A stretch of 64,000 bases of DNA from Candidatus Omnitrophota bacterium (GTDB lineage Bacteria; Omnitrophota; Gorgyraeia; Duberdicusellales; 4484-171). Shown here one piece after another: positions 1-64,000 of this stretch. Where the stretch lies: assembly GCA_028692655.1 (NCBI GenBank), contig JAQUWY010000002.1, positions 34,851 through 98,850 of the forward strand, given 5' to 3'. Within the stretch, counting starts at the first letter, position 1; each line of letters opens with the position of its first letter. Below the pieces are notes generated by a model that did no database searches, had not been told where the DNA came from, and was given only the letters and a program-made list of their open reading frames with translations. The position numbers and the translations under genes were made by a program.

Positions 1-474
1 GCAAAGGATATCCAAGGATGTTTTTTTGTAGGGTTCAATAAAGTCGCGGCTTTTCCTTTTAATGAACTTAGGAATAACCTCAGGGATTCCGGGGCTAAGG
101 TTGTTGTAGCCAAAAATACTATTTTAAAAAGAGTGATCAGCGATTTAGGCTGGGAAGGCTGTGAAGAATTCCTGGCCTCTGAAACCGGAATGGTTTTCGT
201 TCATGACGAGGATATTGTTAAAACCTGCAAAACCCTAGCTGAGTTTTCCAAGGAAACAGAAGCTCTTCAGGTTAAAGGCGGCGTTATAAATAAAAAAGCT
301 ATCAGCGGCGATGAAGTCAACAAGATGGCAAAGATTCCTTCCAGAGACATTCTTCTGGGCATGGCTGTTTCTTCTCTGGCTGCTCCGTTAACGGGTTTTC
401 TTTCCAGTTTAAATCAGATAATTTTGAAATTTGTTTGGGCTATAGAAGAGATTAAAAAAACAAAAAGCAAGTAA
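1..474 (+). CDS. rplJ: 50S ribosomal protein L10, 5'-truncated at window edge
   Basis: Frame 1 is open from base 1 ([45 protein letters not shown]...) and continues into the listed ORF 133..474. L10-like sequence lies immediately upstream of rplL. Confidence 0.8.
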
Positions 475-496
475 TGGTTGCGAAGAGGAGGTATTT

Positions 497-874
497 ATGT
501 CTAAGGTAGAAGACGTTTTGAAGGTAGTTGAAGAGATGACAGTCTTAGAGCTCTCTGAACTGGTAAAAGCCTGTGAGGAAAAGTTTGGCGTAACTGCCAG
601 TGCCCCTATGGTCGCGGCTGCCGGAGTTGGAGGCGCAGCTGCTGCTGAAGAAGTAGAAGAGAAGACTTCTTTTACGGTAGTTCTTACCAATGCCGGTTCC
701 AATAAAATAGGCGTAATTAAAGAAGTACGAGCCGTAACTGATTTAGGCCTTAAAGAAGCTAAAGATTTAGTTGATTCAGCACCGAAACCCGTCAAAGAAA
801 ATGTAACTAAAGAAGAAGCTGAAGAAATGAAAAAGAAACTTGAAGCCGTTGGAGCTGCTGTTGAGTTGAAATAA
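497..874 (+). CDS. rplL: 50S ribosomal protein L7/L12
   Basis: 125 aa with [32 protein letters not shown], an Ala/Glu-rich hinge, and C-terminal KEAKDLV...[25 protein letters not shown] upstream. Confidence 0.95.
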
Positions 875-995
875 ATATCAATAGGCGTGAAAGCGCAAGC
901 CAGAGCCAACAAGCAGGTGGATATACCTTGTTTGACACGGCCTGTATGTTAAATTCCTTACAATCCGTACAAGCGGAACCAATAGGAGGATAATT

Positions 996-3900
996 TTGAA
1001 GAGAGCGAAAAAACTGTCCTTTGCAAAGATTACAAAGGCTTTCTCTATGCCCAATCTTCTTGATCACCAGCTTGGTTCTTACAGGGAATTTTTACAGGCA
1101 AATGTAGTACCGGAAAAGCGCAAGAATATAGGGCTTCAGGAAATTCTAAATGAAGTTTTTCCTATGGAGAGCCCGGACAAGCAGTATCGTTTAGAGTTTA
1201 TTTCTTACGGTTTGAGCCGGCCGCGATATAGTGTTGAAGAATGTAAAAGGCGTTCTCAAACTTACGCTGCTCCCTTAAGGGTCCGCTTACGCTTGATTGA
1301 TCCTGCCAGAGACATTAAAGAACAGGAAATATACCTGGGTGATATACCGCTTATTACTGAATCAGCGTCTTTTATCATTAATGGTGACGAGAGGGCTATC
1401 ATAAGCCAGCTGCAGCGTTCTCCCGGAGTTTTTTTTGAAGAGGAGGCGCATCCTACGGGAAAAAGGATGTATTTCGCCAGAATTATACCTTACCGGGGCT
1501 ATTGGCTGGAGTTCAGGACAGACATAAACGATACACTCACCGCGATTGTCGACCGGCGTAAAACATTTCCCGCTACACAGATTTTAAGAATATTGGGACT
1601 CGCCAAAAATGACGATATCTATGCTCAGTTTTCCGATAAACCTTATCCTGAAATAGTAAATACCGTTAAAAAAGATTCCACAACAACCAGGGAAGAATCG
1701 TATCTTGATTTTTATAAAAAGATGCGTCCTACTGAGCCGATTACTTTGGAAGCTGCCAAAGAAGTTTTTCGGAGGATGTTTCTTGATCCACGCAGATATG
1801 ATTTAGGTAAAGTCGGTAGGTATTTAATTAACAAAAAACTCGCTATGGATACAAGCCTTAGCAAACGCACCTTGGATTTGGCAAGTACTGTCGAGATAAT
1901 AAAGGTATTGCTAAAGGTTAAAGCAGGTAAGCGAAATACTGACGATATAGACCATCTCGCTAACCGCAGGGTTAAATTGATTGGAGAATTGCTTCAACAT
2001 CAGATTAGAGTTGGTTTGTTGAGAGTGGAACGTACTTTTATGGAAAGGTATTCTCTTATAGCTACCAATGACTTTTCCATTCAGCACCTTATAAATTCAC
2101 GGGCTTTTTCTACACAGGTTCAGGACTTTTTTGCCCGTTCGCCCCTTTCGCAGTTTATGGATCAAACAAACCCTTTGGCTGAAATAACGCATAAACGCAG
2201 GCTTTCAGCAATGGGCCCGGGAGGTTTATCCCGGGAAAGAGCCGGCTTTGAAGTTCGTGACGTTCATCCTACTCATTATGGCAAAATATGCCCGATAGAG
2301 ACTCCCGAAGGAGCTAATATCGGTTTGCTTTCTTCCTTGACTACTTATTCTCGGATCAATCCTTTAGGATTTCTTACCACACCTTATCGCAGGGTTGAAG
2401 CAGGTAAAGTTTTAGACAAGGTCGATTATCTTGTCGGAGATGAAGAGGAAAATAAAGTTATAGCCCAGATATCTTCCAATGTGGACTCCGACGGAACGAT
2501 AAAGGACAAAGAAATTTATGCCCGCCATAAAGGGAAATTTCCCAAAGTAAAACCTAAAGATATTGAATACATGGATATATCTCCTCAGCAGATTATTTCT
2601 GTTTCAGTAAGTATGATACCTTTTCTTGAGCATGATGATGCCAACCGCGCACTTATGGGTTCTAATATGCAGAGGCAAGCGGTTCCTTTGATGTTTCCTG
2701 AGTCTCCGCTTGTAGGAACCGGCATTGAGGAGAAAGTTGCCCGGGATGCAGGGGTTATGGTGATCGCCAAAGAAACCGGAAAAGTTTCCGAGGTGGATGC
2801 TGCTTTAGTAAAGGTAGATAATTTTGTTTACTCTCTTAAAAAGTTTGTCCGCTCTAACGCTGATACGGCCGTTAACCAGAGGCCGCTGGTTAAAAAAGGC
2901 GATGATATTAAAAAAGGAACTATTTTAGCCGATGGTATGGCTACTCAGGGCGGAGAGTTATCTTTGGGCACGAATATACTTGTGGCATTTTTACCCTGGA
3001 GAGGCTATAACTTTGAAGATGCGATTATAATAAATGAGAGGCTTGTAAGAGACGATGTGTTGACCTCTTTACATATCGAGAAATTTGAAGTTGAAGCTAG
3101 GGAAACTCGCTTGGGTAATGAAGATGTTACCCGGGATATACCTAACGTGGGAGAAGAGGCCCTGAGCAACCTTGATGAGAACGGGATAATTCGTGTAGGA
3201 GCTGAAGTTATACCTGATGATATTCTGGTTGGAAGAGTTACCCCTAAAACCGAAAAAGAACTTTCTCCCGAAGAAAGGCTCCTTCGGGCTATATTCGGAG
3301 AGAAGGCAGCTGATGTTAAAGATACATCCTTGCGTGTTCCGCCGGGGGTCAACGGTGTAGTGACAGACGTGGAAGTCTTTCAGCGAAAAGATAAAGGCCG
3401 CCGTTCTAAAAAAGAAAAAACTGAAGAAATCAAGAGAACTAAAGAAATAGAAAGGTATTATGAAGAAGAGAAAGAAATCTTAGAACGTAAAAAAATCCGC
3501 CGTTTAGCCGCGGTTTTAGGAAAAAGTGAAAGTAAAGTCAAGTTATCCGATTGTGAAGATCATGAAGAAGCCAGGGCTATTTTGAATATTTACGACGAAA
3601 GGCTAAGTGAGCTGGCTATAGAACGTGAATTAGAAATTGCTAAGATAAAAAAAGGTGACGAGCTTCCAGCGGGAGTCCTAAAGCGTGTGGTTGTTTTTGT
3701 GGCGATGAAGAGGAAGATATCCGCCGGAGATAAGCTTTCCGGGCGCCACGGGAATAAAGGAGTGATTTCAAAAATTTTGCCCCAGGAAGATATGCCGTTT
3801 TTAGAAGACGGCACACCCATAGACCTCCTGCTGAATCCCTTAGGAGTTCCTTCCAGAATGAATGTTGGACAGCTTTTGGAGATGCATCTTGGCTGGGCAG

Positions 3901-4412
3901 CCAAAAAACTCGGTATACGCATAGCTTCTCCTGTTTTTGACGGAGCAAAAGAAGAAGACTTAAAGAATCTTTTTGTCGAAGCCGGGCTTCCTGCAGGCGG
4001 TAAAGTAGCAGTTTACGATGGATATACCGGGAAATCTTTTGAACAAAAAGCCGGTGTTGGCTACATGTATATAATGAAACTGGTTCATATGGTAGAAGAT
4101 AAAATGCATGCTCGTGCCATAGGGCCTTATTCTTTGATTACCCAGCAGCCTTTGGGAGGCAAAGCTCAGTTTGGCGGACAGCGTTTTGGAGAAATGGAAG
4201 TTTGGGCGCTTGAGGCTTATGGTGCTGCCTTTGCTTTGCAGGAAATGCTTACCGTTAAGAGCGATGATGTGGAAGGGCGTACGCGGATCTTTGAAGCAAT
4301 TGTCCGGGGAGAACAGAAATTCAGGCCTTCGGTTCCGGAATCTTTTAATGTTTTAGTAAAAGAATTGCAGGGACTTTGCCTTGATGTGAGGGCAGAAAAG
4401 GAGAGCAAATGA
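996..4412 (+). CDS. rpoB: DNA-directed RNA polymerase beta subunit
   Basis: 1138 aa. TTG start with AGGAGGA RBS at 984-990. Conserved RpoB blocks (rifampicin-region GPGGLSRERAGFEVRDVHPTHYGKICPIETPEG; C-terminal NVGQLLEMHLGWAA). Overlaps rpoC by 4 nt (ATGA). Confidence 0.97.
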   Translation: MKRAKKLSFAKITKAFSMPNLLDHQLGSYREFLQANVVPEKRKNIGLQEILNEVFPMESPDKQYRLEFISYGLSRPRYSVEECKRRSQTYAAPLRVRLRLIDPARDIKEQEIYLGDIPLITESASFIINGDERAIISQLQRSPGVFFEEEAHPTGKRMYFARIIPYRGYWLEFRTDINDTLTAIVDRRKTFPATQILRILGLAKNDDIYAQFSDKPYPEIVNTVKKDSTTTREESYLDFYKKMRPTEPITLEAAKEVFRRMFLDPRRYDLGKVGRYLINKKLAMDTSLSKRTLDLASTVEIIKVLLKVKAGKRNTDDIDHLANRRVKLIGELLQHQIRVGLLRVERTFMERYSLIATNDFSIQHLINSRAFSTQVQDFFARSPLSQFMDQTNPLAEITHKRRLSAMGPGGLSRERAGFEVRDVHPTHYGKICPIETPEGANIGLLSSLTTYSRINPLGFLTTPYRRVEAGKVLDKVDYLVGDEEENKVIAQISSNVDSDGTIKDKEIYARHKGKFPKVKPKDIEYMDISPQQIISVSVSMIPFLEHDDANRALMGSNMQRQAVPLMFPESPLVGTGIEEKVARDAGVMVIAKETGKVSEVDAALVKVDNFVYSLKKFVRSNADTAVNQRPLVKKGDDIKKGTILADGMATQGGELSLGTNILVAFLPWRGYNFEDAIIINERLVRDDVLTSLHIEKFEVEARETRLGNEDVTRDIPNVGEEALSNLDENGIIRVGAEVIPDDILVGRVTPKTEKELSPEERLLRAIFGEKAADVKDTSLRVPPGVNGVVTDVEVFQRKDKGRRSKKEKTEEIKRTKEIERYYEEEKEILERKKIRRLAAVLGKSESKVKLSDCEDHEEARAILNIYDERLSELAIERELEIAKIKKGDELPAGVLKRVVVFVAMKRKISAGDKLSGRHGNKGVISKILPQEDMPFLEDGTPIDLLLNPLGVPSRMNVGQLLEMHLGWAAKKLGIRIASPVFDGAKEEDLKNLFVEAGLPAGGKVAVYDGYTGKSFEQKAGVGYMYIMKLVHMVEDKMHARAIGPYSLITQQPLGGKAQFGGQRFGEMEVWALEAYGAAFALQEMLTVKSDDVEGRTRIFEAIVRGEQKFRPSVPESFNVLVKELQGLCLDVRAEKESK

Positions 4413-7400
4413 TAGAAGATGTCGCTTTTTTTGACCGCATAACCATCAAGCTTGCCTCACCGGAAGTTATTAAGAGTTGGTCCTCGGGTGAAGTTAAAAA
4501 AGCCGAAACCCTTAATTACAGGACTCTTAAGCCCGAAAAAGATGGACTTTTCTGTGAAAGAATCTTTGGCCCGGCTAAAGACTGGGAGTGTCATTGCGGT
4601 AAACTTAAAGGTATAAAATTTAAAGGGACAAAATGTGACCGTTGCGGAGTCGAAGTCCTGCATTCTTCGGTTCGCCGCCAAAGAATGGGTATTATAGATT
4701 TAGCTGCGCCGGTTACGCATATATGGTTTTTTAAAGTACTTCCTTCCCGTATCGGAGCCATCCTTGATTTGAGCATAAAACAGCTTGAAAAAATTATCTA
4801 TTATGAAGAATATATTGTTCTTGATCCCGGGACATCCGGTTTTAAAAAGATGCAGCTTCTTAACGAGGCTGAATACAGGAAAGGGCTCGAACAGCATAAA
4901 AACGAATTTAAAGTCGGCATAGGCGCTGAAGCGATAAAAGAACTTCTTAAAGAAATTGACCTGAATAAATTAAGTAAGGCTGTTCGCAAAGCCATCGAGA
5001 AAGGAAAAGTCGGGGTAAATAAAAGACTGCTTAAAAGGCTGAAAATCGTAGAGGACTTGCGCCGTTCCGGAAATAAACCTGAATGGCTGGTGTTAGACTA
5101 TCTTCCGGTTATTCCCCCAGATTTGCGCCCTTTAGTACCGCTGGAAGGCGGACGTTTCGCGTCTTCTGATTTAAATGACCTTTACCGCAGGGTAATCAAC
5201 CGAAACAACCGTTTAAAAAAACTAATTTCCTTAGGGGCTCCCGACATAATTATTCGCAATGAAAAGAGGATGCTGCAGGAAGCGGTTGACGCTGTTTTGG
5301 AGAATGGCCGCCATGGCCGGCCGGTAATGGGGCCTCAGAATAGGCCGCTTAAAAGTTTGTCCGACATGCTTAAAGGAAAACAGGGCCGGTTCAGACAGAA
5401 TCTTTTAGGAAAGCGTGTGGATTATTCCGGAAGAAGCGTTATCGTAGTGGGCCCTGAACTTAAACTGCATCAGTGCGGTATTCCTAAGCAGATGGCTCTG
5501 GAGTTGGTTAACCCCTTTATTATAAAAAAATTAAGAGAAAAAGGCTTTGTTCATACTATAAAAGGTGCCCGTCGAATGGTGGAAAGAGCCAGAGTGGAAG
5601 TTTGGGATATTCTTGAAGGCGTAATAGAGGGCCATCCTGTTTTGCTAAACCGCGCTCCTACCTTGCATAGGCTAAGTATACAGGCTTTTTATCCGGTTTT
5701 GGTAGAGGGAAAAGCTATAAAGTTGCATCCTTTGGTTTGTGCAGCTTTTAATGCTGATTTTGATGGCGACCAGATGGCGGTACATTTGCCTTTATCTTTA
5801 GAGGCTCAGTCAGAAGCTCGGATAATAATGCTATCGGTTAATAATATTTTTTCTCCTTCTGACGGGCGTCCGGTTATCGCGCCTAGCCAGGATATGATAG
5901 TCGGCTGCCGCTACCTTACGCTTGATAAGGACAAAGTTGCCGGTGAAGGCATAACTTTTTCGAATGTTAACGAAGTGGTAACGGCTTATCAGGACGAAGA
6001 AGTCCAGCTTCATGCAAAAATTAAACTTCGCATTAATGAAGAGGGAAAAAATAAGATAATAGAGACTACTGTGGGCAGAGTTATGTTTAACCGTATCCTT
6101 CCCGACGGTTTTGGTTTTGTAAATGAATGCCTCGATAAAAAGAAAGTTTCAGAAATTATAAGTGACTGTTATAAAAGGTTTGGGCATAGCGAAGTTATTA
6201 GCCTGTTGGATAAGATAAAAGACCTGGGCTTTGAATATGCTACTTTAGGCGGCATAAGTATAGCTATGGATGATTTAGAGATACCAGAGAAGAAACAAGG
6301 TTGTATCGATGAGGCAAACGGAGAGTTGGCGAAGGTAGAAGACCAATATAAAAAAGGTATTATAACTGAGCGTGAGCGCCACAATAAAATTATCGATGTC
6401 TGGACCAGAACCACCGATAAGGTATCAGAGCTGGTATTCAAAAATATGGATAAGCATAACCCTATTTTTATGATGGCTGATTCCGGCGCCCGGGGTTCTA
6501 AGCTGCAGGTAAGGCAGCTTGCCGGAATGCGCGGGCTTATGGCAAAACCTTCAGGTGAAATTATTGAAATACCGATTACTTCCAATTTTAAAGAAGGCCT
6601 TACTGTGATCGAATTTTTTAACTCTACTCATGGTGCTCGTAAGGGTTTGGCTGACACAGCTCTTAAAACAGCCGATGCCGGATATCTTACCCGCCGTTTG
6701 GTAGATGTGGCCCAGGAAGTTATTATTATCGAAGATGACTGCGGGACAGTTAACGGCATAACCGTTTCTGAAATAGTTGAGGGTGAAGATGTGGTGGTAT
6801 CTCTTAAGGAAAGAATTGTCGGCCGCGTAGGTTTGGATAATATTGTAGATGTAGTCAGCGATGAGTTGATTGTTAAAGCCGGAGAGGAAATCACCGAAGA
6901 GAAGGCTGATAAGATAGAACGCCTGGGACTTGAAAAAATAAGGATCAGAAGCGTGTTGACCTGTGAGTCCGAGAGGGGAGTTTGTATTAAATGCTATGGC
7001 AAGAATCTTGCTTCACGTAAACTTGTTGAAATAGGAGAAGCCGTAGGTGTTATAGCGGCCCAGTCTATAGGAGAGCCCGGAACTCAGCTTACCATGAGAA
7101 CTTTTCATATTGGAGGTACTGCTTCAAGAGTTGCCGAAAGGGCTTTTATCAAGGCACGAGAAAAAGGCACGATAAGGTATCACGGTTTAAAAGTTGTTTC
7201 TAAGGGTAAGAATTTTGTTGTTCTTAACCGTAACGGTATGGTCAGCATTAATGATGAAAGAGGTATGGAGTTGCAAAGAAATCCGGTTCCCCAGGGTGCC
7301 ACCATGATTGTTGCGGATCAAGGAGAGGCGGAAAAAGATAAAGTTTTTGTCCGTTGGGACCCTTACTCTTCGCCTATCCTGGCTGAAGTGAGCGGTAAAA

Positions 7401-8380
7401 TAAAATATGAAGACATCATTGATAAGATAACTATACAGGAAGAGATGAACCTAGTTACCGGTAGAAAAGAGAGGGTGGTTGTAGAATTTAAAGGTGACTA
7501 TCATCCCCAGATACTGATACTTTCTGATAAAGAAGAAGTTTTGGGTATTTATCCGCTGCCTACAGGTGCTCATATTATGCTTGAAGAAGGCGCAAGCGTT
7601 GAATCGGGAGATGTAATCGCTAAGACACCGCGTTTAGTCGCAAAAACAAGGGATATTACCGGTGGTTTGCCTAGGGTAGCTGAGTTATTCGAAGCCCGCC
7701 GGCCAAAGAATCCAGCTGTTATCAGCGAAATAGACGGGTTTATAGAATTTGCCGAAAGCGGCGGTGAACGTAAAGTTATTGTTCACAGTCCTACCGGGAT
7801 GCAGAGAGAATACCTTATACCGCCCGGTGCGCATCCTATTGTTTACCGGGGTGATCAAGTTGTGGCTGGACAACAGCTCACTGAAGGCCCGATAGTTTTG
7901 CAGGATATACTAAGAGTTTGTGGCGATAAAGTTTTGCAGGAACACTTGGTGAACGAAATTCAGGAGATTTACCGTCTTCAGGGAGTTAGGATAAACGATA
8001 AACATATAGAAGTTATTATCCGTGAAATGCTGAAGAAAGTGAAAATTGTGGATGCCGGTGACAGTGAATTTTTACCGGGCGAAGCCGTAGATAAATGGGA
8101 TTTCCGTAAAGAAAATGAACGGATAATTAAGAAAGACGGCAAGCCTGCGACTGCTTCTCCTTTTCTTTTAGGTATTACCAAAGCTTCTTTAAGCACTAAG
8201 AGCTTTATATCGGCGGCTAGCTTCCAGGAAACTACCAGAATCCTGGCTGATGCGGCGATTGCCGGAAAAGTAGATAATCTTCAGGGGCTTAAAGAAAATG
8301 TTATTGTGGGGCATCTTATACCGGCAGGGACGGGATTAAAACGATACAGAGAAGTTGAGGTGGAAAAATGCCAACAGTAG
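4409..8380 (+). CDS. rpoC: DNA-directed RNA polymerase beta' subunit
   Basis: 1323 aa. N-terminal Zn-binding CHCGKLKG...CDRCGVEV and the catalytic NADFDGDQM motif. Synteny after rpoB. Confidence 0.97.
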
Positions 8381-8742
8381 TTCAGTTGATAAGGAAACCT
8401 AGGATTCTTAAGAAGAAAAAAGGTAAATCGCCAGCGCTTAAAGGCTGTCCTCAAAGGCGGGGAGTTTGTGTCCAGGTAAAGACTATGACTCCAAAGAAGC
8501 CGAATTCAGCTTTGAGAAAAATAGCTAGGGTGAGGCTCACTAACGGTGAAGAAGTTACGGCCTATATTCCAGGTGAAGGCCATAATCTACAGGAACATTC
8601 AATAACTCTTGTACGTGGCGGAAGAGTAAAAGATTTGCCGGGAGTCAGGTATCATATCGTAAGAGGCACTCTCGATTGCCAGGGCGTGCAGAATCGTAAA
8701 CGTTCACGCTCCAAATACGGAGCTAAGCGGCCTAAGGCATAA
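8368..8742 (+). CDS. rpsL: 30S ribosomal protein S12
   Basis: [12 protein letters not shown]...[10 protein letters not shown]... is diagnostic of S12. 124 aa. Confidence 0.97.
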
Positions 8743-8766
8743 TCTGATAGAAGAGGAGGAAGTAAA

Positions 8767-9234
8767 GTGAGAAGGAGAAGGGCACCAAAAAGAAAAATAA
8801 ATCCAGACCCGAAATACAACTCTACCGTAATCGGGAATTTGGTTAATACTATCATGACCAGCGGGAAAAAAAGTGTTGCACAAAAAATAATTTACAATGC
8901 TTTTGACATTGTGCAGGAGAAGCTTAAGGAAGACCCGGTTAAGGTTTTTTACGCCGCTTTAGATAACGTCAGGCCGAGAATGTCAGTTAAACCAAGGCGT
9001 ATAGGAGGAGCTACTTATCAAGTTCCCTTGGAAGTGCCCAAAGACAAAGGTATGACTATGGCTATACGCTGGATAAAGGACTTTTCTTTGAAAAAAAAAG
9101 GAAAACCCATGAAAGTTAAATTAGCCGAGGAGATAGTGTCGGCTTATAAAAAAGAAGGTTCAGCAATAAAGAAAAGGGATGATACCCATAAAATGGCCGA
9201 AGCCAACAGGGCTTTCGCGCATTTCAGGTACTAA
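8767..9234 (+). CDS. rpsG: 30S ribosomal protein S7
   Basis: 155 aa, GTG start. S7 family blocks (KKSVAQKIIYNAFD, RPRMSVKPRRIGGATYQVP). str-operon synteny. Confidence 0.93.
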   Translation: MRRRRAPKRKINPDPKYNSTVIGNLVNTIMTSGKKSVAQKIIYNAFDIVQEKLKEDPVKVFYAALDNVRPRMSVKPRRIGGATYQVPLEVPKDKGMTMAIRWIKDFSLKKKGKPMKVKLAEEIVSAYKKEGSAIKKRDDTHKMAEANRAFAHFRY

Positions 9235-9268
9235 AATTGTTTAAACAGCAAGAGGGTGGGTATTAAAA

Positions 9269-11353
9269 GTGAGCATCGCAGCTATTATGGTTAAAAAAAG
9301 CGGTTTAGAACTTACAAGAAATATTGGCTTCATAGCGCATATTGACGCCGGCAAGACTACTACTACCGAAAGGATATTGTTTTATGCTGGGCGTACCTAC
9401 AAAGTAGGAGAAGTACATGAGGGAACAGCTATAACCGATTGGATGGCTCAGGAAAAAGAAAGAGGCATCACCATAACCAGTGCGGCTACTTATTGCCAGT
9501 GGCGCGGCTGCCACATTAATATAATTGATACTCCCGGCCACATTGATTTTACGGTTGAAGTGGAAAGGTCACTAAAAGTTTTAGACGGGGTCGTGGTAAT
9601 TTTTTGCGGAGTCGGCGGGGTAGAGCCTCAGTCAGAAACTGTATGGCGTCAGGCTGATAAATATAAAGTTCCTAGAATAGCTTTTATAAATAAAATGGAC
9701 CGTCAAGGGGTTGACTTTGACAGCGTTGTGGATGAAATGCGGGAAAAACTACAGTTAGTTATTGCTCCGGTTCAAATGCCAATTTATAAAGATGATGAAT
9801 TTTTAGGCATTGTGGACCTGGTAAAGATGAAGGCTTTTTATTATGAGGGTGAGTTTGGAGATAAGGTGGTTGAGAAGGCTGTGCCTGAGGAGTCAAATTC
9901 TGAGGCTATTCAGAAGCGTGACAAGCTTATAGAAAAGCTGGCCGAATTGGACGATGAGCTGATGACAAAAGTTATAGAAGGCCAGGATATAGGAGGAAAG
10001 GATATAGCCCCGGTCATACGAAAACATGTATTAGCAAACAAATTCGTTCCGGTGCTTTGCGGTTCATCCTTGAAAAATAAAGGTATTCAGCAGCTTTTGG
10101 ATGCTGTTTGCGACTATTTGCCTTCTCCTCTTGAGGCAGCTCAGGTCAGCGGGATAGACGTACGTGACAACCAGCAAAGGAGCCTGGAAATTTCAGAAAA
10201 CGCTCATTTTTGCGGGTTGTGCTTTAAGGTCTTTACTGATTCTTTTGTGGGAAAATTGTTTTATACCAGGATATATTCCGGAAAAGTGAAGACATCTACG
10301 TTCATTTACAACTCTACAAAACAGGAAAAGGAAAAAGTTACCAAAATCCTTCGCATGCACGCTAATCATCAGGAGATAGTTAATGAAGCTAAAGCCGGAG
10401 ATATAGTGTGCTTGGTAGGTTTAAAATCTACTACTACCGGAGATACTCTCTGTGATGGCAAAAATTCGCTTATTTTGGAAGAAATAAAATTTCCTTTACC
10501 GGTAGTTTCTCTGGCTATCGAGCCCAAAACAAAGGCTGACCAGGAGAAACTTTTTGATGCCTTGAGAAAACTTGCTGATGAAGATCCGTCTTTTAAAGTT
10601 TCTTATAACCGTGAAACCGGCCAAAATATAATTTCCGGAATGGGGCAGCTGCATCTTGAGATTATGGTCGACAGGCTTATTAGGGAATTTAATGTTGTGG
10701 CTAAAATTGGCAAACCCCAGGTTGCTTATAAAGAAACTATTACCCGTAAGGTTGAAGCTGTGGGTAAATTCATTCAGCAAACAGGCGGCCGGGGCCAGTA
10801 CGGACATGTGGTAATTCTAATGGAGCCCTTAGATAAAGGCCGAGGCATTATTTTTGAAAATAAAATAAAGTCAGGGGCTATACCCAAAGAATATATACCG
10901 GCTGTCCGTGAAGGAATCAACGAAGCTTCAGAAAGCGGCATTTTAGGAGGGTATCCGGTAGTTGATTTGAAAATAACGCTTATAGATGGGTCATACCATG
11001 AAGTAGATTCATCAGAACTCAGCTTCAAAGTAGCAGGGGAGATGGCCGTTAAAGAGGGTTTGCGTAAAGCAAACCCGGCTGTACTTGAACCGATAATGGA
11101 CTTAGAAGTCGTTACGCCCAATGAGTATGTAAGCCAAGTCATAGGGGACTTGAACGGACGGCGCGGTAAGATTTCTTCGGTAAAAGAAAGAAAAAGCCTG
11201 CGTATTGTTAAGGCTGATGTGCCTTTGGCAGAAGTTTTTAACTACGCAGACGCATTAAGAAACTTGACACAAGGCCGTGCGTCTTATACAATAGAGCCTT
11301 CGTATTACGAGAAAGTTTCTCAAGAGTTGTTAACAAAAATACTGGGAGTGTAA
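9269..11353 (+). CDS. fusA: elongation factor G
   Basis: 694 aa, GTG start. G-domain motifs [18 protein letters not shown]. Position between rpsG and tuf. Confidence 0.96.
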
Positions 11354-11413
11354 CTGGAGTATTGACTTAATTTCGATAATAATTCGGAATGGTCTTATCA
11401 AAGGAGGTGTGAT

Positions 11414-12616
11414 ATGGGAAAGGAAAAGTTTGTCAGAACAAAACCCCATCTTAACATTGGAACTATCGGACACGTAGATCATGGAAAAACTACGCTTACT
11501 GCCGCGATTACGAGTGTTTTGGCTGCTACTGGAAAGGCCAAAGCATTGAAGTTTGACGAGATAGACAAAGCTCCTGAAGAGAGAGAAAGAGGGGTTACGA
11601 TACAGATAACTCACGTTGAATATGAGACTGATAGCCGTCATTACGCCCATATTGATTGCCCGGGCCATGCTGACTATATTAAAAATATGATTACCGGTGC
11701 CGCTCAAATGGACGGCGCTATATTGGTTGTAGCTGCTACTGACGGCCCTATGCCTCAGACTCGTGAGCACATACTTTTAGCCAGACAGGTAAATGTTCCG
11801 GCAATTGTTGTGTTTGTTAATAAAGTTGACGCTATGGAAGATACAGAACTGGTAGATTTAGTAGAGGAAGAGGTTCGCGATCTTCTCACGAAATATGAGT
11901 TTCCCGGAAAAGACATACCTATAGTAAGAGGTTCGGCTCTCAAGGCGCTTGAATGCGGTTGCGGCAAGCCGGAATGTGCGGTTTGTAAGCCTATCCTAGA
12001 TTTGATGAAAGCGGTTGATGATTATATACCTACACCAAAAAGAGATGTAGATAAGCCTTTTCTTATGGCGGTTGAAGATGTTTTTTCGATTTCCGGAAGA
12101 GGAACGGTTGTTACCGGAAGAATTGAGAGAGGAAAGGTGAAGGTGGGTGAAGAAATCGAAATGGTAGGCATCCGTCCTGAGATAAAAAAGACAGTTGTTA
12201 CCGGAGTTGAAATGTTCCGCAAGCTTCTTGATGAAGGCCAAGCCGGCGATAACGTAGGCTTGCTCCTGCGGGGTATAGAAAAGGATGACGTAGAGAGGGG
12301 TATGGTTATGGCTAAGTCCGGCTCTATCACCCCCCACAAAAAATTCAAAACTCAAGTTTACGCTCTTAAAAAAGAAGAGGGCGGAAGGCATACGCCATTT
12401 TTTAGCGGTTACAGGCCGCAGTTCTACTTCCGTACGACAGACGTTACCGGAACGTGCAAGCTCCCTCAAGGGGTAGAAATGGTTATGCCTGGCGATAACG
12501 TAGAGTTAGAGGTTGAACTTATACAACCGGTGGCTGCTGAAAAGGAATTGCGTTTTGCTATACGTGAAGGCGGCAGAACAGTGGGTGCAGGAGTAATTAC
12601 AGAGATTATTGCGTAA
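11414..12616 (+). CDS. tuf: elongation factor Tu, with a 4-Cys insertion in domain 1
   Basis: 400 aa. [27 protein letters not shown] motifs and a GGAGG RBS. Carries an unusual [13 protein letters not shown] insertion (nt 11954-11986). Confidence 0.97.
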
Positions 12617-12634
12617 GTTTTGAATCGAATTTCA

Positions 12635-12690
12635 GGCGCTTCCTTGCGGAAGCTTGGATAAGAGGCCGCAAGGAAGCGTTTAGAGTTAAA
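12635..12690 (+). terminator. stem-loop plus U-rich tract downstream of tuf (partial terminator or attenuator)
   Basis: Perfect inverted repeat GGCGCTTCCTTGCGG (12635-12649) / CCGCAAGGAAGCG (12666-12678), followed by TTTAGAGTT. Lies in the 78-bp tuf-rpsJ spacer. Confidence 0.4.
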
Positions 12691-12694
12691 TAGT

Positions 12695-13003
12695 ATGTTA
12701 AAATTAAGGATAAAATTAAAGGCATTTGATCATAGGTTGTTGGATCAGTCTGCTCAGGAAATAGCCGAAGTAGCTCTGCGTACTGGCGCCAGGGTAAATG
12801 GCCCGGTGCCTATGCCGACTAAAAAAAAGGTTTATACGGTCAACCGCTCAACGAACATTGACAAGAAATCGCGTGAGCAGTTTATGCTGGCTGTTCATAA
12901 GCGCATTATTGACCTGGATAATCCTACGTCTAAGACCATTGATGCTTTACGGAAACTTAACCTGCCTGCCGGCGTTAACGTAGAAATAAAGCAGGAAGTT
13001 TAA
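12695..13003 (+). CDS. rpsJ: 30S ribosomal protein S10
   Basis: 102 aa. [15 protein letters not shown] motif typical of S10. Confidence 0.95.
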
Positions 13004-13125
13004 ATATACAGATTCCGCAGATTTTTACGCGAAATATGCGGAGAATATGATATTTGCTGCACTATCGTTATTAACTGTATGAAGTGCCGGCAATAAGGGT
13101 TTGACAATACTACTTAAGGAATAAA

Positions 13126-13926
13126 ATGATTAAGGAAATTTACGGAAAAAAAATCGGAATGACTCAAGTGTTTGATGAAGCCGGAAATATGCTGGCAACT
13201 ACCCTTATTGAGGTGGAGCCTGTTTATGCTTTGGAAAAAGTAGATTATCCTAGCGGGACAAAGTTGAAAATTGGCTGCTTCCCAATAAATGCGCTTAAGG
13301 CTTCCAAAGTAAAAAAGCCGGTTCAAGGGTATTTTAAAAAGTTGGGAGTCGATTTTTATAAATACATAAAGGAGGTTGCTCCGGAAGAAGGAACCGATTT
13401 GTCTTTTAAGTTAAAACCGGAGAATGAGCCTCAAGGAGAGGCTAAGGCTGCTCCAAAAGAATCTTCGGATGAAGAAAAGATTGCTAAGGAAGCAAATGCC
13501 AAAGATCCAAATTCTGAAAGCCAGCTTTTAGAGCAGGAAAAAGAGGCCAAAATGGCAAAAGATGAGCCAAACAAGGTGTCTGATCCCAGGAAAATAGGCA
13601 TAGAGATATTTAAGGAAGGAGATATCGTCGATATAAGGGCCAAAACCAAAGGTAAGGGGTTTGCCGGAGGAATGAAACGCTATGGCTGGGCTGGCCAGCC
13701 TGGTTCACACGGTTCAACTACTCACAGACGTATTGGTTCGACTGGTTCTTCAGCTTATCCTTCCAGAATAATTAAAGGCTTGCATATGCCGGGGCATATG
13801 GGGGATTGTTTCAGGACCGTTAAAAAACTTAAGGTTCTAAGTGTTGATAAAGAGAAGAACATTCTTTTTGTTAGTGGTTGTGTCCCGGGGAGCCGGGGCG
13901 CTGTGGTAAAAATAATAAAAGTTTAA
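13126..13926 (+). CDS. rplC: 50S ribosomal protein L3, with ~60-aa Glu/Lys-rich insertion
   Basis: 266 aa. The N-terminus GKKIGMTQVFDEAGN and the C-terminal FAGGMKRYGWAGQPGSHGST...GHMG block are L3. The central segment nt ~13380-13590 is a low-complexity acidic/lysine insertion. Confidence 0.93.
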   Translation: MIKEIYGKKIGMTQVFDEAGNMLATTLIEVEPVYALEKVDYPSGTKLKIGCFPINALKASKVKKPVQGYFKKLGVDFYKYIKEVAPEEGTDLSFKLKPENEPQGEAKAAPKESSDEEKIAKEANAKDPNSESQLLEQEKEAKMAKDEPNKVSDPRKIGIEIFKEGDIVDIRAKTKGKGFAGGMKRYGWAGQPGSHGSTTHRRIGSTGSSAYPSRIIKGLHMPGHMGDCFRTVKKLKVLSVDKEKNILFVSGCVPGSRGAVVKIIKV

Positions 13927-13949
13927 TAAGTATTTATTCAGGATTGTAT

Positions 13950-14627
13950 ATGGTTGAAAAGAAAGCAAAAGAAAAATCAAAAAAGAGCCCAAGCCTTACC
14001 TTAAGCGTTTTAAACGATAAAGGCAAGGCTGTTGAGAAGATAAACCTTGATAAAGAGGTTTTTGACGGCAAAGTCAGCTTAGCCCTCATACATCAAGCAG
14101 TAGTCGCTTATCAGGCAAACCAACGTAAAGGATTGGCTTCTACAAAGACAAAGGGAGAAGTCAGTGGTGGAGGCCGCAAGCCCTGGCGCCAAAAAGGCAC
14201 CGGCCGGGCGCGGTTTGGATCTTCACGTAATCCGGTATGGAGAGGGGGAGGGACAGCTTTTGGCCCCAAACCGCATTCTTTCTACAAAGAACTTCCCAGG
14301 AAGATGAAAACGCTGGCTTTGAAAAGTGCTTTGAATGAAAAATTAAATACAAGCAGCATTGTTGTGATGGATGAAATAAATCTTAAAACTCACAAGACCA
14401 AAGGTTTTGTCGAGATCGTAAACAATATAAAATTAGATGGTAAAAAAACGAGATTTGTTGTTGAAAATCTGGAAAATAATATTAAAATAGCTTCTCGTAA
14501 TATCAAAAAAGCATTATTGATAAAAGCCAATGATATTTGCACGGTAGAGGCGGTTGACTGTGAGTATTTAGTTTTTACAAAAGGAGCTTTGCGAGTTGCT
14601 GAAGAGAGGATTAAAAAGTGTCTGTAG
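13950..14627 (+). CDS. rplD: 50S ribosomal protein L4
   Basis: Start refined to ATG 13950 (MVEKKAKEKS...). The L4 signature GGGRKPWRQKGTGRARFGSSRNPVWRGGGTAFGPKP is present. The listed ORF start 13878 overlaps rplC and is rejected. Confidence 0.9.
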   Translation: MVEKKAKEKSKKSPSLTLSVLNDKGKAVEKINLDKEVFDGKVSLALIHQAVVAYQANQRKGLASTKTKGEVSGGGRKPWRQKGTGRARFGSSRNPVWRGGGTAFGPKPHSFYKELPRKMKTLALKSALNEKLNTSSIVVMDEINLKTHKTKGFVEIVNNIKLDGKKTRFVVENLENNIKIASRNIKKALLIKANDICTVEAVDCEYLVFTKGALRVAEERIKKCL

Positions 14628-14908
14628 TAAAAAGTGTTTATTCAATAATAAAATCACCTTTAGTTACTGAAAAACTCACTAAGGATGCCGGCTATCGTAA
14701 GTATGGGTTCTGGGTGGATAGAGATTCAAATAAGGTTGAGATTAAAAAAGCGATAGAAAGGATCTACAAGGTCAAAGTCGATAAAATCTCGTCGATAATG
14801 GTAAAAGGCAAGATGAAAAGGCTACGTTCCAATCAGGCTGGAAAAACAACTTCCTGGAAAAAAGCTGTCGTTACGTTGAGAGAAGGTTTTGAAATAAAAC
14901 TTACTTAA
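14618..14908 (+). CDS. rplW: 50S ribosomal protein L23
   Basis: 96 aa. Sits between rplD and rplB. L23-like (IKSPLVTEK..., KVEIKKAIERIYKVKV). Confidence 0.9.
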   Translation: MSVVKSVYSIIKSPLVTEKLTKDAGYRKYGFWVDRDSNKVEIKKAIERIYKVKVDKISSIMVKGKMKRLRSNQAGKTTSWKKAVVTLREGFEIKLT

Positions 14909-14920
14909 GGGGCAATTATT

Positions 14921-15760
14921 ATGGGGATAAAAAGATTTAGACCGACAACACCATCTTTAAGGTTCAAGGCTATATCGAATTTTTCTGAAGTTACCAAATC
15001 GAGCCCCGAGAAGTCTTTATTAGCCCCTTTAAAGAAAACCGGGGGTAGAAATAATAACGGCCGTGTAACCATGCGCCATAGGGGCGGTGGCAGTAAAAGA
15101 AAGTATCGTCTCATAGATTTTAGGCGGGACAAATTCGATGTCGAGGGCAGGGTTATAGCTATAGAATATGATCCTAATAGGAGCGCGCGTATTGCTCTGG
15201 TTGAGTATCCTGATAAAGAAAGGCGTTACATAATCTGGCCCGATAAACTTAAAGTGGGCGATAGTGTAACCAGTGCTTCCAATGCACAGATAGATATTCG
15301 TCCCGGAAATACCATGCGCCTGGAGCATATGCCTATGGGCACTTTTGTTCATAATATAGAGTTAATTCCTGGTAAAGGCGGAATTTTGGTCAGAAGTGCC
15401 GGCAGTTGGGCGCAGCTTATGGCTAAAGAAAAAGGATTTGCTCAGTTGCGGATGCCTTCAAGCGAAATAAGGATGATTAAACTTGAATGCTTAGCTACTG
15501 TGGGCCAAGTTGGTTTAATAGAGCATTCTTCTTTTGTGCATGGCAAAGCCGGGCGTCTTCGTTGGCTGGGGCGGCGTTCTAAGGTTAGGGGTGTTGCCAT
15601 GAATCCAATAGACCATCCGCACGGAGGTGGTGAAGGCAAAGCCGGCCAGGGCAATCCTCATCCGGTTACTCCTTGGGGTAAGCCTACCAAGGGTGCTAAA
15701 ACTCGTAAGCCTAAAAAAATTGGCAGTAAACATATTATAAAGAGGAGATCCAAGAAATGA
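14921..15760 (+). CDS. rplB: 50S ribosomal protein L2
   Basis: 279 aa. [14 protein letters not shown] start and the HPHGGGEGK motif. Confidence 0.96.
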
Positions 15761-16044
15761 GCCGTTCTCTTAAAAAAGGCCCTTTTATTAATCCAAAGCT
15801 GTTGAAGAAGGTTGAACGGGCTAAATCTTCAGGAGACAGAAAAGCTATAAGGACCTGGTCGCGCAGCTCTATGGTTGTTCCGGAATTTGTAGGATTTACT
15901 TTCGCAGTTCATGACGGGAAAAAACACGTTCCGGTTTTTGTTACTGAGGGTATGGTTGGCCACCGTTTGGGAGAATTTGTTTCGACTCGGACATTCCGTC
16001 AGCATGGTGGCATAAAAGCTAAAAAGGCAATACAGAAAAAATAA
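15757..16044 (+). CDS. rpsS: 30S ribosomal protein S19
   Basis: 95 aa. [10 protein letters not shown]...[10 protein letters not shown]...GHRLGEF is classic S19. Confidence 0.96.
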
Positions 16045-16126
16045 TGTTGCGTATCTTTAGCATGGTAGGCTATTGAATTATAAAAAACGCGACACTCGAT
16101 ACGCATAACTTGATGCTAAAAAGAGA

Positions 16127-16486
16127 ATGAAAATGATAGCAAAAGCAGAAGGAAAATATATAAGAATATCGCCGACTAAAGTTAGGCCGGTTATTGCTTT
16201 GGTTAAGGACCAGAAGGCGGCTCAATCTTTATCGAAGCTAGGCCTAATAAATAAAAAAGGGGCATATTACCTTGCTAAGGTTCTAAAATCGGCCATGGCT
16301 AATGCTAAAAATAAAGGTTATCAGGAGCAGGATCTGGTTATCTCTAAGGTAATCGCTAATCCCGGCCCGGTTTTAAAGCGTTACCGAGCTGCATCTTTTG
16401 GAAGAGCTTCGATGATACGGAAAAGGACATCTCATATCTTAATTGAGTTGGATACACCGAATAAATTAATCGAGGGCGTAAAATAA
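16127..16486 (+). CDS. rplV: 50S ribosomal protein L22
   Basis: 119 aa. A+G-rich region upstream of the ATG. L22 family by synteny and sequence (ISPTKVRPVIALVKDQ). Confidence 0.9.
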   Translation: MKMIAKAEGKYIRISPTKVRPVIALVKDQKAAQSLSKLGLINKKGAYYLAKVLKSAMANAKNKGYQEQDLVISKVIANPGPVLKRYRAASFGRASMIRKRTSHILIELDTPNKLIEGVK

Positions 16487-16495
16487 GGTAGGTTT

Positions 16496-17167
16496 ATGGG
16501 ACAAAAAGTTCATCCATACATTTTGAGAATAGGTTTTGGTAAAGATTGGCTTTCTAAGTGGTTTACTTTTAAGAAAAGAGAATACGCTGATTTTCTAGAA
16601 GAAGACCTGCGGGTAAGAGAGTGCATAAAGGAAAGTTACCCCAAAGGTTCGATAGCTGCCATTATAGTAGAAAGAGTTTCTTCCGGAGCTATACGTATTC
16701 GAATAAAAACTTCTCGCCCCGGAGTTATTATCGGCCGAAGAGGCCAAGATATAGAAAGTGTTAAGCAAAAACTTTCCAAATTGGCTAAAAAAGAAATAAT
16801 GGTTGATGTGGAAGAGGTGCTTGAGCCGGCTCTCCAGGCCCAATTGGTTGCTGAATTAATAGCTTTTCAGTTGCTTAAACGGGTAAATTTCCGCCGGGCG
16901 ATGAAGAGAGCTATACAACAAGCCACGTCTATAGGCGGCGAAGGGATAAAAATACGCTGCGCTGGGCGTTTGGGCGGAGTTGAAATAGCCCGTAAGGAGT
17001 CCTATAAATACGGTAAAGTGCCCTTGCAGACTTTTAGGGCAGATATTGACTATGGTTTCTCAGTAGCTAAAACTACTTATGGAACAATAGGTGTTAAAGT
17101 TTGGATTTATCGCGGGGAGAAAAAACTCGGTAGTTATTTGATTCAAGAGCCCCGTAAGGAAAATTAA
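16496..17167 (+). CDS. rpsC: 30S ribosomal protein S3
   Basis: 223 aa. MGQKVHPYILRIG start and the KH domain block. Confidence 0.95.
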   Translation: MGQKVHPYILRIGFGKDWLSKWFTFKKREYADFLEEDLRVRECIKESYPKGSIAAIIVERVSSGAIRIRIKTSRPGVIIGRRGQDIESVKQKLSKLAKKEIMVDVEEVLEPALQAQLVAELIAFQLLKRVNFRRAMKRAIQQATSIGGEGIKIRCAGRLGGVEIARKESYKYGKVPLQTFRADIDYGFSVAKTTYGTIGVKVWIYRGEKKLGSYLIQEPRKEN

Positions 17168-17169
17168 TC

Positions 17170-17580
17170 ATGTTGTTGCCTAAGAGAGTTAAATATAGAA
17201 AAATGCAGCGTGGAAGGCGCAAAGGCCTTGCGGTCAGCGGTTCTACAGTTTGCTTTGGGGAATATGGTATTAAAGCTTTAGGCCCGGGATGGCTTAAGAA
17301 TAATCAGATTGAGACAGTCAGGATTATACTCACTCGCAGGCTTCGCCGAGGCGGAAAATTATGGATAAGGATTTTCCCTGATAAACCGTTCACTAAGAAG
17401 CCGGCCGAATCCCGTCAGGGCAAAGGTAAAGGCGAAGTGGAAGGCTGGGTAGCAGTGATAAGGCGGGGTAGAGTTTTATTTGAATTAGGCGGTATACCCG
17501 AGGATTACGCCAGGGCATCATTCAGGCTCGTTGCGTACAAATTACCATTTAAGACTATGTTTGTTACAAGAAAAAAATAG
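17170..17580 (+). CDS. rplP: 50S ribosomal protein L16
   Basis: 136 aa. MLLPKRVKYRKMQRGR is diagnostic of L16. Confidence 0.95.
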   Translation: MLLPKRVKYRKMQRGRRKGLAVSGSTVCFGEYGIKALGPGWLKNNQIETVRIILTRRLRRGGKLWIRIFPDKPFTKKPAESRQGKGKGEVEGWVAVIRRGRVLFELGGIPEDYARASFRLVAYKLPFKTMFVTRKK

Positions 17581-17596
17581 ATAAATAGGGATTTTC

Positions 17597-17800
17597 ATGA
17601 AGATAAAAGATTTAAGAGGATTATCAAATCAAGAGCTAGAAGACAAGCTGGAAGGGTTGAACAAGCAACTTATGGAGTTGCAATTTAAACGCAGGAGCAA
17701 TGTCGAGAAACCTCATCTTTTCAAAAAAGTCAAAAAGGGTATTGCCCGCATTTTGACGGCAATGGCTGAAAACAAAGGAGCTCGAAGTGGGAAAGAATAA
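17597..17800 (+). CDS. rpmC: 50S ribosomal protein L29
   Basis: 67 aa. Helical, with LRGLSNQELEDKLEGLNKQLMELQFKRRSN. Confidence 0.9.
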   Translation: MKIKDLRGLSNQELEDKLEGLNKQLMELQFKRRSNVEKPHLFKKVKKGIARILTAMAENKGARSGKE

Positions 17801-18026
17801 AATTCTAGAAGGCATAGTAGTCTCAGACAAAATGGATAAGACCGCTACTGTTTTGGTAAAAGAAAAAGTTTCTCATCAACTCTATAAAAAATCTACGGTA
17901 AATCGCAAGAAGTACAAAGCTCATGATAAAGACAACAAAGCAAAAGTGGGTGATAGGGTAAAGATAATCGAAGCAAGGCCTTATTCTAAAGATAAACGCT
18001 TTAAATTGCTGGAGATAGTAAAATGA
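17787..18026 (+). CDS. rpsQ: 30S ribosomal protein S17
   Basis: 79 aa. [16 protein letters not shown] and the following basic stretch ([16 protein letters not shown]) are S17-like. Confidence 0.92.
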
Positions 18027-18388
18027 TTTATATAAGAAGCAGGCTGGATGTAGCTGATAATAGTGGAGCTCGTAAAGTGGCTTTTATCGGTGTAATAGGA
18101 AAGAAAAATAAAAGTCACGCTAACATAGGAGATGTTATTACAGCCAGCGTAAAAGAAGCTATTCCTAATGCTGCCGTAAAGAAAGGTGAAGTTGTCAGGG
18201 CTGTTGTAGTCAGGACACATTTTCCTATCAAGCGCAAAGACGGATTAGCCGTCAGGTTTGATAAAAACGCCTGTGTAATTATAGATAAACAGGGAAACCC
18301 AAGGGCTACCAGGGTTTTTGGGCCTATTGCTCGTGAATTAAGAGATAATTTTAGCAAGATCTTGTCGTTAGCTCCGGAAGTTGTATAA
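18023..18388 (+). CDS. rplN: 50S ribosomal protein L14
   Basis: 121 aa. [18 protein letters not shown] is diagnostic of L14. Confidence 0.95.
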
Positions 18389-18397
18389 AGGAAAATA

Positions 18398-18712
18398 ATG
18401 AAGTCAAAAATAAAAAAAGGCGATAAAGTAAAAGTCCTTTCGGGAAAAGAAAAGGGCAAATCCGGGAAAGTGCTAGGGGTGCTCTCGGGGCGTGGTTCTG
18501 TGGTTATAGAAGGAGTTAATCTAATAAAAAAACATATGCGCCGGCGCTCAGAGAGCGAGCCGGGCGGAGTTAAGGAAATACCGTCTCCAATAAGGGTTTC
18601 AAAATTATCCCTTGTGTGTCCTGGCTGCGGCCAGGCGACTCGTTTAGGCGTTAAGATTTTAGAGGATAAGACTAAAGTAAGGATTTGCAGAAAATGTCAG
18701 AAAACGATTTAA
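18398..18712 (+). CDS. rplX: 50S ribosomal protein L24
   Basis: 104 aa. [20 protein letters not shown] contains a KOW motif. Has a C-terminal CxxC...CxxC tail. Confidence 0.92.
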
Positions 18713-19263
18713 ACAAGAACAGTAAGCCGCGGCTTAAAGAGGCGTATTACGAAAACATTTTACCGGAATTAGCTAAAACGCTTGGTTGCAGCAACAAACT
18801 TGAAGTGCCCAGGCTGGTAAAAATTGTTGTAAATATGGGTGTGGGTGTAGCTACGACTGATGCTAAGATAGCTGAGAAAGCAGCCCAAGAACTGGCTATG
18901 ATAACAGGGCAAAAAGCCAAGATATGCCGGGCCCGTAAACCCATATCTAATTTTAAACTGCGAAAAGGTTTACCTATAGGCTGTTGTGTGACTTTACGTA
19001 AAAATATGATGTATGAATTTTTAGATAGGTTAATAAGTATAGCTATTCCCCGTATCCGTGATTTTCGGGGATTTTCTCAAAATTCTTTTGACGGAAGAGG
19101 GAATTATACCTTCGGTTTATTGGAGCAAAATATATTTCCTGAAGTAAATATCGATAAAGTTTCTAGAACTCAAGGCATGAATATTAGTATTCATACCAGC
19201 GCTTTGACAGATGAAGCTGCGCGGGAGCTTTTGGATGCGTTTGGTTTTCCTTTTAGAAAATAA
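18694..19263 (+). CDS. rplE: 50S ribosomal protein L5
   Basis: The second in-frame ATG (18694, [16 protein letters not shown]...) is preferred over the listed 18685. L5 family ([19 protein letters not shown]). Confidence 0.9.
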
Positions 19264-19285
19264 ATAAAGTATTTAGGGAGGGACA

Positions 19286-19480
19286 ATGGCGACTACGGCA
19301 AAAATTGAAAAATGGAAGCGAGAAAGAATTAAGCCGAAGTTTTCTACCCGGCGTAAAAATAGGTGCCGTCTTTGCGGCCGGCCTCGCGGCTACATAAGGG
19401 ATTTTGAACTTTGCCGAATATGCTTTCGCCAACTTGCCTGGCAAGGGCTTATACCCGGGGTTAAGAAGGCTAGCTGGTAA
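19286..19480 (+). CDS. rpsN: 30S ribosomal protein S14, type Z (zinc-binding)
   Basis: 64 aa. [10 protein letters not shown]...CRICFR supplies a C4 zinc motif. GGGAGGG RBS. Confidence 0.93.
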
Positions 19481-19571
19481 AACACAGATTATCACAGATA
19501 TAGGCGAAAGCGCCTGTCAGTAAATGCAGATGGTCACAGATTAAAAAATCTGTGTAACAATTGGAGAAAAA

Positions 19572-19967
19572 ATGAGCAGAACAGATTTAATTAGCGATGT
19601 TTTTACTATAATAAGGAATGCTTCCCGGGCAAAAATGGAGGACACTTATATTCCTCATTCTAAAATTGTAAACAGGATTTGTGAAATTCTCAAGGATGAG
19701 GGCTACATCGAGAACTGTAAAGAAGTTGACCTCCAAGGCCAGAAGAAAATACGTATTTATTTAAAATATGACGGCAGAAAAAGCGTTATAAGCCAGATAC
19801 AGAAAGTTTCAACTCCAGGCAAACGTGTTTATGTTAAGCGTGGCAGTGTGCCTGCAGTTTTACGCGGCCACGGAATTGCGATCATTTCGACTTCTGCAGG
19901 TGTATTTACTGACAAACAAGCCAGGGAAAAAGGCGTGGGCGGAGAATTGATAGGTAAAATTTGGTAA
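19572..19967 (+). CDS. rpsH: 30S ribosomal protein S8
   Basis: 131 aa. SDVFTIIRNA and the GGEL.G motif. Confidence 0.94.
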   Translation: MSRTDLISDVFTIIRNASRAKMEDTYIPHSKIVNRICEILKDEGYIENCKEVDLQGQKKIRIYLKYDGRKSVISQIQKVSTPGKRVYVKRGSVPAVLRGHGIAIISTSAGVFTDKQAREKGVGGELIGKIW

Positions 19968-20015
19968 TTTCTTCGCTTAAAAAATAAAGTTAGTTTTAGT
20001 AAATTGGAGAAAAGG

Positions 20016-20555
20016 ATGTCAAGGATAGGTAAAGAACCTATAGCAGTTCCTAAAGAAATTAAAGTTAAGATAGAGGCAGGAACCCTGCTGGTTGAAAGTT
20101 CCAAGGGTAAGCTGAGCTTAGCTATTCCTTCGGGTATTAGCCTGGAAAGCAAAGATGGTTTTTTGAATGTGTCCAGGGCCGAAGATACGAAATTTCTAAG
20201 AAGTATCCATGGCACTATACGGATGTTAGCAAGCAATATGGTGGAGGGGCTTTCTAAAGGGTTTAAGAAAGAATTGGATATTATAGGAGTGGGTTATAAG
20301 GCTCAGATGAAAGGAAAGAGCCTTATTCTAAACATCGGTTTCTCGCACCCCGTGGATATGCCCGTTCCAGAAGGCCTTAAGGTTTCTACTCCGGCGCCTA
20401 CGAAGATAACCGTTGAGGGCGCGGATAAACAAATGGTGGGTGAGTTTGCCGCTAAGGTAAGGCGGTGGTATCCGCCTGAACCTTACAAAGGCAAAGGTAT
20501 AAGGTATACAGGTGAGGAAGTCAGGAAAAAATTAGGGAAAGCGTTAGCAAAATGA
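20016..20555 (+). CDS. rplF: 50S ribosomal protein L6
   Basis: Start refined to ATG 20016 (MSRIGKEPI...), which has a GGAG RBS 8 nt upstream. L6 family. Confidence 0.92.
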   Translation: MSRIGKEPIAVPKEIKVKIEAGTLLVESSKGKLSLAIPSGISLESKDGFLNVSRAEDTKFLRSIHGTIRMLASNMVEGLSKGFKKELDIIGVGYKAQMKGKSLILNIGFSHPVDMPVPEGLKVSTPAPTKITVEGADKQMVGEFAAKVRRWYPPEPYKGKGIRYTGEEVRKKLGKALAK

Positions 20556-20905
20556 AAAAAATAGGAAGACTCCGAAGGCATAAACGAATCACTAAGAAGC
20601 TTAAGGGCACCTCTATGAGGCCGCGCCTGGTTGTTTTTAGAAGTAAGAAAAATATCTACGCCCAGGTTATCGACGATTCTATGTCTAAAGTGATTGCAGG
20701 CTGTTCTACTTTAAGCAAGGAATTTAAATCTAAAGCCTTGAAGGCAAGCGGTAAAGAAGCCGCCAAAGAAATAGGAAGATCTATTGCTCAGAAGTCATTA
20801 GACTTGGGAATTAAGTCTGTGTCTTTTGACAGAGGTGGATATTTATATCACGGAAGAGTTGAAAGCTTAGCCCAGGGAGCTAAAGAAGGAGGTTTGAAAT
20901 TTTGA
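20552..20905 (+). CDS. rplR: 50S ribosomal protein L18
   Basis: 117 aa. [19 protein letters not shown] and [12 protein letters not shown]. Confidence 0.93.
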
Positions 20906-21438
20906 ACGGCAAGGATAAAAAAACCTCAGGTTCTACGGATAGAAACCATTCTAGAGATAAAAAGCAATCGTCACGGAATGATTCTCGTAAAGATACTGGC
21001 GACAGAGATCAGGCTTTTATTGAAAAAGTTTTATTTATTAACCGGACAACAAAAGTAACTAAAGGCGGGAAGAACCTAGGGTTTGCCGCTTTAGTTGTAG
21101 TAGGTGACGGCCAAACCAGCGCTGGCTATGCTTTAGGCAAGGCGAATGAGGTAGCTGACGCTATACGTAAGGGCATAAACCGGGCGAAAAAAGAAGTAAC
21201 TGTGGTTAAAAAACAAGGAACTACTATACCACATCAGATAGTAGGAAAGTTTGGTGCAGTGGAAGTACTGCTTAAGCCGGCTTCCAAAGGCACTGGTGTT
21301 ATTGCCTCTTCTCCGGTAAGAGCGATATGTGAATGCGCCGGGATAAAGGATATCCTAACTAAAAATATCGGAAATTCCACCAATCAGATCAATGTAGTCA
21401 AAGCTACATTCGAAGGCTTGAGCAAACTAAAAGGATAA
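20902..21438 (+). CDS. rpsE: 30S ribosomal protein S5, with low-complexity N-terminal extension
   Basis: 178 aa. The S5 core ([24 protein letters not shown]) is preceded by a ~45-aa S/R/D/K-rich extension. Confidence 0.92.
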
Positions 21439-21439
21439 T

Positions 21440-21895
21440 ATGGATTTATCGAATATAAAAGTAAGAGTAAAAAATAAAGGCCCTAAGCGGGTAGGCAGGG
21501 GTACTGGTTCTGGTCTCGGGAAAACATCCGGGCGCGGCCATAAAGGAGCCGGCCAAAGAAAAGGCAAAGTCCTGCCTTATATTGGTTTTCGCGGCGGCAA
21601 CCTTCCTTTAGCAAGAAAATTGCCTAAACGAGGTTTTAATCCTCCCAAAAGAAAGATTTACCAGATAGTAAATTTAATAGATATTCAAGATAAGCTTGCG
21701 GACGTTTCAGACATTACTCCTGTGGAGCTTGAGAAAGCCGGTTTGATAAAAAGCAAGATAAAACCGATAAAGATTCTTGCTTCTGCCAAGGGAGATTTTA
21801 CGTTGAAAATATTCTGTAAGGCAGATAAGTTTTCGGTAAAAGCTAAAGAGATTATAGAAGCTGCAGGAGGAAAGACGGAGTGTTTGAGTCGGTAA
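21440..21895 (+). CDS. rplO: 50S ribosomal protein L15
   Basis: 151 aa. Gly/Arg-rich N-terminus (GRGTGSGLGKTSGRGHKG). Directly follows rpsE with no rpmD between them. Confidence 0.92.
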   Translation: MDLSNIKVRVKNKGPKRVGRGTGSGLGKTSGRGHKGAGQRKGKVLPYIGFRGGNLPLARKLPKRGFNPPKRKIYQIVNLIDIQDKLADVSDITPVELEKAGLIKSKIKPIKILASAKGDFTLKIFCKADKFSVKAKEIIEAAGGKTECLSR

Positions 21896-23235
21896 CTAAT
21901 ATATTCAAAGTCCGGGAACTTAAACGGAAAATCTTTGTTACGCTTTCCTTGCTGATTGTGTATCGTGCTGGTTGTTTTATACCTACAGCGGGAGTTAATA
22001 CTTTTGCTCTTTCTCAGTTTTTTGATAAGATTGCCAAAACTCAGGGCCAGACACTTTTGGGAATGGTTAACCTATTTACTGGAGGAGCCCTGACGAGACT
22101 GAGTATTTTTGCTTTAGGAATAATGCCTTATATTTCAGCCTCGATTATTATGCAGCTTCTGACTGCGGTTGTTCCAGCCTTGGAGCGTATTGCCAAGGAG
22201 GGTAAGGCAGGGTATGAGAAAATAAACCAATATACCCGCTACTTGACATTTGCGCTTTGTGCGATACAAGGTTTTTTCATTTCTAGCTGGCTGTCCAATG
22301 AAAACAATTTCCAAGGTATACAAGTTGTGGCTAACCCAGGGATATTGTTTACATTTACGACAATCATAACACTTACAGCCGGAACTATTTTTATAATGTG
22401 GCTGGGAGAACAAATTCAGGAAAGAGGAATCGGCAATGGGATTTCAATAATTATCACCGCAAGTATTATATCGAGAATTCCTTCGTCAGTGTATCAGTTG
22501 TGGATACTTTATTCTCCCTTTGATGCCGCTAAGCGGCAGATATCTACACCGGTTGTTTTATTCTTGATAATATTATGGTTCTTAATGGTTATGGCGGTCG
22601 TTCTTTTTACGCAAGCTCAAAGAAGGGTGCCGATACAGTACGGAAGAAGAGTGGTGGGACGCAGGATTCACGGCGGGCAAAGTACATATCTGCCTATAAA
22701 AGTAGATATGTCCGGAGTTATAGCTATTATTTTTGCCAGCAGTGTGCTTGCATTCCCAGCGACAATCTCCATGTTCTTGCCGCGAACGGTAAAATTATTC
22801 GCGTTTATGCAGAATATAACCCAACAGAGAGGGATTTGGTACAACTTGATATATGTCGGGTTGATTATGTTTTTTATGTATTTTTATACGGCTATGGTTT
22901 TTAATCCTTTGGAAATATCTAACAATCTTAAGAAATACGGGGGGTTTATTCCGGGGATACGCCCGGGAAAACCAACTGCTAATTATCTTGATTTTGTAGC
23001 TACCAGAATTGTTTTTATTGGAGCGGTTTACATAGGTGCTATTGCTATTTTTCCTAATTTTGTCATGTATATGTTCAGAGTGCCTTCTTATGCCCTGGCT
23101 TCTTTGTTTGGAGGGACTACTCTTTTGATTATGGTCGGTGTAGTTTTGGATACAATGAAACAGATTGAAGGGCAATTATTGATTCGTCATTATGATGGTT
23201 TTATCAAAGGCGGAACGCTGAAAGGAAGAAAATAA
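21880..23235 (+). CDS. secY: preprotein translocase SecY
   Basis: 451 aa polytopic membrane protein. Conserved SecY blocks (ALGIMPYISASIIMQLL; GEQIQERGIGNGISIII). Confidence 0.95.
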   Translation: MFESVTNIFKVRELKRKIFVTLSLLIVYRAGCFIPTAGVNTFALSQFFDKIAKTQGQTLLGMVNLFTGGALTRLSIFALGIMPYISASIIMQLLTAVVPALERIAKEGKAGYEKINQYTRYLTFALCAIQGFFISSWLSNENNFQGIQVVANPGILFTFTTIITLTAGTIFIMWLGEQIQERGIGNGISIIITASIISRIPSSVYQLWILYSPFDAAKRQISTPVVLFLIILWFLMVMAVVLFTQAQRRVPIQYGRRVVGRRIHGGQSTYLPIKVDMSGVIAIIFASSVLAFPATISMFLPRTVKLFAFMQNITQQRGIWYNLIYVGLIMFFMYFYTAMVFNPLEISNNLKKYGGFIPGIRPGKPTANYLDFVATRIVFIGAVYIGAIAIFPNFVMYMFRVPSYALASLFGGTTLLIMVGVVLDTMKQIEGQLLIRHYDGFIKGGTLKGRK

Positions 23236-23238
23236 AAG

Positions 23239-23877
23239 ATGAAAGATGATATAAAAATAATTCTTTTCGGAGCTCCAGGCTCAGGCAAGGGAACTCAAGC
23301 TGTGGTCTTAGCACAGCGTTTGGGCATAAAAAGAATTTCTCTGGGCGATATATTACGTGATGAAGTGAAGAAGCAAACCTCCCTTGGTTTAGAAGTTAAA
23401 GGATATATGGAAAAGGGATTGCTCGTTCCCGATGAACTGGTTTCTAGAGTCATAGAAGAAAACATTGACCGTCAGGGATTTATTCTCGATGGTTACCCAC
23501 GCACTCTCAACCAAGCTAAAGCCTTGGATGAGATTTTAGGTAAACATAGCATAGATATTGATGCTTTCGTTGTTTTAGATGTCGATGAAGAAACGGTTAT
23601 TAACCGTCTTTCTAAAAGAAGGGTATGTAAGGCTTGTGGAGCTGTTTATCATTTAATCAATATGCCTTCTAAGGTTGAAGGTGTGTGTGATGTTTGCGGC
23701 GGAGAGCTTATACAGCGTAAAGATGATAATATGGAAGTAATCAAAAAACGCTGGGAGGTTTTCAATAAAGAAAATAAGCCTCTCCTTGACTTTTATCAGG
23801 AGAAAGGAAAGGTTTTTTCCTTGGATGGCCGTAAAGACAAAGATGAGGTCTTTGAGCAGTTAGCTAAAGAGTTATAA
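23239..23877 (+). CDS. adk: adenylate kinase, zinc-lid type
   Basis: 212 aa. P-loop GAPGSGKGTQA. LID has CKACG...CDVCGG. Confidence 0.95.
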   Translation: MKDDIKIILFGAPGSGKGTQAVVLAQRLGIKRISLGDILRDEVKKQTSLGLEVKGYMEKGLLVPDELVSRVIEENIDRQGFILDGYPRTLNQAKALDEILGKHSIDIDAFVVLDVDEETVINRLSKRRVCKACGAVYHLINMPSKVEGVCDVCGGELIQRKDDNMEVIKKRWEVFNKENKPLLDFYQEKGKVFSLDGRKDKDEVFEQLAKEL

Positions 23878-24627
23878 ATGCCTAAGCCTTTAACCCAAGA
23901 TGAACTTGTAACTATGCGTAAGGCGGGCGTGGTTGCGTCAGCTATTTTGAAAAAAATCGGCCGCTTTGTTAAACCCGGTGTTACCACTAAGGAAATTGAG
24001 TTTTTTTTTGACCGGGAACTTGCTAAACATAAAGGCATGGCCGCGGCGTTTAAAGGATTTATGGGGTATCCCGCGAGTTGTTGCATCTCGGTTAATGAGG
24101 AAGTTATCCACGGTATCCCTTGCGAGAACAGAGTTCTTGAAAACGGCGATCTGGTCAGCGTGGATATTGGTATAGAGTATAAAGGCCTTTTCGTTGATAC
24201 TGCCTGCACTTATGGTGTGGGGAAATTGGCAGGCAAAGCCAGACAGTTGCGAGAAACAACGTTATGTTCTTTGAATAAAGGTATAAAAGCCGCCAGAGCC
24301 GGGGCAACTATCGGTGATATTGGTTTTGCAGTTCAAGATACTGTTGAACGCAAAGGTTTTTCGGTAATAAGGCGCTTTGTGGGCCATGGGATAGGAAGGA
24401 GCTTACATTTGCCACCTGAGGTGCCTAATTTTGGCCAGAAACATCAGGGAGAAAAATTGCTGGAAGGCTACGCCATAGCAATTGAGCCTATGGTTTGTGA
24501 AGGCGGTTTTGATGTAGAAATTTTGGAAGATGGTTGGACCGCCAGGACAAAAGACGGTTTACTGTCGGCTCATTTTGAGCACACTGTAGCTGTTACTAAA
24601 AAAGGGCCGTGGGTACTAACACAGTAA
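23878..24627 (+). CDS. map: methionine aminopeptidase type I
   Basis: 249 aa with the pita-bread fold metal ligands (VDIGIEYKG..D; HGIGRSLHLPPEVPNF; EPMV). Confidence 0.93.
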   Translation: MPKPLTQDELVTMRKAGVVASAILKKIGRFVKPGVTTKEIEFFFDRELAKHKGMAAAFKGFMGYPASCCISVNEEVIHGIPCENRVLENGDLVSVDIGIEYKGLFVDTACTYGVGKLAGKARQLRETTLCSLNKGIKAARAGATIGDIGFAVQDTVERKGFSVIRRFVGHGIGRSLHLPPEVPNFGQKHQGEKLLEGYAIAIEPMVCEGGFDVEILEDGWTARTKDGLLSAHFEHTVAVTKKGPWVLTQ

Positions 24628-24713
24628 GATAAGAATAGCGGTTGTGGGTTTATGGTAATTGAGAACCCCAAGAGAAACTAAAAATTTTTAGTTGTGAGCC
24701 TAAAAGTGAAATT

Positions 24714-24932
24714 ATGGCAAAAGAAAGTTTAATTGAAGTCGAAGGGGAGATAGTAGAAACACTGCCGAATGCTATGTTTCGGGTAAAATTGGACAATGGC
24801 CATATAGCTCTTGCGCATGTTTCAGGTAAAATGCGTATGCATTTTATCAGGATTTTACCCGGGGATAGAGTTAAACTTGAATTATCCCCCTATGATTTAT
24901 CTAGGGGCAGGATAACATACAGGCAAAAATAG
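24714..24932 (+). CDS. infA: translation initiation factor IF-1
   Basis: 72 aa. [29 protein letters not shown] is an S1-like fold. Confidence 0.95.
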
Positions 24933-24973
24933 GTTTCTTAACCGGTATCCTGAACCCTTTAGAGGAAAATAAA

Positions 24974-25087
24974 ATGAAAGTAAAAGCTTCAGTCAAAAAA
25001 ATTTGTGACAAATGCAAAATAATCAAAAGAAAAAGAGTTACTAGGGTTATTTGCAAGAATCCTAAGCACAAGCAGCGTCAGGGGTAA
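24974..25087 (+). CDS. rpmJ: 50S ribosomal protein L36
   Basis: Absent from the ORF track because it is under 60 aa. [37 protein letters not shown] (37 aa) carries the L36 C-x2-C-x12-C-x4-H zinc ribbon. RBS AGAGGAAAA. Confidence 0.92.
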
Positions 25088-25120
25088 CCCTAATCTGCAA
25101 TAAAAAAAGAGGAGATTAGA

Positions 25121-25489
25121 ATGCCAAGGATTTTCGGTGTAGACATTCCTAAAAATAAAAAGATTAGAATAGCCTTGCAGTATATATACGGCATAGGGCC
25201 TAAGAAATCTCTACAGGTTTTAAAGGCTAACGGTATTGATCCTGAAAAAAGAGCTTCTGAATTGAGCGATGAAGAGGTTTCTCAGGTTGCTTCTTTTGTT
25301 CAATCTAGTTTTCGGGTTGAGGGAGAGCTGCGTAGAGAAATTTCTCAGAATATAAGAAGGCTTGTCGAAATAAGTTCTTACCGAGGTTCGCGTCACAAAA
25401 AAGGCCTCCCTGTCAGAGGCCAGAGAACACGCTGTAATGCCCGGACACGTAAAGGCCCGAAGCCAAGGGTGGGGGGAATCAAGAGATAA
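25121..25489 (+). CDS. rpsM: 30S ribosomal protein S13
   Basis: 122 aa. PRIFGVDIPKNKKI and a C-terminal basic tail. Confidence 0.94.
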   Translation: MPRIFGVDIPKNKKIRIALQYIYGIGPKKSLQVLKANGIDPEKRASELSDEEVSQVASFVQSSFRVEGELRREISQNIRRLVEISSYRGSRHKKGLPVRGQRTRCNARTRKGPKPRVGGIKR

Positions 25490-25537
25490 ACTTTGTTTTA
25501 ATGCAAAGAGATAGAAGTTTTGAAATAAGGAGATCTA

Positions 25538-25930
25538 ATGGTTAAGAAAAAAAGAAAGGAAAAAAGAAAAAAGATACAACTATCTTCAACTATCGGGGTG
25601 GCTCACATAAAAGCCACTTTTAACAATACTATAATTTCTATCAGTGATCTAAAAGGCAATGTCCTTGCCTGGGCTTCAGCAGGCGGCGTAGGCTTTAAAG
25701 GGGCAAAAAAGTCGACTCCTTATGCCGCCCAAATGGCTTCCTTAAGCGTGGCCAGGCAGGTTAAAGATATGGGTTTAAGTGAGGTTGAGGTCCTGGTTAA
25801 AGGGCCGGGGCCGGGAAGAGAATCTGCTATACGTTCCCTGCAGTCAGCGGGTTTAAGTGTAAAGAAGATAAAAGATATAACACCGGTTCCGCATAACGGT
25901 TGCCGTCCTAAAAAGAAAAGACGAGTTTAA
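25538..25930 (+). CDS. rpsK: 30S ribosomal protein S11
   Basis: 130 aa. [21 protein letters not shown] and the C-terminal [15 protein letters not shown]. Confidence 0.95.
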
Positions 25931-25958
25931 AAGGCCAATAAAAATAAAGAGGTAGAGA

Positions 25959-26591
25959 ATGGGTAGATATGTAGAAGCAAAATGCAGGCTGTGCCGGCGG
26001 GCCGGTATGAAATTATTTCTAAAAGGTAATCGCTGTGCGACAGAAAAATGTTCTTTCGCCAAGAGGCCGACTCCTCCTGGAGTACACGGAGCCAGAAGAA
26101 ATGCTAAACCGACTTATTATGCTTTGCAGTTGAGAGAAAAGCAGAAGGTAAAGCGTATGTACGGTATGCTTGAAAGGCAATTTAAACGTTTTTTTGTAAT
26201 TGCCAACCGGACGAAAGGAGCCACTGGAAGGACGCTTATCCAACTTTTGGAAAGAAGGCTCGATAATGTTATTTTTAGATCCTTATTTGCTGTTTCCCGT
26301 AATCAGGCTAGGCAGTTTGTCAATCATGGCCTGGTGTTTGTCGATGGCAAACGCGTCAATATACCTTCTTATATCGTGAAAGAAAGTCAAGCTATTGAAG
26401 TTAAAGCTACTGAAAAACAAAAGCAGATTATAAAAGAGAACATTGAAGCCAGTATAAAAGAACGCAGTGTCCCTACCTGGTTGAAGGTAGAAAAAGATTC
26501 TCTTGGGGTCAACGTAATTCGTTTGCCTGAGAAAGAAGACCTTATTATATCGGTTGATGAACAGCTGATAGTGGAACTTTACTCAAAATAA
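25959..26591 (+). CDS. rpsD: 30S ribosomal protein S4
   Basis: 210 aa. MGRYVEAKCRLCRR (zinc-finger type), then an S4 domain. Confidence 0.94.
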   Translation: MGRYVEAKCRLCRRAGMKLFLKGNRCATEKCSFAKRPTPPGVHGARRNAKPTYYALQLREKQKVKRMYGMLERQFKRFFVIANRTKGATGRTLIQLLERRLDNVIFRSLFAVSRNQARQFVNHGLVFVDGKRVNIPSYIVKESQAIEVKATEKQKQIIKENIEASIKERSVPTWLKVEKDSLGVNVIRLPEKEDLIISVDEQLIVELYSK

Positions 26592-26691
26592 TAGAGTTGA
26601 AGATTTCAAACATTTTTTGTTTACACTCGGAATTAATTTGATTTGTAATTTTTTTAGAAAAATTACAAGCTTCATTTAAGGAGGTAAAAAG

Positions 26692-27681
26692 ATGGGAATA
26701 ACTTGGCGAGATTTTCAGTTTCCTAAGCGGGCAACAGTAGAACAGGAAACTTATAGCCCAAATTATGGAAAAATTATTGCCGAACCTCTGGAAAGAGGTT
26801 ACGGGGTTACTTTGGGAAATGCTTTGCGGCGGGTTCTTCTCTCTTCAATTGAAGGTGCTGCAGTTACCTCTATCAGGGTTGAAGGGGTGTCCCATGAGTT
26901 TTCAACTATCGAAGGAGTCTTAGAAGATGTCCCTGAAATCATTTTGAATATTAAAAATCTGGTTCTACGTTCTTACTCCCGTTCACCTAAAAAAATATAC
27001 ATAAAGGCCCAAGGTGAGAAAGAAGTTACCGCTAAAGATGTAGTTACTGATGAGACCATAGAAGTTATTAATCCTGATTTACATATTGCTACCATAACTA
27101 ATAGCAAAATAAAACTTGAGATAGAGATGGAAGTCGGCAGAGGCAGAGGGTTTGTTCCGGCTGAGGCCAACAAACGCGAAGGTATGCCGATAGGAGTTAT
27201 TCCCATTGACTCTATATTTACTCCTGTAAGCCGCGTGGCTTTTAAGGTTGAAAATACCCGGGTGGGTAAAAGAACCGATTACGATAAGCTCATTCTGGAG
27301 ATATTTACCAATGCCAGTATTGAGCCGAAAGAAGCTTTGATTTATGCGGCCAAGGTTCTTAGTAAACATCTTGAACTATTCTTTACTTTGGGAGAGCTGC
27401 CTGAAGAGGAGTATGAAGAATTGACTCCGGAAGAATCCGCTTTATATGAAAAGCTAAGGATACCCGTTTCGGAACTTGAGCTGTCTGTCCGTAGCAGTAA
27501 TTGCCTTAGAGAAGCCAACATTAAGACTTTGGCGGAATTGGTTGAAAAAACCGAACCAGAGATACTTGCCTATCGCAACTTCGGTAAAAAATCTTTGAAT
27601 GAGGTTTCGGCACTACTGAAAACTATGGGGCTTTCTTTTGGCATGAAGATTGATAAAAGCAAATTGACAGGGATATCATGA
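26692..27681 (+). CDS. rpoA: DNA-directed RNA polymerase alpha subunit
   Basis: 329 aa. NTD GYGVTLGNALRRVLLSS. The CTD is identifiable (ELSVRSSNCLREANI). Confidence 0.95.
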   Translation: MGITWRDFQFPKRATVEQETYSPNYGKIIAEPLERGYGVTLGNALRRVLLSSIEGAAVTSIRVEGVSHEFSTIEGVLEDVPEIILNIKNLVLRSYSRSPKKIYIKAQGEKEVTAKDVVTDETIEVINPDLHIATITNSKIKLEIEMEVGRGRGFVPAEANKREGMPIGVIPIDSIFTPVSRVAFKVENTRVGKRTDYDKLILEIFTNASIEPKEALIYAAKVLSKHLELFFTLGELPEEEYEELTPEESALYEKLRIPVSELELSVRSSNCLREANIKTLAELVEKTEPEILAYRNFGKKSLNEVSALLKTMGLSFGMKIDKSKLTGIS

Positions 27682-28193
27682 GACACAGAAAAAAAAGTGA
27701 AAAATTATCACGTTCTTGTTCACAACGCAAAGCATTGGTTAGATCACTGCTTAGGGCTGTAGTTATAAACGAAAGAATAATTACTACAACTTCTAAAGCG
27801 AAGTATCTCAGAGGCCGGACTGATGAGCTGATTACTTTAGCCAAGAAGGCTTCTCTTTCGGCTAAGCGGTCTGCTTACCGCTTGCTTCAGGATCACAAAT
27901 TAGTAACCAGGTTATTCGAGGTCCTGGGGCCTAAGTATAAAAGCGTGCAGGGAGGCTATACTCGTGTTTTAAATCTGGGGCCGCGTAAGGGCGATGGAGC
28001 TAATCTCTCTATATTGGAATTTACCAAGATGACTCCTAAAGCTAAGCCGTTACAGGACAAACAAAGCTCTAAACACTCTAAAATTTCGGAGAAATCTCAG
28101 GTTAAAAAAGCCCCCAAAAAAGAAGTTAAGCCTAAAAAAGGCATAATGTCGGGAATGAAGAAGATTTTTAAAAAGGAAAGAGATTCCCTTTGA
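27678..28193 (+). CDS. rplQ: 50S ribosomal protein L17, with Lys-rich C-terminal extension
   Basis: 171 aa. MRHRKKSEKLSRS start. L17 core plus a ~50-aa K-rich tail. Confidence 0.92.
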   Translation: MRHRKKSEKLSRSCSQRKALVRSLLRAVVINERIITTTSKAKYLRGRTDELITLAKKASLSAKRSAYRLLQDHKLVTRLFEVLGPKYKSVQGGYTRVLNLGPRKGDGANLSILEFTKMTPKAKPLQDKQSSKHSKISEKSQVKKAPKKEVKPKKGIMSGMKKIFKKERDSL

Positions 28194-28296
28194 TATTATT
28201 TTATCGAGGTTTCCAAAGCCTCGAAGAGTAAAGGCTTTACCAGGCAAAACTTAAACTCCATTTGCTTTGTCTGGTATTTAATGTGTATAATTAGCT

Positions 28297-29451
28297 ATGA
28301 TAAATCCGCTGGTTTCTTCTCTTAATAAGTCAGCTACATTAAAGATTACCGCTTTAACAAAAAAACTTATTAGAGATGGCCGCGATGTTGTTAATCTTGC
28401 CGCCGGTGAACCTGATTTTGATACCCCCGAATTTATAAAACAAGCTGCTATCGAAGCCATACGCAAAGGTTTTACCAAATATACTCCTTCAGCCGGAATG
28501 CTTGAACTGAGAGAGGCTATAGCAGGCAAGTGCCGTCAAGAGAATAGCTTTAAAGCGAATTCCGAAAATGTTATTGTTACCAGCGGAGCCAAGTATGCTA
28601 TTTTTGCCGCTATAATTGCTTTAGCTGGAGAGGGGAGTGAGGTTATAGTTCCTTCGCCGTACTGGGTAAGTTATCCGGAAATGATAAAATTATCCGGCAG
28701 CAAAATGGTTCCCTTGGTTTGTCCCAAAGAAAAAGGGTTTAAAATAAATCCCGCAGCCCTTGATAAAGCCATTACCGGTAAAACAAGCCTGCTTATATTA
28801 AATTATCCGGCTAATCCCACAGGGGTTACCTATTCAAAACAGGAACTTGAAGGTATATACGAGGTAGTTAAAAAACGGAAAATCTCCGTTATCAGTGACG
28901 AGATATATGAAGCGCTAGTTTATGACGGCAGAAAACATACCAGCTTTGCTTCTTTCCCGGGAGCTGATGCATTTACTGTTACTGTGGGAGGTTTCTCGAA
29001 AACTTTTTCTATGACCGGATGGCGTATGGGATATTTGGTAGCTCCGGCACAAATGGTTTCCGAGATATCCAAGATTATCGACCATACTACGTCCTGCGCG
29101 TCTTCCATCTCTCAAAAAGGAGCATTAGCCGTTTTTGGTAATACGGAATGGCCGGAATATATAAAAAATGAATTCCAGAAAAGACGGGATTTACTTTGGG
29201 AAGGATTGGCTGCTATACCGGGGCTGCAACCAATAAAAACTCAAGGGACTTTTTATATGTTTTGCGGAGTAAAAGGCACCGGGATGTCTTCAGTTGATTT
29301 TGCCACTCGCCTGTTGGATGAGCAGATGGTTTCATGTATACCGGCGGATTCTTTCAACCAACCGGATTATATCAGATTTAGTTTTTCAACCAGCTTGGAA
29401 CAGATTTCCAAGGGAATAGACAGGATAAAAGCTTTTCTAAAGAAGGCTTGA
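28297..29451 (+). CDS. class I/II pyridoxal-phosphate aminotransferase (aspartate aminotransferase-like)
   Basis: 384 aa. NLAAGEPDFDTPEFIK, SGAKYAIF, and the PLP-lysine context GFSKTFSMTGWRMGY. Confidence 0.85.
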   Translation: MINPLVSSLNKSATLKITALTKKLIRDGRDVVNLAAGEPDFDTPEFIKQAAIEAIRKGFTKYTPSAGMLELREAIAGKCRQENSFKANSENVIVTSGAKYAIFAAIIALAGEGSEVIVPSPYWVSYPEMIKLSGSKMVPLVCPKEKGFKINPAALDKAITGKTSLLILNYPANPTGVTYSKQELEGIYEVVKKRKISVISDEIYEALVYDGRKHTSFASFPGADAFTVTVGGFSKTFSMTGWRMGYLVAPAQMVSEISKIIDHTTSCASSISQKGALAVFGNTEWPEYIKNEFQKRRDLLWEGLAAIPGLQPIKTQGTFYMFCGVKGTGMSSVDFATRLLDEQMVSCIPADSFNQPDYIRFSFSTSLEQISKGIDRIKAFLKKA

Positions 29452-29503
29452 GCCTTTGTTTTCTGAGGCTGGAAAGAATTTTAGAGTAAAGAAAGGGATA
29501 ATA

Positions 29504-30757
29504 ATGGGCAAGACGATAATTGAGAAGATACTCTCTTCTCATTCAGGAAAGAAACTTTCTGCAGATGACGTTGCCATATGCAAAGTTGATTTTTGTTTTT
29601 CTCAGGATGGCACCACTTCTCTGGTTTTAGATAGCATAGTTAAATCCGGACGTAAAATAAATAAACCTAAAAAATATGCTATGTTTATTGATCATAGTAG
29701 CCCTTCTCCTAATATAGGAGTATCTTCTGTGCACTCACGCATGGCTAAGTTTTCCAGAGAAAATGGAAATTGTTTTTATGGGGTAGGCTGCGGAATTTCG
29801 CATCAATTAGCTCTCGAGAAAGGCATAGCTTATCCGGGAGCACTTATTTTGGGAGCGGATTCCCATACTTCGACGGCCGGAGCTTTAGGTGCTGCTGCGT
29901 TTGGGGTGGGTTCGACTGATTTGGCTATAACTTTGACTACTGGTAAAAACTGGTTTAAAGTTCCAAAGACGATCAAGATAATAGTAAATGGCAAGCTTCC
30001 TAAAGGGGTTTACAGTAAGGACGTAATACTGCATATAATCCATACTTTAGGTGCTAACGGAGCCACATATAAATCTGTAGAGTTTTCGGGAGAGACTATA
30101 GCCGGAATGTCTATGGACGCGCGGTTTACTATTACCAATATGACTATTGAATTCGGTGCCAAATGCGGCCTTATGTCAGTGGACAAAAAAGCACAAGGCT
30201 ACCTGAAATCTAGGGGTGTAAAAAAATATAAACCTGTAAATTCAGATTCTAACTGCAATTATGAGAAGATAATCGAAATTGATGTTTCTAAACTTTCACC
30301 GTATGTGGCTAAGCCGCATACGGTTGATAACGGCTCAAGAATAGAAGATGCGGCCGGTACGCCTATAAATCAAGCTTTCCTTGGAACCTGCACTAACGGC
30401 CGAATGGAAGATCTTATCATAGGAGCCAATATTATAAAGGGTAAAAAGGTTCACAAAGACGTAAAACTTTTGGTGGCTCCGGCCTCGCGAGAAATATTTT
30501 TAAAAGCTTTGCGAAAAGGCATACTTGATATTTTTATGGAGGCGGGAGCTTTGATTTTACCGGCCGGATGCGGGCCATGTGTGGGAACTCACCAGGGAGT
30601 TCCGGCTGACGGAGAAACGGTTATTTCTACAGCTAACAGAAACTTTAAGGGCCGTATGGGAAATCCTTCCAGCTTTATATATCTGGCGTCACCGGCGACG
30701 GTGGCCGCTTCGGCCATTAAAGGAAAAATAGCAGATCCTCGTAAGTACATTCGTTAA
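29504..30757 (+). CDS. leuC: aconitase-family dehydratase large subunit (LeuC/HacA archaeal-type, 3-isopropylmalate or homoaconitate dehydratase)
   Basis: Start refined to ATG 29504 (MGKTIIEKILSSH), which has a GAAAGGGA RBS. ~417 aa, with the Fe-S ligand region GTCTNGRMED...ACGPCVG. Partnered with LeuD downstream. Confidence 0.8.
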   Translation: MGKTIIEKILSSHSGKKLSADDVAICKVDFCFSQDGTTSLVLDSIVKSGRKINKPKKYAMFIDHSSPSPNIGVSSVHSRMAKFSRENGNCFYGVGCGISHQLALEKGIAYPGALILGADSHTSTAGALGAAAFGVGSTDLAITLTTGKNWFKVPKTIKIIVNGKLPKGVYSKDVILHIIHTLGANGATYKSVEFSGETIAGMSMDARFTITNMTIEFGAKCGLMSVDKKAQGYLKSRGVKKYKPVNSDSNCNYEKIIEIDVSKLSPYVAKPHTVDNGSRIEDAAGTPINQAFLGTCTNGRMEDLIIGANIIKGKKVHKDVKLLVAPASREIFLKALRKGILDIFMEAGALILPAGCGPCVGTHQGVPADGETVISTANRNFKGRMGNPSSFIYLASPATVAASAIKGKIADPRKYIR

Positions 30758-30805
30758 GTAAGTTGAGCATAAAAAGGAGAATCTCTTATTTATTAAGGAG
30801 GCAGA

Positions 30806-31855
30806 ATGGTTACAATAAACTCTCTTTTAGAGATGACCCAGAAACTAAAAGCTAGTGATTTGCACATCACAGTTAATAATCCTCCGGTGGTCAGGATAGA
30901 CGGAAAGCTTTCTCTGGCAAAACTTCCCGTTTTTACCCAGGAGAGCTCTAAAAACATTATTTACAGCATGCTCAATGATGAACAAAAAGCTATTTTTGAA
31001 CGTGACCGCGAATTAGATTTTTCTTTTGCTCTTCCTAAAATGGACAGGTTTAGAGTTAATGTGCACATACAGAAAGGAAATGTTGAAGCTGCCTTACGCC
31101 GTGTACCCATAGAGATCCCCTCGATTAAAGACTTAGGCTTACCTGATATTGTTTATGATTTTGTAAAGAAGCCAAACGGCTTAGTCCTTGTTACCGGGCC
31201 TACCGGCACTGGGAAAAGTACTACTTTAGCTTCGATGATTGACTACATAAATAGTAAGCGTGAAGAGATGATTATATGTATTGAGGACCCGATTGAGTTT
31301 ATTTACACCAATAAAAAAAGCATTATTAAGCAGAGGGAAGTTTATGCTGATACGCATTCTTTTCCCGAGGCTTTAAAAAGAATCTTGCGCCAGGATCCGG
31401 ATGTTATCGTGGTGGGCGAGATGAGGGATTTAGATACGATTTCAACTACTTTAACTGCTGCTGAAACAGGGCACCTGGTTTTAGCTACGTTACATACGCC
31501 TGATGCTCCTCAGACAGTTCAAAGAATTATCGATGTTTTTCCGCCTCATCAACAAAGGCAGGTAACTGTGCAGCTGGCAGAGTGCCTTCAGGGTGTGCTT
31601 TCGCAGGTTCTGCTGCCCCGGGCAGATTCTGACGGAAGAATTTTGGCTACTGAAGTTATGGTATCTACTCCGGGAATAAGAAATCTTATCAGAGAAAGCG
31701 ATGTAGCCCAGATTCCTTCACTGCTTCAGATGGGTGCCCAATATGGTATGCATACTATGGATAAATGCCTTAAGGACCTTTACAGAAAAAAAATCATCAG
31801 CAAAGATGTAGCCTTAAGCAAAGTAAAGAATGTTGCGGAATTTGAAAGCCTGTAA
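30806..31855 (+). CDS. pilT: type IV pilus retraction ATPase PilT (twitching motility)
   Basis: 349 aa. Walker A GPTGTGKST, Asp box, Walker B, and PilT-specific AHLVLATLHT / GMHTMD motifs. AAGGAGG RBS. Confidence 0.9.
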   Translation: MVTINSLLEMTQKLKASDLHITVNNPPVVRIDGKLSLAKLPVFTQESSKNIIYSMLNDEQKAIFERDRELDFSFALPKMDRFRVNVHIQKGNVEAALRRVPIEIPSIKDLGLPDIVYDFVKKPNGLVLVTGPTGTGKSTTLASMIDYINSKREEMIICIEDPIEFIYTNKKSIIKQREVYADTHSFPEALKRILRQDPDVIVVGEMRDLDTISTTLTAAETGHLVLATLHTPDAPQTVQRIIDVFPPHQQRQVTVQLAECLQGVLSQVLLPRADSDGRILATEVMVSTPGIRNLIRESDVAQIPSLLQMGAQYGMHTMDKCLKDLYRKKIISKDVALSKVKNVAEFESL

Positions 31856-31898
31856 CGTGCGGATTAATGCCGGCTGAAGCAGGGAGATGGAGAGCGAG

Positions 31899-32396
31899 AT
31901 GGTAATCAAAGGCAAGATATTTAAATTTGGGGATAATATAAACACCGATTGGATTATTTCCGGCCGTTACAAATTTTCCATTACAGACATGAAGCAGCTC
32001 TCTCGGTTTCTTTTTGAAGATATTCGTCCCGGGTTTTATGATGAGTTAATTCCAAATCAGTCTATTATTGTAGCAGGAGAAAACTTCGGCATGGGCTCTT
32101 CCCGGGAACAAGCGCCTTGGGTTATTAAAGAGGCAGGAGTTCTTTGCGTGGTGGCGAAAAGTTTTGCCAGGATCTTTTATCGTAATGCTTTTAATATAGG
32201 TTTAGCGCTTATAGAAGCCGACACTTCTTCTTTTAAAGAGGCGAATGAGGCGATTATTGATTTAGATAAAGGCGCTATCGATAGTTCCGGCGCCATAATC
32301 AGGTTTAAAGCTTGGGATAATTTTAGAAAAGATTTGGTTAATTGCGGCGGAGTTATAAAGTACTTGGAAAAATATAAAGATTTTAAGGTTGGATAA
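31899..32396 (+). CDS. leuD: 3-isopropylmalate/homoaconitate dehydratase small subunit
   Basis: Start taken at ATG 31899 ([20 protein letters not shown]). LeuD swivel-domain motifs ([14 protein letters not shown]). Confidence 0.82.
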
Positions 32397-32398
32397 TT

Positions 32399-33490
32399 AT
32401 GGGATATAAAGTAACGTTATTACCGGGAGACGGCATAGGGCCGGAAGTAACAGAGGCTGCAGTTGCTTGTTTAGAGGCTTTGGGCCTTGATATTGAATGG
32501 GAGCGCAAACCTGCCGGGGAAAGTGCTCTTGGGAAATACGGTTCATTGTTGCCGGAAGAAACCATTGAGGCTATATCAAGGAATAAAGTAGCCCTGAAAG
32601 GGCCGATTACCACCCCTGTGGGAGGAGGGTTTCGTTCAATCAATGTAGCGATACGTCAGTTATTTAATTTATATGTTTGTCTTAGGCCTATAAAGTCTTT
32701 TAATATTCCCGGAGCCTTGTATAAAGACATTGATATGGTAATTGTGCGGGAAAATACAGAAGATCTTTATGCGGGAGTGGAATTTGCCGCCGAAACACCT
32801 GAAGCAGATGCGATAATCGAAAAAATAAATGAATTATCAAAGAAGAAAGTGCGCCGGGGGAGTGCTATATCTATAAAACCAATGTCGGCTTTTGCCTGTG
32901 AAAGAATAGCCAGGTTTGCTTTTGAGTATGCCCTAAAAAATAAACGCAGGAAAGTGACTTGTGTCCATAAAGCCAATATAATGAAATATACGGACGGCTT
33001 ATTTATGAAAAGTTTTTATGAGGCAGCAAAAAAATTTGAAGGCAAAATCATTGCCCAAGATTGCATTGTTGATAATTTATCTATGCAGCTTGTCAGGCAC
33101 CCGCAAAATTTTGACGTTCTGCTCCTGCCTAATCTTTATGGAGATATAATTTCTGATTTAGGGGCAGGGCTTGTAGGCGGATTAGGGCTGACAGCCGGGG
33201 CTAATATAGGAGACCAGATAGCTGTATTTGAACCTACCCATGGTAGTGCTCCCAAATATGCCGGAAAAAATAAAGTCAATCCTGCAGCGACAATTCTTTC
33301 AGCGGCTCTCATGGTTGAATTTTTAGGTGAGAAAGAAAAAGCGAAAATTCTTTGGCAGGCTGTTAAGGATGTAGTTGAGGCCGGAGAGTCCGTTACTTAT
33401 GACTTGAAAGCTGACCGCAATGATCCTTTGGCTGTAGGTACTAAAGAGATTACCAAAGCTATTATTTCAAGAATTAAAGAACTTTGCTAA
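32399..33490 (+). CDS. isopropylmalate/isocitrate dehydrogenase family beta-decarboxylating dehydrogenase (LeuB-like)
   Basis: 363 aa. LLPGDGIGPEV, NLYVCLRP, and the ENTEDLYAG motifs. Substrate (IPM, homoisocitrate or isocitrate) cannot be decided from sequence alone. Confidence 0.85.
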   Translation: MGYKVTLLPGDGIGPEVTEAAVACLEALGLDIEWERKPAGESALGKYGSLLPEETIEAISRNKVALKGPITTPVGGGFRSINVAIRQLFNLYVCLRPIKSFNIPGALYKDIDMVIVRENTEDLYAGVEFAAETPEADAIIEKINELSKKKVRRGSAISIKPMSAFACERIARFAFEYALKNKRRKVTCVHKANIMKYTDGLFMKSFYEAAKKFEGKIIAQDCIVDNLSMQLVRHPQNFDVLLLPNLYGDIISDLGAGLVGGLGLTAGANIGDQIAVFEPTHGSAPKYAGKNKVNPAATILSAALMVEFLGEKEKAKILWQAVKDVVEAGESVTYDLKADRNDPLAVGTKEITKAIISRIKELC

Positions 33491-33500
33491 GTTAAAAGAT

Positions 33501-34418
33501 ATGGTTAAAAAAGTTTCTATAATAGGAGCCGGCGCAGTTGGCTCAACGTTGGCTTACAATCTTCTCAATCGCCTGAAATTGCAAGAGCTTGTTTTGATAG
33601 ATATTTATCCGGGGCTTGCCTGCGGAATTGCGCTGGATTTAGAAGATACCCGGGGAATATTAAATTTTTCTACCAATATAATCGGCAGCGAGAATTATTC
33701 AGACATAAAGGGTTCGGATATTGTAGTATTAACTGCCGGAGTTGCCCGCAAGCAGGGCATGAGCCGGGCTGATCTTTTTAAAACTAACTCTAAAGTCGCC
33801 GTTGAAGCTTCTCGGCAGATAAAGAAGCTCGCAGCATCAGCCATAGTTATTACCGTTACCAACCCTTTGGATGTCATAACTTGTATTGTTAATCGTCAGA
33901 CTAAATTTGACCGTAAGCGAGTTATTGGCATGGGGGCGTTGCTTGATACCAGCCGGCTTCTTAATATTATTTATAAATCATGCAGGATACTGCCTTCGAG
34001 CGTAGATGCTTTTGTTTACGGTTTGCACAATAAAGATATGATTGTTTCTACCGCAAAGATGAGTATTAAAGGCCAGAAACTCGATAAGTTTATGTCAAAG
34101 CAGTCTATTAGCCAGGTGCCTCAAAAGGTGCAGTTAAGAGGCGCTGAAATTGTAAAGAACCTAAAGACCAGGAGCGCTAGTTTTGCTCCGGCTTTGTCCT
34201 GTTCGGTTCTCATTGAAGCCATAGCTTTTGATAAAAGTGAGATTATGCCGGTTTCTGTATTACTCAGTGGTGAATATGGCCTTAAGGGGGTTTGCATGGG
34301 GGTTCCTTGTGTAATTAACGCTAAGGGCGCTGATTCGATAATAGAAATGCCCCTTAGCGCCGGTGAAAAGAAGGCGATAATAAAAGTTAATAAATTTTTC
34401 CAGGAATGTATGATTTAG
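33501..34418 (+). CDS. L-lactate/malate dehydrogenase family NAD-dependent dehydrogenase
   Basis: 305 aa. N-terminal Rossmann IIGAGAVGSTLAY and the LDH/MDH family core. Confidence 0.85.
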   Translation: MVKKVSIIGAGAVGSTLAYNLLNRLKLQELVLIDIYPGLACGIALDLEDTRGILNFSTNIIGSENYSDIKGSDIVVLTAGVARKQGMSRADLFKTNSKVAVEASRQIKKLAASAIVITVTNPLDVITCIVNRQTKFDRKRVIGMGALLDTSRLLNIIYKSCRILPSSVDAFVYGLHNKDMIVSTAKMSIKGQKLDKFMSKQSISQVPQKVQLRGAEIVKNLKTRSASFAPALSCSVLIEAIAFDKSEIMPVSVLLSGEYGLKGVCMGVPCVINAKGADSIIEMPLSAGEKKAIIKVNKFFQECMI

Positions 34419-35638
34419 CTATAATCGGTGCTGGAGCTGCTGGTATAGAGAGTGCAAAAGCGGCTCTTGCCGGCGGCCTAAAAGTTTTACTGGTTGAACA
34501 AAGCCAGGCTTCTTTCGGAGGGACCTGCCTTAACCAGGGATGCATACCCGCGAAATTTTTCCTGAACTCTGTTAAATCCAATCAAACTTGGGATAAGATA
34601 TTCCCGCGTCAATCAGAGATCATTACTTCAATAAAAGAGCCTCTCGTAAAATCTTTACAGGCCGGCGGCCTAGATATTGTCTGGGGTAAAGCAAAATTTT
34701 TTAGCCCCAAAGTTTTAGATGTAGAAGGCATCAAATATGAAGCCGCTAACGTTATAGTTGCCAGCGGTTCTCTTCCCAGGGAAGTTCTCAAACACCCCAA
34801 GGCGATATTTGCACAGGATTTGTTTTCCCGTAAAGAAATACCCGAAAGCTTTCTTATAATAGGAGCCGGTTATATCGGTATCGAGTTTGCCAGTTTGCTC
34901 AAAGGATTAAACAAGAAAGTGCACGTTATAGAAAAAGAAGAAGCTATCTTGCCGTCTTTTGACAGTTTATTGGTAAAGCGCCTTCGGGCGATATTGAACC
35001 GGCAGGGAATTACAATCGAGACCTGCAAAGATTTTTCTCAGTGCGGCATGGATGGCTTTGACATGGCAGTTATTGCTGCCGGCCGATGCCCTAATACTAC
35101 AAGCCTTGGCCTTGAAGAGGCTGGTATAGAAGTTGATTCCCGGGGCTGGGTTAAGACTAATAGCAGCCTCGAGACTAATGTTGCCGGGGTGTATGCTTGT
35201 GGGGATGTGACAGGAAAAAAAATGCTTGCCTATACTGCTCAGCGCCAGGCAGGTATTTGTGTAAATAACATTCTGGGGCTTAAAAAGAAAGAGGATTACA
35301 AGGGTGTTCCGGAATGTGTATTTTCGGTTCCTTCCATGGCTCAAGTAGGAGTGTTGCCTCAGGATGCAGCAAAACTTAATATAAAACACCAGATTTTTAA
35401 GTCAAATTTTTTAAAATTTTCTTCCGCTTACGTGCAAGAGGATAAAGACGGCTTTATCGAGATAGTCGCTGATACCAAAGGAAAAATAATCGGAGCCGGA
35501 ATAATTTCCAAGGCAGCAGCTGAATTGATAAGCCTGTTATCTTTGTGCGTGCTTAATGAGATTGACGTAAAAAAATTAAGGAGCTCTCTTTTTATCCACC
35601 CAACCCTTTCAGAAATTATTCCTCAGGTATTGCTTTGA
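34406..35638 (+). CDS. class I pyridine nucleotide-disulfide oxidoreductase (compact dihydrolipoamide dehydrogenase/E3-like)
   Basis: 410 aa. FAD GxGxxG (IIGAGAAG), redox-active GGTCLNQGCIPAK disulfide, a second Rossmann domain, and C-terminal HPTLSE His-Glu motif. Confidence 0.8.
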   Translation: MYDLAIIGAGAAGIESAKAALAGGLKVLLVEQSQASFGGTCLNQGCIPAKFFLNSVKSNQTWDKIFPRQSEIITSIKEPLVKSLQAGGLDIVWGKAKFFSPKVLDVEGIKYEAANVIVASGSLPREVLKHPKAIFAQDLFSRKEIPESFLIIGAGYIGIEFASLLKGLNKKVHVIEKEEAILPSFDSLLVKRLRAILNRQGITIETCKDFSQCGMDGFDMAVIAAGRCPNTTSLGLEEAGIEVDSRGWVKTNSSLETNVAGVYACGDVTGKKMLAYTAQRQAGICVNNILGLKKKEDYKGVPECVFSVPSMAQVGVLPQDAAKLNIKHQIFKSNFLKFSSAYVQEDKDGFIEIVADTKGKIIGAGIISKAAAELISLLSLCVLNEIDVKKLRSSLFIHPTLSEIIPQVLL

Positions 35639-35645
35639 ATAAACC

Positions 35646-35680
35646 CTGTTAAAAAACTTCGTTCTTTAACAGTTTGAGTT
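35646..35680 (+). terminator. weak hairpin after E3-like gene
   Basis: CTGTTAAA (35646-35653) pairs with TTTAACAG (35665-35672), followed by TTT. Not a strong terminator. Confidence 0.3.
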
Positions 35681-35788
35681 GATGACGGCTTTAAGAGGCA
35701 ATAACCGCCGATTAAAATTTGTGGTTTTTTCTAACGGGGTAAATAAAAAAGTTGTCATAAGATTTTTTTTTTGCTAAAATAGCGTTCA

Positions 35789-36508
35789 ATGAAGTTGAAG
35801 CTGTTTCTTTTAGTCTTGCTATTAATGCCGCTTTGTTCCTTCTCAGCGGTAAAAGACGAGTATTTAGTTGGTTTAGGCAATACCTATCTGGACAAAGGCA
35901 TGCTGGATAAGGCTAGGCTTGAATTCACTCAGGCTCTCTCGGCCAATCCTTCTAACCAGGAGGCAAAAGCCGCTCTGGAAGGTATGCCGGAGATACCTAA
36001 AGAGGAAGGCCTTATAAGTAGTTTTAGTTTTTTGGGCGGTTTTATAGAGGAAGAAAATAAATATGAGGATCATTACAAGGGAATACCGCTGTTTTTTTCT
36101 TTTGGTTTTGACGCTAAACCTTTCTTTTCTAAAATAGGCCTGCATACTAAAGGCAGGCTTGAATTTGTTCTGGAGCCTTTTGTTAATGCTATGTTTGAAC
36201 CCAAAGCAAACGTGGAGCTTGGTTCGAATTTTCTTATAGAATACGCTTTTCCCTTAACTAAAAAGTTTCAGCCTTATATAAAAGGCGGGCTGGGAGTTGC
36301 CTGGATGAGCCAGCATATAGAGGAGCAGGCTACTCAGTATAATTTTCTTCCCCAAGGAGCTTTGGGGTTTCACTACCTGATAAAGGATAATGTTGCTCTG
36401 AGTTGTGAATTTCGCCACCGGCACCTTTCCAATGCCGGGATAAAGGATCCCAATAAAGGCGTTGATGCCAGCTTATATCTGGCAGGATTTACCTTTTATT
36501 TCAAATGA
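35789..36508 (+). CDS. pagL: outer-membrane lipid A 3-O-deacylase (PagL-like) with TPR-like N-terminal extension
   Basis: Signal peptide MKLKLFLLVLLLMPLCSFSA. The C-terminal half aligns by eye to P. aeruginosa PagL: GGLGVAWMS resembles EAGIGVAAFS, and HRHLSNAGIKDPNKGVD resembles HYSNAGLKQPNDGIE (catalytic His/Ser). The N-terminal ~70 aa is TPR-like. Confidence 0.55.
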   Translation: MKLKLFLLVLLLMPLCSFSAVKDEYLVGLGNTYLDKGMLDKARLEFTQALSANPSNQEAKAALEGMPEIPKEEGLISSFSFLGGFIEEENKYEDHYKGIPLFFSFGFDAKPFFSKIGLHTKGRLEFVLEPFVNAMFEPKANVELGSNFLIEYAFPLTKKFQPYIKGGLGVAWMSQHIEEQATQYNFLPQGALGFHYLIKDNVALSCEFRHRHLSNAGIKDPNKGVDASLYLAGFTFYFK

Positions 36509-36975
36509 TCAGAAAAGCACATATAGATGATTGCGAACAGATTTATAATCTGATCAACACGTCTGCCAATGAAGGCAAGCTCTTGAAGCGCTCGTTGAAT
36601 CATATCTATGAACATCTAAGAGACTTTTGGGTCTATGTTGAAAGAGGTAAGGTGATTGCTTGTTGCGGCCTGGGCATTGTGGGCTGGCAGGGTTTAGGGG
36701 AAATAAAATCCCTGGCGGTTAAGAAGAAATTTCAAAAAAAAGGTATAGGGTTGCAGCTTGTTAAAAAATGTATTGAAGAAGCCTCCGTTTTAAAGTTGAG
36801 CGGGGTATTCGCGCTTACTTTTGTGCCCGGCTTCTTTAGAAAATTAAAATTCAAGGCAATAAACAGGGATAAGTTACCTCATAAAATATGGAGTGATTGC
36901 GTGCATTGTATTTATTTTCCCGATTGCCGCGAGGAAGCGGTATTTTTGAAGTTATCTGCATCTAAGGATACTTAA
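36505..36975 (+). CDS. GNAT family N-acetyltransferase
   Basis: 156 aa. Acetyl-CoA binding motif A (FQKKGIGLQLV). Overlaps the upstream gene by 4 nt. Confidence 0.75.
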   Translation: MIRKAHIDDCEQIYNLINTSANEGKLLKRSLNHIYEHLRDFWVYVERGKVIACCGLGIVGWQGLGEIKSLAVKKKFQKKGIGLQLVKKCIEEASVLKLSGVFALTFVPGFFRKLKFKAINRDKLPHKIWSDCVHCIYFPDCREEAVFLKLSASKDT

Positions 36976-36999
36976 TTAAAAAATTGAAGGAGGCTGATT

Positions 37000-38163
37000 A
37001 TGTTTTTAGTTGATTACCCTCTTACGGAAGAGCAGAAAATGCTAAGAGAGCTTTGCCGGCAAATAGCCGAAGAAAAAATACGCCCTTTTTCCCGTGAGCT
37101 CGATGAGAAGGAGGAGTTTCCTTCTGAGATAATAAAGACTCTGGGGAAATCTGACTTATTTTCTTTGTGTATACCCCAGAATTACGGCGGCATGGGCAGC
37201 GGGCTGATGGATTTATGTATTGCCACTGAAGAAATTTCCCGGGTTGACGGAGGGGTGGCTACTTCTTATGCCGCTTCCTTTTTGGGTATGTTTCCCATAC
37301 TGCTTTTCGGCACCGAAGAACAAAAAAAGAAATATCTGCCGGATATAGCTTCCGGAAAAAAATTAACTGCTTTTGCGCTTACAGAACCCGAGGCCGGCTC
37401 AGACGCCTCAGCCGTAAAGACTACCGCGCGCAAGGAAGGCGACTATTATATTTTAAACGGAACAAAGCACTTTATAACCAACGGAGGCGATGCCGAGATT
37501 TATACCGTTATAGCGGTTACCAATAAAGACAAGGGGCCAAGGGGTATCTCCGGATTTATCGTAGAAAAAGGGACACAAGGCTTTAGCTTTGGAAAGAAAG
37601 AAGAAAAGCTGGGCATAAGAGCTTCATCTACGGGAGAGTTGATTTTTAATGAAGTGAAAGTTTCCAAAGATAATATTTTAGGCGGTAAGGAAGGCCTTGG
37701 TTTTATAGCGACCATGAAGACCTTTGACCAATCTCGCCCGGGAGTTGCTGCCCAGGCTGTGGGGATAGCTCAAGGGGCGTTAGAGCTTGCTACCAGATAT
37801 TCCCATCAGCGTGTGCAATTCGGCAAGTCTATAAGTTCATTTCAGGGGATACAATGGATGTTGGCTGATATGGCTACTAAAGTAGAGGCGGCTCGCAGCC
37901 TTGTTTATAGTGTAGCTTCTATGGTAGACAGGGGCAAGAAAGACGTAGGGGCGGCCTCTGCCGCAGCTAAATTGTTTGCTTCGGAGGTAGCCATGGAAGT
38001 AACAACTAACGCGGTGCAAATATATGGCGGTTATGGGTATATGCGTGATTATCCGGTAGAGAAATTTATGCGGGATGCTAAGATAACTCAGATTTACGAG
38101 GGCACGAACCAAATTCAGAAAAGCATTGTCGCTCTTAATCTTATAAAAAAATACGCAAAATAA
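37000..38163 (+). CDS. acyl-CoA dehydrogenase (short/butyryl-chain type)
   Basis: 387 aa. [12 protein letters not shown], the catalytic-base region [32 protein letters not shown], and an AGGAGG RBS. Confidence 0.88.
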
Positions 38164-38191
38164 TAAACCAGAACCTTTCTTAAGGCCATTG

Positions 38192-38234
38192 AATCCCTAA
38201 CTCGTTTTGTGATATAGAGTTAGGGATTTTTTTG
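38192..38234 (+). terminator. rho-independent terminator after acyl-CoA dehydrogenase
   Basis: Perfect 12-bp stem AATCCCTAACTC / GAGTTAGGGATT with a 13-nt loop, followed by a T7 run. Confidence 0.65.
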
Positions 38235-38265
38235 TATAAGGAGCTTCGGGATTTTAATCTCCTGC

Positions 38266-38294
38266 TTGACAATCTTGGCAATTCTGTTGATAAT
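38266..38294 (+). promoter_or_regulatory. sigma70-like promoter upstream of aroK
   Basis: TTGACA (38266-38271), a 17-nt spacer, then GATAAT (38289-38294). About 55 nt upstream of the aroK ATG. Confidence 0.4.
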
Positions 38295-38349
38295 ACTATT
38301 ATTTGTGTCTTAAAAATCCTTTAGAATAGATAACCTTTGTTAAAAGCAT

Positions 38350-38865
38350 ATGAAAAATATATACATAACCGGGTTTATGGGCACAGGAAAGACTACCGTA
38401 GCTTCTATTCTTGCCAGGCGGCTGTCCAAAGATTTCCTGGAAATGGATGAAGTTATAGAGAAGCGCCATGGTAAGAAGATTTCCGAAATCTTTGCCGAAG
38501 AAGGTGAAGAGATTTTTCGTGGCCTTGAGCATAAACTTTTGGAAGAAGTTTCCGGCAAAACAGATCTTTTAGTAAGCTGCGGTGGAGGGCTTATATGCAG
38601 AAAAAATAATTTAAAGCTCCTGAAAGATTCAGGGATAACAGTTTCTCTTAAAGCTTCTCCGGCAATTATTTATGAAAGGGTTAAAAAATATACTCATCGG
38701 CCGCTTCTCGATGTTCCCGATCCGCTTTCCCGTATAAAGGACTTGCTTGCTAAGCGGCAGGTTTATTATGAGCTTGCCGATTATGTTATCGATACTGACG
38801 GCCGCTTGCCTAAAGAAGTAGCCAAAGATATAGAAAATGCCTTAAGAAAAGAAGGCTTATTGTAA
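38350..38865 (+). CDS. aroK: shikimate kinase
   Basis: 171 aa. P-loop GFMGTGKTT and the shikimate kinase fold. Confidence 0.88.
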   Translation: MKNIYITGFMGTGKTTVASILARRLSKDFLEMDEVIEKRHGKKISEIFAEEGEEIFRGLEHKLLEEVSGKTDLLVSCGGGLICRKNNLKLLKDSGITVSLKASPAIIYERVKKYTHRPLLDVPDPLSRIKDLLAKRQVYYELADYVIDTDGRLPKEVAKDIENALRKEGLL

Positions 38866-38914
38866 TGAAACTTTTTGAAATGCGGGGCTAAGATATTGTT
38901 TTAAGTGGCGGGAT

Positions 38915-40006
38915 ATGGTAAGAAAAGGTTTTTTACTGCTCAATTTTTTAGGGCTGAGTTTTAAGAAATACGAAAAAGTTGTTAGTTATTTCGAAGATAT
39001 CGATGAAGTTTTTACCGCCTCTGAAGGAGGCCTTTTAGCAACCGGAGTTTTTACTGAAGCTGACATCAAGAAAATATCCCTTATTAAGCGGGATGGACTC
39101 TTGGAGAAGGAAATAGAGTTGATTGCCGCAGGCGGTTTTGATTGCCTTGATGTGCTGGATAAGGATTATCCGCAACTGCTTAGGCAGATAGATAATCCGC
39201 CTTTAGTCCTTTATGTAAGAGGTGACCGCCGGATTCTCGGCCAAGAGATACTGGCGATTGTGGGCAGCAGGCTTGCTACTGTTTACGGTATTTCTGTGGC
39301 AGAAGAATTTTCCGGGCGGTTGGCTAGTTTAGGTTTTGTAATTGCATCGGGCCTGGCCAGGGGCATAGATACGGCGGCACACAAAGGTGCGCTTTCCGGC
39401 GGTAAGACAATAGCGGTTTTAGGCAGCGGCCTCCTAAGGCTTTACCCTCGGGAAAATGAACGGCTTGCTGAGAATATCAGCCGCAGCGGAGCGATTATTT
39501 CGGAATTTCCTTTAAACACGCCGCCCTTAAAAGAAAATTTTCCCCGGCGCAACAGGGTGGTGAGCGGTATATCAAAAGGTGTGTTAGTGGTAGAAGCAGC
39601 TGTAAAAAGCGGGGCTCTTATAACGGCCCGTTTAGCCCTGGAGCAGAATCGAGAAGTTTTTGCTATACCCGGGAATATCGATTCTTTTTTAAGCCAGGGG
39701 ACTAACAAACTAATTAAAGATGGAGCTTGTTTAGTTGAGAGCTTTGAAGATATTTTAGGAGAGCTGCCGCTTGAGGTTAAAAAAATAGTTTCGCTTACTT
39801 TGTCGGAACTTGGCCCGGGAGAAAGAGAAGTTTTAGATATTATCAGGCACAGGCCTTCGGCGGCTTTGGAAGAAATAGCCCAGGAGAGCGGGTTAAACTA
39901 TTCTTCTTTTGGCCGGATTGTTCTGGATTTGCAGCTCAAAGGCTTAATACGTGAATTTCGCCCGGGTTTTTTTATGAGTACGGCTTTGGGAAAAGAAGTA
40001 TCTTAG
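38915..40006 (+). CDS. dprA: DNA processing protein DprA (Smf)
   Basis: 363 aa. Rossmann-like DprA core (GSRLAT..G; GIDTAAH; LGSGL) and a C-terminal winged-helix domain. Confidence 0.85.
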   Translation: MVRKGFLLLNFLGLSFKKYEKVVSYFEDIDEVFTASEGGLLATGVFTEADIKKISLIKRDGLLEKEIELIAAGGFDCLDVLDKDYPQLLRQIDNPPLVLYVRGDRRILGQEILAIVGSRLATVYGISVAEEFSGRLASLGFVIASGLARGIDTAAHKGALSGGKTIAVLGSGLLRLYPRENERLAENISRSGAIISEFPLNTPPLKENFPRRNRVVSGISKGVLVVEAAVKSGALITARLALEQNREVFAIPGNIDSFLSQGTNKLIKDGACLVESFEDILGELPLEVKKIVSLTLSELGPGEREVLDIIRHRPSAALEEIAQESGLNYSSFGRIVLDLQLKGLIREFRPGFFMSTALGKEVS

Positions 40007-40015
40007 GATAGGCTT

Positions 40016-41977
40016 ATGTCAAAATATTTAGTAATCGTTGAGTCTCCCACTAAAGCAAAAACAATTTCCTCTATACTTGGAAAAGATTACGAGGTGGTTT
40101 CTTCAATGGGCCATGTTGTAGATCTTCCGGCAAGGCGTATATCGGTAGACGTAGACAATGATTTTGAACCGGTTTTTAAAGTTATTCCGGGAAAAGAAAA
40201 GGTAATCCAGCAGCTAAAAAAGAAAGCTAAAAAGAAAGAAATAATTTATCTTGCCACTGACCCCGACCGGGAAGGAGAGGCGATAAGCTGGCACATAAAA
40301 GAGCAATTGGCATCAAAAAAAAATAACTTTCAGCGTGTTGCTTTCCATGAGATTACCGATGAAGCTTTGCACCAGGCTTTCAGGCATCCCGCAAAAATTG
40401 ATATGGATAGAGTAAATTCTCAGATTGCCCGAAGAGTCTTAGACAGGGTGGTTGGGTATAAACTCTCACCCCTCTTATGGAAAAAAATTGTCAGGGGCCT
40501 TTCGGCCGGAAGAGTGCAATCTATTGCGTTAAAGTTTATAGTAGAGAGAGAAAAAGAAATAACGGCCTTTACGCCTAAAACTACCTTTTCTATAGAAGCG
40601 AAATTCAAATATAACAATCAAATTTTTAGAGCGGTCTTAACTAAGCATAAAGGCAAAAAAATAATTTTTGATGATAAAAATAAAACTCTTGAGTGCATTG
40701 AAGATATCCGCCGGGAGTCTTTTTTAGTCAATTCCGTCATTAAAAGGGAGAGTTTGCGTAGGCCGCCGCCGCCGCATATCACCTCTTTACTCCAACAGGA
40801 TTCATTCAGTAAGTTAAGGTTTTCGGCACAAAAGACCATGCTTCTGGCCCAGAAATTATATGAAGGTGTACAGATGGGGGAAAAGATGGTTGGCTTTATA
40901 ACATATATGCGGACTGATTCTTTTCATGTTAACCCGAAAGCGAAGAAGGATGCTAAGGATTTTATCGAACAGCGCTTTGGAGAAGAATATGTGGCGCAAA
41001 AAGAATATCGTCATAAGAAGGCGAAAGGAGCTCAGCTGGCTCATGAGGCAATACGCCCAACAAGCATTTTCCGCAGCCCTGAGGATGTGCGGGACTTTAT
41101 TTCTGATGATGAATTACGTCTTTATGAATTAATCTGGAGAAGGTTTACCGCTGCTTTTATGAAAGAAGCCCGCTATGAAAGTACCCGGGTGCAAATAAAT
41201 TCCAAACACACAGAATTTCAGGCTAACGGGAAAAAACTTCTTTTTCCCGGATATCTTAAAGCTTTGGAAGAGGTGCAAGAAGAGAGCGTTTTACCGGTAT
41301 TAGCCAAGGGCGCGGTGGTTGAGCTGGAATCGCTGGAGGCAGTTGAACATATCAGTAAGCCGCCTTTTCGCTATAATGACGCTTCTTTAGTGCGTTTATT
41401 GGAAGAGAAAGGTATTGGCCGGCCTTCGACCTATGCGCCGATAATCTACACGCTTATAAAACGCCACTATATACGTAAAGATAAGAGGGCATTTGTTCCA
41501 ACGGATTTGGGTATTAAAGTGAGTGACCTTCTAGTTTCTTTTTTCCCTAAAGTCATGGATGAAGGTTTTACCGCTTCTATGGAAGAAAAACTCGATGAAG
41601 TCGAAAAAGGAAAGGCCGAGTGGAATAAACTTTTACATGATTTTTATCCTTCTTTTTCCAAGAGTGTTGAACTGACTATGCTTAAAGCTAAGAAGGAGTT
41701 TGATTTTTCCGAAAAAACATGCCCTCAATGCAAGGGCAGGCTGGTGGTAAAGTGGTCAAGGAAGGGCAGGTTCCTAAGCTGTGAACATTTTCCTACCTGC
41801 AAATATGCTGAAAGTATAACTACGGGGATTATTTGCCCGGGCTGCCGAAAAGGAGAGCTTATTGAGCGAAGAAACCGGCGGGGCCAGAACTTTTATGGTT
41901 GCAGCAAATTCCCGGAATGTACTTATACTTCCCGCAGCCTTCCTGATGACAGCAAAGAAGCAGAAGCTGAAGCTTGA
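40016..41977 (+). CDS. topA: DNA topoisomerase I with C-terminal C4 zinc ribbons
   Basis: 653 aa. TOPRIM LVIVESPTKAKTI. Active-site Tyr region plus two or three CxxC...CxxC zinc fingers at the C-terminus. Confidence 0.93.
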   Translation: MSKYLVIVESPTKAKTISSILGKDYEVVSSMGHVVDLPARRISVDVDNDFEPVFKVIPGKEKVIQQLKKKAKKKEIIYLATDPDREGEAISWHIKEQLASKKNNFQRVAFHEITDEALHQAFRHPAKIDMDRVNSQIARRVLDRVVGYKLSPLLWKKIVRGLSAGRVQSIALKFIVEREKEITAFTPKTTFSIEAKFKYNNQIFRAVLTKHKGKKIIFDDKNKTLECIEDIRRESFLVNSVIKRESLRRPPPPHITSLLQQDSFSKLRFSAQKTMLLAQKLYEGVQMGEKMVGFITYMRTDSFHVNPKAKKDAKDFIEQRFGEEYVAQKEYRHKKAKGAQLAHEAIRPTSIFRSPEDVRDFISDDELRLYELIWRRFTAAFMKEARYESTRVQINSKHTEFQANGKKLLFPGYLKALEEVQEESVLPVLAKGAVVELESLEAVEHISKPPFRYNDASLVRLLEEKGIGRPSTYAPIIYTLIKRHYIRKDKRAFVPTDLGIKVSDLLVSFFPKVMDEGFTASMEEKLDEVEKGKAEWNKLLHDFYPSFSKSVELTMLKAKKEFDFSEKTCPQCKGRLVVKWSRKGRFLSCEHFPTCKYAESITTGIICPGCRKGELIERRNRRGQNFYGCSKFPECTYTSRSLPDDSKEAEAEA

Positions 41978-42023
41978 TAATTTTCCGAAACCAAATATTG
42001 CAAAAATATAAACCCATCAAAAT

Positions 42024-42905
42024 ATGATTCCATTTTCTCATTATATTGATAAGTTTATAAACTATATAGCTGTAGAAAAAAATTATTCTCCGTATACCGC
42101 TGTATACTATAGAGCTGATTTAAAAAAACTCGAAGATTTTCTTAATTCCCGCAGTGTTACGGATATCCAGAACATAGATTATTTTATTTTAAGAAAATTT
42201 TTAAGTGTATTGAATGAAGAACAAATCAAGAAACGCACCGTTTCCCGGAAAATTTCAACTTTTAAAAGTTTTTTCAAGTTTCTCATGCGTGAAAGTATTA
42301 TAAAAAGTAATCCTGCTGCTTCTTTGTTGTATCCACGTATGGAAAAGCCTTTGCCGAAGTTTTTAACAGAAAACGAGGTAAAGAAAATCCTAGATATGCC
42401 GACAGGTGAAGGCCTTTTGCAGTTAAGAGATAAGGCTATAATGGAATTTCTTTATTCTACCGGGGCCAGGGTTTCCGAAATGGTTTCTCTTAAGGCAGAA
42501 GAAGTAGATTTAATCGGAGGTATCGTTAAGGTTAAAGGCAAAGGAAGGAAAGAGCGGCTTCTGCCGTTGGGAGAACCGGCGATTCTTTCTATTAAGAGAT
42601 ATCTGGATAAACGTAATGATACTAATAGGGCGCTTTTTATTAATAAAAGAGGCGGAGCTTTGACTGACAGGGGAGTGCGCAATATTATTGATAAATATAT
42701 TTCTAAGACTGCTTTGTTGCTTAAAGCATCACCGCATACTTTTAGACATTCTTTTGCAACGCACCTCCTGAATCGTGGAGCTGACTTGCGTAGCGTGCAA
42801 GAACTCCTGGGACATTCCAGTATAGCTACAACCCAAGTCTATACTCATTTGACTATAGATTCCTTGAAGAATGTGTATCAAAAAGCCCATCCTCGTGCTA
42901 AGTAA
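42024..42905 (+). CDS. xerC: tyrosine site-specific recombinase XerC/XerD
   Basis: 293 aa. Catalytic residues R...HxxR...Y (RHSFATHLL, GHSSIATTQVYTHL). Conserved dprA-topA-xer neighbourhood. Confidence 0.85.
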   Translation: MIPFSHYIDKFINYIAVEKNYSPYTAVYYRADLKKLEDFLNSRSVTDIQNIDYFILRKFLSVLNEEQIKKRTVSRKISTFKSFFKFLMRESIIKSNPAASLLYPRMEKPLPKFLTENEVKKILDMPTGEGLLQLRDKAIMEFLYSTGARVSEMVSLKAEEVDLIGGIVKVKGKGRKERLLPLGEPAILSIKRYLDKRNDTNRALFINKRGGALTDRGVRNIIDKYISKTALLLKASPHTFRHSFATHLLNRGADLRSVQELLGHSSIATTQVYTHLTIDSLKNVYQKAHPRAK

Positions 42906-42938
42906 GGGTTACAGAAATAAAGATATAGGTATTGAATT

Positions 42939-44273
42939 ATGCTGATGTTTTCCATTATGTATGAAGTATTTTGTGAGATTGCCCGGGCCCTGGCATGGGT
43001 TGTTTACGATAGTGTTTTCTTGCTGGTGTTGTTTGCATACCTGCCGTTCTATTTCCACCGCAATAAGATAACTTTTTCGGCGCTTAAGGAAAAACTAGGA
43101 TTCTTTGATTGTCCAGGGCAGGCTGAATCTGTCTGGATACAGGTGGTAAGCGTGGGGGAAGTTAATATGATATCTAACTTTATTCAGCGCCTGCGCAAAG
43201 ACTACGATTATCGTATAGTAATAACCACTACAACTTTAACCGGAAATAAAGTCGCTAAAGAGAAATATTCCCACTATGCCCAGGTGATGTTTTTTCCTTT
43301 TGATGTTTCCTGGATATTGAAAAAGATTGTCGCAAAAATAAATCCGGCAATGTTTGTAGCCGTTGAAACTGAAATTTGGCCGAATCTTTTCCGTTATCTT
43401 TACAAGCAAGAGGTGCCAATAGTGATTATTAACGGAAGAATATCAGACCAAGCTTTTGATAGATACCGTTATATAAAGCCGTTAACTAAAAAAATACTTA
43501 ATTTATGCGATGGGATTGGAGTCCAAAACTCGCTTTATGAGGAACGCTTCCTGTACCTAGGCGCTCCGGCGCAGAAGCTTGTAATAAGCGGGAACATGAA
43601 ATTTGAAGGTGTATCTTTTGATGAAGAAAAGATGAAACAGTTCCGGAACACATATGAGCCGATGATAAAAAAATCCGGCAATTTACTTTTTGTTTGCGGC
43701 TGTACTCATGAGCCGGAAGAAGAGTTGATAGTTGATGTGTATAAACAAATATACAAGATCTATCCTGAACTTAAGCTTATCATTGCGCCTCGTCATCCTG
43801 AACGGGTTCCTGAAGTGGAGAGGATCCTTTCTTCCAGAGGGTTCTTACCGCGCCGCTTAATGAGCCAGGAAAGGTTGTTTGATAAAGAAAATGATATAGG
43901 TGTTATTGATGGGGTGGGCCAGCTTGTATATTTTTACAATATGGCTGATTTTTGTTTTGTAGGCGGTAGTTTTTCTGATGACGGAGGCCATAATATATTA
44001 GAGCCCATATTCTTTTTGAAACCCGTTATTTTTGGGCCGCATATGGAAAATTTTCCTGATATAGAAAAATTGGTGCTTAAGGAAGAAGCCGGATTGAAAG
44101 TGTATAGTAGCCGGGAACTGAAGGATAAGATTATAAGCCTAATCAAGGATGAAACTTTACGGAAGAATCTCAGTGACAAATGCCTTAAGGTATTTAACGA
44201 AGAAAGAAAGGATTTGGAGAATAATTTTAAAATAATAAATAACTTATTGAGCCGGGCCCGGAAAAATGCTTAA
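42939..44273 (+). CDS. waaA: 3-deoxy-D-manno-octulosonic acid (Kdo) transferase
   Basis: 444 aa with an N-terminal TM helix. Strong block-by-block similarity to E. coli WaaA (VSVGEV; ETEIWPNL; APRHPER; VGGSF..GGHN). Confidence 0.9.
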   Translation: MLMFSIMYEVFCEIARALAWVVYDSVFLLVLFAYLPFYFHRNKITFSALKEKLGFFDCPGQAESVWIQVVSVGEVNMISNFIQRLRKDYDYRIVITTTTLTGNKVAKEKYSHYAQVMFFPFDVSWILKKIVAKINPAMFVAVETEIWPNLFRYLYKQEVPIVIINGRISDQAFDRYRYIKPLTKKILNLCDGIGVQNSLYEERFLYLGAPAQKLVISGNMKFEGVSFDEEKMKQFRNTYEPMIKKSGNLLFVCGCTHEPEEELIVDVYKQIYKIYPELKLIIAPRHPERVPEVERILSSRGFLPRRLMSQERLFDKENDIGVIDGVGQLVYFYNMADFCFVGGSFSDDGGHNILEPIFFLKPVIFGPHMENFPDIEKLVLKEEAGLKVYSSRELKDKIISLIKDETLRKNLSDKCLKVFNEERKDLENNFKIINNLLSRARKNA

Positions 44274-45288
44274 ATTAAAAAGATGGTATCTGGAATTTAT
44301 TGAAAAGAGAGACAGAAATATTTACGAAAAGGCTCTGTATGGCTTTTTTTATCTTATTTCGTTATTTTACGGCAGGATTATTTATCTTAGGAACTTCTTT
44401 TACGATAAAGGCTTCATTTCTGTGTATCAGTCTAAAGCAAAAGTTATAAGCGTTGGCAACATCTCTTGGGCGGGTTCCGGAAAGACAACCCTCGCGGCTT
44501 TTCTCTATAAGAAGCTTTCTTCAACTCATTCTACCGCAATTTTACGCAGGGGCTACGGCAGGGATGAAGGAGAACTTCTCAAAGAGGTAACGGATTCGGT
44601 GTTTTCCTCTCCCAGCAGGAGTGATTTAGCAAAAAAACTCGGAAATAAATTTGACCTTTTTATTCTAGACGATGCCTTTCAACATCGCAAGCTGGCTAGA
44701 GATATTAACATAGTGGTTATGGCTGCCAGAGAATTTAAAGCCGGATTCAGGCTTATTCCGGCGTCTTTCTTTCGGGAACCAATAAATAGTTTAAGCCGGG
44801 CCGATATTGTTGTTTTGAATTATAGCGATGAAGCCGGCAATATATCTTCAATTAAAAAAAGTCTCCAAAGCCGGTTTCCCGGATTAAAAGTTTATCTTTC
44901 GAATTATCAGGTTTCAGGCTATAACGGCTTATCGGGAGAATCTTATCCGGCTGCTTTTCTAATGGGAAAAAGAGTAGCGGCATTAACCGCCATAGGCTAT
45001 CCGAAAGGCTTTTTTAATAAATTAAAAAGCGCCGGGGTTTCTGTTAAGCGTGAGATTACTTACCCAGATCACTATGAGCTGGGAGAGAGCGAATTTCGCA
45101 AATTGGAAAGTGAACTTCTGTCTTCGGGAATAAAAACACTGGTTATTACCGGCAAGGACAAATATCATATTCCCGAATCAGTTTCAGGCCTTGATATCTT
45201 CATAATGAACGTAGATTTAGTAATAGAGGCTGAAGAAGATTTTCTAAAGCAGGTAGATTCGGTTATTTCGGGAGGAAAGGATGTATAA
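44266..45288 (+). CDS. lpxK: tetraacyldisaccharide 4'-kinase
   Basis: 340 aa. ISVGNISWAGSGKTTL P-loop in the LpxK context. Overlaps waaA by 8 nt. Confidence 0.88.
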   Translation: MLKLKRWYLEFIEKRDRNIYEKALYGFFYLISLFYGRIIYLRNFFYDKGFISVYQSKAKVISVGNISWAGSGKTTLAAFLYKKLSSTHSTAILRRGYGRDEGELLKEVTDSVFSSPSRSDLAKKLGNKFDLFILDDAFQHRKLARDINIVVMAAREFKAGFRLIPASFFREPINSLSRADIVVLNYSDEAGNISSIKKSLQSRFPGLKVYLSNYQVSGYNGLSGESYPAAFLMGKRVAALTAIGYPKGFFNKLKSAGVSVKREITYPDHYELGESEFRKLESELLSSGIKTLVITGKDKYHIPESVSGLDIFIMNVDLVIEAEEDFLKQVDSVISGGKDV

Positions 45289-47086
45289 ATTAGCCAATAC
45301 CATCAGATATTTTCTCTTAAAGCTCCCTTTAAGTTTTTCCTTATTTTTGGGATATCTGCTGGGATTTTTGTTCTACTTTAATTTTCACCGCCGAAGGATA
45401 GCTTTTAAAAATGTTAAAATGGCCTTTCCTGCTAAGACCAGCCGTGAAGCTCTTCGTATCGTTCGCAGGAGTTCCTATAATTTGGGGTTAAGTATAGTGG
45501 AGTGCTTGATCGCGCCCCGGATATACCAGAATATTACCATAAAGGGTGAAGAAAACATTGAGGATAACGGTGGTATTTTCGTTGGTATACATTCTGGCAA
45601 CTGGGAGGTAGTTATCTCTGCTTTTTCACAGAGGCATAAAATAGCTGTTTTTGCAAACTCTCAAAAGAATAAAAGCCTGGATGGTTTTCTAAACGAATTA
45701 CGCAAGCAGGGAGAAATCAGGGTCTGTCTTACCATAAAAGAACTAATAAACTGCCTTAAAGATAACTACCTTGTAGGGGTGGTGATAGATCACGGAGCGG
45801 AAAAAGATGCTCTTATGGTTGAGTTTTTTTCTCATTTGGTGCCTACACCCAAAGGAGCAGTTTATCTAGCTAAAAAGTTTAATAAACCCATATATACAAA
45901 CTTTTCTTTTAGGACTAAAAGATTTTCCCATTGCAGCTTGATTGGCAAACCAATATATCCAGAGGGTAAAGAAGAGAGCCAAATCCTGCGCCAGCTCAAT
46001 TCCATATACGAAAAATACTTAACAGATAATCCCTGGGAGTATTTTTGGTATTATAAACGTTTTAAACACAAACGGGACCGCGATGTTATTGTTTTAAACG
46101 ATAAAAGGCCGGGGCATTTCAAACAGGCGCTGTCTCTGGTTAAGTTCCTCTCAACGAAAGGTTACGAGCTGCGGGTTAAAATAATTGAAGTCAATTACCG
46201 TAATCGTTTCAGCCGTATCCTTGCCGATATTTTGGCATTTTTGAGCCCGCAAAGCCTTTTGTTTTCCTCCCGGATGCTTTCCTGGCTAATGGATAAAAAA
46301 ACTTTTGATCAGCTTGACAGGATGCATGCAGATATAGTTGTAAGTGCGGGAAGTTTCATGGCTCCGGTTAATCGCCTTGTCTCTTCTTATGCTGGAGCTA
46401 AATCTGCTGTAGTGTTAAGGCCTAATGTCTGCCTGCGTAAGTTTGACTTGGTAGTTATTCCCGAGCATGACCGGGTGTATGCTCCTAACGTGGTCAATGT
46501 AAAAGGTGCCCTTTTTTATCCCGAAGGCACAGAAGAGAAAGGGGCCAAATGCAGGGACTACTTTAATTTAAGCAGCCACAAAAAAACGGCTTTGTTTATT
46601 GGGGGGCCTTTGGGAGATAAAAAAGAATTCTTAAGAAAGCTCAAAGATTTTATTCCTTCCTTTAAAAAATTTCTCCAGAGAGAAAACTGCAAGCTTCTTC
46701 TCAGCACTTCCCGCAGGACTCCCGTTGAAGCCGAAGACTATCTTGAGAAAGAATTTTCCGGATTTTTCGATACGGAAGCTCTGGTTATTGCTAATAGGAA
46801 TAACCAGGATTTTGTTTTTGAAGGGTTTATCTCTTTGTCGCAATATGTTTTTGTTAGCAGCGAGAGCATTTCCATGATTTCCGAAGCGGCATCGTTGAAT
46901 AAGGCCTGCGTATGCGTTTCGTTTGTCAGTGAGGACGATAAACGCAAGGTTTTTCTTAAGTCGCTGGAGGAAGAAATAACTTTCCTTGATGAACCCTATG
47001 ATATAAAATCTATAGAGCCCAAGGATTCTTCTATATTTGAGCACAATTTGAAAGTTTTAGAGAAACCTTTAAATAGGCTTTTTTAA
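45281..47086 (+). CDS. fusion protein: LpxL/HtrB-family lipid A late acyltransferase (N-term, to ~46070) plus ELM1/DUF1022-like GT-B-like domain (C-term)
   Basis: 601 aa. The N-terminal half has the HX4E acyltransferase motif (HSGNWE) and the LpxL-family layout. The C-terminal half begins VLNDKRPGHFKQALSL, which resembles the D-G-k-p-G-h-e-n-Q consensus of the mitochondrial-fission-ELM1/DUF1022 family. Confidence 0.7.
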   Translation: MYKLANTIRYFLLKLPLSFSLFLGYLLGFLFYFNFHRRRIAFKNVKMAFPAKTSREALRIVRRSSYNLGLSIVECLIAPRIYQNITIKGEENIEDNGGIFVGIHSGNWEVVISAFSQRHKIAVFANSQKNKSLDGFLNELRKQGEIRVCLTIKELINCLKDNYLVGVVIDHGAEKDALMVEFFSHLVPTPKGAVYLAKKFNKPIYTNFSFRTKRFSHCSLIGKPIYPEGKEESQILRQLNSIYEKYLTDNPWEYFWYYKRFKHKRDRDVIVLNDKRPGHFKQALSLVKFLSTKGYELRVKIIEVNYRNRFSRILADILAFLSPQSLLFSSRMLSWLMDKKTFDQLDRMHADIVVSAGSFMAPVNRLVSSYAGAKSAVVLRPNVCLRKFDLVVIPEHDRVYAPNVVNVKGALFYPEGTEEKGAKCRDYFNLSSHKKTALFIGGPLGDKKEFLRKLKDFIPSFKKFLQRENCKLLLSTSRRTPVEAEDYLEKEFSGFFDTEALVIANRNNQDFVFEGFISLSQYVFVSSESISMISEAASLNKACVCVSFVSEDDKRKVFLKSLEEEITFLDEPYDIKSIEPKDSSIFEHNLKVLEKPLNRLF

Positions 47087-47112
47087 ACTAAGACTAACAG
47101 GAGGTTGTAATT

Positions 47113-49191
47113 TTGAAAGTTATGCAAATACTTCCCCGCATGAATATAGGCGGGATAGAAAGAGGTGTTTTGGACCTGGTCAAGTTTTTTGCCGGCAGCT
47201 CTCATAAAGAGAATTGCGGTGAATCTATTTCTAATATTGTCGTCAGCGGAGGGGGTAACTTAATAGGAGAGCTGGAGAAAGAAGGCATCAAACATTACCA
47301 GTTGCCCGTATATAAAAAATCCCCGAGCCTCTTATTGCTTGTGCCCAAGTTAAAAAAAATTATAGCCGCCGAAGGTATTGATATAGTACATGCCCGTAGC
47401 CGCATGCCGGCGATAGCTGGTTTTTTTGCTTCCCGAAACAGTAAAGCTCAATTTATTACCACTGCTCATGGGGTATATAAAAGTAAAGTGTTCAGTGAAG
47501 TTATGGCCTGGGGCAAGTATGTTATCTGTCCGTCTAAAGTTGTGGCCCGCCACATGAAAAATGCTTTCGGAGTACCGGAGGAAAAAATAGTAATCGTAAA
47601 TCGCTGGGTTGATTTAAGCCGCTTCACTTTCACTGACTATTCCAGGAAGAAAGAAAATAATATTATAGTCAGTATGGGGCGGATTTCTCCCAGTAAAGGC
47701 TATGAACACCTGATACGCGCTTTTAAAAAAATAGTGCGCTTTAATCCTTACCTTAAGCTTCGTATTGTAGGCTCGGCCTCAAAGTCGAAGGGCCGTTATC
47801 TGGAGTATTTAAAAAGCCTGGTTTTCAGGTTTTCCTTGAATTATAACGTGGAATTTTCCGGTTTTCATTACGATGTTGAAAAAATTCTAGATGATGCCAG
47901 AATATTAGTTGCTCCCTCTGTAATTGAGGAGTCATTCGGCAGGGTGGTGATTGAGGCGTTTGCAAGCGGGGTTCCAGTGATAGCTTCTAACATAGGTGGT
48001 TTTAAGGAGATAATTGAGCCTGGCGTGGATGGTTTGCTGGTTGAACCCGGAAATAGCGATGAAATATCAGAAGCCATTCTTAAACTTATCCAAAATCCTG
48101 ATATGGCACAAGCAATGACACTTAAAGCAAGAAAAAAAGTAGAAGCCCGTTACACTATGGAACAGTGCCTTCAAGAAACCGCCAGTGTTTATGACAGGGC
48201 CGTAAAAGATTTACGCATACTGGTTATTAAGATTTCTTCTCTGGGGGACCTTATCCTTTCTTTTCCGTCCTTAAAAGCCCTGCGCCAGAGGTATCCGAAA
48301 GCCAAGATATCTCTTCTTACTTTAAAAAAATATCATTCTTTAATGGAGGAGTGTCCTTATGTTGACGAAATTATTGCACTAACGGATAATTACAAAGCTG
48401 TTCAAGAAATTATGTCCCTCACGCGTCGATTACGGAGAAAGAGCTTTGATTATATTATTGATTTGCAAAACAACCGGGCCTCGCATTTAATTTCTTTTTT
48501 TAGCTTTCCTCTCTGTTCATTCGGTTACTCTCTGCGTTGGGGATTTTTGCTCAGCCGCCGTCTTAAATTTATCCGCAATCAGGACCCCTTAAGCTCTCAG
48601 GAAAAAATACTGGAATTACTTGGGGTTAGGCTCAATGAAAAAAAACTCACTTTTTGGCCGGTTAAAGAAAACGTGTCTTTTAATCTGCCTTCGGGAGATT
48701 TAATCGGCATAGCTGTTTCGGCTTCAGCCAAATGGCATTCAAAGAATTGGCCTCCTGAAAATATAATCAAACTGGGGCAGATAATAGAGCGCCAAATGCC
48801 TTCTTTCAAAATTATTCTTTTGGGTGAAGAATCATCGAAAGATTTGGCCGGTAAGATTGAGTCCTGTTTAGGGCCTTCTGTAGTCAATCTTTGCGGAAAA
48901 ACCACTTTGAGAGAGCTGTCTAGTGTATTGGGTAAACTTAAGCTTTTTATAGCTCCAGATACTGCCACTTTGCATTTGGCTTGTGCTAAGGGAATAAAAA
49001 CCCTTGCTTTATTCGGGCCTACTGATCCCCGGCGGCATACGGTAGAAGATGAGGGGCTTGAAGTATTATACGAAAAGCTCGAATGTTCTTTTTGTTACCG
49101 GGGCCAGTGCCGTTTAGGAAAGGACAGCTTGTGTTTGGAGAAAATATCTCCTCAGAAAGTATTTTCTAAAATCAGAGAAATGATAGCCTGA
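47113..49191 (+). CDS. bifunctional glycosyltransferase: GT4 (N-term, to ~48200) fused to GT9 heptosyltransferase (C-term)
   Basis: 692 aa. TTG start 10 nt after an AGGAGG RBS. The GT4 EX7E motif EESFGRVVIEA is followed by ILVIKISSLGDLILSFPSLKAL (GT9 N-terminal signature) and the GT9 C-terminal LFGPTDP motif. Ends in a 4-Cys motif. Confidence 0.8.
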   Translation: MKVMQILPRMNIGGIERGVLDLVKFFAGSSHKENCGESISNIVVSGGGNLIGELEKEGIKHYQLPVYKKSPSLLLLVPKLKKIIAAEGIDIVHARSRMPAIAGFFASRNSKAQFITTAHGVYKSKVFSEVMAWGKYVICPSKVVARHMKNAFGVPEEKIVIVNRWVDLSRFTFTDYSRKKENNIIVSMGRISPSKGYEHLIRAFKKIVRFNPYLKLRIVGSASKSKGRYLEYLKSLVFRFSLNYNVEFSGFHYDVEKILDDARILVAPSVIEESFGRVVIEAFASGVPVIASNIGGFKEIIEPGVDGLLVEPGNSDEISEAILKLIQNPDMAQAMTLKARKKVEARYTMEQCLQETASVYDRAVKDLRILVIKISSLGDLILSFPSLKALRQRYPKAKISLLTLKKYHSLMEECPYVDEIIALTDNYKAVQEIMSLTRRLRRKSFDYIIDLQNNRASHLISFFSFPLCSFGYSLRWGFLLSRRLKFIRNQDPLSSQEKILELLGVRLNEKKLTFWPVKENVSFNLPSGDLIGIAVSASAKWHSKNWPPENIIKLGQIIERQMPSFKIILLGEESSKDLAGKIESCLGPSVVNLCGKTTLRELSSVLGKLKLFIAPDTATLHLACAKGIKTLALFGPTDPRRHTVEDEGLEVLYEKLECSFCYRGQCRLGKDSLCLEKISPQKVFSKIREMIA

Positions 49192-49267
49192 TTTTATCAG
49201 AGCCAAAGTGTTTATTCCAGTAAACTGACGGAAAGCGGTAGAGTAAGATAAAACAGCTTATAGTATT

Positions 49268-50338
49268 ATGAACATTTTAATTCTAACAACCCACCTTGAT
49301 CCCGGAGGAATTTCCCGTTATGTTATCAATCTGTCCAAGGCTCTCTGCCAGGCTGGCCATAAGGTGTGGGTAGCTTCCGGCGGAGGACAGTGGGAGAAAG
49401 AATTATCTTTTGAAGCGGTTAGTTTTATCCATATACCTATAAAGACGAAGTCGATTTTTAGCCCTAAAATATTTTTTTCCTTCATAAATTTGCGCCGTTT
49501 TTTAAAAGAAAGAAAAATTGATATAATTCATTGTAATACCCGCGTGACGCAGTTGTTGGGATTCTTGTTGTCCAAGCCTGCCGGTGTTCCTTATGTCAGC
49601 GCTTTTCATGGTTTCTATAGGCCGTCGGCAGAAAGAAAACTTTTTCAATTTTCGGGAGCGATGTCAATAGCCGTAAGCAATGCGGTAAGGGAACATATAA
49701 TCAAGGATCTATGGGTTAAACCGGAGAAAGTGCGTGTTGTCTATAACGGGATTGATTTCAAAGATTTCAATACTGCCGAGAGCCAGCGTAAAAGTTGGGG
49801 GTTTAAATCAACGGATTATTTGATAGGCGTTCTGGGCAGGATCTCACGGGAAAAAGGGCATTTCTTAGTTGTTAAAGCCTTGAGCCTTCTGGCGAGAAAA
49901 CACAGCAACATCTATTTGATTATTTCAGGCAGGGGTAAAATGGAAGCAAACCTAAAAGAGCTTATACGAAATAAGTCTTTGGAAGGCAGAGTATTTTTTA
50001 AAGAATCTTCCGCAAATCAGTTCTTAAGCAGTATGGACTCAATTGTCGTTGCGTCCGAAAAAGAAGGCTTTGGATATTCGATTATTGAAGCTTTTAAAAA
50101 GGGAGTGCCGGTTATAGGCTTTAACACGGGAGGAATATCTGAAATTATCCGTAATCGTAGTAACGGCTTATTGTTTTATAGCTACGATGCTCTCTCTTTA
50201 GCCGGAGCAATTGAGGAGATGATGCTTAAAAATAACTTGCGCAGCGTTCTTATTGGTAAGGCCAGGGAAGATGTAGAATTCTTTTCGGCTAAAAGGATGG
50301 CTTTTGATACGGAGAAAGTTTACAGGGAGATAATATAA
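49268..50338 (+). CDS. GT4 family glycosyltransferase
   Basis: 356 aa. EKEGFGYSIIEA (EX7E) and the GT-B fold. Confidence 0.82.
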   Translation: MNILILTTHLDPGGISRYVINLSKALCQAGHKVWVASGGGQWEKELSFEAVSFIHIPIKTKSIFSPKIFFSFINLRRFLKERKIDIIHCNTRVTQLLGFLLSKPAGVPYVSAFHGFYRPSAERKLFQFSGAMSIAVSNAVREHIIKDLWVKPEKVRVVYNGIDFKDFNTAESQRKSWGFKSTDYLIGVLGRISREKGHFLVVKALSLLARKHSNIYLIISGRGKMEANLKELIRNKSLEGRVFFKESSANQFLSSMDSIVVASEKEGFGYSIIEAFKKGVPVIGFNTGGISEIIRNRSNGLLFYSYDALSLAGAIEEMMLKNNLRSVLIGKAREDVEFFSAKRMAFDTEKVYREII

Positions 50339-51105
50339 TGAAAAGAATTTTTCTTTTGTGCGGCGTAATAATTTTAGCCGTTTTTATTTTGTTCGGGGCA
50401 TACTTAAATGCTAATTACGCAACGCCCATACTTGTTTACCACTCTCTTGATGGGAAGAGAGCCGAAAATTATGCCGCGGTGGACATAAAAGTATTCCGGC
50501 GTCAAATGGAGTTTATAAAGAGGAATTCTTATAAAGTTATAAGCCTTGATAGATATTGCCGGTTATTAAGATCGGGGGAAGCTGTGCCAAGAAGAAGCTT
50601 GATTATAACTTTTGATGACGGTTACAAAGACAACCTTGAAGGGATAAAGACTTTAAAGGAATCAGAGTTTCCGGCTACTATTTTTATTATTGTGGATAAA
50701 GTCGGTAAAGAAGGGTATCTTTCTGAGGAAGATATAAAATCTTTTTTGGGCAACTCCCAAATATCTATAGGCTCTCATACTTTAACGCATGCTTATTTGC
50801 CGGGGGCAACGGTTAGTGAGTTAAAAAAAGAAATTGCCTTTTCAAAAGAAATTCTTGAGAAAAATTTTCCTCAAACGGTTTCTGCTATTGCTTATCCTGT
50901 GGGTGGTTTTGACGAAAGGGTTCTTAGGGAGGCCGAAGCTGCAGGATATCTTTGTGCCTGTTCTACTAACCGTGGTTTTTCGAAAAGAATAAATCCTTTT
51001 GCTCTCAGGAGAATAAAGATAACCAACTCTGACGGTGAGTTTAGCCTTTGGGCAAAGTTAAGCGGATTTTATAATGTTTTCCGTAAGCTTAAGAATCCCT
51101 ATTAA
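50338..51105 (+). CDS. polysaccharide deacetylase (NodB-homology, CE4)
   Basis: 255 aa with an N-terminal TM segment. TFDDGY (Asp-Asp) and HTLTH metal/catalytic motifs. Confidence 0.8.
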   Translation: MKRIFLLCGVIILAVFILFGAYLNANYATPILVYHSLDGKRAENYAAVDIKVFRRQMEFIKRNSYKVISLDRYCRLLRSGEAVPRRSLIITFDDGYKDNLEGIKTLKESEFPATIFIIVDKVGKEGYLSEEDIKSFLGNSQISIGSHTLTHAYLPGATVSELKKEIAFSKEILEKNFPQTVSAIAYPVGGFDERVLREAEAAGYLCACSTNRGFSKRINPFALRRIKITNSDGEFSLWAKLSGFYNVFRKLKNPY

Positions 51106-51114
51106 CCAGGAAGT

Positions 51115-52173
51115 ATGGACAAAAAAGAATTAAACAGGTTCCCGCAAAATAAAAGCAAAGATAAACGCATCCTTGTCGTTGGTGTTAATTGGCTGGGGGA
51201 CAGCATAATGACTACCCCGGCATTTAAAGCCTTAAAGCATGTTTATCCTGAATCTTACATAGCAGTAATGACTGTTTCAAGGGTAAAGGAAGTTTTTGAA
51301 GATAATCCCTGTGTGGATGAAGTTATTATTTTTGATGAAAAGACATCACATAAAAGTATTAAAGAAAAAATAAAGTTCATTAAATTCTTAAAAGAGAAAA
51401 AGTTTCAAAAGGCATTCTTGATACACCGCTCTTTTACCAGGGCTCTTATCTGCCGGTTGGCGGCAATTCCTTCCCGGGCAGGCTATCAGAGGCTAAAGAA
51501 TTATTTTATTTTAACTGACAAGGTAGGCTTACCTAAAGAAGGGCTGCATCGTCAGGATTATTATTTAAATCTTTTCAAAAAGTCAGGGATAGCCGTTGAA
51601 AATTCTTTGCCGGAGTTTTTTATACCACCGGGAGTCCTTGATAGAGTTTCCCGGGCTTTAGAATTCTTAAAGAAAGACCATTCCTGCCTGGTGGGAGTTA
51701 ATCCCTCTGCTAATTGGGAACTTAAACGCTGGCCGCCTGAATATTTTTCTGTTCTTTGTGACCGTTTGGTTAAAGGCATGGGGGCGGGTGTTGTTTTTGT
51801 GGGTGGTGAATCTGATGAAAAGATTACAAGGGAGGTAATCGGAAGAATGCGTGAACCGGCCTACAGCCTTTGCGGCAAGACAACCCTTAAGGAGCTAGCC
51901 GCGGTAATAAAAAATATCAGTCTTTTCATTTCAAATGATTCCGGGCCGGCTCATTTGTCTGCTGCTTTAGGGGTGAGTACCCTGGCCTTGTTTGGGCCAA
52001 CCTCACCAAAGATAACTTCACCACGTGGGCGAAGAGTCAGGGTGATTAAGAATGATTGTGGTTGTAAGGTGCCCTGCTATGATTTAAATTGTAAGAATAA
52101 TATTTGTATGCAGAAGATAACTGTTGAGGAAGTGTATTTGGAAGCGAAGAATATGCTGGATAACCTAGTTTAA
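51115..52173 (+). CDS. GT9 ADP-heptose:LPS heptosyltransferase
   Basis: 352 aa. ILVVGVNWLGDSIMTTPAFKALK N-terminal signature, LFGPTSP, and a C-terminal CGC...C...C motif. Confidence 0.82.
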   Translation: MDKKELNRFPQNKSKDKRILVVGVNWLGDSIMTTPAFKALKHVYPESYIAVMTVSRVKEVFEDNPCVDEVIIFDEKTSHKSIKEKIKFIKFLKEKKFQKAFLIHRSFTRALICRLAAIPSRAGYQRLKNYFILTDKVGLPKEGLHRQDYYLNLFKKSGIAVENSLPEFFIPPGVLDRVSRALEFLKKDHSCLVGVNPSANWELKRWPPEYFSVLCDRLVKGMGAGVVFVGGESDEKITREVIGRMREPAYSLCGKTTLKELAAVIKNISLFISNDSGPAHLSAALGVSTLALFGPTSPKITSPRGRRVRVIKNDCGCKVPCYDLNCKNNICMQKITVEEVYLEAKNMLDNLV

Positions 52174-52180
52174 TCCGCTT

Positions 52181-53071
52181 ATGGCTAAAAATATATTAAT
52201 AAATTTTCCCACTAACTTAGGAGATACCATTATGGGCCTTCCGGTATTGGACCGTTTGAAGTCCAATTATCCGCAGGCAAAAATAACTGTTATTGCTTCC
52301 TCAGCTACAAAAGAGTTTCTCTTGGCAAACAATTTTATCGATGAGGTAGTTGTTTTTAATAAGCATTGGACTAATATTCAGAAAATACGTTTTGTTCTGG
52401 GGCTGAGAGGTAAATATGATTTGATGGCAGATTTAAAAAATTCTTTTCTGCCCGTTCTTCTGGGGATAAGCGATCATACACCTTTTTTCAGGAAATTTCC
52501 CCAGGATATGCACTTGAAAGAACGCTATTTGTCTCTGGTCGAGCCAATTGCTCCCGAGGCCCGGAATCTTCACAGCCAATTTATTATAACCGGCGAGAAT
52601 GAGTCTTGCTGGAGGAGAGAAAAAATAGCTAAAGCTGTATTTATTGCCGGTTCTTCTCGTAACCGCTTTAAGAGGTACCCTGCAGATTTATTATGCAAGG
52701 CCATTGAAGAGATAAAAAGCTTTGCCCCGGTAGCGATTTTGGGCCAGCGAGATGAGAGAGAATTTTATCATAGTCTTTTATCTATGCCGGGGGTTATTGA
52801 TTTAGTAGGCAAAACCAGCATGAGCGAAGTGTATTTTTTACTTAAAGAATACGGGCGTTTGCTTATCAGTGTTGACTCTGGGTTGTTGCATTTAGGAAGT
52901 TATCTTAACCTGCCTATTTTGGCACTATTTGGGCCGACTGACCCCTGCCGATACGGCCCCTGGTCTAAACAAAGCGTTGTTTTATGTCCACAAAGCCATA
53001 ATCTTACCGATATATCACCGCAGGAGATAGTTGCTTCAGCCAGGCGTTTATTATCCAATGAAGAAACCTAA
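52181..53071 (+). CDS. GT9 heptosyltransferase family protein (short)
   Basis: 296 aa. ILINFPTNLGDTIMGLPVL and LFGPTDP. Lacks the C-terminal Cys motif. Confidence 0.75.
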   Translation: MAKNILINFPTNLGDTIMGLPVLDRLKSNYPQAKITVIASSATKEFLLANNFIDEVVVFNKHWTNIQKIRFVLGLRGKYDLMADLKNSFLPVLLGISDHTPFFRKFPQDMHLKERYLSLVEPIAPEARNLHSQFIITGENESCWRREKIAKAVFIAGSSRNRFKRYPADLLCKAIEEIKSFAPVAILGQRDEREFYHSLLSMPGVIDLVGKTSMSEVYFLLKEYGRLLISVDSGLLHLGSYLNLPILALFGPTDPCRYGPWSKQSVVLCPQSHNLTDISPQEIVASARRLLSNEET

Positions 53072-54092
53072 ACGCATACTTATTTTACGAACTGATAGGC
53101 TGGGGGACGTTATTCTTTCAACTCCGGCTATCAGGAATTTACGTTTGGCGTATCCTGATGCTCACATTGCTTTTCTTTGCCGGCCATACACCCGTCAGGC
53201 AGTGGAAGGTAATCCTTATTTGGATGAAGTTATAGAGTATGATAAACACGGCAGGCATAAAAGCTTTTCTTCCACTGTAAGATTTTCTTTCTGGCTGAGG
53301 ACAAAAAAGTTTGACTGGGCCGTTGTTTTACACCCCACCAATCGTGCTAATATGATAGTTTTTTTAGCCGGGATTCCCCTGCGTGTTGGGTTCAACCGTA
53401 AAACGGGATATTTACTGAATAAAAGAATTCCTCATAAAAAACAACAAGGAAAAAAACATGAAGTTGAATATACTTTAGATATATTGCGCTATATAGGTGT
53501 GGAGGTAAAGGACAAAGTGCTTTATTTTCCGGTAATTGATAAAGCTCGCAAGGTTGTTGACAAACTTTTTAATTCCAAAGGTGTGGATTCCGGCAAAAAA
53601 CTTCTGGTTATCCATCCTTCAGCGTCTTGTCCGTCTAAGCGCTGGAGCCAGAATAATTTTTCCCGCCTTATAAGGGTTCTCAAGGCTGCTAATCACGATT
53701 TAATAATTGCCGTGATTACCTCCGAAGCTGAGAAAAAATTTGGCAAAAAATTAGTAGAGGAGAATGATGTTGTTGATCTAAGAGGTAAACTCAATCTTGC
53801 AGAATTAGGGGCATTGCTGGAGAGGGCAAGCCTTTTGATATCAAACGATACCGGGCCGGTCCATATAGCTGCCGCTCTAAAAATTCCGGTGATTTCCATA
53901 TTTGGCCGTAATGACCCGGGCCTTTCGCCGTTACGCTGGCGGCCTTTAGGAAAAAACTCTTATTATTTGCATAAAGATGTTGGTTGCAAGAAATGCCTTG
54001 CGCATAATTGCGATAAAAACTTTTTATGCCTGCAATCAATTGCAGTTGAAGAAGTTTTTGAACTGGCCATAAAGTTTCTTAAGTCAAACTAG
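53058..54092 (+). CDS. GT9 ADP-heptose:LPS heptosyltransferase
   Basis: Start refined to ATG 53058 (MKKPKRILILRTDRLGDV). The listed 53031 start gives a 41-nt overlap. IFGRNDP and a C-terminal CKKC...C...C motif. Confidence 0.8.
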   Translation: MKKPKRILILRTDRLGDVILSTPAIRNLRLAYPDAHIAFLCRPYTRQAVEGNPYLDEVIEYDKHGRHKSFSSTVRFSFWLRTKKFDWAVVLHPTNRANMIVFLAGIPLRVGFNRKTGYLLNKRIPHKKQQGKKHEVEYTLDILRYIGVEVKDKVLYFPVIDKARKVVDKLFNSKGVDSGKKLLVIHPSASCPSKRWSQNNFSRLIRVLKAANHDLIIAVITSEAEKKFGKKLVEENDVVDLRGKLNLAELGALLERASLLISNDTGPVHIAAALKIPVISIFGRNDPGLSPLRWRPLGKNSYYLHKDVGCKKCLAHNCDKNFLCLQSIAVEEVFELAIKFLKSN

Positions 54093-54127
54093 CCGCTCAA
54101 TTTTATCAGAAATTTTATATATTTATC

Positions 54128-54155
54128 TTGATAAAAATTTTATATCTGATATCAT
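54128..54155 (+). promoter_or_regulatory. candidate promoter of rex (TTGATA-16-TATCAT) within an AT-rich repeat region
   Basis: TTGATA at 54128-54133 and TATCAT at 54150-54155. The surrounding direct repeat AAATTTTATAT occurs twice, with flanking TCAGA/TCTGA inverted ends. Only 7 nt from the putative GTG start, so the start codon or the promoter call may be off. Confidence 0.25.
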
Positions 54156-54162
54156 AGAGTTT

Positions 54163-54822
54163 GTGAAAAATAGAACGAATATTATTCTTTGCTCAAAAAA
54201 GGCAAAATGTTCGAGTGAAATTATAAAACGGCTCAGCCTTTACTTGCGTAATCTTAAGCGGCTTGAGAAGGAAGGGGTTGAGACAATTTCTTCAGATAAG
54301 ATTACTCAGTTTTTGAATGCCAGTTCAGTGCAGTTTAGAAAAGATCTTTCTTATTTCGGCGGTTTTGGAAAGCCTGGTGTGGGGTATAAAGTTAAGTCAT
54401 TGCTTAAAGAGCTTGAAAATATACTGGGAGTAAATCAGGAGTGGGATATTGCCTTGGTTGGTGCCGGCAGGCTAGGGGGAGCGCTGTCACGCTTTGAAGG
54501 GTTTTCCCGGTTTAATCTGCGGATTGTTTGTGTGTTTGATAACGATAAGAAAGTTATAGGGAAAAAAAGAGGCCAGCTTCTGATCCAGGACGTGAAAGAC
54601 TTAGTAAAAACGGTTGAAAGAAAAAAAATCAGAATTGCTATAATCGCGACCCCTATGGAAGCCGCACAGAGCGTATGTCACGAGCTGACTAAAGCCGGGG
54701 TTAAGGGGATATTAAACTTTTCTCCCTTAGTTCTCAAAGTTCCCAATGGCGTTTGCGTTTCCAATGTTGATATGGCCTGTGAGCTTGAAAGTCTTATTTA
54801 TTTCGCCAAAAGGAAAAGATAA
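54163..54822 (+). CDS. rex: redox-sensing transcriptional repressor Rex
   Basis: 219 aa (GTG start). N-terminal winged helix (IIKRLSLYLRNLKRL, similar to B. subtilis IPQATAKRLPLYYRFLKNL). FRKDLSYFGGFGKPGVGY, then the Rossmann NADH site LVGAGRLGG. Confidence 0.85.
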   Translation: MKNRTNIILCSKKAKCSSEIIKRLSLYLRNLKRLEKEGVETISSDKITQFLNASSVQFRKDLSYFGGFGKPGVGYKVKSLLKELENILGVNQEWDIALVGAGRLGGALSRFEGFSRFNLRIVCVFDNDKKVIGKKRGQLLIQDVKDLVKTVERKKIRIAIIATPMEAAQSVCHELTKAGVKGILNFSPLVLKVPNGVCVSNVDMACELESLIYFAKRKR

Positions 54823-54838
54823 TTAACGGGAGGCAGAC

Positions 54839-55105
54839 ATGATTAAAAAGACTTTGCTCTTGGTTCTTGTAAATGTGCGCAAAGAGTCAGCAGCTAAGGT
54901 GCAAAAGATACTTACCGATTGGGGTTGTATTATAAAAACCCGCTTGGGAATACATGATGGGGTGCTTGATGATTGCACTAATTCAGGACTTATAATCCTT
55001 GAGCTTGTCGGAAGCGATAACCAGGCTCAGGAAATTAACCATAAGCTTAATCTCTTGGCTGGGGTTAAATCTGAGATCGTGGAGCTGCAGTTGCCTAAAG
55101 ATTAA
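54839..55105 (+). CDS. small ACT-like protein, putative [FeFe]-hydrogenase system regulator (TM1266-like)
   Basis: 88 aa with a GGGAGG RBS. Secondary-structure-like pattern of an ACT/NikR-C-terminal fold. Lies between rex and the hydrogenase structural genes. Family assignment is from memory of the TM1266-type family and is not verified. Confidence 0.35.
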   Translation: MIKKTLLLVLVNVRKESAAKVQKILTDWGCIIKTRLGIHDGVLDDCTNSGLIILELVGSDNQAQEINHKLNLLAGVKSEIVELQLPKD

Positions 55106-55134
55106 CCTAAAATAGCAATAAAAGGTACTAAAAG

Positions 55135-55674
55135 ATGAAATATAGCTTAACAAAACACAGGCCGGAGAAGATCAAAGACCGCTTAAGAATAGATAATATT
55201 ATTTCCCGCCATAAAGATACTCCCGGAGAATTATTGAATATCTTGGAAGAAACCCAGATTTTAAGTAAATATAACTATCTTTCTCCCGCTCAGTTGAAGT
55301 ACATAGCCGAAAAAACTTCTTACCCGCTTTCTGTGGTTTACAGCGTAACCACTTTTTATTCTTTTTTTAACCTTAAGCCTCAGGGGGAACATTGTATAAT
55401 TGTCTGCCGGGGTACTGCATGCCATACCAAAGGGTCGCGCCGGATACTGGATTATCTAGAAAGTGTGCTTGATTTTGGCGATGAAAAAATCAATGAAGGA
55501 GAGAAAGTTTTTTTAACTACAAAAGACAAAGTTATTACTATTAAGACTGTTGCTTGTTTTGGCCAGTGCGCTCTTGCGCCTGTGGTTGAAGTAGACGGAA
55601 TCATTCATAGCCGGATGACTGTAGAAAAGATGAAAAAAGTATTGTCAGCTTTAAAAAAGAAGGGCCTTAAATGA
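55135..55674 (+). CDS. NuoE-like [2Fe-2S] thioredoxin-fold subunit of multimeric [FeFe]-hydrogenase (HydC/HndA-like)
   Basis: 179 aa. CRGTACH...C...CFGQCALAP four-Cys pattern of the NuoE/HoxE family. Confidence 0.85.
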   Translation: MKYSLTKHRPEKIKDRLRIDNIISRHKDTPGELLNILEETQILSKYNYLSPAQLKYIAEKTSYPLSVVYSVTTFYSFFNLKPQGEHCIIVCRGTACHTKGSRRILDYLESVLDFGDEKINEGEKVFLTTKDKVITIKTVACFGQCALAPVVEVDGIIHSRMTVEKMKKVLSALKKKGLK

Positions 55675-58600
55675 AAGTGGTTGATATTAAAACCCTTGAA
55701 AAGGTAAAAGCAAAAGGGTTAAAAAAACTCTTTCCTTCTGTGGCTAGGATTACGGTAGGTTTAGGCACCTGCGGTGCCGGCAATAATGCGCAAGGGATTT
55801 ATGATTTTCTTGAAAGATATTTCTCAAAAAAGAAAAAAAGGATTTTTCTCACCAAAACAGGCTGCTTTGGATTTTGTGCTCAAGAACCTTTAGTTACTTT
55901 TAGGGTTCCGGGAAAGCCTCTGCTTATGTTCAGTAAGCTTAATGAGAAGTCCGCGAAACGCATAGCTGATAGCGTTTTACAGGGTGCACCTGATTCCGGT
56001 AATATTTTGTGTAAGATAGAAGAATGGGACCACTTAACTTCAAAATTAAATTATGGCAAAGGGTATCCTGCGATTCCTTCTTGGAAAGAGGTTCCTTTTT
56101 TTAAGAGGCAGAAAAAAATAGTTTTGAGAGACTGCGGGTTGATTAACCCCGATGATATAGAAGAATATTTCGGAGTAGGAGGCTACAGTGCACTTTTTAA
56201 AGTTTTGCATCAGTTTAGCCCTCAGGAGTGTTTGAATGAAGTAAAGGAATCTGGATTGCGTGGCCGGGGAGGAGCAGGCTTTCCGGTTTGGAAAAAATGG
56301 GAGATTCTTAAAAATAAAGTATCCGATAAAAAATATATTGTTTGCAATGCCGATGAAGGCGATCCCGGGGCATATATGAATAGGAACGAGTTGGAAGGTG
56401 ACCCTCATATGATTATAGAGGGTATGGCTATAGCCGGCTTTATTACCGGTTCTCATGAAGGAATCATATATTGCCGTGCAGAATATCCTCTGGCTGTAGA
56501 AAGGCTTCATAATGCCATTGCTCAGGCTAAAAGATACGGTGTTTTAGGCGCAAAGGTACTCGGTTCTGATTTTGATTTTAACCTTCATATTGTTGAGGGG
56601 GCAGGTGCTTTTGTCTGCGGAGAGGAGACCGCCCTCATTGCTTCTATTGAAGGAAAATCCGGACGCCCGAATGTCAGGCCGCCTTTTCCGGCAGAAAAAG
56701 GTATTTGGGGCTATCCTACCAATATAAATAATGTCGAGACCTGGGCTAATATCCCGGTGATTATAGCAAAAGGGGGAAAAGATTTTTCTCTTACGGGAGC
56801 AAAAGGAAACTCCGGCACTAAAGTGTTTTCTTTGGTGGGCAAGGTTAAGAATACCGGTCTGGTTGAGCTTCCTCTGGGCACGAGCCTTCAGACTCTTGTC
56901 TTTGATATCGGCGGAGGCACCGGCACGAATAAAAAAATAAAAGCAGTTCAGACCGGCGGGCCTTCGGGCGGATGCATACCGATGCGCCTCTTTAATACTC
57001 CCATTGATTATGAGTCTCTAACCAATTTAGGCACGATTATGGGTTCGGGAGGCGTAGTGGTTATGGACGAAGATAATTGTATGGTTGATGTTGCCAGATA
57101 TTTTACTGAATTCACTACTGCGGAATCTTGTGGTAAGTGTACTCCCTGCCGAGAGGGTTTAAGCCAGATTTTAAAGATGCTGCAGGATATTGCTGCCGGC
57201 AGGGCTTCGATTGATATTCTGGATAAGGCAAGCGAATTAGGCAGTATAATAAAAGATTCGGCTCTTTGCGGATTAGGCCAGACCGGGCCCAATCCACTTT
57301 TAACCACCCTGAAATATTTTCGGCAGGAATACAAACAGCATATTAAAGATAATTATTGTGATGCGGGAGTCTGTCAGGAAATGTTTTTAGCCCCTTGTGA
57401 AAATAGCTGTCCCTTACATATGAATATACCGGCTTATCTTTCGATGTTTGAAGAAGGAAGGGTAAAAGATGCTTTCGAGTCTATAATCAGGGATAATCCT
57501 TTGCCGGCTTCTATAGGAAGGATTTGCCATTTTCATTGTAAGCTTCGTTGTCGCAGAGAAGATATAGATTCTCCCGTTGCTCAAGGAGAAGTCCACCGCT
57601 ATATAGCGGATGTTCTTCGCGGAACAAAAGAAGAAAAAGAAGTGCTTGATAAGATTTGTAAAGAAAAACTTCCTTTAACCGGGAAAAAAATAGTCATTAT
57701 CGGTGCCGGCCCGGCAGGGCTTACCGCGGCATATTATCTCATACGCTTAGGGCATAAAGTAACTGTTTATGACCGGGCTCATGAGGCCGGCGGGATACTG
57801 CGATGGGGAATTCCGGCATACAGGCTTCCCCGTGATATTTTGAAGCACGAGATAGGTTTTTTGGGTAAATTAGGGGTGAAATTTATTTTTAATAAAAAGA
57901 TTTCTCCTCGCGATATAAAAAGCTTGCAAGAAAAATCTCAGGCGTTAATTATTGCCGCTGGCGCTTACAAAGAAATTTCTCTGAATATACCCGGAGAAGG
58001 CTCAAGCGGCGTATTTTCCGGAAGTAGTTTTCTGGAGAGCATTGCCGGCGGCAGGAAACCGGCAATTGGGAAAAAGGTGGTTATTGTAGGCGGAGGAAAT
58101 GTAGCCATAGATGCTGCCAGGAGTGCTATGCGCCTGGGGGCAAGAGTTACTATAGTTTATCGCCGGCAGGAACCAGATATGCCGGCTAATCACGCTGAAA
58201 TTCTTGAGGCTTATAAAGAAGGCGTAAAGATGTTGTTTATGAGAGCCCCCAAGAGAATAATAGGCTCAGATCCGGACAATAAAGTCAAAGCTATAGAATT
58301 GTCAGTAATGAAACCAGGCCCGTGTGATTCCTCCGGAAGGAAAAAACCTCTGGATACGGGTGAAACTGAAACTTTAGCTTGCGATACAATACTCTTTGCT
58401 ATCGGAGAACGTGTTGATGCTGACTTTGCTGCCGCCTGCGGGCTTGAACTTACGGCTTACAAAACAATAACTGCTGATGAATTCACTTTAGAAACTAATA
58501 TAAAAAAGGTTTATGCGGGAGGAGATATAGTTACCGGCCCGGGGACTGCGGTTGAAGCCATGGCTCAGGGAAAGCGTATGGCAAGAGCTATCGATAAGAA

Positions 58601-58826
58601 TCTGGCTTCTTGTGATAGGTTTGGGCTTCTATATAAAACGTTTGATTACAGTAATCAGGCTCCTTTTAAACCGGCGCCTGCTGCGCGAAGCAAGATAAAA
58701 GTTATGGATTTAAATAAACGTTTAAAAGGTTTCAAAGAGGTTTCTTTTGGCTTAAGTCCTGTTCAGGCAAAAGTAGAGTGCCAACGGTGTTTGCGCTGTG
58801 ATATCAAGGAAATAAGCGGCATCTAA
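55671..58826 (+). CDS. three-module flavoprotein: HndB-like [2Fe-2S] domain + NuoF-like (FMN/NADH, [4Fe-4S]) + GltD-like (FAD/NAD(P)H, 2x[4Fe-4S]) fusion
   Basis: 1051 aa. N-terminal GTCGAG...GCFGFC Trx-like domain. NuoF core [33 protein letters not shown]. From ~nt 57355 a glutamate-synthase-small-subunit-like domain: YCDAGVCQE...C..C Fe-S region, IIGAGPAGLTAAYYL (FAD), VVIVGGGNVAIDAARSA (NAD(P)H). Confidence 0.85.
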   Translation: MKVVDIKTLEKVKAKGLKKLFPSVARITVGLGTCGAGNNAQGIYDFLERYFSKKKKRIFLTKTGCFGFCAQEPLVTFRVPGKPLLMFSKLNEKSAKRIADSVLQGAPDSGNILCKIEEWDHLTSKLNYGKGYPAIPSWKEVPFFKRQKKIVLRDCGLINPDDIEEYFGVGGYSALFKVLHQFSPQECLNEVKESGLRGRGGAGFPVWKKWEILKNKVSDKKYIVCNADEGDPGAYMNRNELEGDPHMIIEGMAIAGFITGSHEGIIYCRAEYPLAVERLHNAIAQAKRYGVLGAKVLGSDFDFNLHIVEGAGAFVCGEETALIASIEGKSGRPNVRPPFPAEKGIWGYPTNINNVETWANIPVIIAKGGKDFSLTGAKGNSGTKVFSLVGKVKNTGLVELPLGTSLQTLVFDIGGGTGTNKKIKAVQTGGPSGGCIPMRLFNTPIDYESLTNLGTIMGSGGVVVMDEDNCMVDVARYFTEFTTAESCGKCTPCREGLSQILKMLQDIAAGRASIDILDKASELGSIIKDSALCGLGQTGPNPLLTTLKYFRQEYKQHIKDNYCDAGVCQEMFLAPCENSCPLHMNIPAYLSMFEEGRVKDAFESIIRDNPLPASIGRICHFHCKLRCRREDIDSPVAQGEVHRYIADVLRGTKEEKEVLDKICKEKLPLTGKKIVIIGAGPAGLTAAYYLIRLGHKVTVYDRAHEAGGILRWGIPAYRLPRDILKHEIGFLGKLGVKFIFNKKISPRDIKSLQEKSQALIIAAGAYKEISLNIPGEGSSGVFSGSSFLESIAGGRKPAIGKKVVIVGGGNVAIDAARSAMRLGARVTIVYRRQEPDMPANHAEILEAYKEGVKMLFMRAPKRIIGSDPDNKVKAIELSVMKPGPCDSSGRKKPLDTGETETLACDTILFAIGERVDADFAAACGLELTAYKTITADEFTLETNIKKVYAGGDIVTGPGTAVEAMAQGKRMARAIDKNLASCDRFGLLYKTFDYSNQAPFKPAPAARSKIKVMDLNKRLKGFKEVSFGLSPVQAKVECQRCLRCDIKEISGI

Positions 58827-58844
58827 ATGTATAGAGGAAATTGT

Positions 58845-60626
58845 ATGGGTAAAAAGACATGCAACGTAAAGATAAACGGAACTAATTGTCAAGCTGAAGA
58901 AGGGATTAATCTTGTAGAAGCTTGCTTGCAGCAGGGAATTATAATTCCGACACTTTGCTACCTCAAGGATCTTAATGAAAGCGGAGCTTGTTCAGTTTGT
59001 TTGGTTGAAGTCAAAGGTGCTAAGACTCTGCTTCGGGCTTGTGTTACTAAGGTTAGAGACGGAATGGAGATATATACTGATACCGAGCGTATCCGGCGGG
59101 CCCGTAAAGTTGTTGTAGAACTTATTCTGGCCAATCATCCCAAAGATTGCCTGGGGTGTGAAAAAAACCAGAATTGTGATCTGCAAAGAATAGCTTATGA
59201 GTTAGGTATTGAAAATATACGTTATCCAAAAACGCGCCAGAAAGATTTCTCTATAGACAACTCATCTCCTTCAATAATAAGAGACCCTAACAAGTGTATT
59301 TTATGTGGAAGATGTATAGAGGTGTGCAGTAAAATTCAAGAAGTTAACGCTATTGATTTTATCAAGCGTGGGCATGCAATGCAGGTTTCGACATTTTTTG
59401 ATGGCGGTTTAGGGAATTCAGAATGTACTAATTGCGGCCAATGTGTGTTGGTCTGCCCTACGGGGGCTTTAGCCGAGAACAACTCTATAGGCGAGGTCTG
59501 GAGAGTTTTAGACGATAAGGAGCAGATAGTAATAGTTCAGACTGCGCCGGCGATAAGAGCGGCAATCGGCGAAGCTTTTGGTTTTAATACAGGGGTTCCG
59601 ACTACCGGAAAATTAGCCGCTTCCCTGCGGCGCTTGGGGTTCTCTAAGATCTTTGATACGCAATTCGCTGCTGACCTCACTATTATCGAAGAAGGTTCGG
59701 AGTTTCTCACAAGATTAAAAAATAATGATAAAATACCGACAATTACGTCTTGTTCTCCCGGTTGGATAAAATTTGGCGAAACTTTTTTCCCGGGAATATT
59801 GGATAATATTTCAACCTGTAAATCACCGCAGCAGATGTTCGGTGCAATAGCTAAGACCTATTATGCTCAAAAGATGAACATTGATCCCAGGAAAATTAAA
59901 ATAATTTCTGTTATGCCCTGCACCGCGAAGAAATTCGAAGCTTTACGCCCGGAAATAAACAGTGCATTTTCTTTCTGGAAAGATAAGCTTGCTCTTAGTA
60001 AAAAAGAATACTTTCCCGATGTTGACTATGTGCTTACGACTCGGGAATTAATCAGGATGATAAAAGAGGCGGGCATTGATTATGCAAATCTTGCCGATGA
60101 AGGATTTGATGACCCTCTGGGGGTTTCTACCGGTGCAGCTACTATATTTGGTGCCAGCGGAGGGGTGATGGAAGCCGCTCTTCGTTCAGCATATTTTTAT
60201 TTAACCGGCACAGAACTTAAGGATATTGAACTGAATGCCGTAAGAGGGCTCTCCGGAATCAAAGAAGCCAGTTTAGAAATAGCCGGAAAAAAGATAAAAG
60301 TTGCGGTTGCCCACGGCCTGGGTAATGCCCGCAAATTAATGCAGCAGGTTGCAAGAGGCGAGAGCCCGTATCATTTTATAGAAATAATGGCTTGTCCCGG
60401 AGGCTGCATCGGCGGAGGCGGCCAACCTTTACCGGTCAATGATGAGATCAGGAAGCTTCGCATAAAAGCGCTTTACCAAGAGGATAGAAGCCTTGCCTAT
60501 CGCCGTTCTCATCAGAACCCGGCTGTTATAAAGCTCTATTCCGAATTTCTTAAAAAACCAAATGGGCACCTTTCTCATAAGCTTCTTCATACGCACTATC
60601 ATAAGCGCCAGCCGGTTAAAATATAA
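58845..60626 (+). CDS. hydA: [FeFe]-hydrogenase catalytic subunit HydA (M3/CpI architecture) with variant L1 motif TSCSPGW
   Basis: Start preferred at ATG 58845 (RBS AGAGGA 7 nt upstream). The alternative is ATG 58827, directly after the upstream stop codon. N-terminal [2Fe-2S] domain, His-ligated cluster HPKDCLGCEKNQNC, and 2x[4Fe-4S] (CILCGRCIEVC; CTNCGQCVLVCP). H-cluster motifs L2 MPCTAKKFE and L3 EIMACPGGCIGGGGQP are present. L1 reads TSCSPGW (nt 59745-59765). Confidence 0.9.
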   Translation: MGKKTCNVKINGTNCQAEEGINLVEACLQQGIIIPTLCYLKDLNESGACSVCLVEVKGAKTLLRACVTKVRDGMEIYTDTERIRRARKVVVELILANHPKDCLGCEKNQNCDLQRIAYELGIENIRYPKTRQKDFSIDNSSPSIIRDPNKCILCGRCIEVCSKIQEVNAIDFIKRGHAMQVSTFFDGGLGNSECTNCGQCVLVCPTGALAENNSIGEVWRVLDDKEQIVIVQTAPAIRAAIGEAFGFNTGVPTTGKLAASLRRLGFSKIFDTQFAADLTIIEEGSEFLTRLKNNDKIPTITSCSPGWIKFGETFFPGILDNISTCKSPQQMFGAIAKTYYAQKMNIDPRKIKIISVMPCTAKKFEALRPEINSAFSFWKDKLALSKKEYFPDVDYVLTTRELIRMIKEAGIDYANLADEGFDDPLGVSTGAATIFGASGGVMEAALRSAYFYLTGTELKDIELNAVRGLSGIKEASLEIAGKKIKVAVAHGLGNARKLMQQVARGESPYHFIEIMACPGGCIGGGGQPLPVNDEIRKLRIKALYQEDRSLAYRRSHQNPAVIKLYSEFLKKPNGHLSHKLLHTHYHKRQPVKI

Positions 60627-60684
60627 CCAGTAATGTTTCATATTGCCAAAAGCCGTCATTTTCTATAAAATAATTAAATATTAT

Positions 60685-60712
60685 TTGACAGGCTCCTTGC
60701 CGGTGATATAAT
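60685..60712 (+). promoter_or_regulatory. sigma70-like promoter of the downstream hnd-type hydrogenase operon
   Basis: TTGACA (60685-60690), a 16-nt spacer, then TGaTATAAT extended -10 (60704-60712). Confidence 0.5.
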
Positions 60713-60728
60713 CGCCTATCACCCAAGA

Positions 60729-60746
60729 TTGTGACAAAATTCACAA
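60729..60746 (+). promoter_or_regulatory. Rex operator
   Basis: TTGTGACAAAATTCACAA is a perfect inverted repeat matching the Rex consensus TTGTGA-N6-TCACAA. It lies ~17 nt downstream of the -10 and 29 nt upstream of the NuoE-like ATG. Confidence 0.65.
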
Positions 60747-60774
60747 ATAATTATAATCATAAATTCATAGCCCT

Positions 60775-61260
60775 ATGGAAGCCAGCAATAATATCAGAAG
60801 TGATAAAGAAATTAAAGACCTGGTTGAGAAATGGAAAGGTGTGGAAGGCAATCTTATTATGATCCTGCATACCATACAGGATGAGTATGGTTATATTCCC
60901 CGCCACGTATCTTTTGAGCTCCAGAAATTGCTTGATATACCTTTAGCCAGGATTTATGAAGTAATAACTTTTTATAATTACTTCAAACTGGAACCGCCGG
61001 GAAAGCATAAGATATCTCTTTGTATGGGTACAGCTTGTTATCTTAAGGGCGGGGTTGACATATTAGGAGAGCTAAAAAGCATACTGCATATAGAACCCGG
61101 CCAGACTACAAAAGACGGGCTATTTACTATTGAACTGGTTAGATGCCTTGGCTGCTGCGGCTTATCACCGGTAATGATGATTGACGGAAAGATTTACGGA
61201 AAACTGTCTCAGGAAAAAATTCCCGAGATTCTAACGCATTATATAGAAGCCGAAAGTTAA
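60775..61260 (+). CDS. hndA: NuoE-like [2Fe-2S] subunit (HndA-like)
   Basis: 161 aa. CMGTACY...C..C...LGCCGLSP NuoE-family Cys pattern. Confidence 0.85.
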   Translation: MEASNNIRSDKEIKDLVEKWKGVEGNLIMILHTIQDEYGYIPRHVSFELQKLLDIPLARIYEVITFYNYFKLEPPGKHKISLCMGTACYLKGGVDILGELKSILHIEPGQTTKDGLFTIELVRCLGCCGLSPVMMIDGKIYGKLSQEKIPEILTHYIEAES

Positions 61261-61281
61261 ATTTTAGAATAAGGCGGGTAA

Positions 61282-61623
61282 ATGGATAAGCTAACTAAAG
61301 ATAATTTTCAAAAAGCTAAAAACGATTCAGTCCAAAAGAAAACTAATTGGATAAAAGTGGGCATGAGCACCTGTGGTATAGCAGCCGGGGCCAGAGAGGT
61401 TTACGATACTTTAACCGAGGAAGTTAAACGCCGTAACCTCAACATTGATATTCTTAAGACTGGGTGTTTAGGCATGTGCTATATTGAACCTCTGGTAGAA
61501 GTTTGTATAGAGGGAGTACCGCATGTTGTCTATGGTAATGTCGATACAAAGGCTGCGTTGGGAATTGTTGATAAACATATTTGCGGCAAGAGAGTTATGA
61601 ATGACCATTTGGTAATAAAGTAA
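61282..61623 (+). CDS. hndB: small thioredoxin-like [2Fe-2S] ferredoxin subunit (HndB-like)
   Basis: 113 aa. STCG...GCLGMC...C Cys pattern. Homologous to the N-terminal domain that is fused to NuoF in the first operon. Confidence 0.7.
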
Positions 61624-61631
61624 TAAAGGCT

Positions 61632-63374
61632 ATGTATAGAAAAACAATATTTATAAAGGATACCGATTCCCAAGGGCTTGACCGCACCAAGGAATTCTAT
61701 AATAAGTTTTTGGAAAACCTGCGCTCGAGAAATCTTCAAAATGACATTCAGGTTGCCAGGGCAGCTGATATCGGTATATATAACCAGGGAATTGTCTTGA
61801 GGGTTTATGGCGAGGACACAATATATGTTCAGCTTAAAGAAACGGATATTGATAATATTATTTCTCTCACCATCGAAAAAAATGAAATTATATCTTCCTT
61901 GCAATATAAGAAAAAAGATAAGCAATTAAGAAGAGTGTTGAGAAACTGCGGGGTTATAAATCCTGACTGTATTGAGGATTATCTTGCTAATGGAGGCTAT
62001 CAAGGGCTTTATAAAGTGTTAACTTCGTTGAAGCCGGAGGAAGTTATTAAAGAGTTAAAAATAAGCGGCTTGCGCGGGCGCGGCGGCGGCGGCTTTCCTA
62101 CCTGGATGAAGTGGGATTTTGCGCTTAAGACAGAATCCGATCAGAAATATATTATTTGTAACGGAGACGAAGGCGATCCCGGGGCTTATATGGACCGTAG
62201 CGTTTTAGAAGGAGACCCTCATTCGGTAATAGAAGGGATGATCATTGCCGGTTATACTATAGGCGCTAGCAAGGGTTATTTTTATATCCGCGCGGAGTAT
62301 CCCCTGGCGATAGAAAGAATTCAAAATGCTATTGACCAGGCCTATTCCAAAGGATTGATAGGCGAAAAGATATTAAACAGCGGTTTTAATTTTGATTTAT
62401 CCATACGCCTTGGTGCCGGAGCCTTTGTTTGCGGTGAGGAAACCGCTCTTATTGCTTCTATTGAGGGCAAACGCGGTACGCCCTTGCCTAGGCCGCCCTA
62501 TCCTTCGGTAAAAGGCTTATGGTCTAAGCCTACAGTTATTAATAATGTAGAAACTTTAGCTAATGTTGCTTATATATTTATTAGGGGAGCAAAAGAATTT
62601 GCTAAACTGGGAACTGAAACTTCCAAAGGAACAAAAGTATTCGCTTTAACCGGAAAAGTAAAAAACTCCGGGTTGATAGAAGTCCCCATGGGAACTACGT
62701 TAAGGGAGATAGTCTTTGATGTTGGCGGAGGAGTTTTAGATAATAAAAATATAAAGGCAGTTCAGACCGGAGGGCCCTCCGGAGGAGTTATCCCTGCCCA
62801 GTATCTGGATACGCCTGTAGATTATGAAAATCTTAGTAAGCTTGGTTCGATAATGGGTTCAGGCGGCATGATTGTTATGGATGAAACTGATTGTATGGTC
62901 GATATAGCAAAGTTTTATTTAGGTTTCTGCGTTGAAGAATCTTGCGGTAAATGCGCACCTTGCAGGATCGGCGGCAGTCAGATGCTTGATATATTAACCC
63001 GCATATCCAAGGGCCAGGCTCAAAACCATGATTTGGAGACGCTAAGCAGGATATCGTTTGCCATGCAAAAAGCTTCTCTTTGCGGTTTAGGCCAAACTGC
63101 CCCCAATCCGGTTGTTTCTACTTTGAAGCATTTTCTTCCGGAATACAAAGAACATACCGAGAATAAACGTTGTCCGGCGGGAAAATGTTTGGATCTTTTA
63201 AGCTATAAGATTATTGACGAAAAATGTAAACGCTGCGGAGCCTGCGTACGGATTTGTCCGGTTAGTGCTATAAGTGGAAACCGCGAACATGGTTACAGTA
63301 TAGACACTCAGAAATGTACAAAATGCGGCCAGTGCATTAGTGTTTGCAAATTTAAAGCGATATCTAAGGAGTGA
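61632..63374 (+). CDS. hndC: NuoF-like NAD(P)H-binding flavoprotein with C-terminal 2x[4Fe-4S] ferredoxin domain (HndC-like)
   Basis: 580 aa. [35 protein letters not shown]-terminal [12 protein letters not shown] / [11 protein letters not shown]. The N-terminal ~110 aa contains no cysteine. Confidence 0.88.
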
Positions 63375-63375
63375 C

Positions 63376-64000
63376 ATGGTAAAAGCGAAAATAAATGGCA
63401 TAGATGTCCAGGTGGCCAGAGGCACCTCTATTCTTACTGCTGCTAAAAAAGTTAATATAAAAATTCCTTCGCTTTGCAAACATCCTGATTTGGACGCTAC
63501 TGCGGCTTGTGGTATATGTATTGTAAAAGTTAAGGGCAGCAAAAAAATGCTGCGTTCGTGCTGCACGCCCTTGGAAGAGGGTATGGATATCATAACCCAC
63601 GATGACGAACTTCAGGATATAAGGCGTACAGTTATTGAGTTAATCTTATCCAACCATCCCGATGAATGCCTTGAATGCGGCCGGAATAATAACTGCGAAC
63701 TTCAAAAATTAGCCGCTGATTTTGGTATTCGCCAACAGCCGTTTAAAGAATTTTTGAGAGACCTTCCTAAAGATGACTCAACAAAAACTATTGTTATTGA
63801 TCCACGTAAATGTATTCAGTGCGGCAGATGTGTGCAGGTTTGCCAGGATATGCAGGATGTTTGGGCCCTTTCTTTCTTAGAGAGAGGGATCGAAACCCGG
63901 ATATCGCCGGCCGGAGACATAAATCTGTCTGAAAGTCCATGCGTGCGTTGCGGCCAGTGTTCAGCTCATTGTCCTACCGGGGCTATCGTTGAATACGATG
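63376..64000 (+). CDS. hndD: [FeFe]-hydrogenase catalytic subunit N-terminal part (HndD-like), 3'-truncated by window end
   Basis: Frame open to the window end. [2Fe-2S] domain (CKHPDLDATAACGICIV...C), HPDECLECGRNNNC, CIQCGRCVQVC, CVRCGQCSAHCPTGA. The H-cluster domain lies beyond the window. Confidence 0.8.
   Translation, partial: MVKAKINGIDVQVARGTSILTAAKKVNIKIPSLCKHPDLDATAACGICIVKVKGSKKMLRSCCTPLEEGMDIITHDDELQDIRRTVIELILSNHPDECLECGRNNNCELQKLAADFGIRQQPFKEFLRDLPKDDSTKTIVIDPRKCIQCGRCVQVCQDMQDVWALSFLERGIETRISPAGDINLSESPCVRCGQCSAHCPTGAIVEYD

Follow-up and report, generated by a model that had tools for sequence, protein, structure and literature searches.

The 64,000-nucleotide stretch of Candidatus Omnitrophota DNA analyzed here (hereinafter the window) encodes the catalytic subunit of an [FeFe]-hydrogenase, HydA, whose L1 motif reads TSCSPGW, with a serine at the position where the canonical TSCCPxW supplies the fourth cysteine ligand of the H-cluster [4Fe-4S] subcluster ([4Fe-4S]H). 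This raises the question of whether the serine is real and, if so, what it does to the enzyme: the first-pass annotation had proposed that it would change the ligation or the redox potential of the cluster, while also considering a sequencing error, a shifted register, and a natural variant of a sensory or low-activity class. We favor, at a probability of roughly 80%, a genuine inherited Cys-to-Ser swap at the fourth-ligand position of L1 in an ordinary member of a Ser-type clade, which, by analogy with a solved relative, is most likely active with a serine oxygen as ligand. Serine at this position is a common natural variant that has already been described, and the exact protein is already public (P0001; 100% identity) under the routine name [quoted passage not shown].

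The motif lies in frame within the sole long open reading frame at this site, with the codons that had been read for it (Table 1). The NCBI entry for the identical protein places the start at 58845, six codons downstream of the ORF start at 58827. From its N-terminus, HydA consists of a [2Fe-2S] domain, a [4Fe-4S] domain of the NuoG type, two ferredoxin-type [4Fe-4S] sites and the H-domain, and it ends in a small-subunit-like domain. A phmmer search with HydA as query recovered HydA1 of T. kivui (PDB: 8a6t; E=8e-190) as the best-scoring solved homolog, followed by the clearly diverged A. woodii HydA1 (7q4v; E=1e-182), which scores below the all-Cys T. kivui protein in the same search, and by C. 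pasteurianum CpI (E=1e-142), our reference for residue numbering. About 100 residues on each side of L1 align to all three without gaps, such that TSCSPGW is superimposed on TSCCPGW of CpI (residues 297–303), TSCCPSW of T. kivui and TSCSPGW of A. woodii. A difference in register is thereby dismissed, and the alignment to CpI that the first-pass annotation had called for puts Cys309 on C299 and Ser310 on C300, in agreement with its assignment of the first position to the proton relay and the second to the [4Fe-4S]H ligand, here serine. The relay role of the first L1 cysteine is known from CpI and CrHydA1, and the roles of the other proton-path residues from CpI, a monomeric, ferredoxin-dependent enzyme. 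The relay cysteine is present in 100% of both the Ser-type and the Cys-type sequences. L2 and L3 are intact, as had been noted, and conform to the patterns MPCxxKxxE and ExMxCxxGCxxGxGQP with the three cluster cysteines Cys365, Cys523 and Cys527 in place; the proton path and pocket residues (C309, E289, S329, E292, R296, K368 and M521) are likewise all present. T. kivui HydA1 and CpI share these fold-defining motifs and the proton path, but unlike the window HydA they carry TSCCPxW and an all-Cys [4Fe-4S]H.

Table 1. Features of the rex-hydCBA region of the window; positions are counted from the first nucleotide of the window, and residue equivalences are to CpI unless stated otherwise.
Feature	Position	Strand	Description
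Promoter	54128-54155		Predicted sigma-70-like promoter by rex, 10/12 match
rex	54163-54822	+	Redox-sensing transcriptional repressor; NCBIfam NF003995, 255 bits (cut-off 126)
Small protein gene	54839-55105	+	Encodes an 88-aa member of the CPF_0552 family; lies between rex and hydC; NF052672, 96 bits (cut-off 85)
hydC	55135-55674	+	NuoE-like thioredoxin-type [2Fe-2S] subunit, 179 aa; Pfam 2Fe-2S_thioredx, E=6e-37
hydB	55671-58826	+	1051 aa; BfuB-like flavoprotein of the NuoF type, fused to an FAD/NAD(P)H module resembling GltD/NfnB
hydA	58827-60626	+	Group A [FeFe]-hydrogenase catalytic subunit, 599 aa
IIEEGSEFLTRL	59682-59717	+	Glu289, Glu292 and Arg296 (E279, E282 and R286), proton-transfer path
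L1 (P1) motif TSCSPGW	59745-59765	+	Residues 307-313; codons ACG TCT TGT TCT CCC GGT TGG
Cys309	59751-59753	+	TGT; C299 (CrHydA1 C169), proton-relay cysteine by alignment
Ser310	59754-59756	+	TCT; C300 (T. kivui C299, A. woodii S301), fourth [4Fe-4S]H ligand position
Ser329	59811-59813	+	S319, proton-transfer path
L2 motif MPCTAKKFE	59913-59939	+	Cys365, ligand; Lys368 (K358)
L3 motif EIMACPGGCIGGGGQP	60381-60428	+	Cys523, ligand; Cys527, bridges to [2Fe] subcluster; Met521 (M497)

Profile searches assign HydA to the catalytic group A: it scores above the cut-offs of the NCBIfam models for group A6 (NF040763; 860 bits against 765) and group A (TIGR02512; 516 against 406), and fails that for group B1 (TIGR04105; 164 against 450). 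The Pfam Fe_hyd_lg_C domain was recovered with 321 bits against a cut-off of 22 (E=8e-96), and Fe_hyd_SSU with E=1e-23; since L1 occupies the homologous site of the former domain, its chance occurrence is of no concern. The protein departs from the strict TSCCPxW at position 4, and has the relay cysteine and the broader [TS]SC[CS]PxW at the site corresponding to CpI 297–303. The strict form is not family-defining, because A. woodii HydA1, an active enzyme of known structure, deviates from it identically. Sensory hydrogenases of group C (HydS-like) combine a PAS or other signaling domain with an altered proton path that lacks the relay cysteine. HydA shows neither hallmark: its Pfam matches are to hydrogenase and iron-sulfur domains only, with no PAS or other signaling domain among them, and both the relay cysteine and the proton path are retained. 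The suggestion of a sensory or low-activity class thus found no backing, and low activity is further disfavored by the L1 motif shared with the active A. woodii enzyme.

Could the serine be an artifact, i.e., a one-base TGT-to-TCT error in a truly canonical TSCCPGW enzyme? The two codons do differ by a single base, and the genome itself is metagenome-assembled. Nonetheless, a separate Logan assembly of the run SRR22315505 yielded a 3.8-kb contig whose product is identical to HydA and whose codons at the site are again TGT TCT, and the survey of homologs that had been proposed as a check recovered TSCSP[GA]W in 118 of the 120 closest 90%-identity protein clusters and in 74 of the 80 nearest genomes at species level, which span many phyla. 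The Ser-type relatives include proteins at 86%, 78% and 72% identity to HydA. Moreover, the site is encoded among homologs by all six serine codons (AGC 22, TCT 17, AGT 16, TCG 11, TCC 8, TCA 6), AGY codons included, a pattern that reflects long-term retention of the serine. Taken together, these sequence comparisons effectively refute an error.

The rarity that the first-pass annotation had implied does not hold. In a broader sample, sequences with the Cys-Ser pair make up 23 of 124 (18.5%) L1-bearing representatives at 50% identity, and Kertess et al. (2017; PMC5855289) had already put the share of serine here at ~20% of the putative [FeFe]-hydrogenases that they analyzed. In a neighbor-joining tree of 89 H-domains, a rough distance-based tree free of support values, a single clade, composed mostly of Ser-type sequences, takes in both the window HydA and A. 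woodii HydA1 and leaves T. kivui outside. Serine and cysteine have toggled repeatedly within this clade. Over diverse representatives, parsimony on a distance tree rooted at its midpoint gives at least 15 changes between the two, a figure that this latter tree is too noisy to make trustworthy. The residues flanking L1 co-vary with the serine, with isoleucine rather than phenylalanine before the motif and glycine in P-G-W. We place hydA among the NuoF-linked group A [FeFe]-hydrogenases (HydABC/Bfu-type), in a large clade whose normal state at this site is serine.

What such a serine may do is best seen in A. woodii HydA1, the catalytic subunit of HydABC(D) (7q4v, 7q4w, 8a5e; PMC10021017) and the sole solved homolog with the same motif. 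It has the same domain order (583 aa as against 599 aa), the identical ITSCSPGWIKF with serine at the ligand position, a cysteine at the position of CpI A321, intact L2 and L3 motifs, and NuoF- and NuoE-type partner genes; it comes from the Bacillota, and the window protein from the Omnitrophota. Katsyv et al. (2023; PMC10021017) reported that Ser301 replaces a cysteine ligand of the H-cluster [4Fe-4S] in A. woodii and called it the serine ligand of this cluster, and the residues aligned here at this position are the ones that the paper itself names. The ligation comes from a cryo-EM model, as opposed to spectroscopic data on the subcluster; the FTIR signatures and activities of the enzyme were similar to those of the all-Cys T. 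kivui enzyme. The altered ligation that had been proposed from the motif is thus upheld in this homolog and, by analogy, probably applies to the window protein. On this model, the O-gamma of Ser310 would stand in for the missing thiolate, Cys365, Cys523 and Cys527 would bind the cluster as usual, Cys309 would still relay protons to the azadithiolate bridge, and HydA would be normally active as a hydrogenase.

An engineered counterpart behaves differently. The C115S variant of C. reinhardtii HydA1 (that paper's numbering) carries this very substitution at the corresponding ligand site of L1, an equivalence confirmed by the mention of the neighboring Cys114. Its [4Fe-4S] site was poorly occupied, with most of the cluster lost, and the protein was inactive (Kertess et al., 2017; PMC5855289), whereas the natural Ser-type enzyme of A. 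woodii is active. Tolerance of the serine therefore depends on context, and the natural Ser clade differs from the algal variant right beside L1 in the flanking isoleucine and glycine noted above.

The same mutagenesis study offers a way in which the iron might keep four thiolates: when the ligand cysteine of CrHydA1 was changed to alanine, the neighboring cysteine was suggested as a stand-in (Kertess et al., 2017; PMC5855289). By extension, Ser310 could sit off the iron, with the fourth thiolate coming from Cys309 or from the spare Cys331, which corresponds to CpI A321 and is the sole non-canonical cysteine of this H-domain. Cys331 has a counterpart in A. woodii HydA1 and is enriched in Ser-type sequences (18/22, 82%) relative to Cys-type ones (54/99, 55%); yet by the same count more than half of the all-Cys enzymes also possess it, and some Ser-type sequences lack it and have their spare cysteine elsewhere (505, 372 or 317). 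For each alignment column, the frequency of cysteine in 26 Ser-type H-domains was set against that in 103 Cys-type ones, and every cysteine of the Ser-type sequences was then listed; no other column was found to hold a cysteine specifically in Ser-type sequences. That each of these has at least one spare cysteine is expected from the base rate, as just 7 of 99 Cys-type sequences are without any. We also considered a pattern in which Cys505 is always present where Cys331 is absent, and rejected it upon finding the spare cysteine at 372 or 317 in the genome set. Hence, at the level of sequence, no alternative cysteine consistently substitutes for the lost ligand, and Cys331 is enriched but not required. 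Binding by Cys309 would, for its part, cost the enzyme its proton relay, yet the activity and FTIR states of the A. woodii enzyme are normal and its authors describe Ser301 as the ligand (PMC10021017). We accordingly regard a ligand swap as quite unlikely.

It is also conceivable that this HydA is a degenerate, sensory or low-activity paralog, with a canonical neighboring hydrogenase carrying out catalysis. A second hydA indeed starts at 63376, and its closest homologs have the canonical T[TS]CCP[SA]W; further, TSCSPGW was listed as a deviation from the functional motif (Di Rienzi et al., 2013; PMC3787301), and the equivalent substitution inactivates CrHydA1 (PMC5855289). The listed deviation concerns Melainabacteria ACD20, whose trimeric confurcating-type hydrogenases have the same TSCSPGW; however, those copies have also lost an L3 cysteine, which is replaced by isoleucine (PMC3787301), whereas L2 and L3 are intact in the window HydA. 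To this may be added its passing of the group A models free of a signaling domain, its conserved relay cysteine and proton path, the retention of serine across many phyla, and the catalytic role of A. woodii HydA1, with an identical motif, in an active bifurcating hydrogenase (PMC10021017). A degenerate paralog is hence very improbable. A literature search for TSCSP found the Melainabacteria paper only (PMC3787301), and the hydrogenase reviews and surveys that we examined do not discuss it. As regards the second HydA, a search with its 208-aa N-terminal fragment gave matches of at most 364 aa. We rejected a selenocysteine or a truncation at an apparently shared in-frame stop near L1, as the C-termini of the matches are scattered and several read through an intact T[TS]CCP[SA]W; most of these short matches look like contig-end or frameshift fragments.

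Returning to the Ser-type hydA, its neighborhood is that of a bifurcating-type operon, as the first-pass annotation had recognized: hydC, hydB and hydA are contiguous on one strand, with the NuoE-like and NuoF-like genes immediately upstream of hydA, as in HydABC systems. The small CPF_0552-family protein encoded between rex and hydC has no Pfam match. A search allowing up to three mismatches found no Rex operator upstream of the first operon, its single match being at 60729-60746. The genes at 38915-54092, which are DNA-metabolism and LPS genes, include no maturase genes.

HydB departs from the canonical arrangement. Its Pfam domains are Complex1_51K, NADH_4Fe-4S, Fer4_20 and Pyr_redox_2; residues 27–571 match BfuB subunits of known structure (7t2r_B, 9n5u_B, 8oh5_B, 7q4v_B), and residues 573–1045 match 9bov_A/8oh5_C, NfnA (9n5u_A) and NfnI (5jca_L). 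The chains 9bov_A and 8oh5_C are themselves large subunits partnering the NuoF-type chains 9bov_B and 8oh5_B. A. woodii HydB (599 aa) ends in a C-terminal region with two [4Fe-4S] clusters, which was proposed to form the ferredoxin branch (Katsyv et al., 2023; PMC10021017). In the window HydB this region is absent, and the GltD-like Fer4_20 and Pyr_redox_2 module follows the NuoF core instead (at about residue 571). Roughly between a fifth and a quarter of the related loci have such a fusion of HydB to a GltD-like module. The complex may work like HydABC, but we do not class it as a canonical HydABC.

The linkage of a NuoF- or GltD-like gene to hydA, seen in 76 of 80 related loci, together with the repeated toggling between serine and cysteine and the co-varying L1 flanks, leads us to keep open a further reading, namely that serine ligation is not neutral but a functional adaptation of NuoF-linked multimeric hydrogenases that could tune the potential of the H-cluster to a flavin-based chain. 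On the same reading, the HydB partner of this Ser-type HydA would bring in an NADP(H) site through its GltD-like module, where a ferredoxin-branch domain is usual, and the complex could act as an H2-linked enzyme of NAD(H) and NADP(H), akin to the Stn and Nfn-Bfu transhydrogenases. We put this forward as a speculative and, on balance, unlikely proposition.

As a finding, then, the serine variant is minor, being a documented and common natural state with a solved, active example, and the HydB fusion is the more unusual and less explored feature of the locus. Why such a Cys-to-Ser swap should abolish cluster binding in the alga yet do no harm in A. woodii is a question already known, and not a discovery made here. 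Ser-type enzymes provide natural material for asking which surrounding residues make an oxygen ligand of the H-cluster tolerable, and whether potential or catalytic bias shifts with it.

The bases at 59745-59765 read ACG TCT TGT TCT CCC GGT TGG, and in the frame of hydA, the sole long ORF at the site, they translate to T307-S308-C309-S310-P311-G312-W313, confirming the TSCSPGW version of the L1 H-cluster motif reported in the first-pass annotation; the L2 motif MPCTAKKFE and the L3 motif EIMACPGGCIGGGGQP are also present as described there (see table). The sequence marks the encoded HydA as a complete [FeFe]-hydrogenase of group A, with matches to the Pfam families Fe_hyd_lg_C (E 8e-96), Fe_hyd_SSU, Fer2_4, NADH-G_4Fe-4S_3, and ferredoxin-type domains, to the NCBIfam model NF040763 ('NADH-dependent [FeFe] hydrogenase, group A6'; 860 bits, cut-off 765), and to TIGR02512 ('group A'; 516 bits, cut-off 406). 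An identical protein is already recorded from a Candidatus Omnitrophica metagenome-assembled genome.

A phmmer search with HydA against all PDB chains recovered the HydA1 proteins of Thermoanaerobacter kivui (8a6t, E 8e-190) and, as the second-best solved structure, Acetobacterium woodii (7q4v, E 1e-182), along with Clostridium pasteurianum CpI (E about 1e-142), and the alignments to all three are gap-free for ~100 residues on each side of L1. C309 aligns with CpI C299, the proton-relay cysteine established for CpI and Chlamydomonas reinhardtii HydA1 (CrHydA1), and S310 aligns with CpI C300, T. kivui C299, and A. woodii S301, that is, with the ligand position of the [4Fe-4S] subcluster. Because these positions were counted in gap-free alignments, the earlier assignment of the first Cys as relay and of the second position, here Ser, as ligand holds, and the shifted register offered as an alternative does not. 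The proton path is retained (E289, E292, R296, S329, and C309, equivalent to CpI E279, E282, R286, S319, and C299), as are K368 and M521 (CpI K358 and M497). The A. woodii enzyme, which is both solved and active, shares with HydA the identical stretch ITSCSPGWIKF; the residue numbers of Katsyv et al. (2023; PMC10021017) agree with those counted here. These authors describe Ser301 as the residue that replaces a Cys ligand of the [4Fe-4S] cluster, report activities and FTIR signatures similar to those of the all-Cys T. kivui enzyme, and so saw no effect of the serine ligand in the FTIR comparison.

The serine is conserved over long evolutionary spans and is not the sequencing error that had been suggested. 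The proposed survey of homologs shows a widespread variant: in the 90%-identity clusters nearest to HydA, 120 in number and sharing 59-100% identity with it, L1 reads TSCSPGW in 118, SSCSPGW in one, and TSCCPGW in one. With one genome taken per species, Ser stands at the site in 74 of the 80 hydA loci nearest to this one, and those 74 belong to Omnitrophota, Sumerlaeota, Elusimicrobiota, Spirochaetota, Caldisericota, Verrucomicrobiota, Bacteroidota, Bacillota, Chloroflexota (Dehalococcoidia), deltaproteobacterial groups (Smithella and Syntrophorhabdales, for example), and further lineages. All six Ser codons are used at the site (AGC 22, TCT 17, AGT 16, TCG 11, TCC 8, TCA 6), and a separate Logan assembly of run SRR22315505 yields an identical protein with the codons TGT TCT. 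When 50%-identity clusters were sampled through their 150 best representatives, L1 was of the C-S type in 23 and of the C-C type in 101 (18.5% Ser-type), in agreement with the published figure of about 20% for putative hydrogenases with Ser at this position among those analysed (Winkler, Esselborn and Happe, 2013, cited in Kertess et al., 2017; PMC5855289). TSCSPGW had also been noted in the confurcating-type hydrogenases of Melainabacteria (Di Rienzi et al., 2013; PMC3787301). Ser at the ligand position is thus a natural variant that is common and already on record, and one enzyme carrying it is both solved and active.

In a neighbour-joining tree of 89 H-domains rooted on CpI, which is distance-based, rough, and carries no support values, HydA is an ordinary member of a large, mostly Ser-type clade that includes A. 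woodii HydA1, with T. kivui HydA1 outside it. Individual sub-clades use either TCN (Omnitrophota, Elusimicrobiota, Spirochaetota, and similar groups) or AGY (most Bacillota and Smithella) at the codon homologous to 59754-59756, and five rare Cys-type (TGY) members are nested among Ser-type neighbours. Since a single base change converts TGY into either TCY or AGY, passage from one family of Ser codons to the other through Cys is plausible, and the rough distance tree accordingly suggests repeated Ser/Cys interchange at the ligand position. Ile rather than Phe precedes L1 (Ile306, 59742-59744) in 15/26 Ser-type versus 13/103 Cys-type sequences, and the Gly of P-G-W (Gly312, 59760-59762) occurs in 24/26 versus 39/103; these covariation counts include shared ancestry, and the two residues are possible second-sphere adjustments permitting an oxygen ligand.

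In the reading we favour, one iron of [4Fe-4S]H would be bound by the oxygen of Ser310, Cys309 would stay the proton relay, and HydA would turn over H2 normally. A minor rival is that another cysteine replaces Ser310 as ligand. The H-domain holds just five cysteines (309, 331, 365, 523, and 527), leaving Cys331, aligned with CpI A321, as the sole spare, and 18/22 Ser-type sequences indeed have this residue, against 54/99 of the Cys-type. However, comparison of 26 Ser-type with 103 Cys-type H-domains found no alignment column with Cys specifically in the former, and several Ser-type proteins lack Cys331, their spare cysteines lying at differing positions. Every Ser-type sequence has at least one spare Cys, which is unremarkable given that only 7/99 Cys-type sequences have none. 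For these reasons we keep the ligand swap as a minor alternative to oxygen ligation by Ser310.

The gene hydA closes a run of genes on one strand, rex-CPF_0552-hydC-hydB-hydA, which the CPF_0552-family protein may serve in a regulatory or accessory role. Over residues 27-571, HydB matches the NuoF-type BfuB subunits known from bifurcating enzymes (7t2r_B, 9n5u_B, 8oh5_B, and A. woodii HydB, 7q4v_B), and over residues 573-1045 it matches the GltD/NfnB-like part of 9bov_A and 8oh5_C (large subunits paired with the NuoF-type chains 9bov_B and 8oh5_B), NfnA of Nfn-Bfu (9n5u_A), and NfnI (5jca_L). Whereas the C-terminal region of HydB in solved enzymes holds two [4Fe-4S] clusters (PMC10021017), here a GltD/NfnB-like FAD/NAD(P)H module takes its place. 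With this one canonical feature absent, we do not file the complex as a canonical bifurcating HydABC; from its sequence, it probably works like an NAD(P)-linked multimeric hydrogenase, and the fusion could give an enzyme that is linked to H2 and has a site for NAD(H) as well as one for NADP(H). We found no characterised example of a HydB-GltD fusion. In 17/80 related species loci a Ser-type hydA is immediately preceded by such a fusion, which a contig end cuts short in six more; other Ser-type loci have a HydB of ~600 or ~420 aa, and the Ser is therefore not tied to the fusion.

Features of the hydrogenase loci in the window
Feature	Position	Strand	Remarks
rex	54163-54822	+	heads first operon
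CPF_0552-family gene	54839-55105	+	88 aa; NCBIfam NF052672; no Pfam domain; between rex and hydC
hydC	55135-55674	+	NuoE-like
hydB	55671-58826	+	1051-aa fusion
hydA	58827-60626	+	599 aa
L2 of HydA	59913-59939		MPCTAKKFE
L3 of HydA	60381-60428		EIMACPGGCIGGGGQP
Predicted sigma-70-type promoter	60685-60712	+	12/12 perfect; TTGACA, 16 nt, TATAAT; TG before second hexamer
Rex-operator-like palindrome	60729-60746	+	TTGTGACAAAATTCACAA; one mismatch from consensus
NuoE-like gene, second set	60775-61260	+
Small [2Fe-2S] protein gene, second set	61282-61623	+
NuoF-like gene, second set	61632-63374	+	C-terminal di-cluster domain
Second hydA	from 63376	+	cut by window end (64000); L1 beyond it

A second, canonical-looking hydrogenase set (60775-64000) lies directly downstream, with the predicted promoter and then the Rex-like box between hydA and this operon; a search allowing up to 3 mismatches detected no Rex-like box ahead of the first, rex-headed operon. 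As T[TS]CCP[SA]W is the form of L1 in the nearest homologs of the second hydA (identity 72-79%), the genome probably encodes Ser-type and Cys-type hydrogenases side by side. Five related genomes differ in having two Ser-type hydA in tandem clusters, about 3.5 kb apart in three and about 5.5 kb in two. Directly upstream of the first operon is a lipid A and LPS-core gene run (42939-54092, +), preceded by DprA, topoisomerase I, and XerC; it includes Kdo transferase, LpxK, a lauroyl acyltransferase-like gene, GT4 glycosyltransferases, a deacetylase, and four heptosyltransferase-like ORFs (47113-49191, C-terminal half; 51115-52173; 52181-53071; 53031-54092), of which the family-model scan covered the first two.

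Kertess et al. (2017; PMC5855289) mutated every ligand cysteine of CrHydA1, including the L1 ligand labelled C115, which their mention of the neighbouring Cys114 confirms to be the second Cys of TSCCP; to their surprise, C115S lost the cluster and all activity. The serine in HydA is of low interest in itself, and the questions it raises are known ones: why a natural background tolerates Ser where the algal enzyme does not, and whether Ser tunes the cluster. The part of this locus more deserving of attention is the fused HydB-GltD subunit.

Follow-up and report, generated by a model that had tools for sequence, protein, structure and literature searches.

A stretch of 64,000 nucleotides from the genome of a Candidatus Omnitrophota bacterium, which we refer to as the window, encodes the redox-sensing repressor Rex followed by two tandem hydrogenase operons, and carries a palindromic sequence just after the promoter of the second of these operons. 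This raises the questions of (i) whether the palindrome is an operator through which Rex controls the second hydrogenase, as an earlier note on this DNA had claimed, and (ii) whether the two hydrogenases are regulated differently, as the same note had predicted. The Omnitrophota are uncultured, and to our knowledge almost nothing is known of their gene regulation. The genes that bear on these questions are as follows.

54163-54822, forward strand: rex, redox-sensing repressor of 219 aa (PF06971 and PF02629; NCBIfam cut-offs; Rex structures).
54839-60626, forward strand: remainder of operon 1, encoding an 88-aa protein, a NuoE-like protein, a NuoF-GltD fusion and HydA1 (Pfam/NCBIfam matches).
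60775-61260, forward strand: nuoE2, NuoE/HndA-like thioredoxin-like [2Fe-2S] subunit of 161 aa (PF01257, E 4e-47; NCBIfam NuoE/HoxE).
61282-61623, forward strand: HndB-like small [2Fe-2S] ferredoxin-like subunit of 113 aa (weak PF01257 and 2Fe-2S ferredoxin matches).
61632-63374, forward strand: NuoF/HndC/HydB-like NADH/FMN subunit of 580 aa with C-terminal 2x[4Fe-4S] (PF01512, PF10589, Fer4; TIGR01959).
63376-64000, forward strand: N-terminal part of HydA2, the [FeFe] hydrogenase catalytic subunit, which continues beyond the window.

The rex gene lies 5.9-6.6 kb upstream of the palindrome, in agreement with the distance of about 6 kb given previously. Its product aligns over its full length with the solved Rex structures 5zz5, 3ikt, 1xcb, 3wg9, 2vt2 and 3keo, with E values ranging from 7e-46 (5zz5) to 1e-34, and exceeds the cut-offs of two NCBIfam models (NF003995, 255 bits against a cut-off of 126; NF003993, 233.6 bits against 217). 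The protein is made up of an N-terminal DNA-binding domain (PF06971) and a CoA-binding/Rossmann domain (PF02629), and it has kept the recognition segment FRKDLSYFGGFGKPGVGY (RKDLSYFGxFGxxGVGY), the glycine motif GAGRLG and the NAD(H) motif FDxD. Judged by its sequence, therefore, this open reading frame encodes a true Rex with a winged-helix domain and a Rossmann NAD(H) fold.

The designation of the downstream genes as a second hydrogenase operon also proved correct. The HydA2 fragment covers positions 1-208 of NF040763, the model for NADH-dependent [FeFe] hydrogenases, and the full-length ortholog from a related locus (L002, described below) passes the cut-off of this model (807 versus 765). 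The operon combines a NuoE/NuoF-type NADH module with a group A [FeFe] hydrogenase and is thus a system acting on the NADH/NAD+ balance, the direction being predicted. The catalytic subunit of operon 1, HydA1 (599 aa), passes the same model (860 versus 765). From rex onward, the genes of operon 1 are separated by gaps of only 16, 29, -4 and 0 nt, which makes co-transcription of the first hydrogenase with rex plausible, and the synteny of this operon is conserved in four further loci (L081, L082, L085 and L104).

Operon 1 has two unusual components. Its NuoF-type NADH/FMN subunit is fused to a GltD-like NAD(P)H flavoprotein (55671-58826, 1051 aa), an arrangement that is kept in at least 15 related loci and that suggests coupling of the hydrogenase to two pyridine-nucleotide sites. 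The 88-aa protein encoded between rex and nuoE1 (54839-55105) belongs to the CPF_0552 family and weakly resembles TM1266, an 'iron-only hydrogenase system putative regulator'; in L002, a genuine TM1266-family gene and hydG follow hydA.

In the intergenic region between the two operons, we located the following elements.

60685-60690, forward strand: -35 hexamer TTGACA of the second hydrogenase (hyd2) promoter (sequence reading, promoter scan and exact search; kept in L082 and L002).
60704-60712, forward strand: extended -10 TGaTATAAT, separated from the -35 by a 16-nt spacer (sequence and promoter scan).
60718-60721, forward strand: predicted transcription start, 6-9 nt past the -10, as expected from standard sigma-70 geometry.
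60729-60746, no strand assigned: predicted Rex operator TTGTGACAAAATTCACAA, with 6+6 inverted arms and 13 of 14 consensus positions.

Reading the sequence from 60400 to 61100 bore out every coordinate of the TTGACA-16-TGaTATAAT promoter that had been placed just before the box. This promoter (60685-60712) matches the canonical hexamers at 12 of 12 positions, has the extended -10 TG in addition, and obtained the top score of a promoter scan of the region 53000-64000. An exact search for TTGACA-N16-18-TATAAT returned it as the single occurrence in 64 kb, where 0.05 were expected from shuffled sequences. Relative to this predicted promoter, the box lies 16 nt past the -10 and 29 nt ahead of the nuoE2 start codon (ATG at 60775). 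It would span about +9 to +28 from the predicted transcription start, with its centre at about +18.

Concerning the translation of this operon, no Shine-Dalgarno sequence is visible before nuoE2 in 60747-60777, or at the corresponding place in L082, while a Shine-Dalgarno-like AAGAGGA precedes the L002 ortholog and AAGGAG is found at hydA2 of the window. An intrinsic terminator between hydA1 and the second promoter was not found, the region containing weak AU-rich hairpins without a U-tract, so that the two operons are perhaps not fully independent transcription units; it is possible that transcripts reading through from operon 1 would meet bound Rex as a roadblock.

The Rex consensus TTGTGAANNNNTTCACAA is quoted in passages of PMC6391272 (on Caldicellulosiruptor, citing Ravcheev 2012) and PMC2883068 (on S. 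aureus). The box had been described as matching this consensus, and it does so at 13 of the 14 specified positions, with one mismatch. Its description as a perfect palindrome went too far: complementarity is limited to the outer 6+6 bases, a C occupies position 7 where both symmetry and the consensus require an A, and the centre, CAAAAT, lacks symmetry. The arms themselves, TTGTGA and TCACAA, are perfect 6-bp inverted repeats placed 6 bp apart, and they have the two-fold symmetry appropriate to the half-sites of a Rex dimer.

Such a site is rare. TTGTGACAAAATTCACAA is the sole sequence in the 64-kb window that differs from the consensus by at most one mismatch, with 0.02 expected, and only two of 100 shuffled sequences gave one match. 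Upon relaxing the threshold to three mismatches, six sites are found in all, compared with 4.3 expected by chance; the five besides the operator, being as frequent as in shuffled sequences, were rejected as further Rex targets. A position weight matrix (PWM) built from the sites of relatives, from which the window's own site had been excluded, gave TTGTGACAAAATTCACAA 23.6 bits, the top score among approximately 64,000 positions. The second-best hit scored 11.4 bits, and all others, mostly intragenic, scored 6.5 bits or less.

To place these elements in a comparative context, we scanned for NuoE2 using one genome per species, which yielded 80 loci, mostly from Candidatus Omnitrophota metagenome-assembled genomes (MAGs), with the remainder from Firestonebacteria, Fibrobacterota and a few others. 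A scan of metagenomes for Rex added 24 loci, and all loci were annotated by tblastn with the proteins of the window. In 42 of the 80 loci, no more than 6 kb separates rex from the hydABC operon, and the place of the HndB-like gene in the gene order is conserved in most of them.

The nearest NuoE2 (96% identity) is from an Omnitrophota MAG (L082), the closest relative, whose contig, taken whole, can be aligned with the window across the intergenic region. It has kept the -35, the extended -10 and the box, the last with one extra change (TTCACGA) and thus two mismatches, amid differences in the upstream sequence and in part of the spacer. In L002, which has a different upstream gene and a NuoE2 77% identical to that of the window, the promoter TTGACA-16-TGcTATAAT is followed, after exactly 16 nt, by TTGTGAAAATTATCACAA, a box with one mismatch. 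Hence, all three loci have the same layout, TTGACA-16-TGnTATAAT-16 nt-box, although the spacers of L002 are unrelated to those of the window, and this retention of the elements amid diverged spacers is the pattern expected of functional elements.

Boxes with no more than two mismatches were also detected at the same operon in four Firestonebacteria, two Fibrobacterota and two other Omnitrophota. In the four Firestonebacteria, the box adjoins the -10 of TTGACA-17-TATAAT-like promoters; in the Fibrobacterota and the other Omnitrophota, it lies 30-35 nt past the best-scoring -10-like hexamer, the best promoter-like match in the two Fibrobacterota being weak (8-10 of 12). Across the 80 species, 23 boxes with at most two mismatches fall within the 22.4 kb upstream of nuoE2 (hydABC) or rex, compared with 14 in the remaining 860 kb, a 63-fold enrichment (binomial p 9e-28).

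The claim that Rex has an operator at the hyd2 promoter thus finds good in silico support in the identity of Rex, the rarity of the site, the conserved architecture and this enrichment. A near-consensus Rex site placed after a perfect promoter corresponds to a well-known type of redox switch. We consider it very probable that TTGTGACAAAATTCACAA is an operator for the Rex encoded 6 kb upstream and that, through it, Rex controls an NADH-linked [FeFe] hydrogenase of the Hnd/HydABC type at its promoter.

The operator is not shared by all loci of this type. Approximately 14 species (L010, L014, L020-L027 and L034-L037) have the gene order of the window, i.e., rex, nuoE1, nuoF-gltD, hydA1, an intergenic region (at about 5850-6000 in each locus) and nuoE2 onward, with proteins 60-65% identical to those of the window. 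No Rex box is present in the intergenic region upstream of nuoE2 in this sister clade; the best matches have 4-8 mismatches, and we therefore also rejected the notion that a degenerate box persists there. Instead, these species use a different conserved promoter, CTTGCC-16-TG(G/A)TAAAAT, and several of them have a longer conserved leader (...GAGTTTCTTGTTTTTGGCCCATC...). Since the sister clade has the same gene order without the box, Rex control of operon 2 would be specific to the clade of the window rather than to the locus, and as a predicted trait it is neither ancestral nor universal. In a MAFFT alignment of the intergenic region, which is short and AT-rich, the box of the window aligns to the extended -10 of the sister clade, tTGTGgTAAAATTcttAC, and a 23-nt insertion bears the new -10. 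This hints that the operator may have been born from the extended -10 of the old promoter, which we offer as an idea only.

The prediction of differential regulation also depends on what precedes operon 1, where two elements were found.

54128-54155, forward strand: promoter-like site before rex, TTGATA-16-TGaTATCAT (10 of 12, with extended -10 TG).
54161-54178, no strand assigned: half-canonical Rex-like element TTGTGAAAAATAGAACGA, candidate weak autoregulatory operator at the rex promoter and start codon.

The earlier note had reported no comparable box in front of the first operon. This holds true for sites of up to three mismatches, but it overlooked TTGTGAAAAATAGAACGA, which directly follows the rex promoter, encloses the GTG start of rex and differs from the consensus at four positions, all of them in the right arm. 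This element accounts for the second-best PWM score in the window (11.4 bits, as given above); with four mismatches, Rex binding to it, if any, should be weak. An equivalent promoter, CTTGA(C/T)A...TGnTAT..., is conserved in L081-L098, and in these loci the homologous TTGTGAAAAnnnGAACAA comes after its -10, whether the stretch is coding or not. Related forms, e.g., TTGTGAACAGGAGTACAA and ATGTGAAAGGTGGTACAA, occur in Fibrobacterota and Firestonebacteria. Among 46 distinct rex 5' regions, the pattern [AT]TGTGAA-N7-AC[AG][AT] was found in 22, versus 0.0027 expected per region, and the half-site TGTGAA in 33, versus 0.022 expected; of the 80 species loci, 11 have a canonical box ahead of rex.

The asymmetric form, [A/T]TGTGAA-N4-nn(A/T)ACAA, is found downstream of the -10 and ahead of the rex start codon in three phyla (the window at 54161-54178, L081-L098, L056, L058, L061, L064, L067, L078 and L079), often with a right arm that extends into the Shine-Dalgarno sequence or start codon. 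In the window, the GTG of rex (54163) is located 7-8 nt past the -10 of the promoter-like site (54155), a proximity that may render the rex mRNA leaderless or very short-leadered. In relatives, the ATG of rex follows a few bases after the element, without a Shine-Dalgarno sequence.

Operons headed by rex are preceded by their own operator in S. coelicolor, and such an operator is predicted in Caldicellulosiruptor saccharolyticus. The Rex-like element of the window resembles these cases in that the -10 of the rex promoter immediately precedes it. However, unlike in canonical autoregulation, the right arm in the window and in many relatives reads (G/T)(A/T)ACAA or GAACGA rather than TTCACAA and shares bases with the ribosome-binding or start-codon region. 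We judge the chances of a weak Rex autoregulation of the rex-hyd1 operon to be about even. Accordingly, the differential regulation of the two hydrogenases predicted in the earlier note stands insofar as operon 2 has a strong box, but needs to be modified insofar as operon 1 carries a Rex-like element of its own that recurs in relatives. Because this element is conserved at the rex promoters of relatives, the presence of Rex control at one operon and its absence from the other is less likely, and the difference between the two hydrogenases is probably one of strength.

The observations on both operons can be joined in a single reading, according to which the strong operator is a recent, lineage-specific gain and the asymmetric rex element is a distinct and deliberately weak autoregulatory operator. 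In such a scenario, a few substitutions in tTGTGgTAAAATTcttAC may have generated the operator after a new consensus promoter had been installed 23 nt upstream, and the asymmetric element of the rex genes of Omnitrophota, Fibrobacterota and Firestonebacteria may overlap translation initiation. We hold this combined reading tentatively and regard it as rather doubtful. If true, it would provide a concrete case of the birth of an operator rewiring one of two tandem hydrogenase paralogs.

Several other explanations of the palindrome at operon 2 have to be weighed. It might be a site for a regulator of the CRP/FNR family rather than for Rex: the consensus core of CRP is TGTGA-N6-TCACA, and the core of the box, TGTGA-CAAAAT-TCACA, matches the classical CRP half-sites exactly. 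As this core is common to the CRP and Rex consensus sequences, it does not discriminate between them, and the decision rests with other features. CRP-type activation takes place from positions about -41.5 or -61.5, whereas the box comes after the -10 of a perfect promoter, a position suited to a repressor, and its match reaches the outer T and A of the Rex consensus. Moreover, the same boxes accompany rex across more than 40 loci from several phyla, and it is at the rex promoter that the PWM gave its second-best hit in the window. We also detected no CRP/FNR homolog among the open reading frames of the 64-kb window by phmmer with E. coli CRP and FNR as queries, a result of little weight given the size of the region. 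A CRP/FNR-family site is thus very unlikely. Similarly improbable, in our view, is a box without any regulatory role, whether it came about as a palindrome by chance or is left over from an older extended -10 (TGTGnTAAAAT). Part of its similarity to a Rex site could indeed be inherited promoter sequence, as the aligned tTGTGgTAAAATTcttAC of the sister clade is an extended -10. Yet the low expectation of 0.02 such sites per window argues against chance, and the sister-clade sequence has at least five mismatches, compared with one in the window, two in L082 and one in L002; in addition, TCACAA, the right arm, does not serve a promoter at that place, and it sits amid diverged flanks.

Two further readings of the box concern its parts. 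The left arm, TTGTGA, could mainly provide the -35 for another promoter, TTGTGA-17-TATAAT (60729-60757), to which the promoter scan assigned 10 of 12, or the palindrome, whose arms are able to pair in RNA, could form a hairpin in the 5' leader. The downstream TATAAT is conserved in neither L082 nor L002, and on these grounds we rejected the second promoter. The whole leader is predicted to fold with -7.3 kcal/mol (z -0.95), and 35 of 200 shuffled sequences fold as well; a search of 53500-64000 against Rfam with E values up to 1 returned no match besides two spurious eukaryotic hits. As the leader hairpin is no better than in shuffled sequences and no credible Rfam match was obtained, a role at the RNA level was likewise rejected. 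We give both possibilities hardly any credence, and neither of them would exclude the binding of Rex.

Returning to Rex as the regulator that very probably acts on TTGTGACAAAATTCACAA, the layout of the locus suggests how the switch would operate. A Rex dimer binds its operator when NAD+ prevails, while NADH bound in the Rossmann domains changes the dimer so that its winged helices lose their fit to the DNA. At a low NADH/NAD+ ratio, the dimer would therefore be expected to occupy the two half-sites, TTGTGA and TCACAA, within the downstream footprint of RNA polymerase, and from this position it would block open-complex formation or promoter escape. As NADH accumulates, its binding to the Rossmann domains would close the dimer, Rex would leave the DNA, and the freed strong promoter would fire the operon of nuoE-like, hndB-like, nuoF-like and hydA genes. 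The hydrogenase then made would dispose of NADH-derived electrons as H2 and, given that the NuoE/NuoF module is predicted to use NADH, derepression at high NADH would close a homeostatic loop. Operon 1, comprising rex and the hydrogenase with the NuoF-GltD subunit, would also be subject to Rex, albeit less tightly. The transcription start, Rex binding, the response to NADH and the catalytic direction are the predicted links of this scheme.

Comparison with characterized systems places this predicted switch among familiar ones. The Rex/ROP systems of Streptomyces coelicolor, Bacillus subtilis, Staphylococcus aureus and Thermus involve the same repressor family and the same 18-bp operator, matched in the window at 13 of 14 positions, and as in those systems the operator overlaps the promoter region, here a predicted one, of a gene of NADH metabolism. 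In contrast to these Gram-positive and Thermus systems, the host is an uncultured member of the Omnitrophota, and its switch is a predicted one. A literature search for Rex and Omnitrophota together found no relevant paper.

Hydrogenases are known members of Rex regulons (PMC6391272), a Rex site has been predicted at the hnd promoter of Solidesulfovibrio fructosivorans, and Rex control of HydABC has been proposed in R. albus (PMC10084766). Similar to the Rex-controlled [FeFe] or [NiFe] hydrogenases of Caldicellulosiruptor, Thermoanaerobacterium and Ruminococcus albus, the target in the window is a multimeric NADH-linked [FeFe] hydrogenase, encoded in the four-gene Hnd-like order NuoE-like, small 2Fe-2S, NuoF-like and HydA. 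The predicted logic, derepression of H2 metabolism at high NADH, is also that of the published hydrogenase Rex regulons (PMC6391272, PMC10084766). The locus differs from those of the latter organisms in three respects: (i) it has two tandem paralogous operons, with rex heading the first and a strong operator before the second only; (ii) its first hydrogenase has the unusual NuoF-GltD fusion subunit; and (iii) sister clades with this gene order differ in whether they have the operator.

What we describe is thus a known type of switch in a newly observed host phylum, a conclusion that is well supported in silico and that will not surprise the specialist. The predicted mechanism is a textbook one; the value of the finding lies in annotation and in the comparison of regulons, and it leaves concepts unchanged. 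It provides a usable consensus promoter for the phylum Omnitrophota and indicates that sister clades sharing this tandem hydrogenase locus have undergone turnover of Rex control. For the biology of these organisms, the triplet of repressor, operator and promoter would offer a testable handle on when fermentative or syntrophic Omnitrophota make H2.
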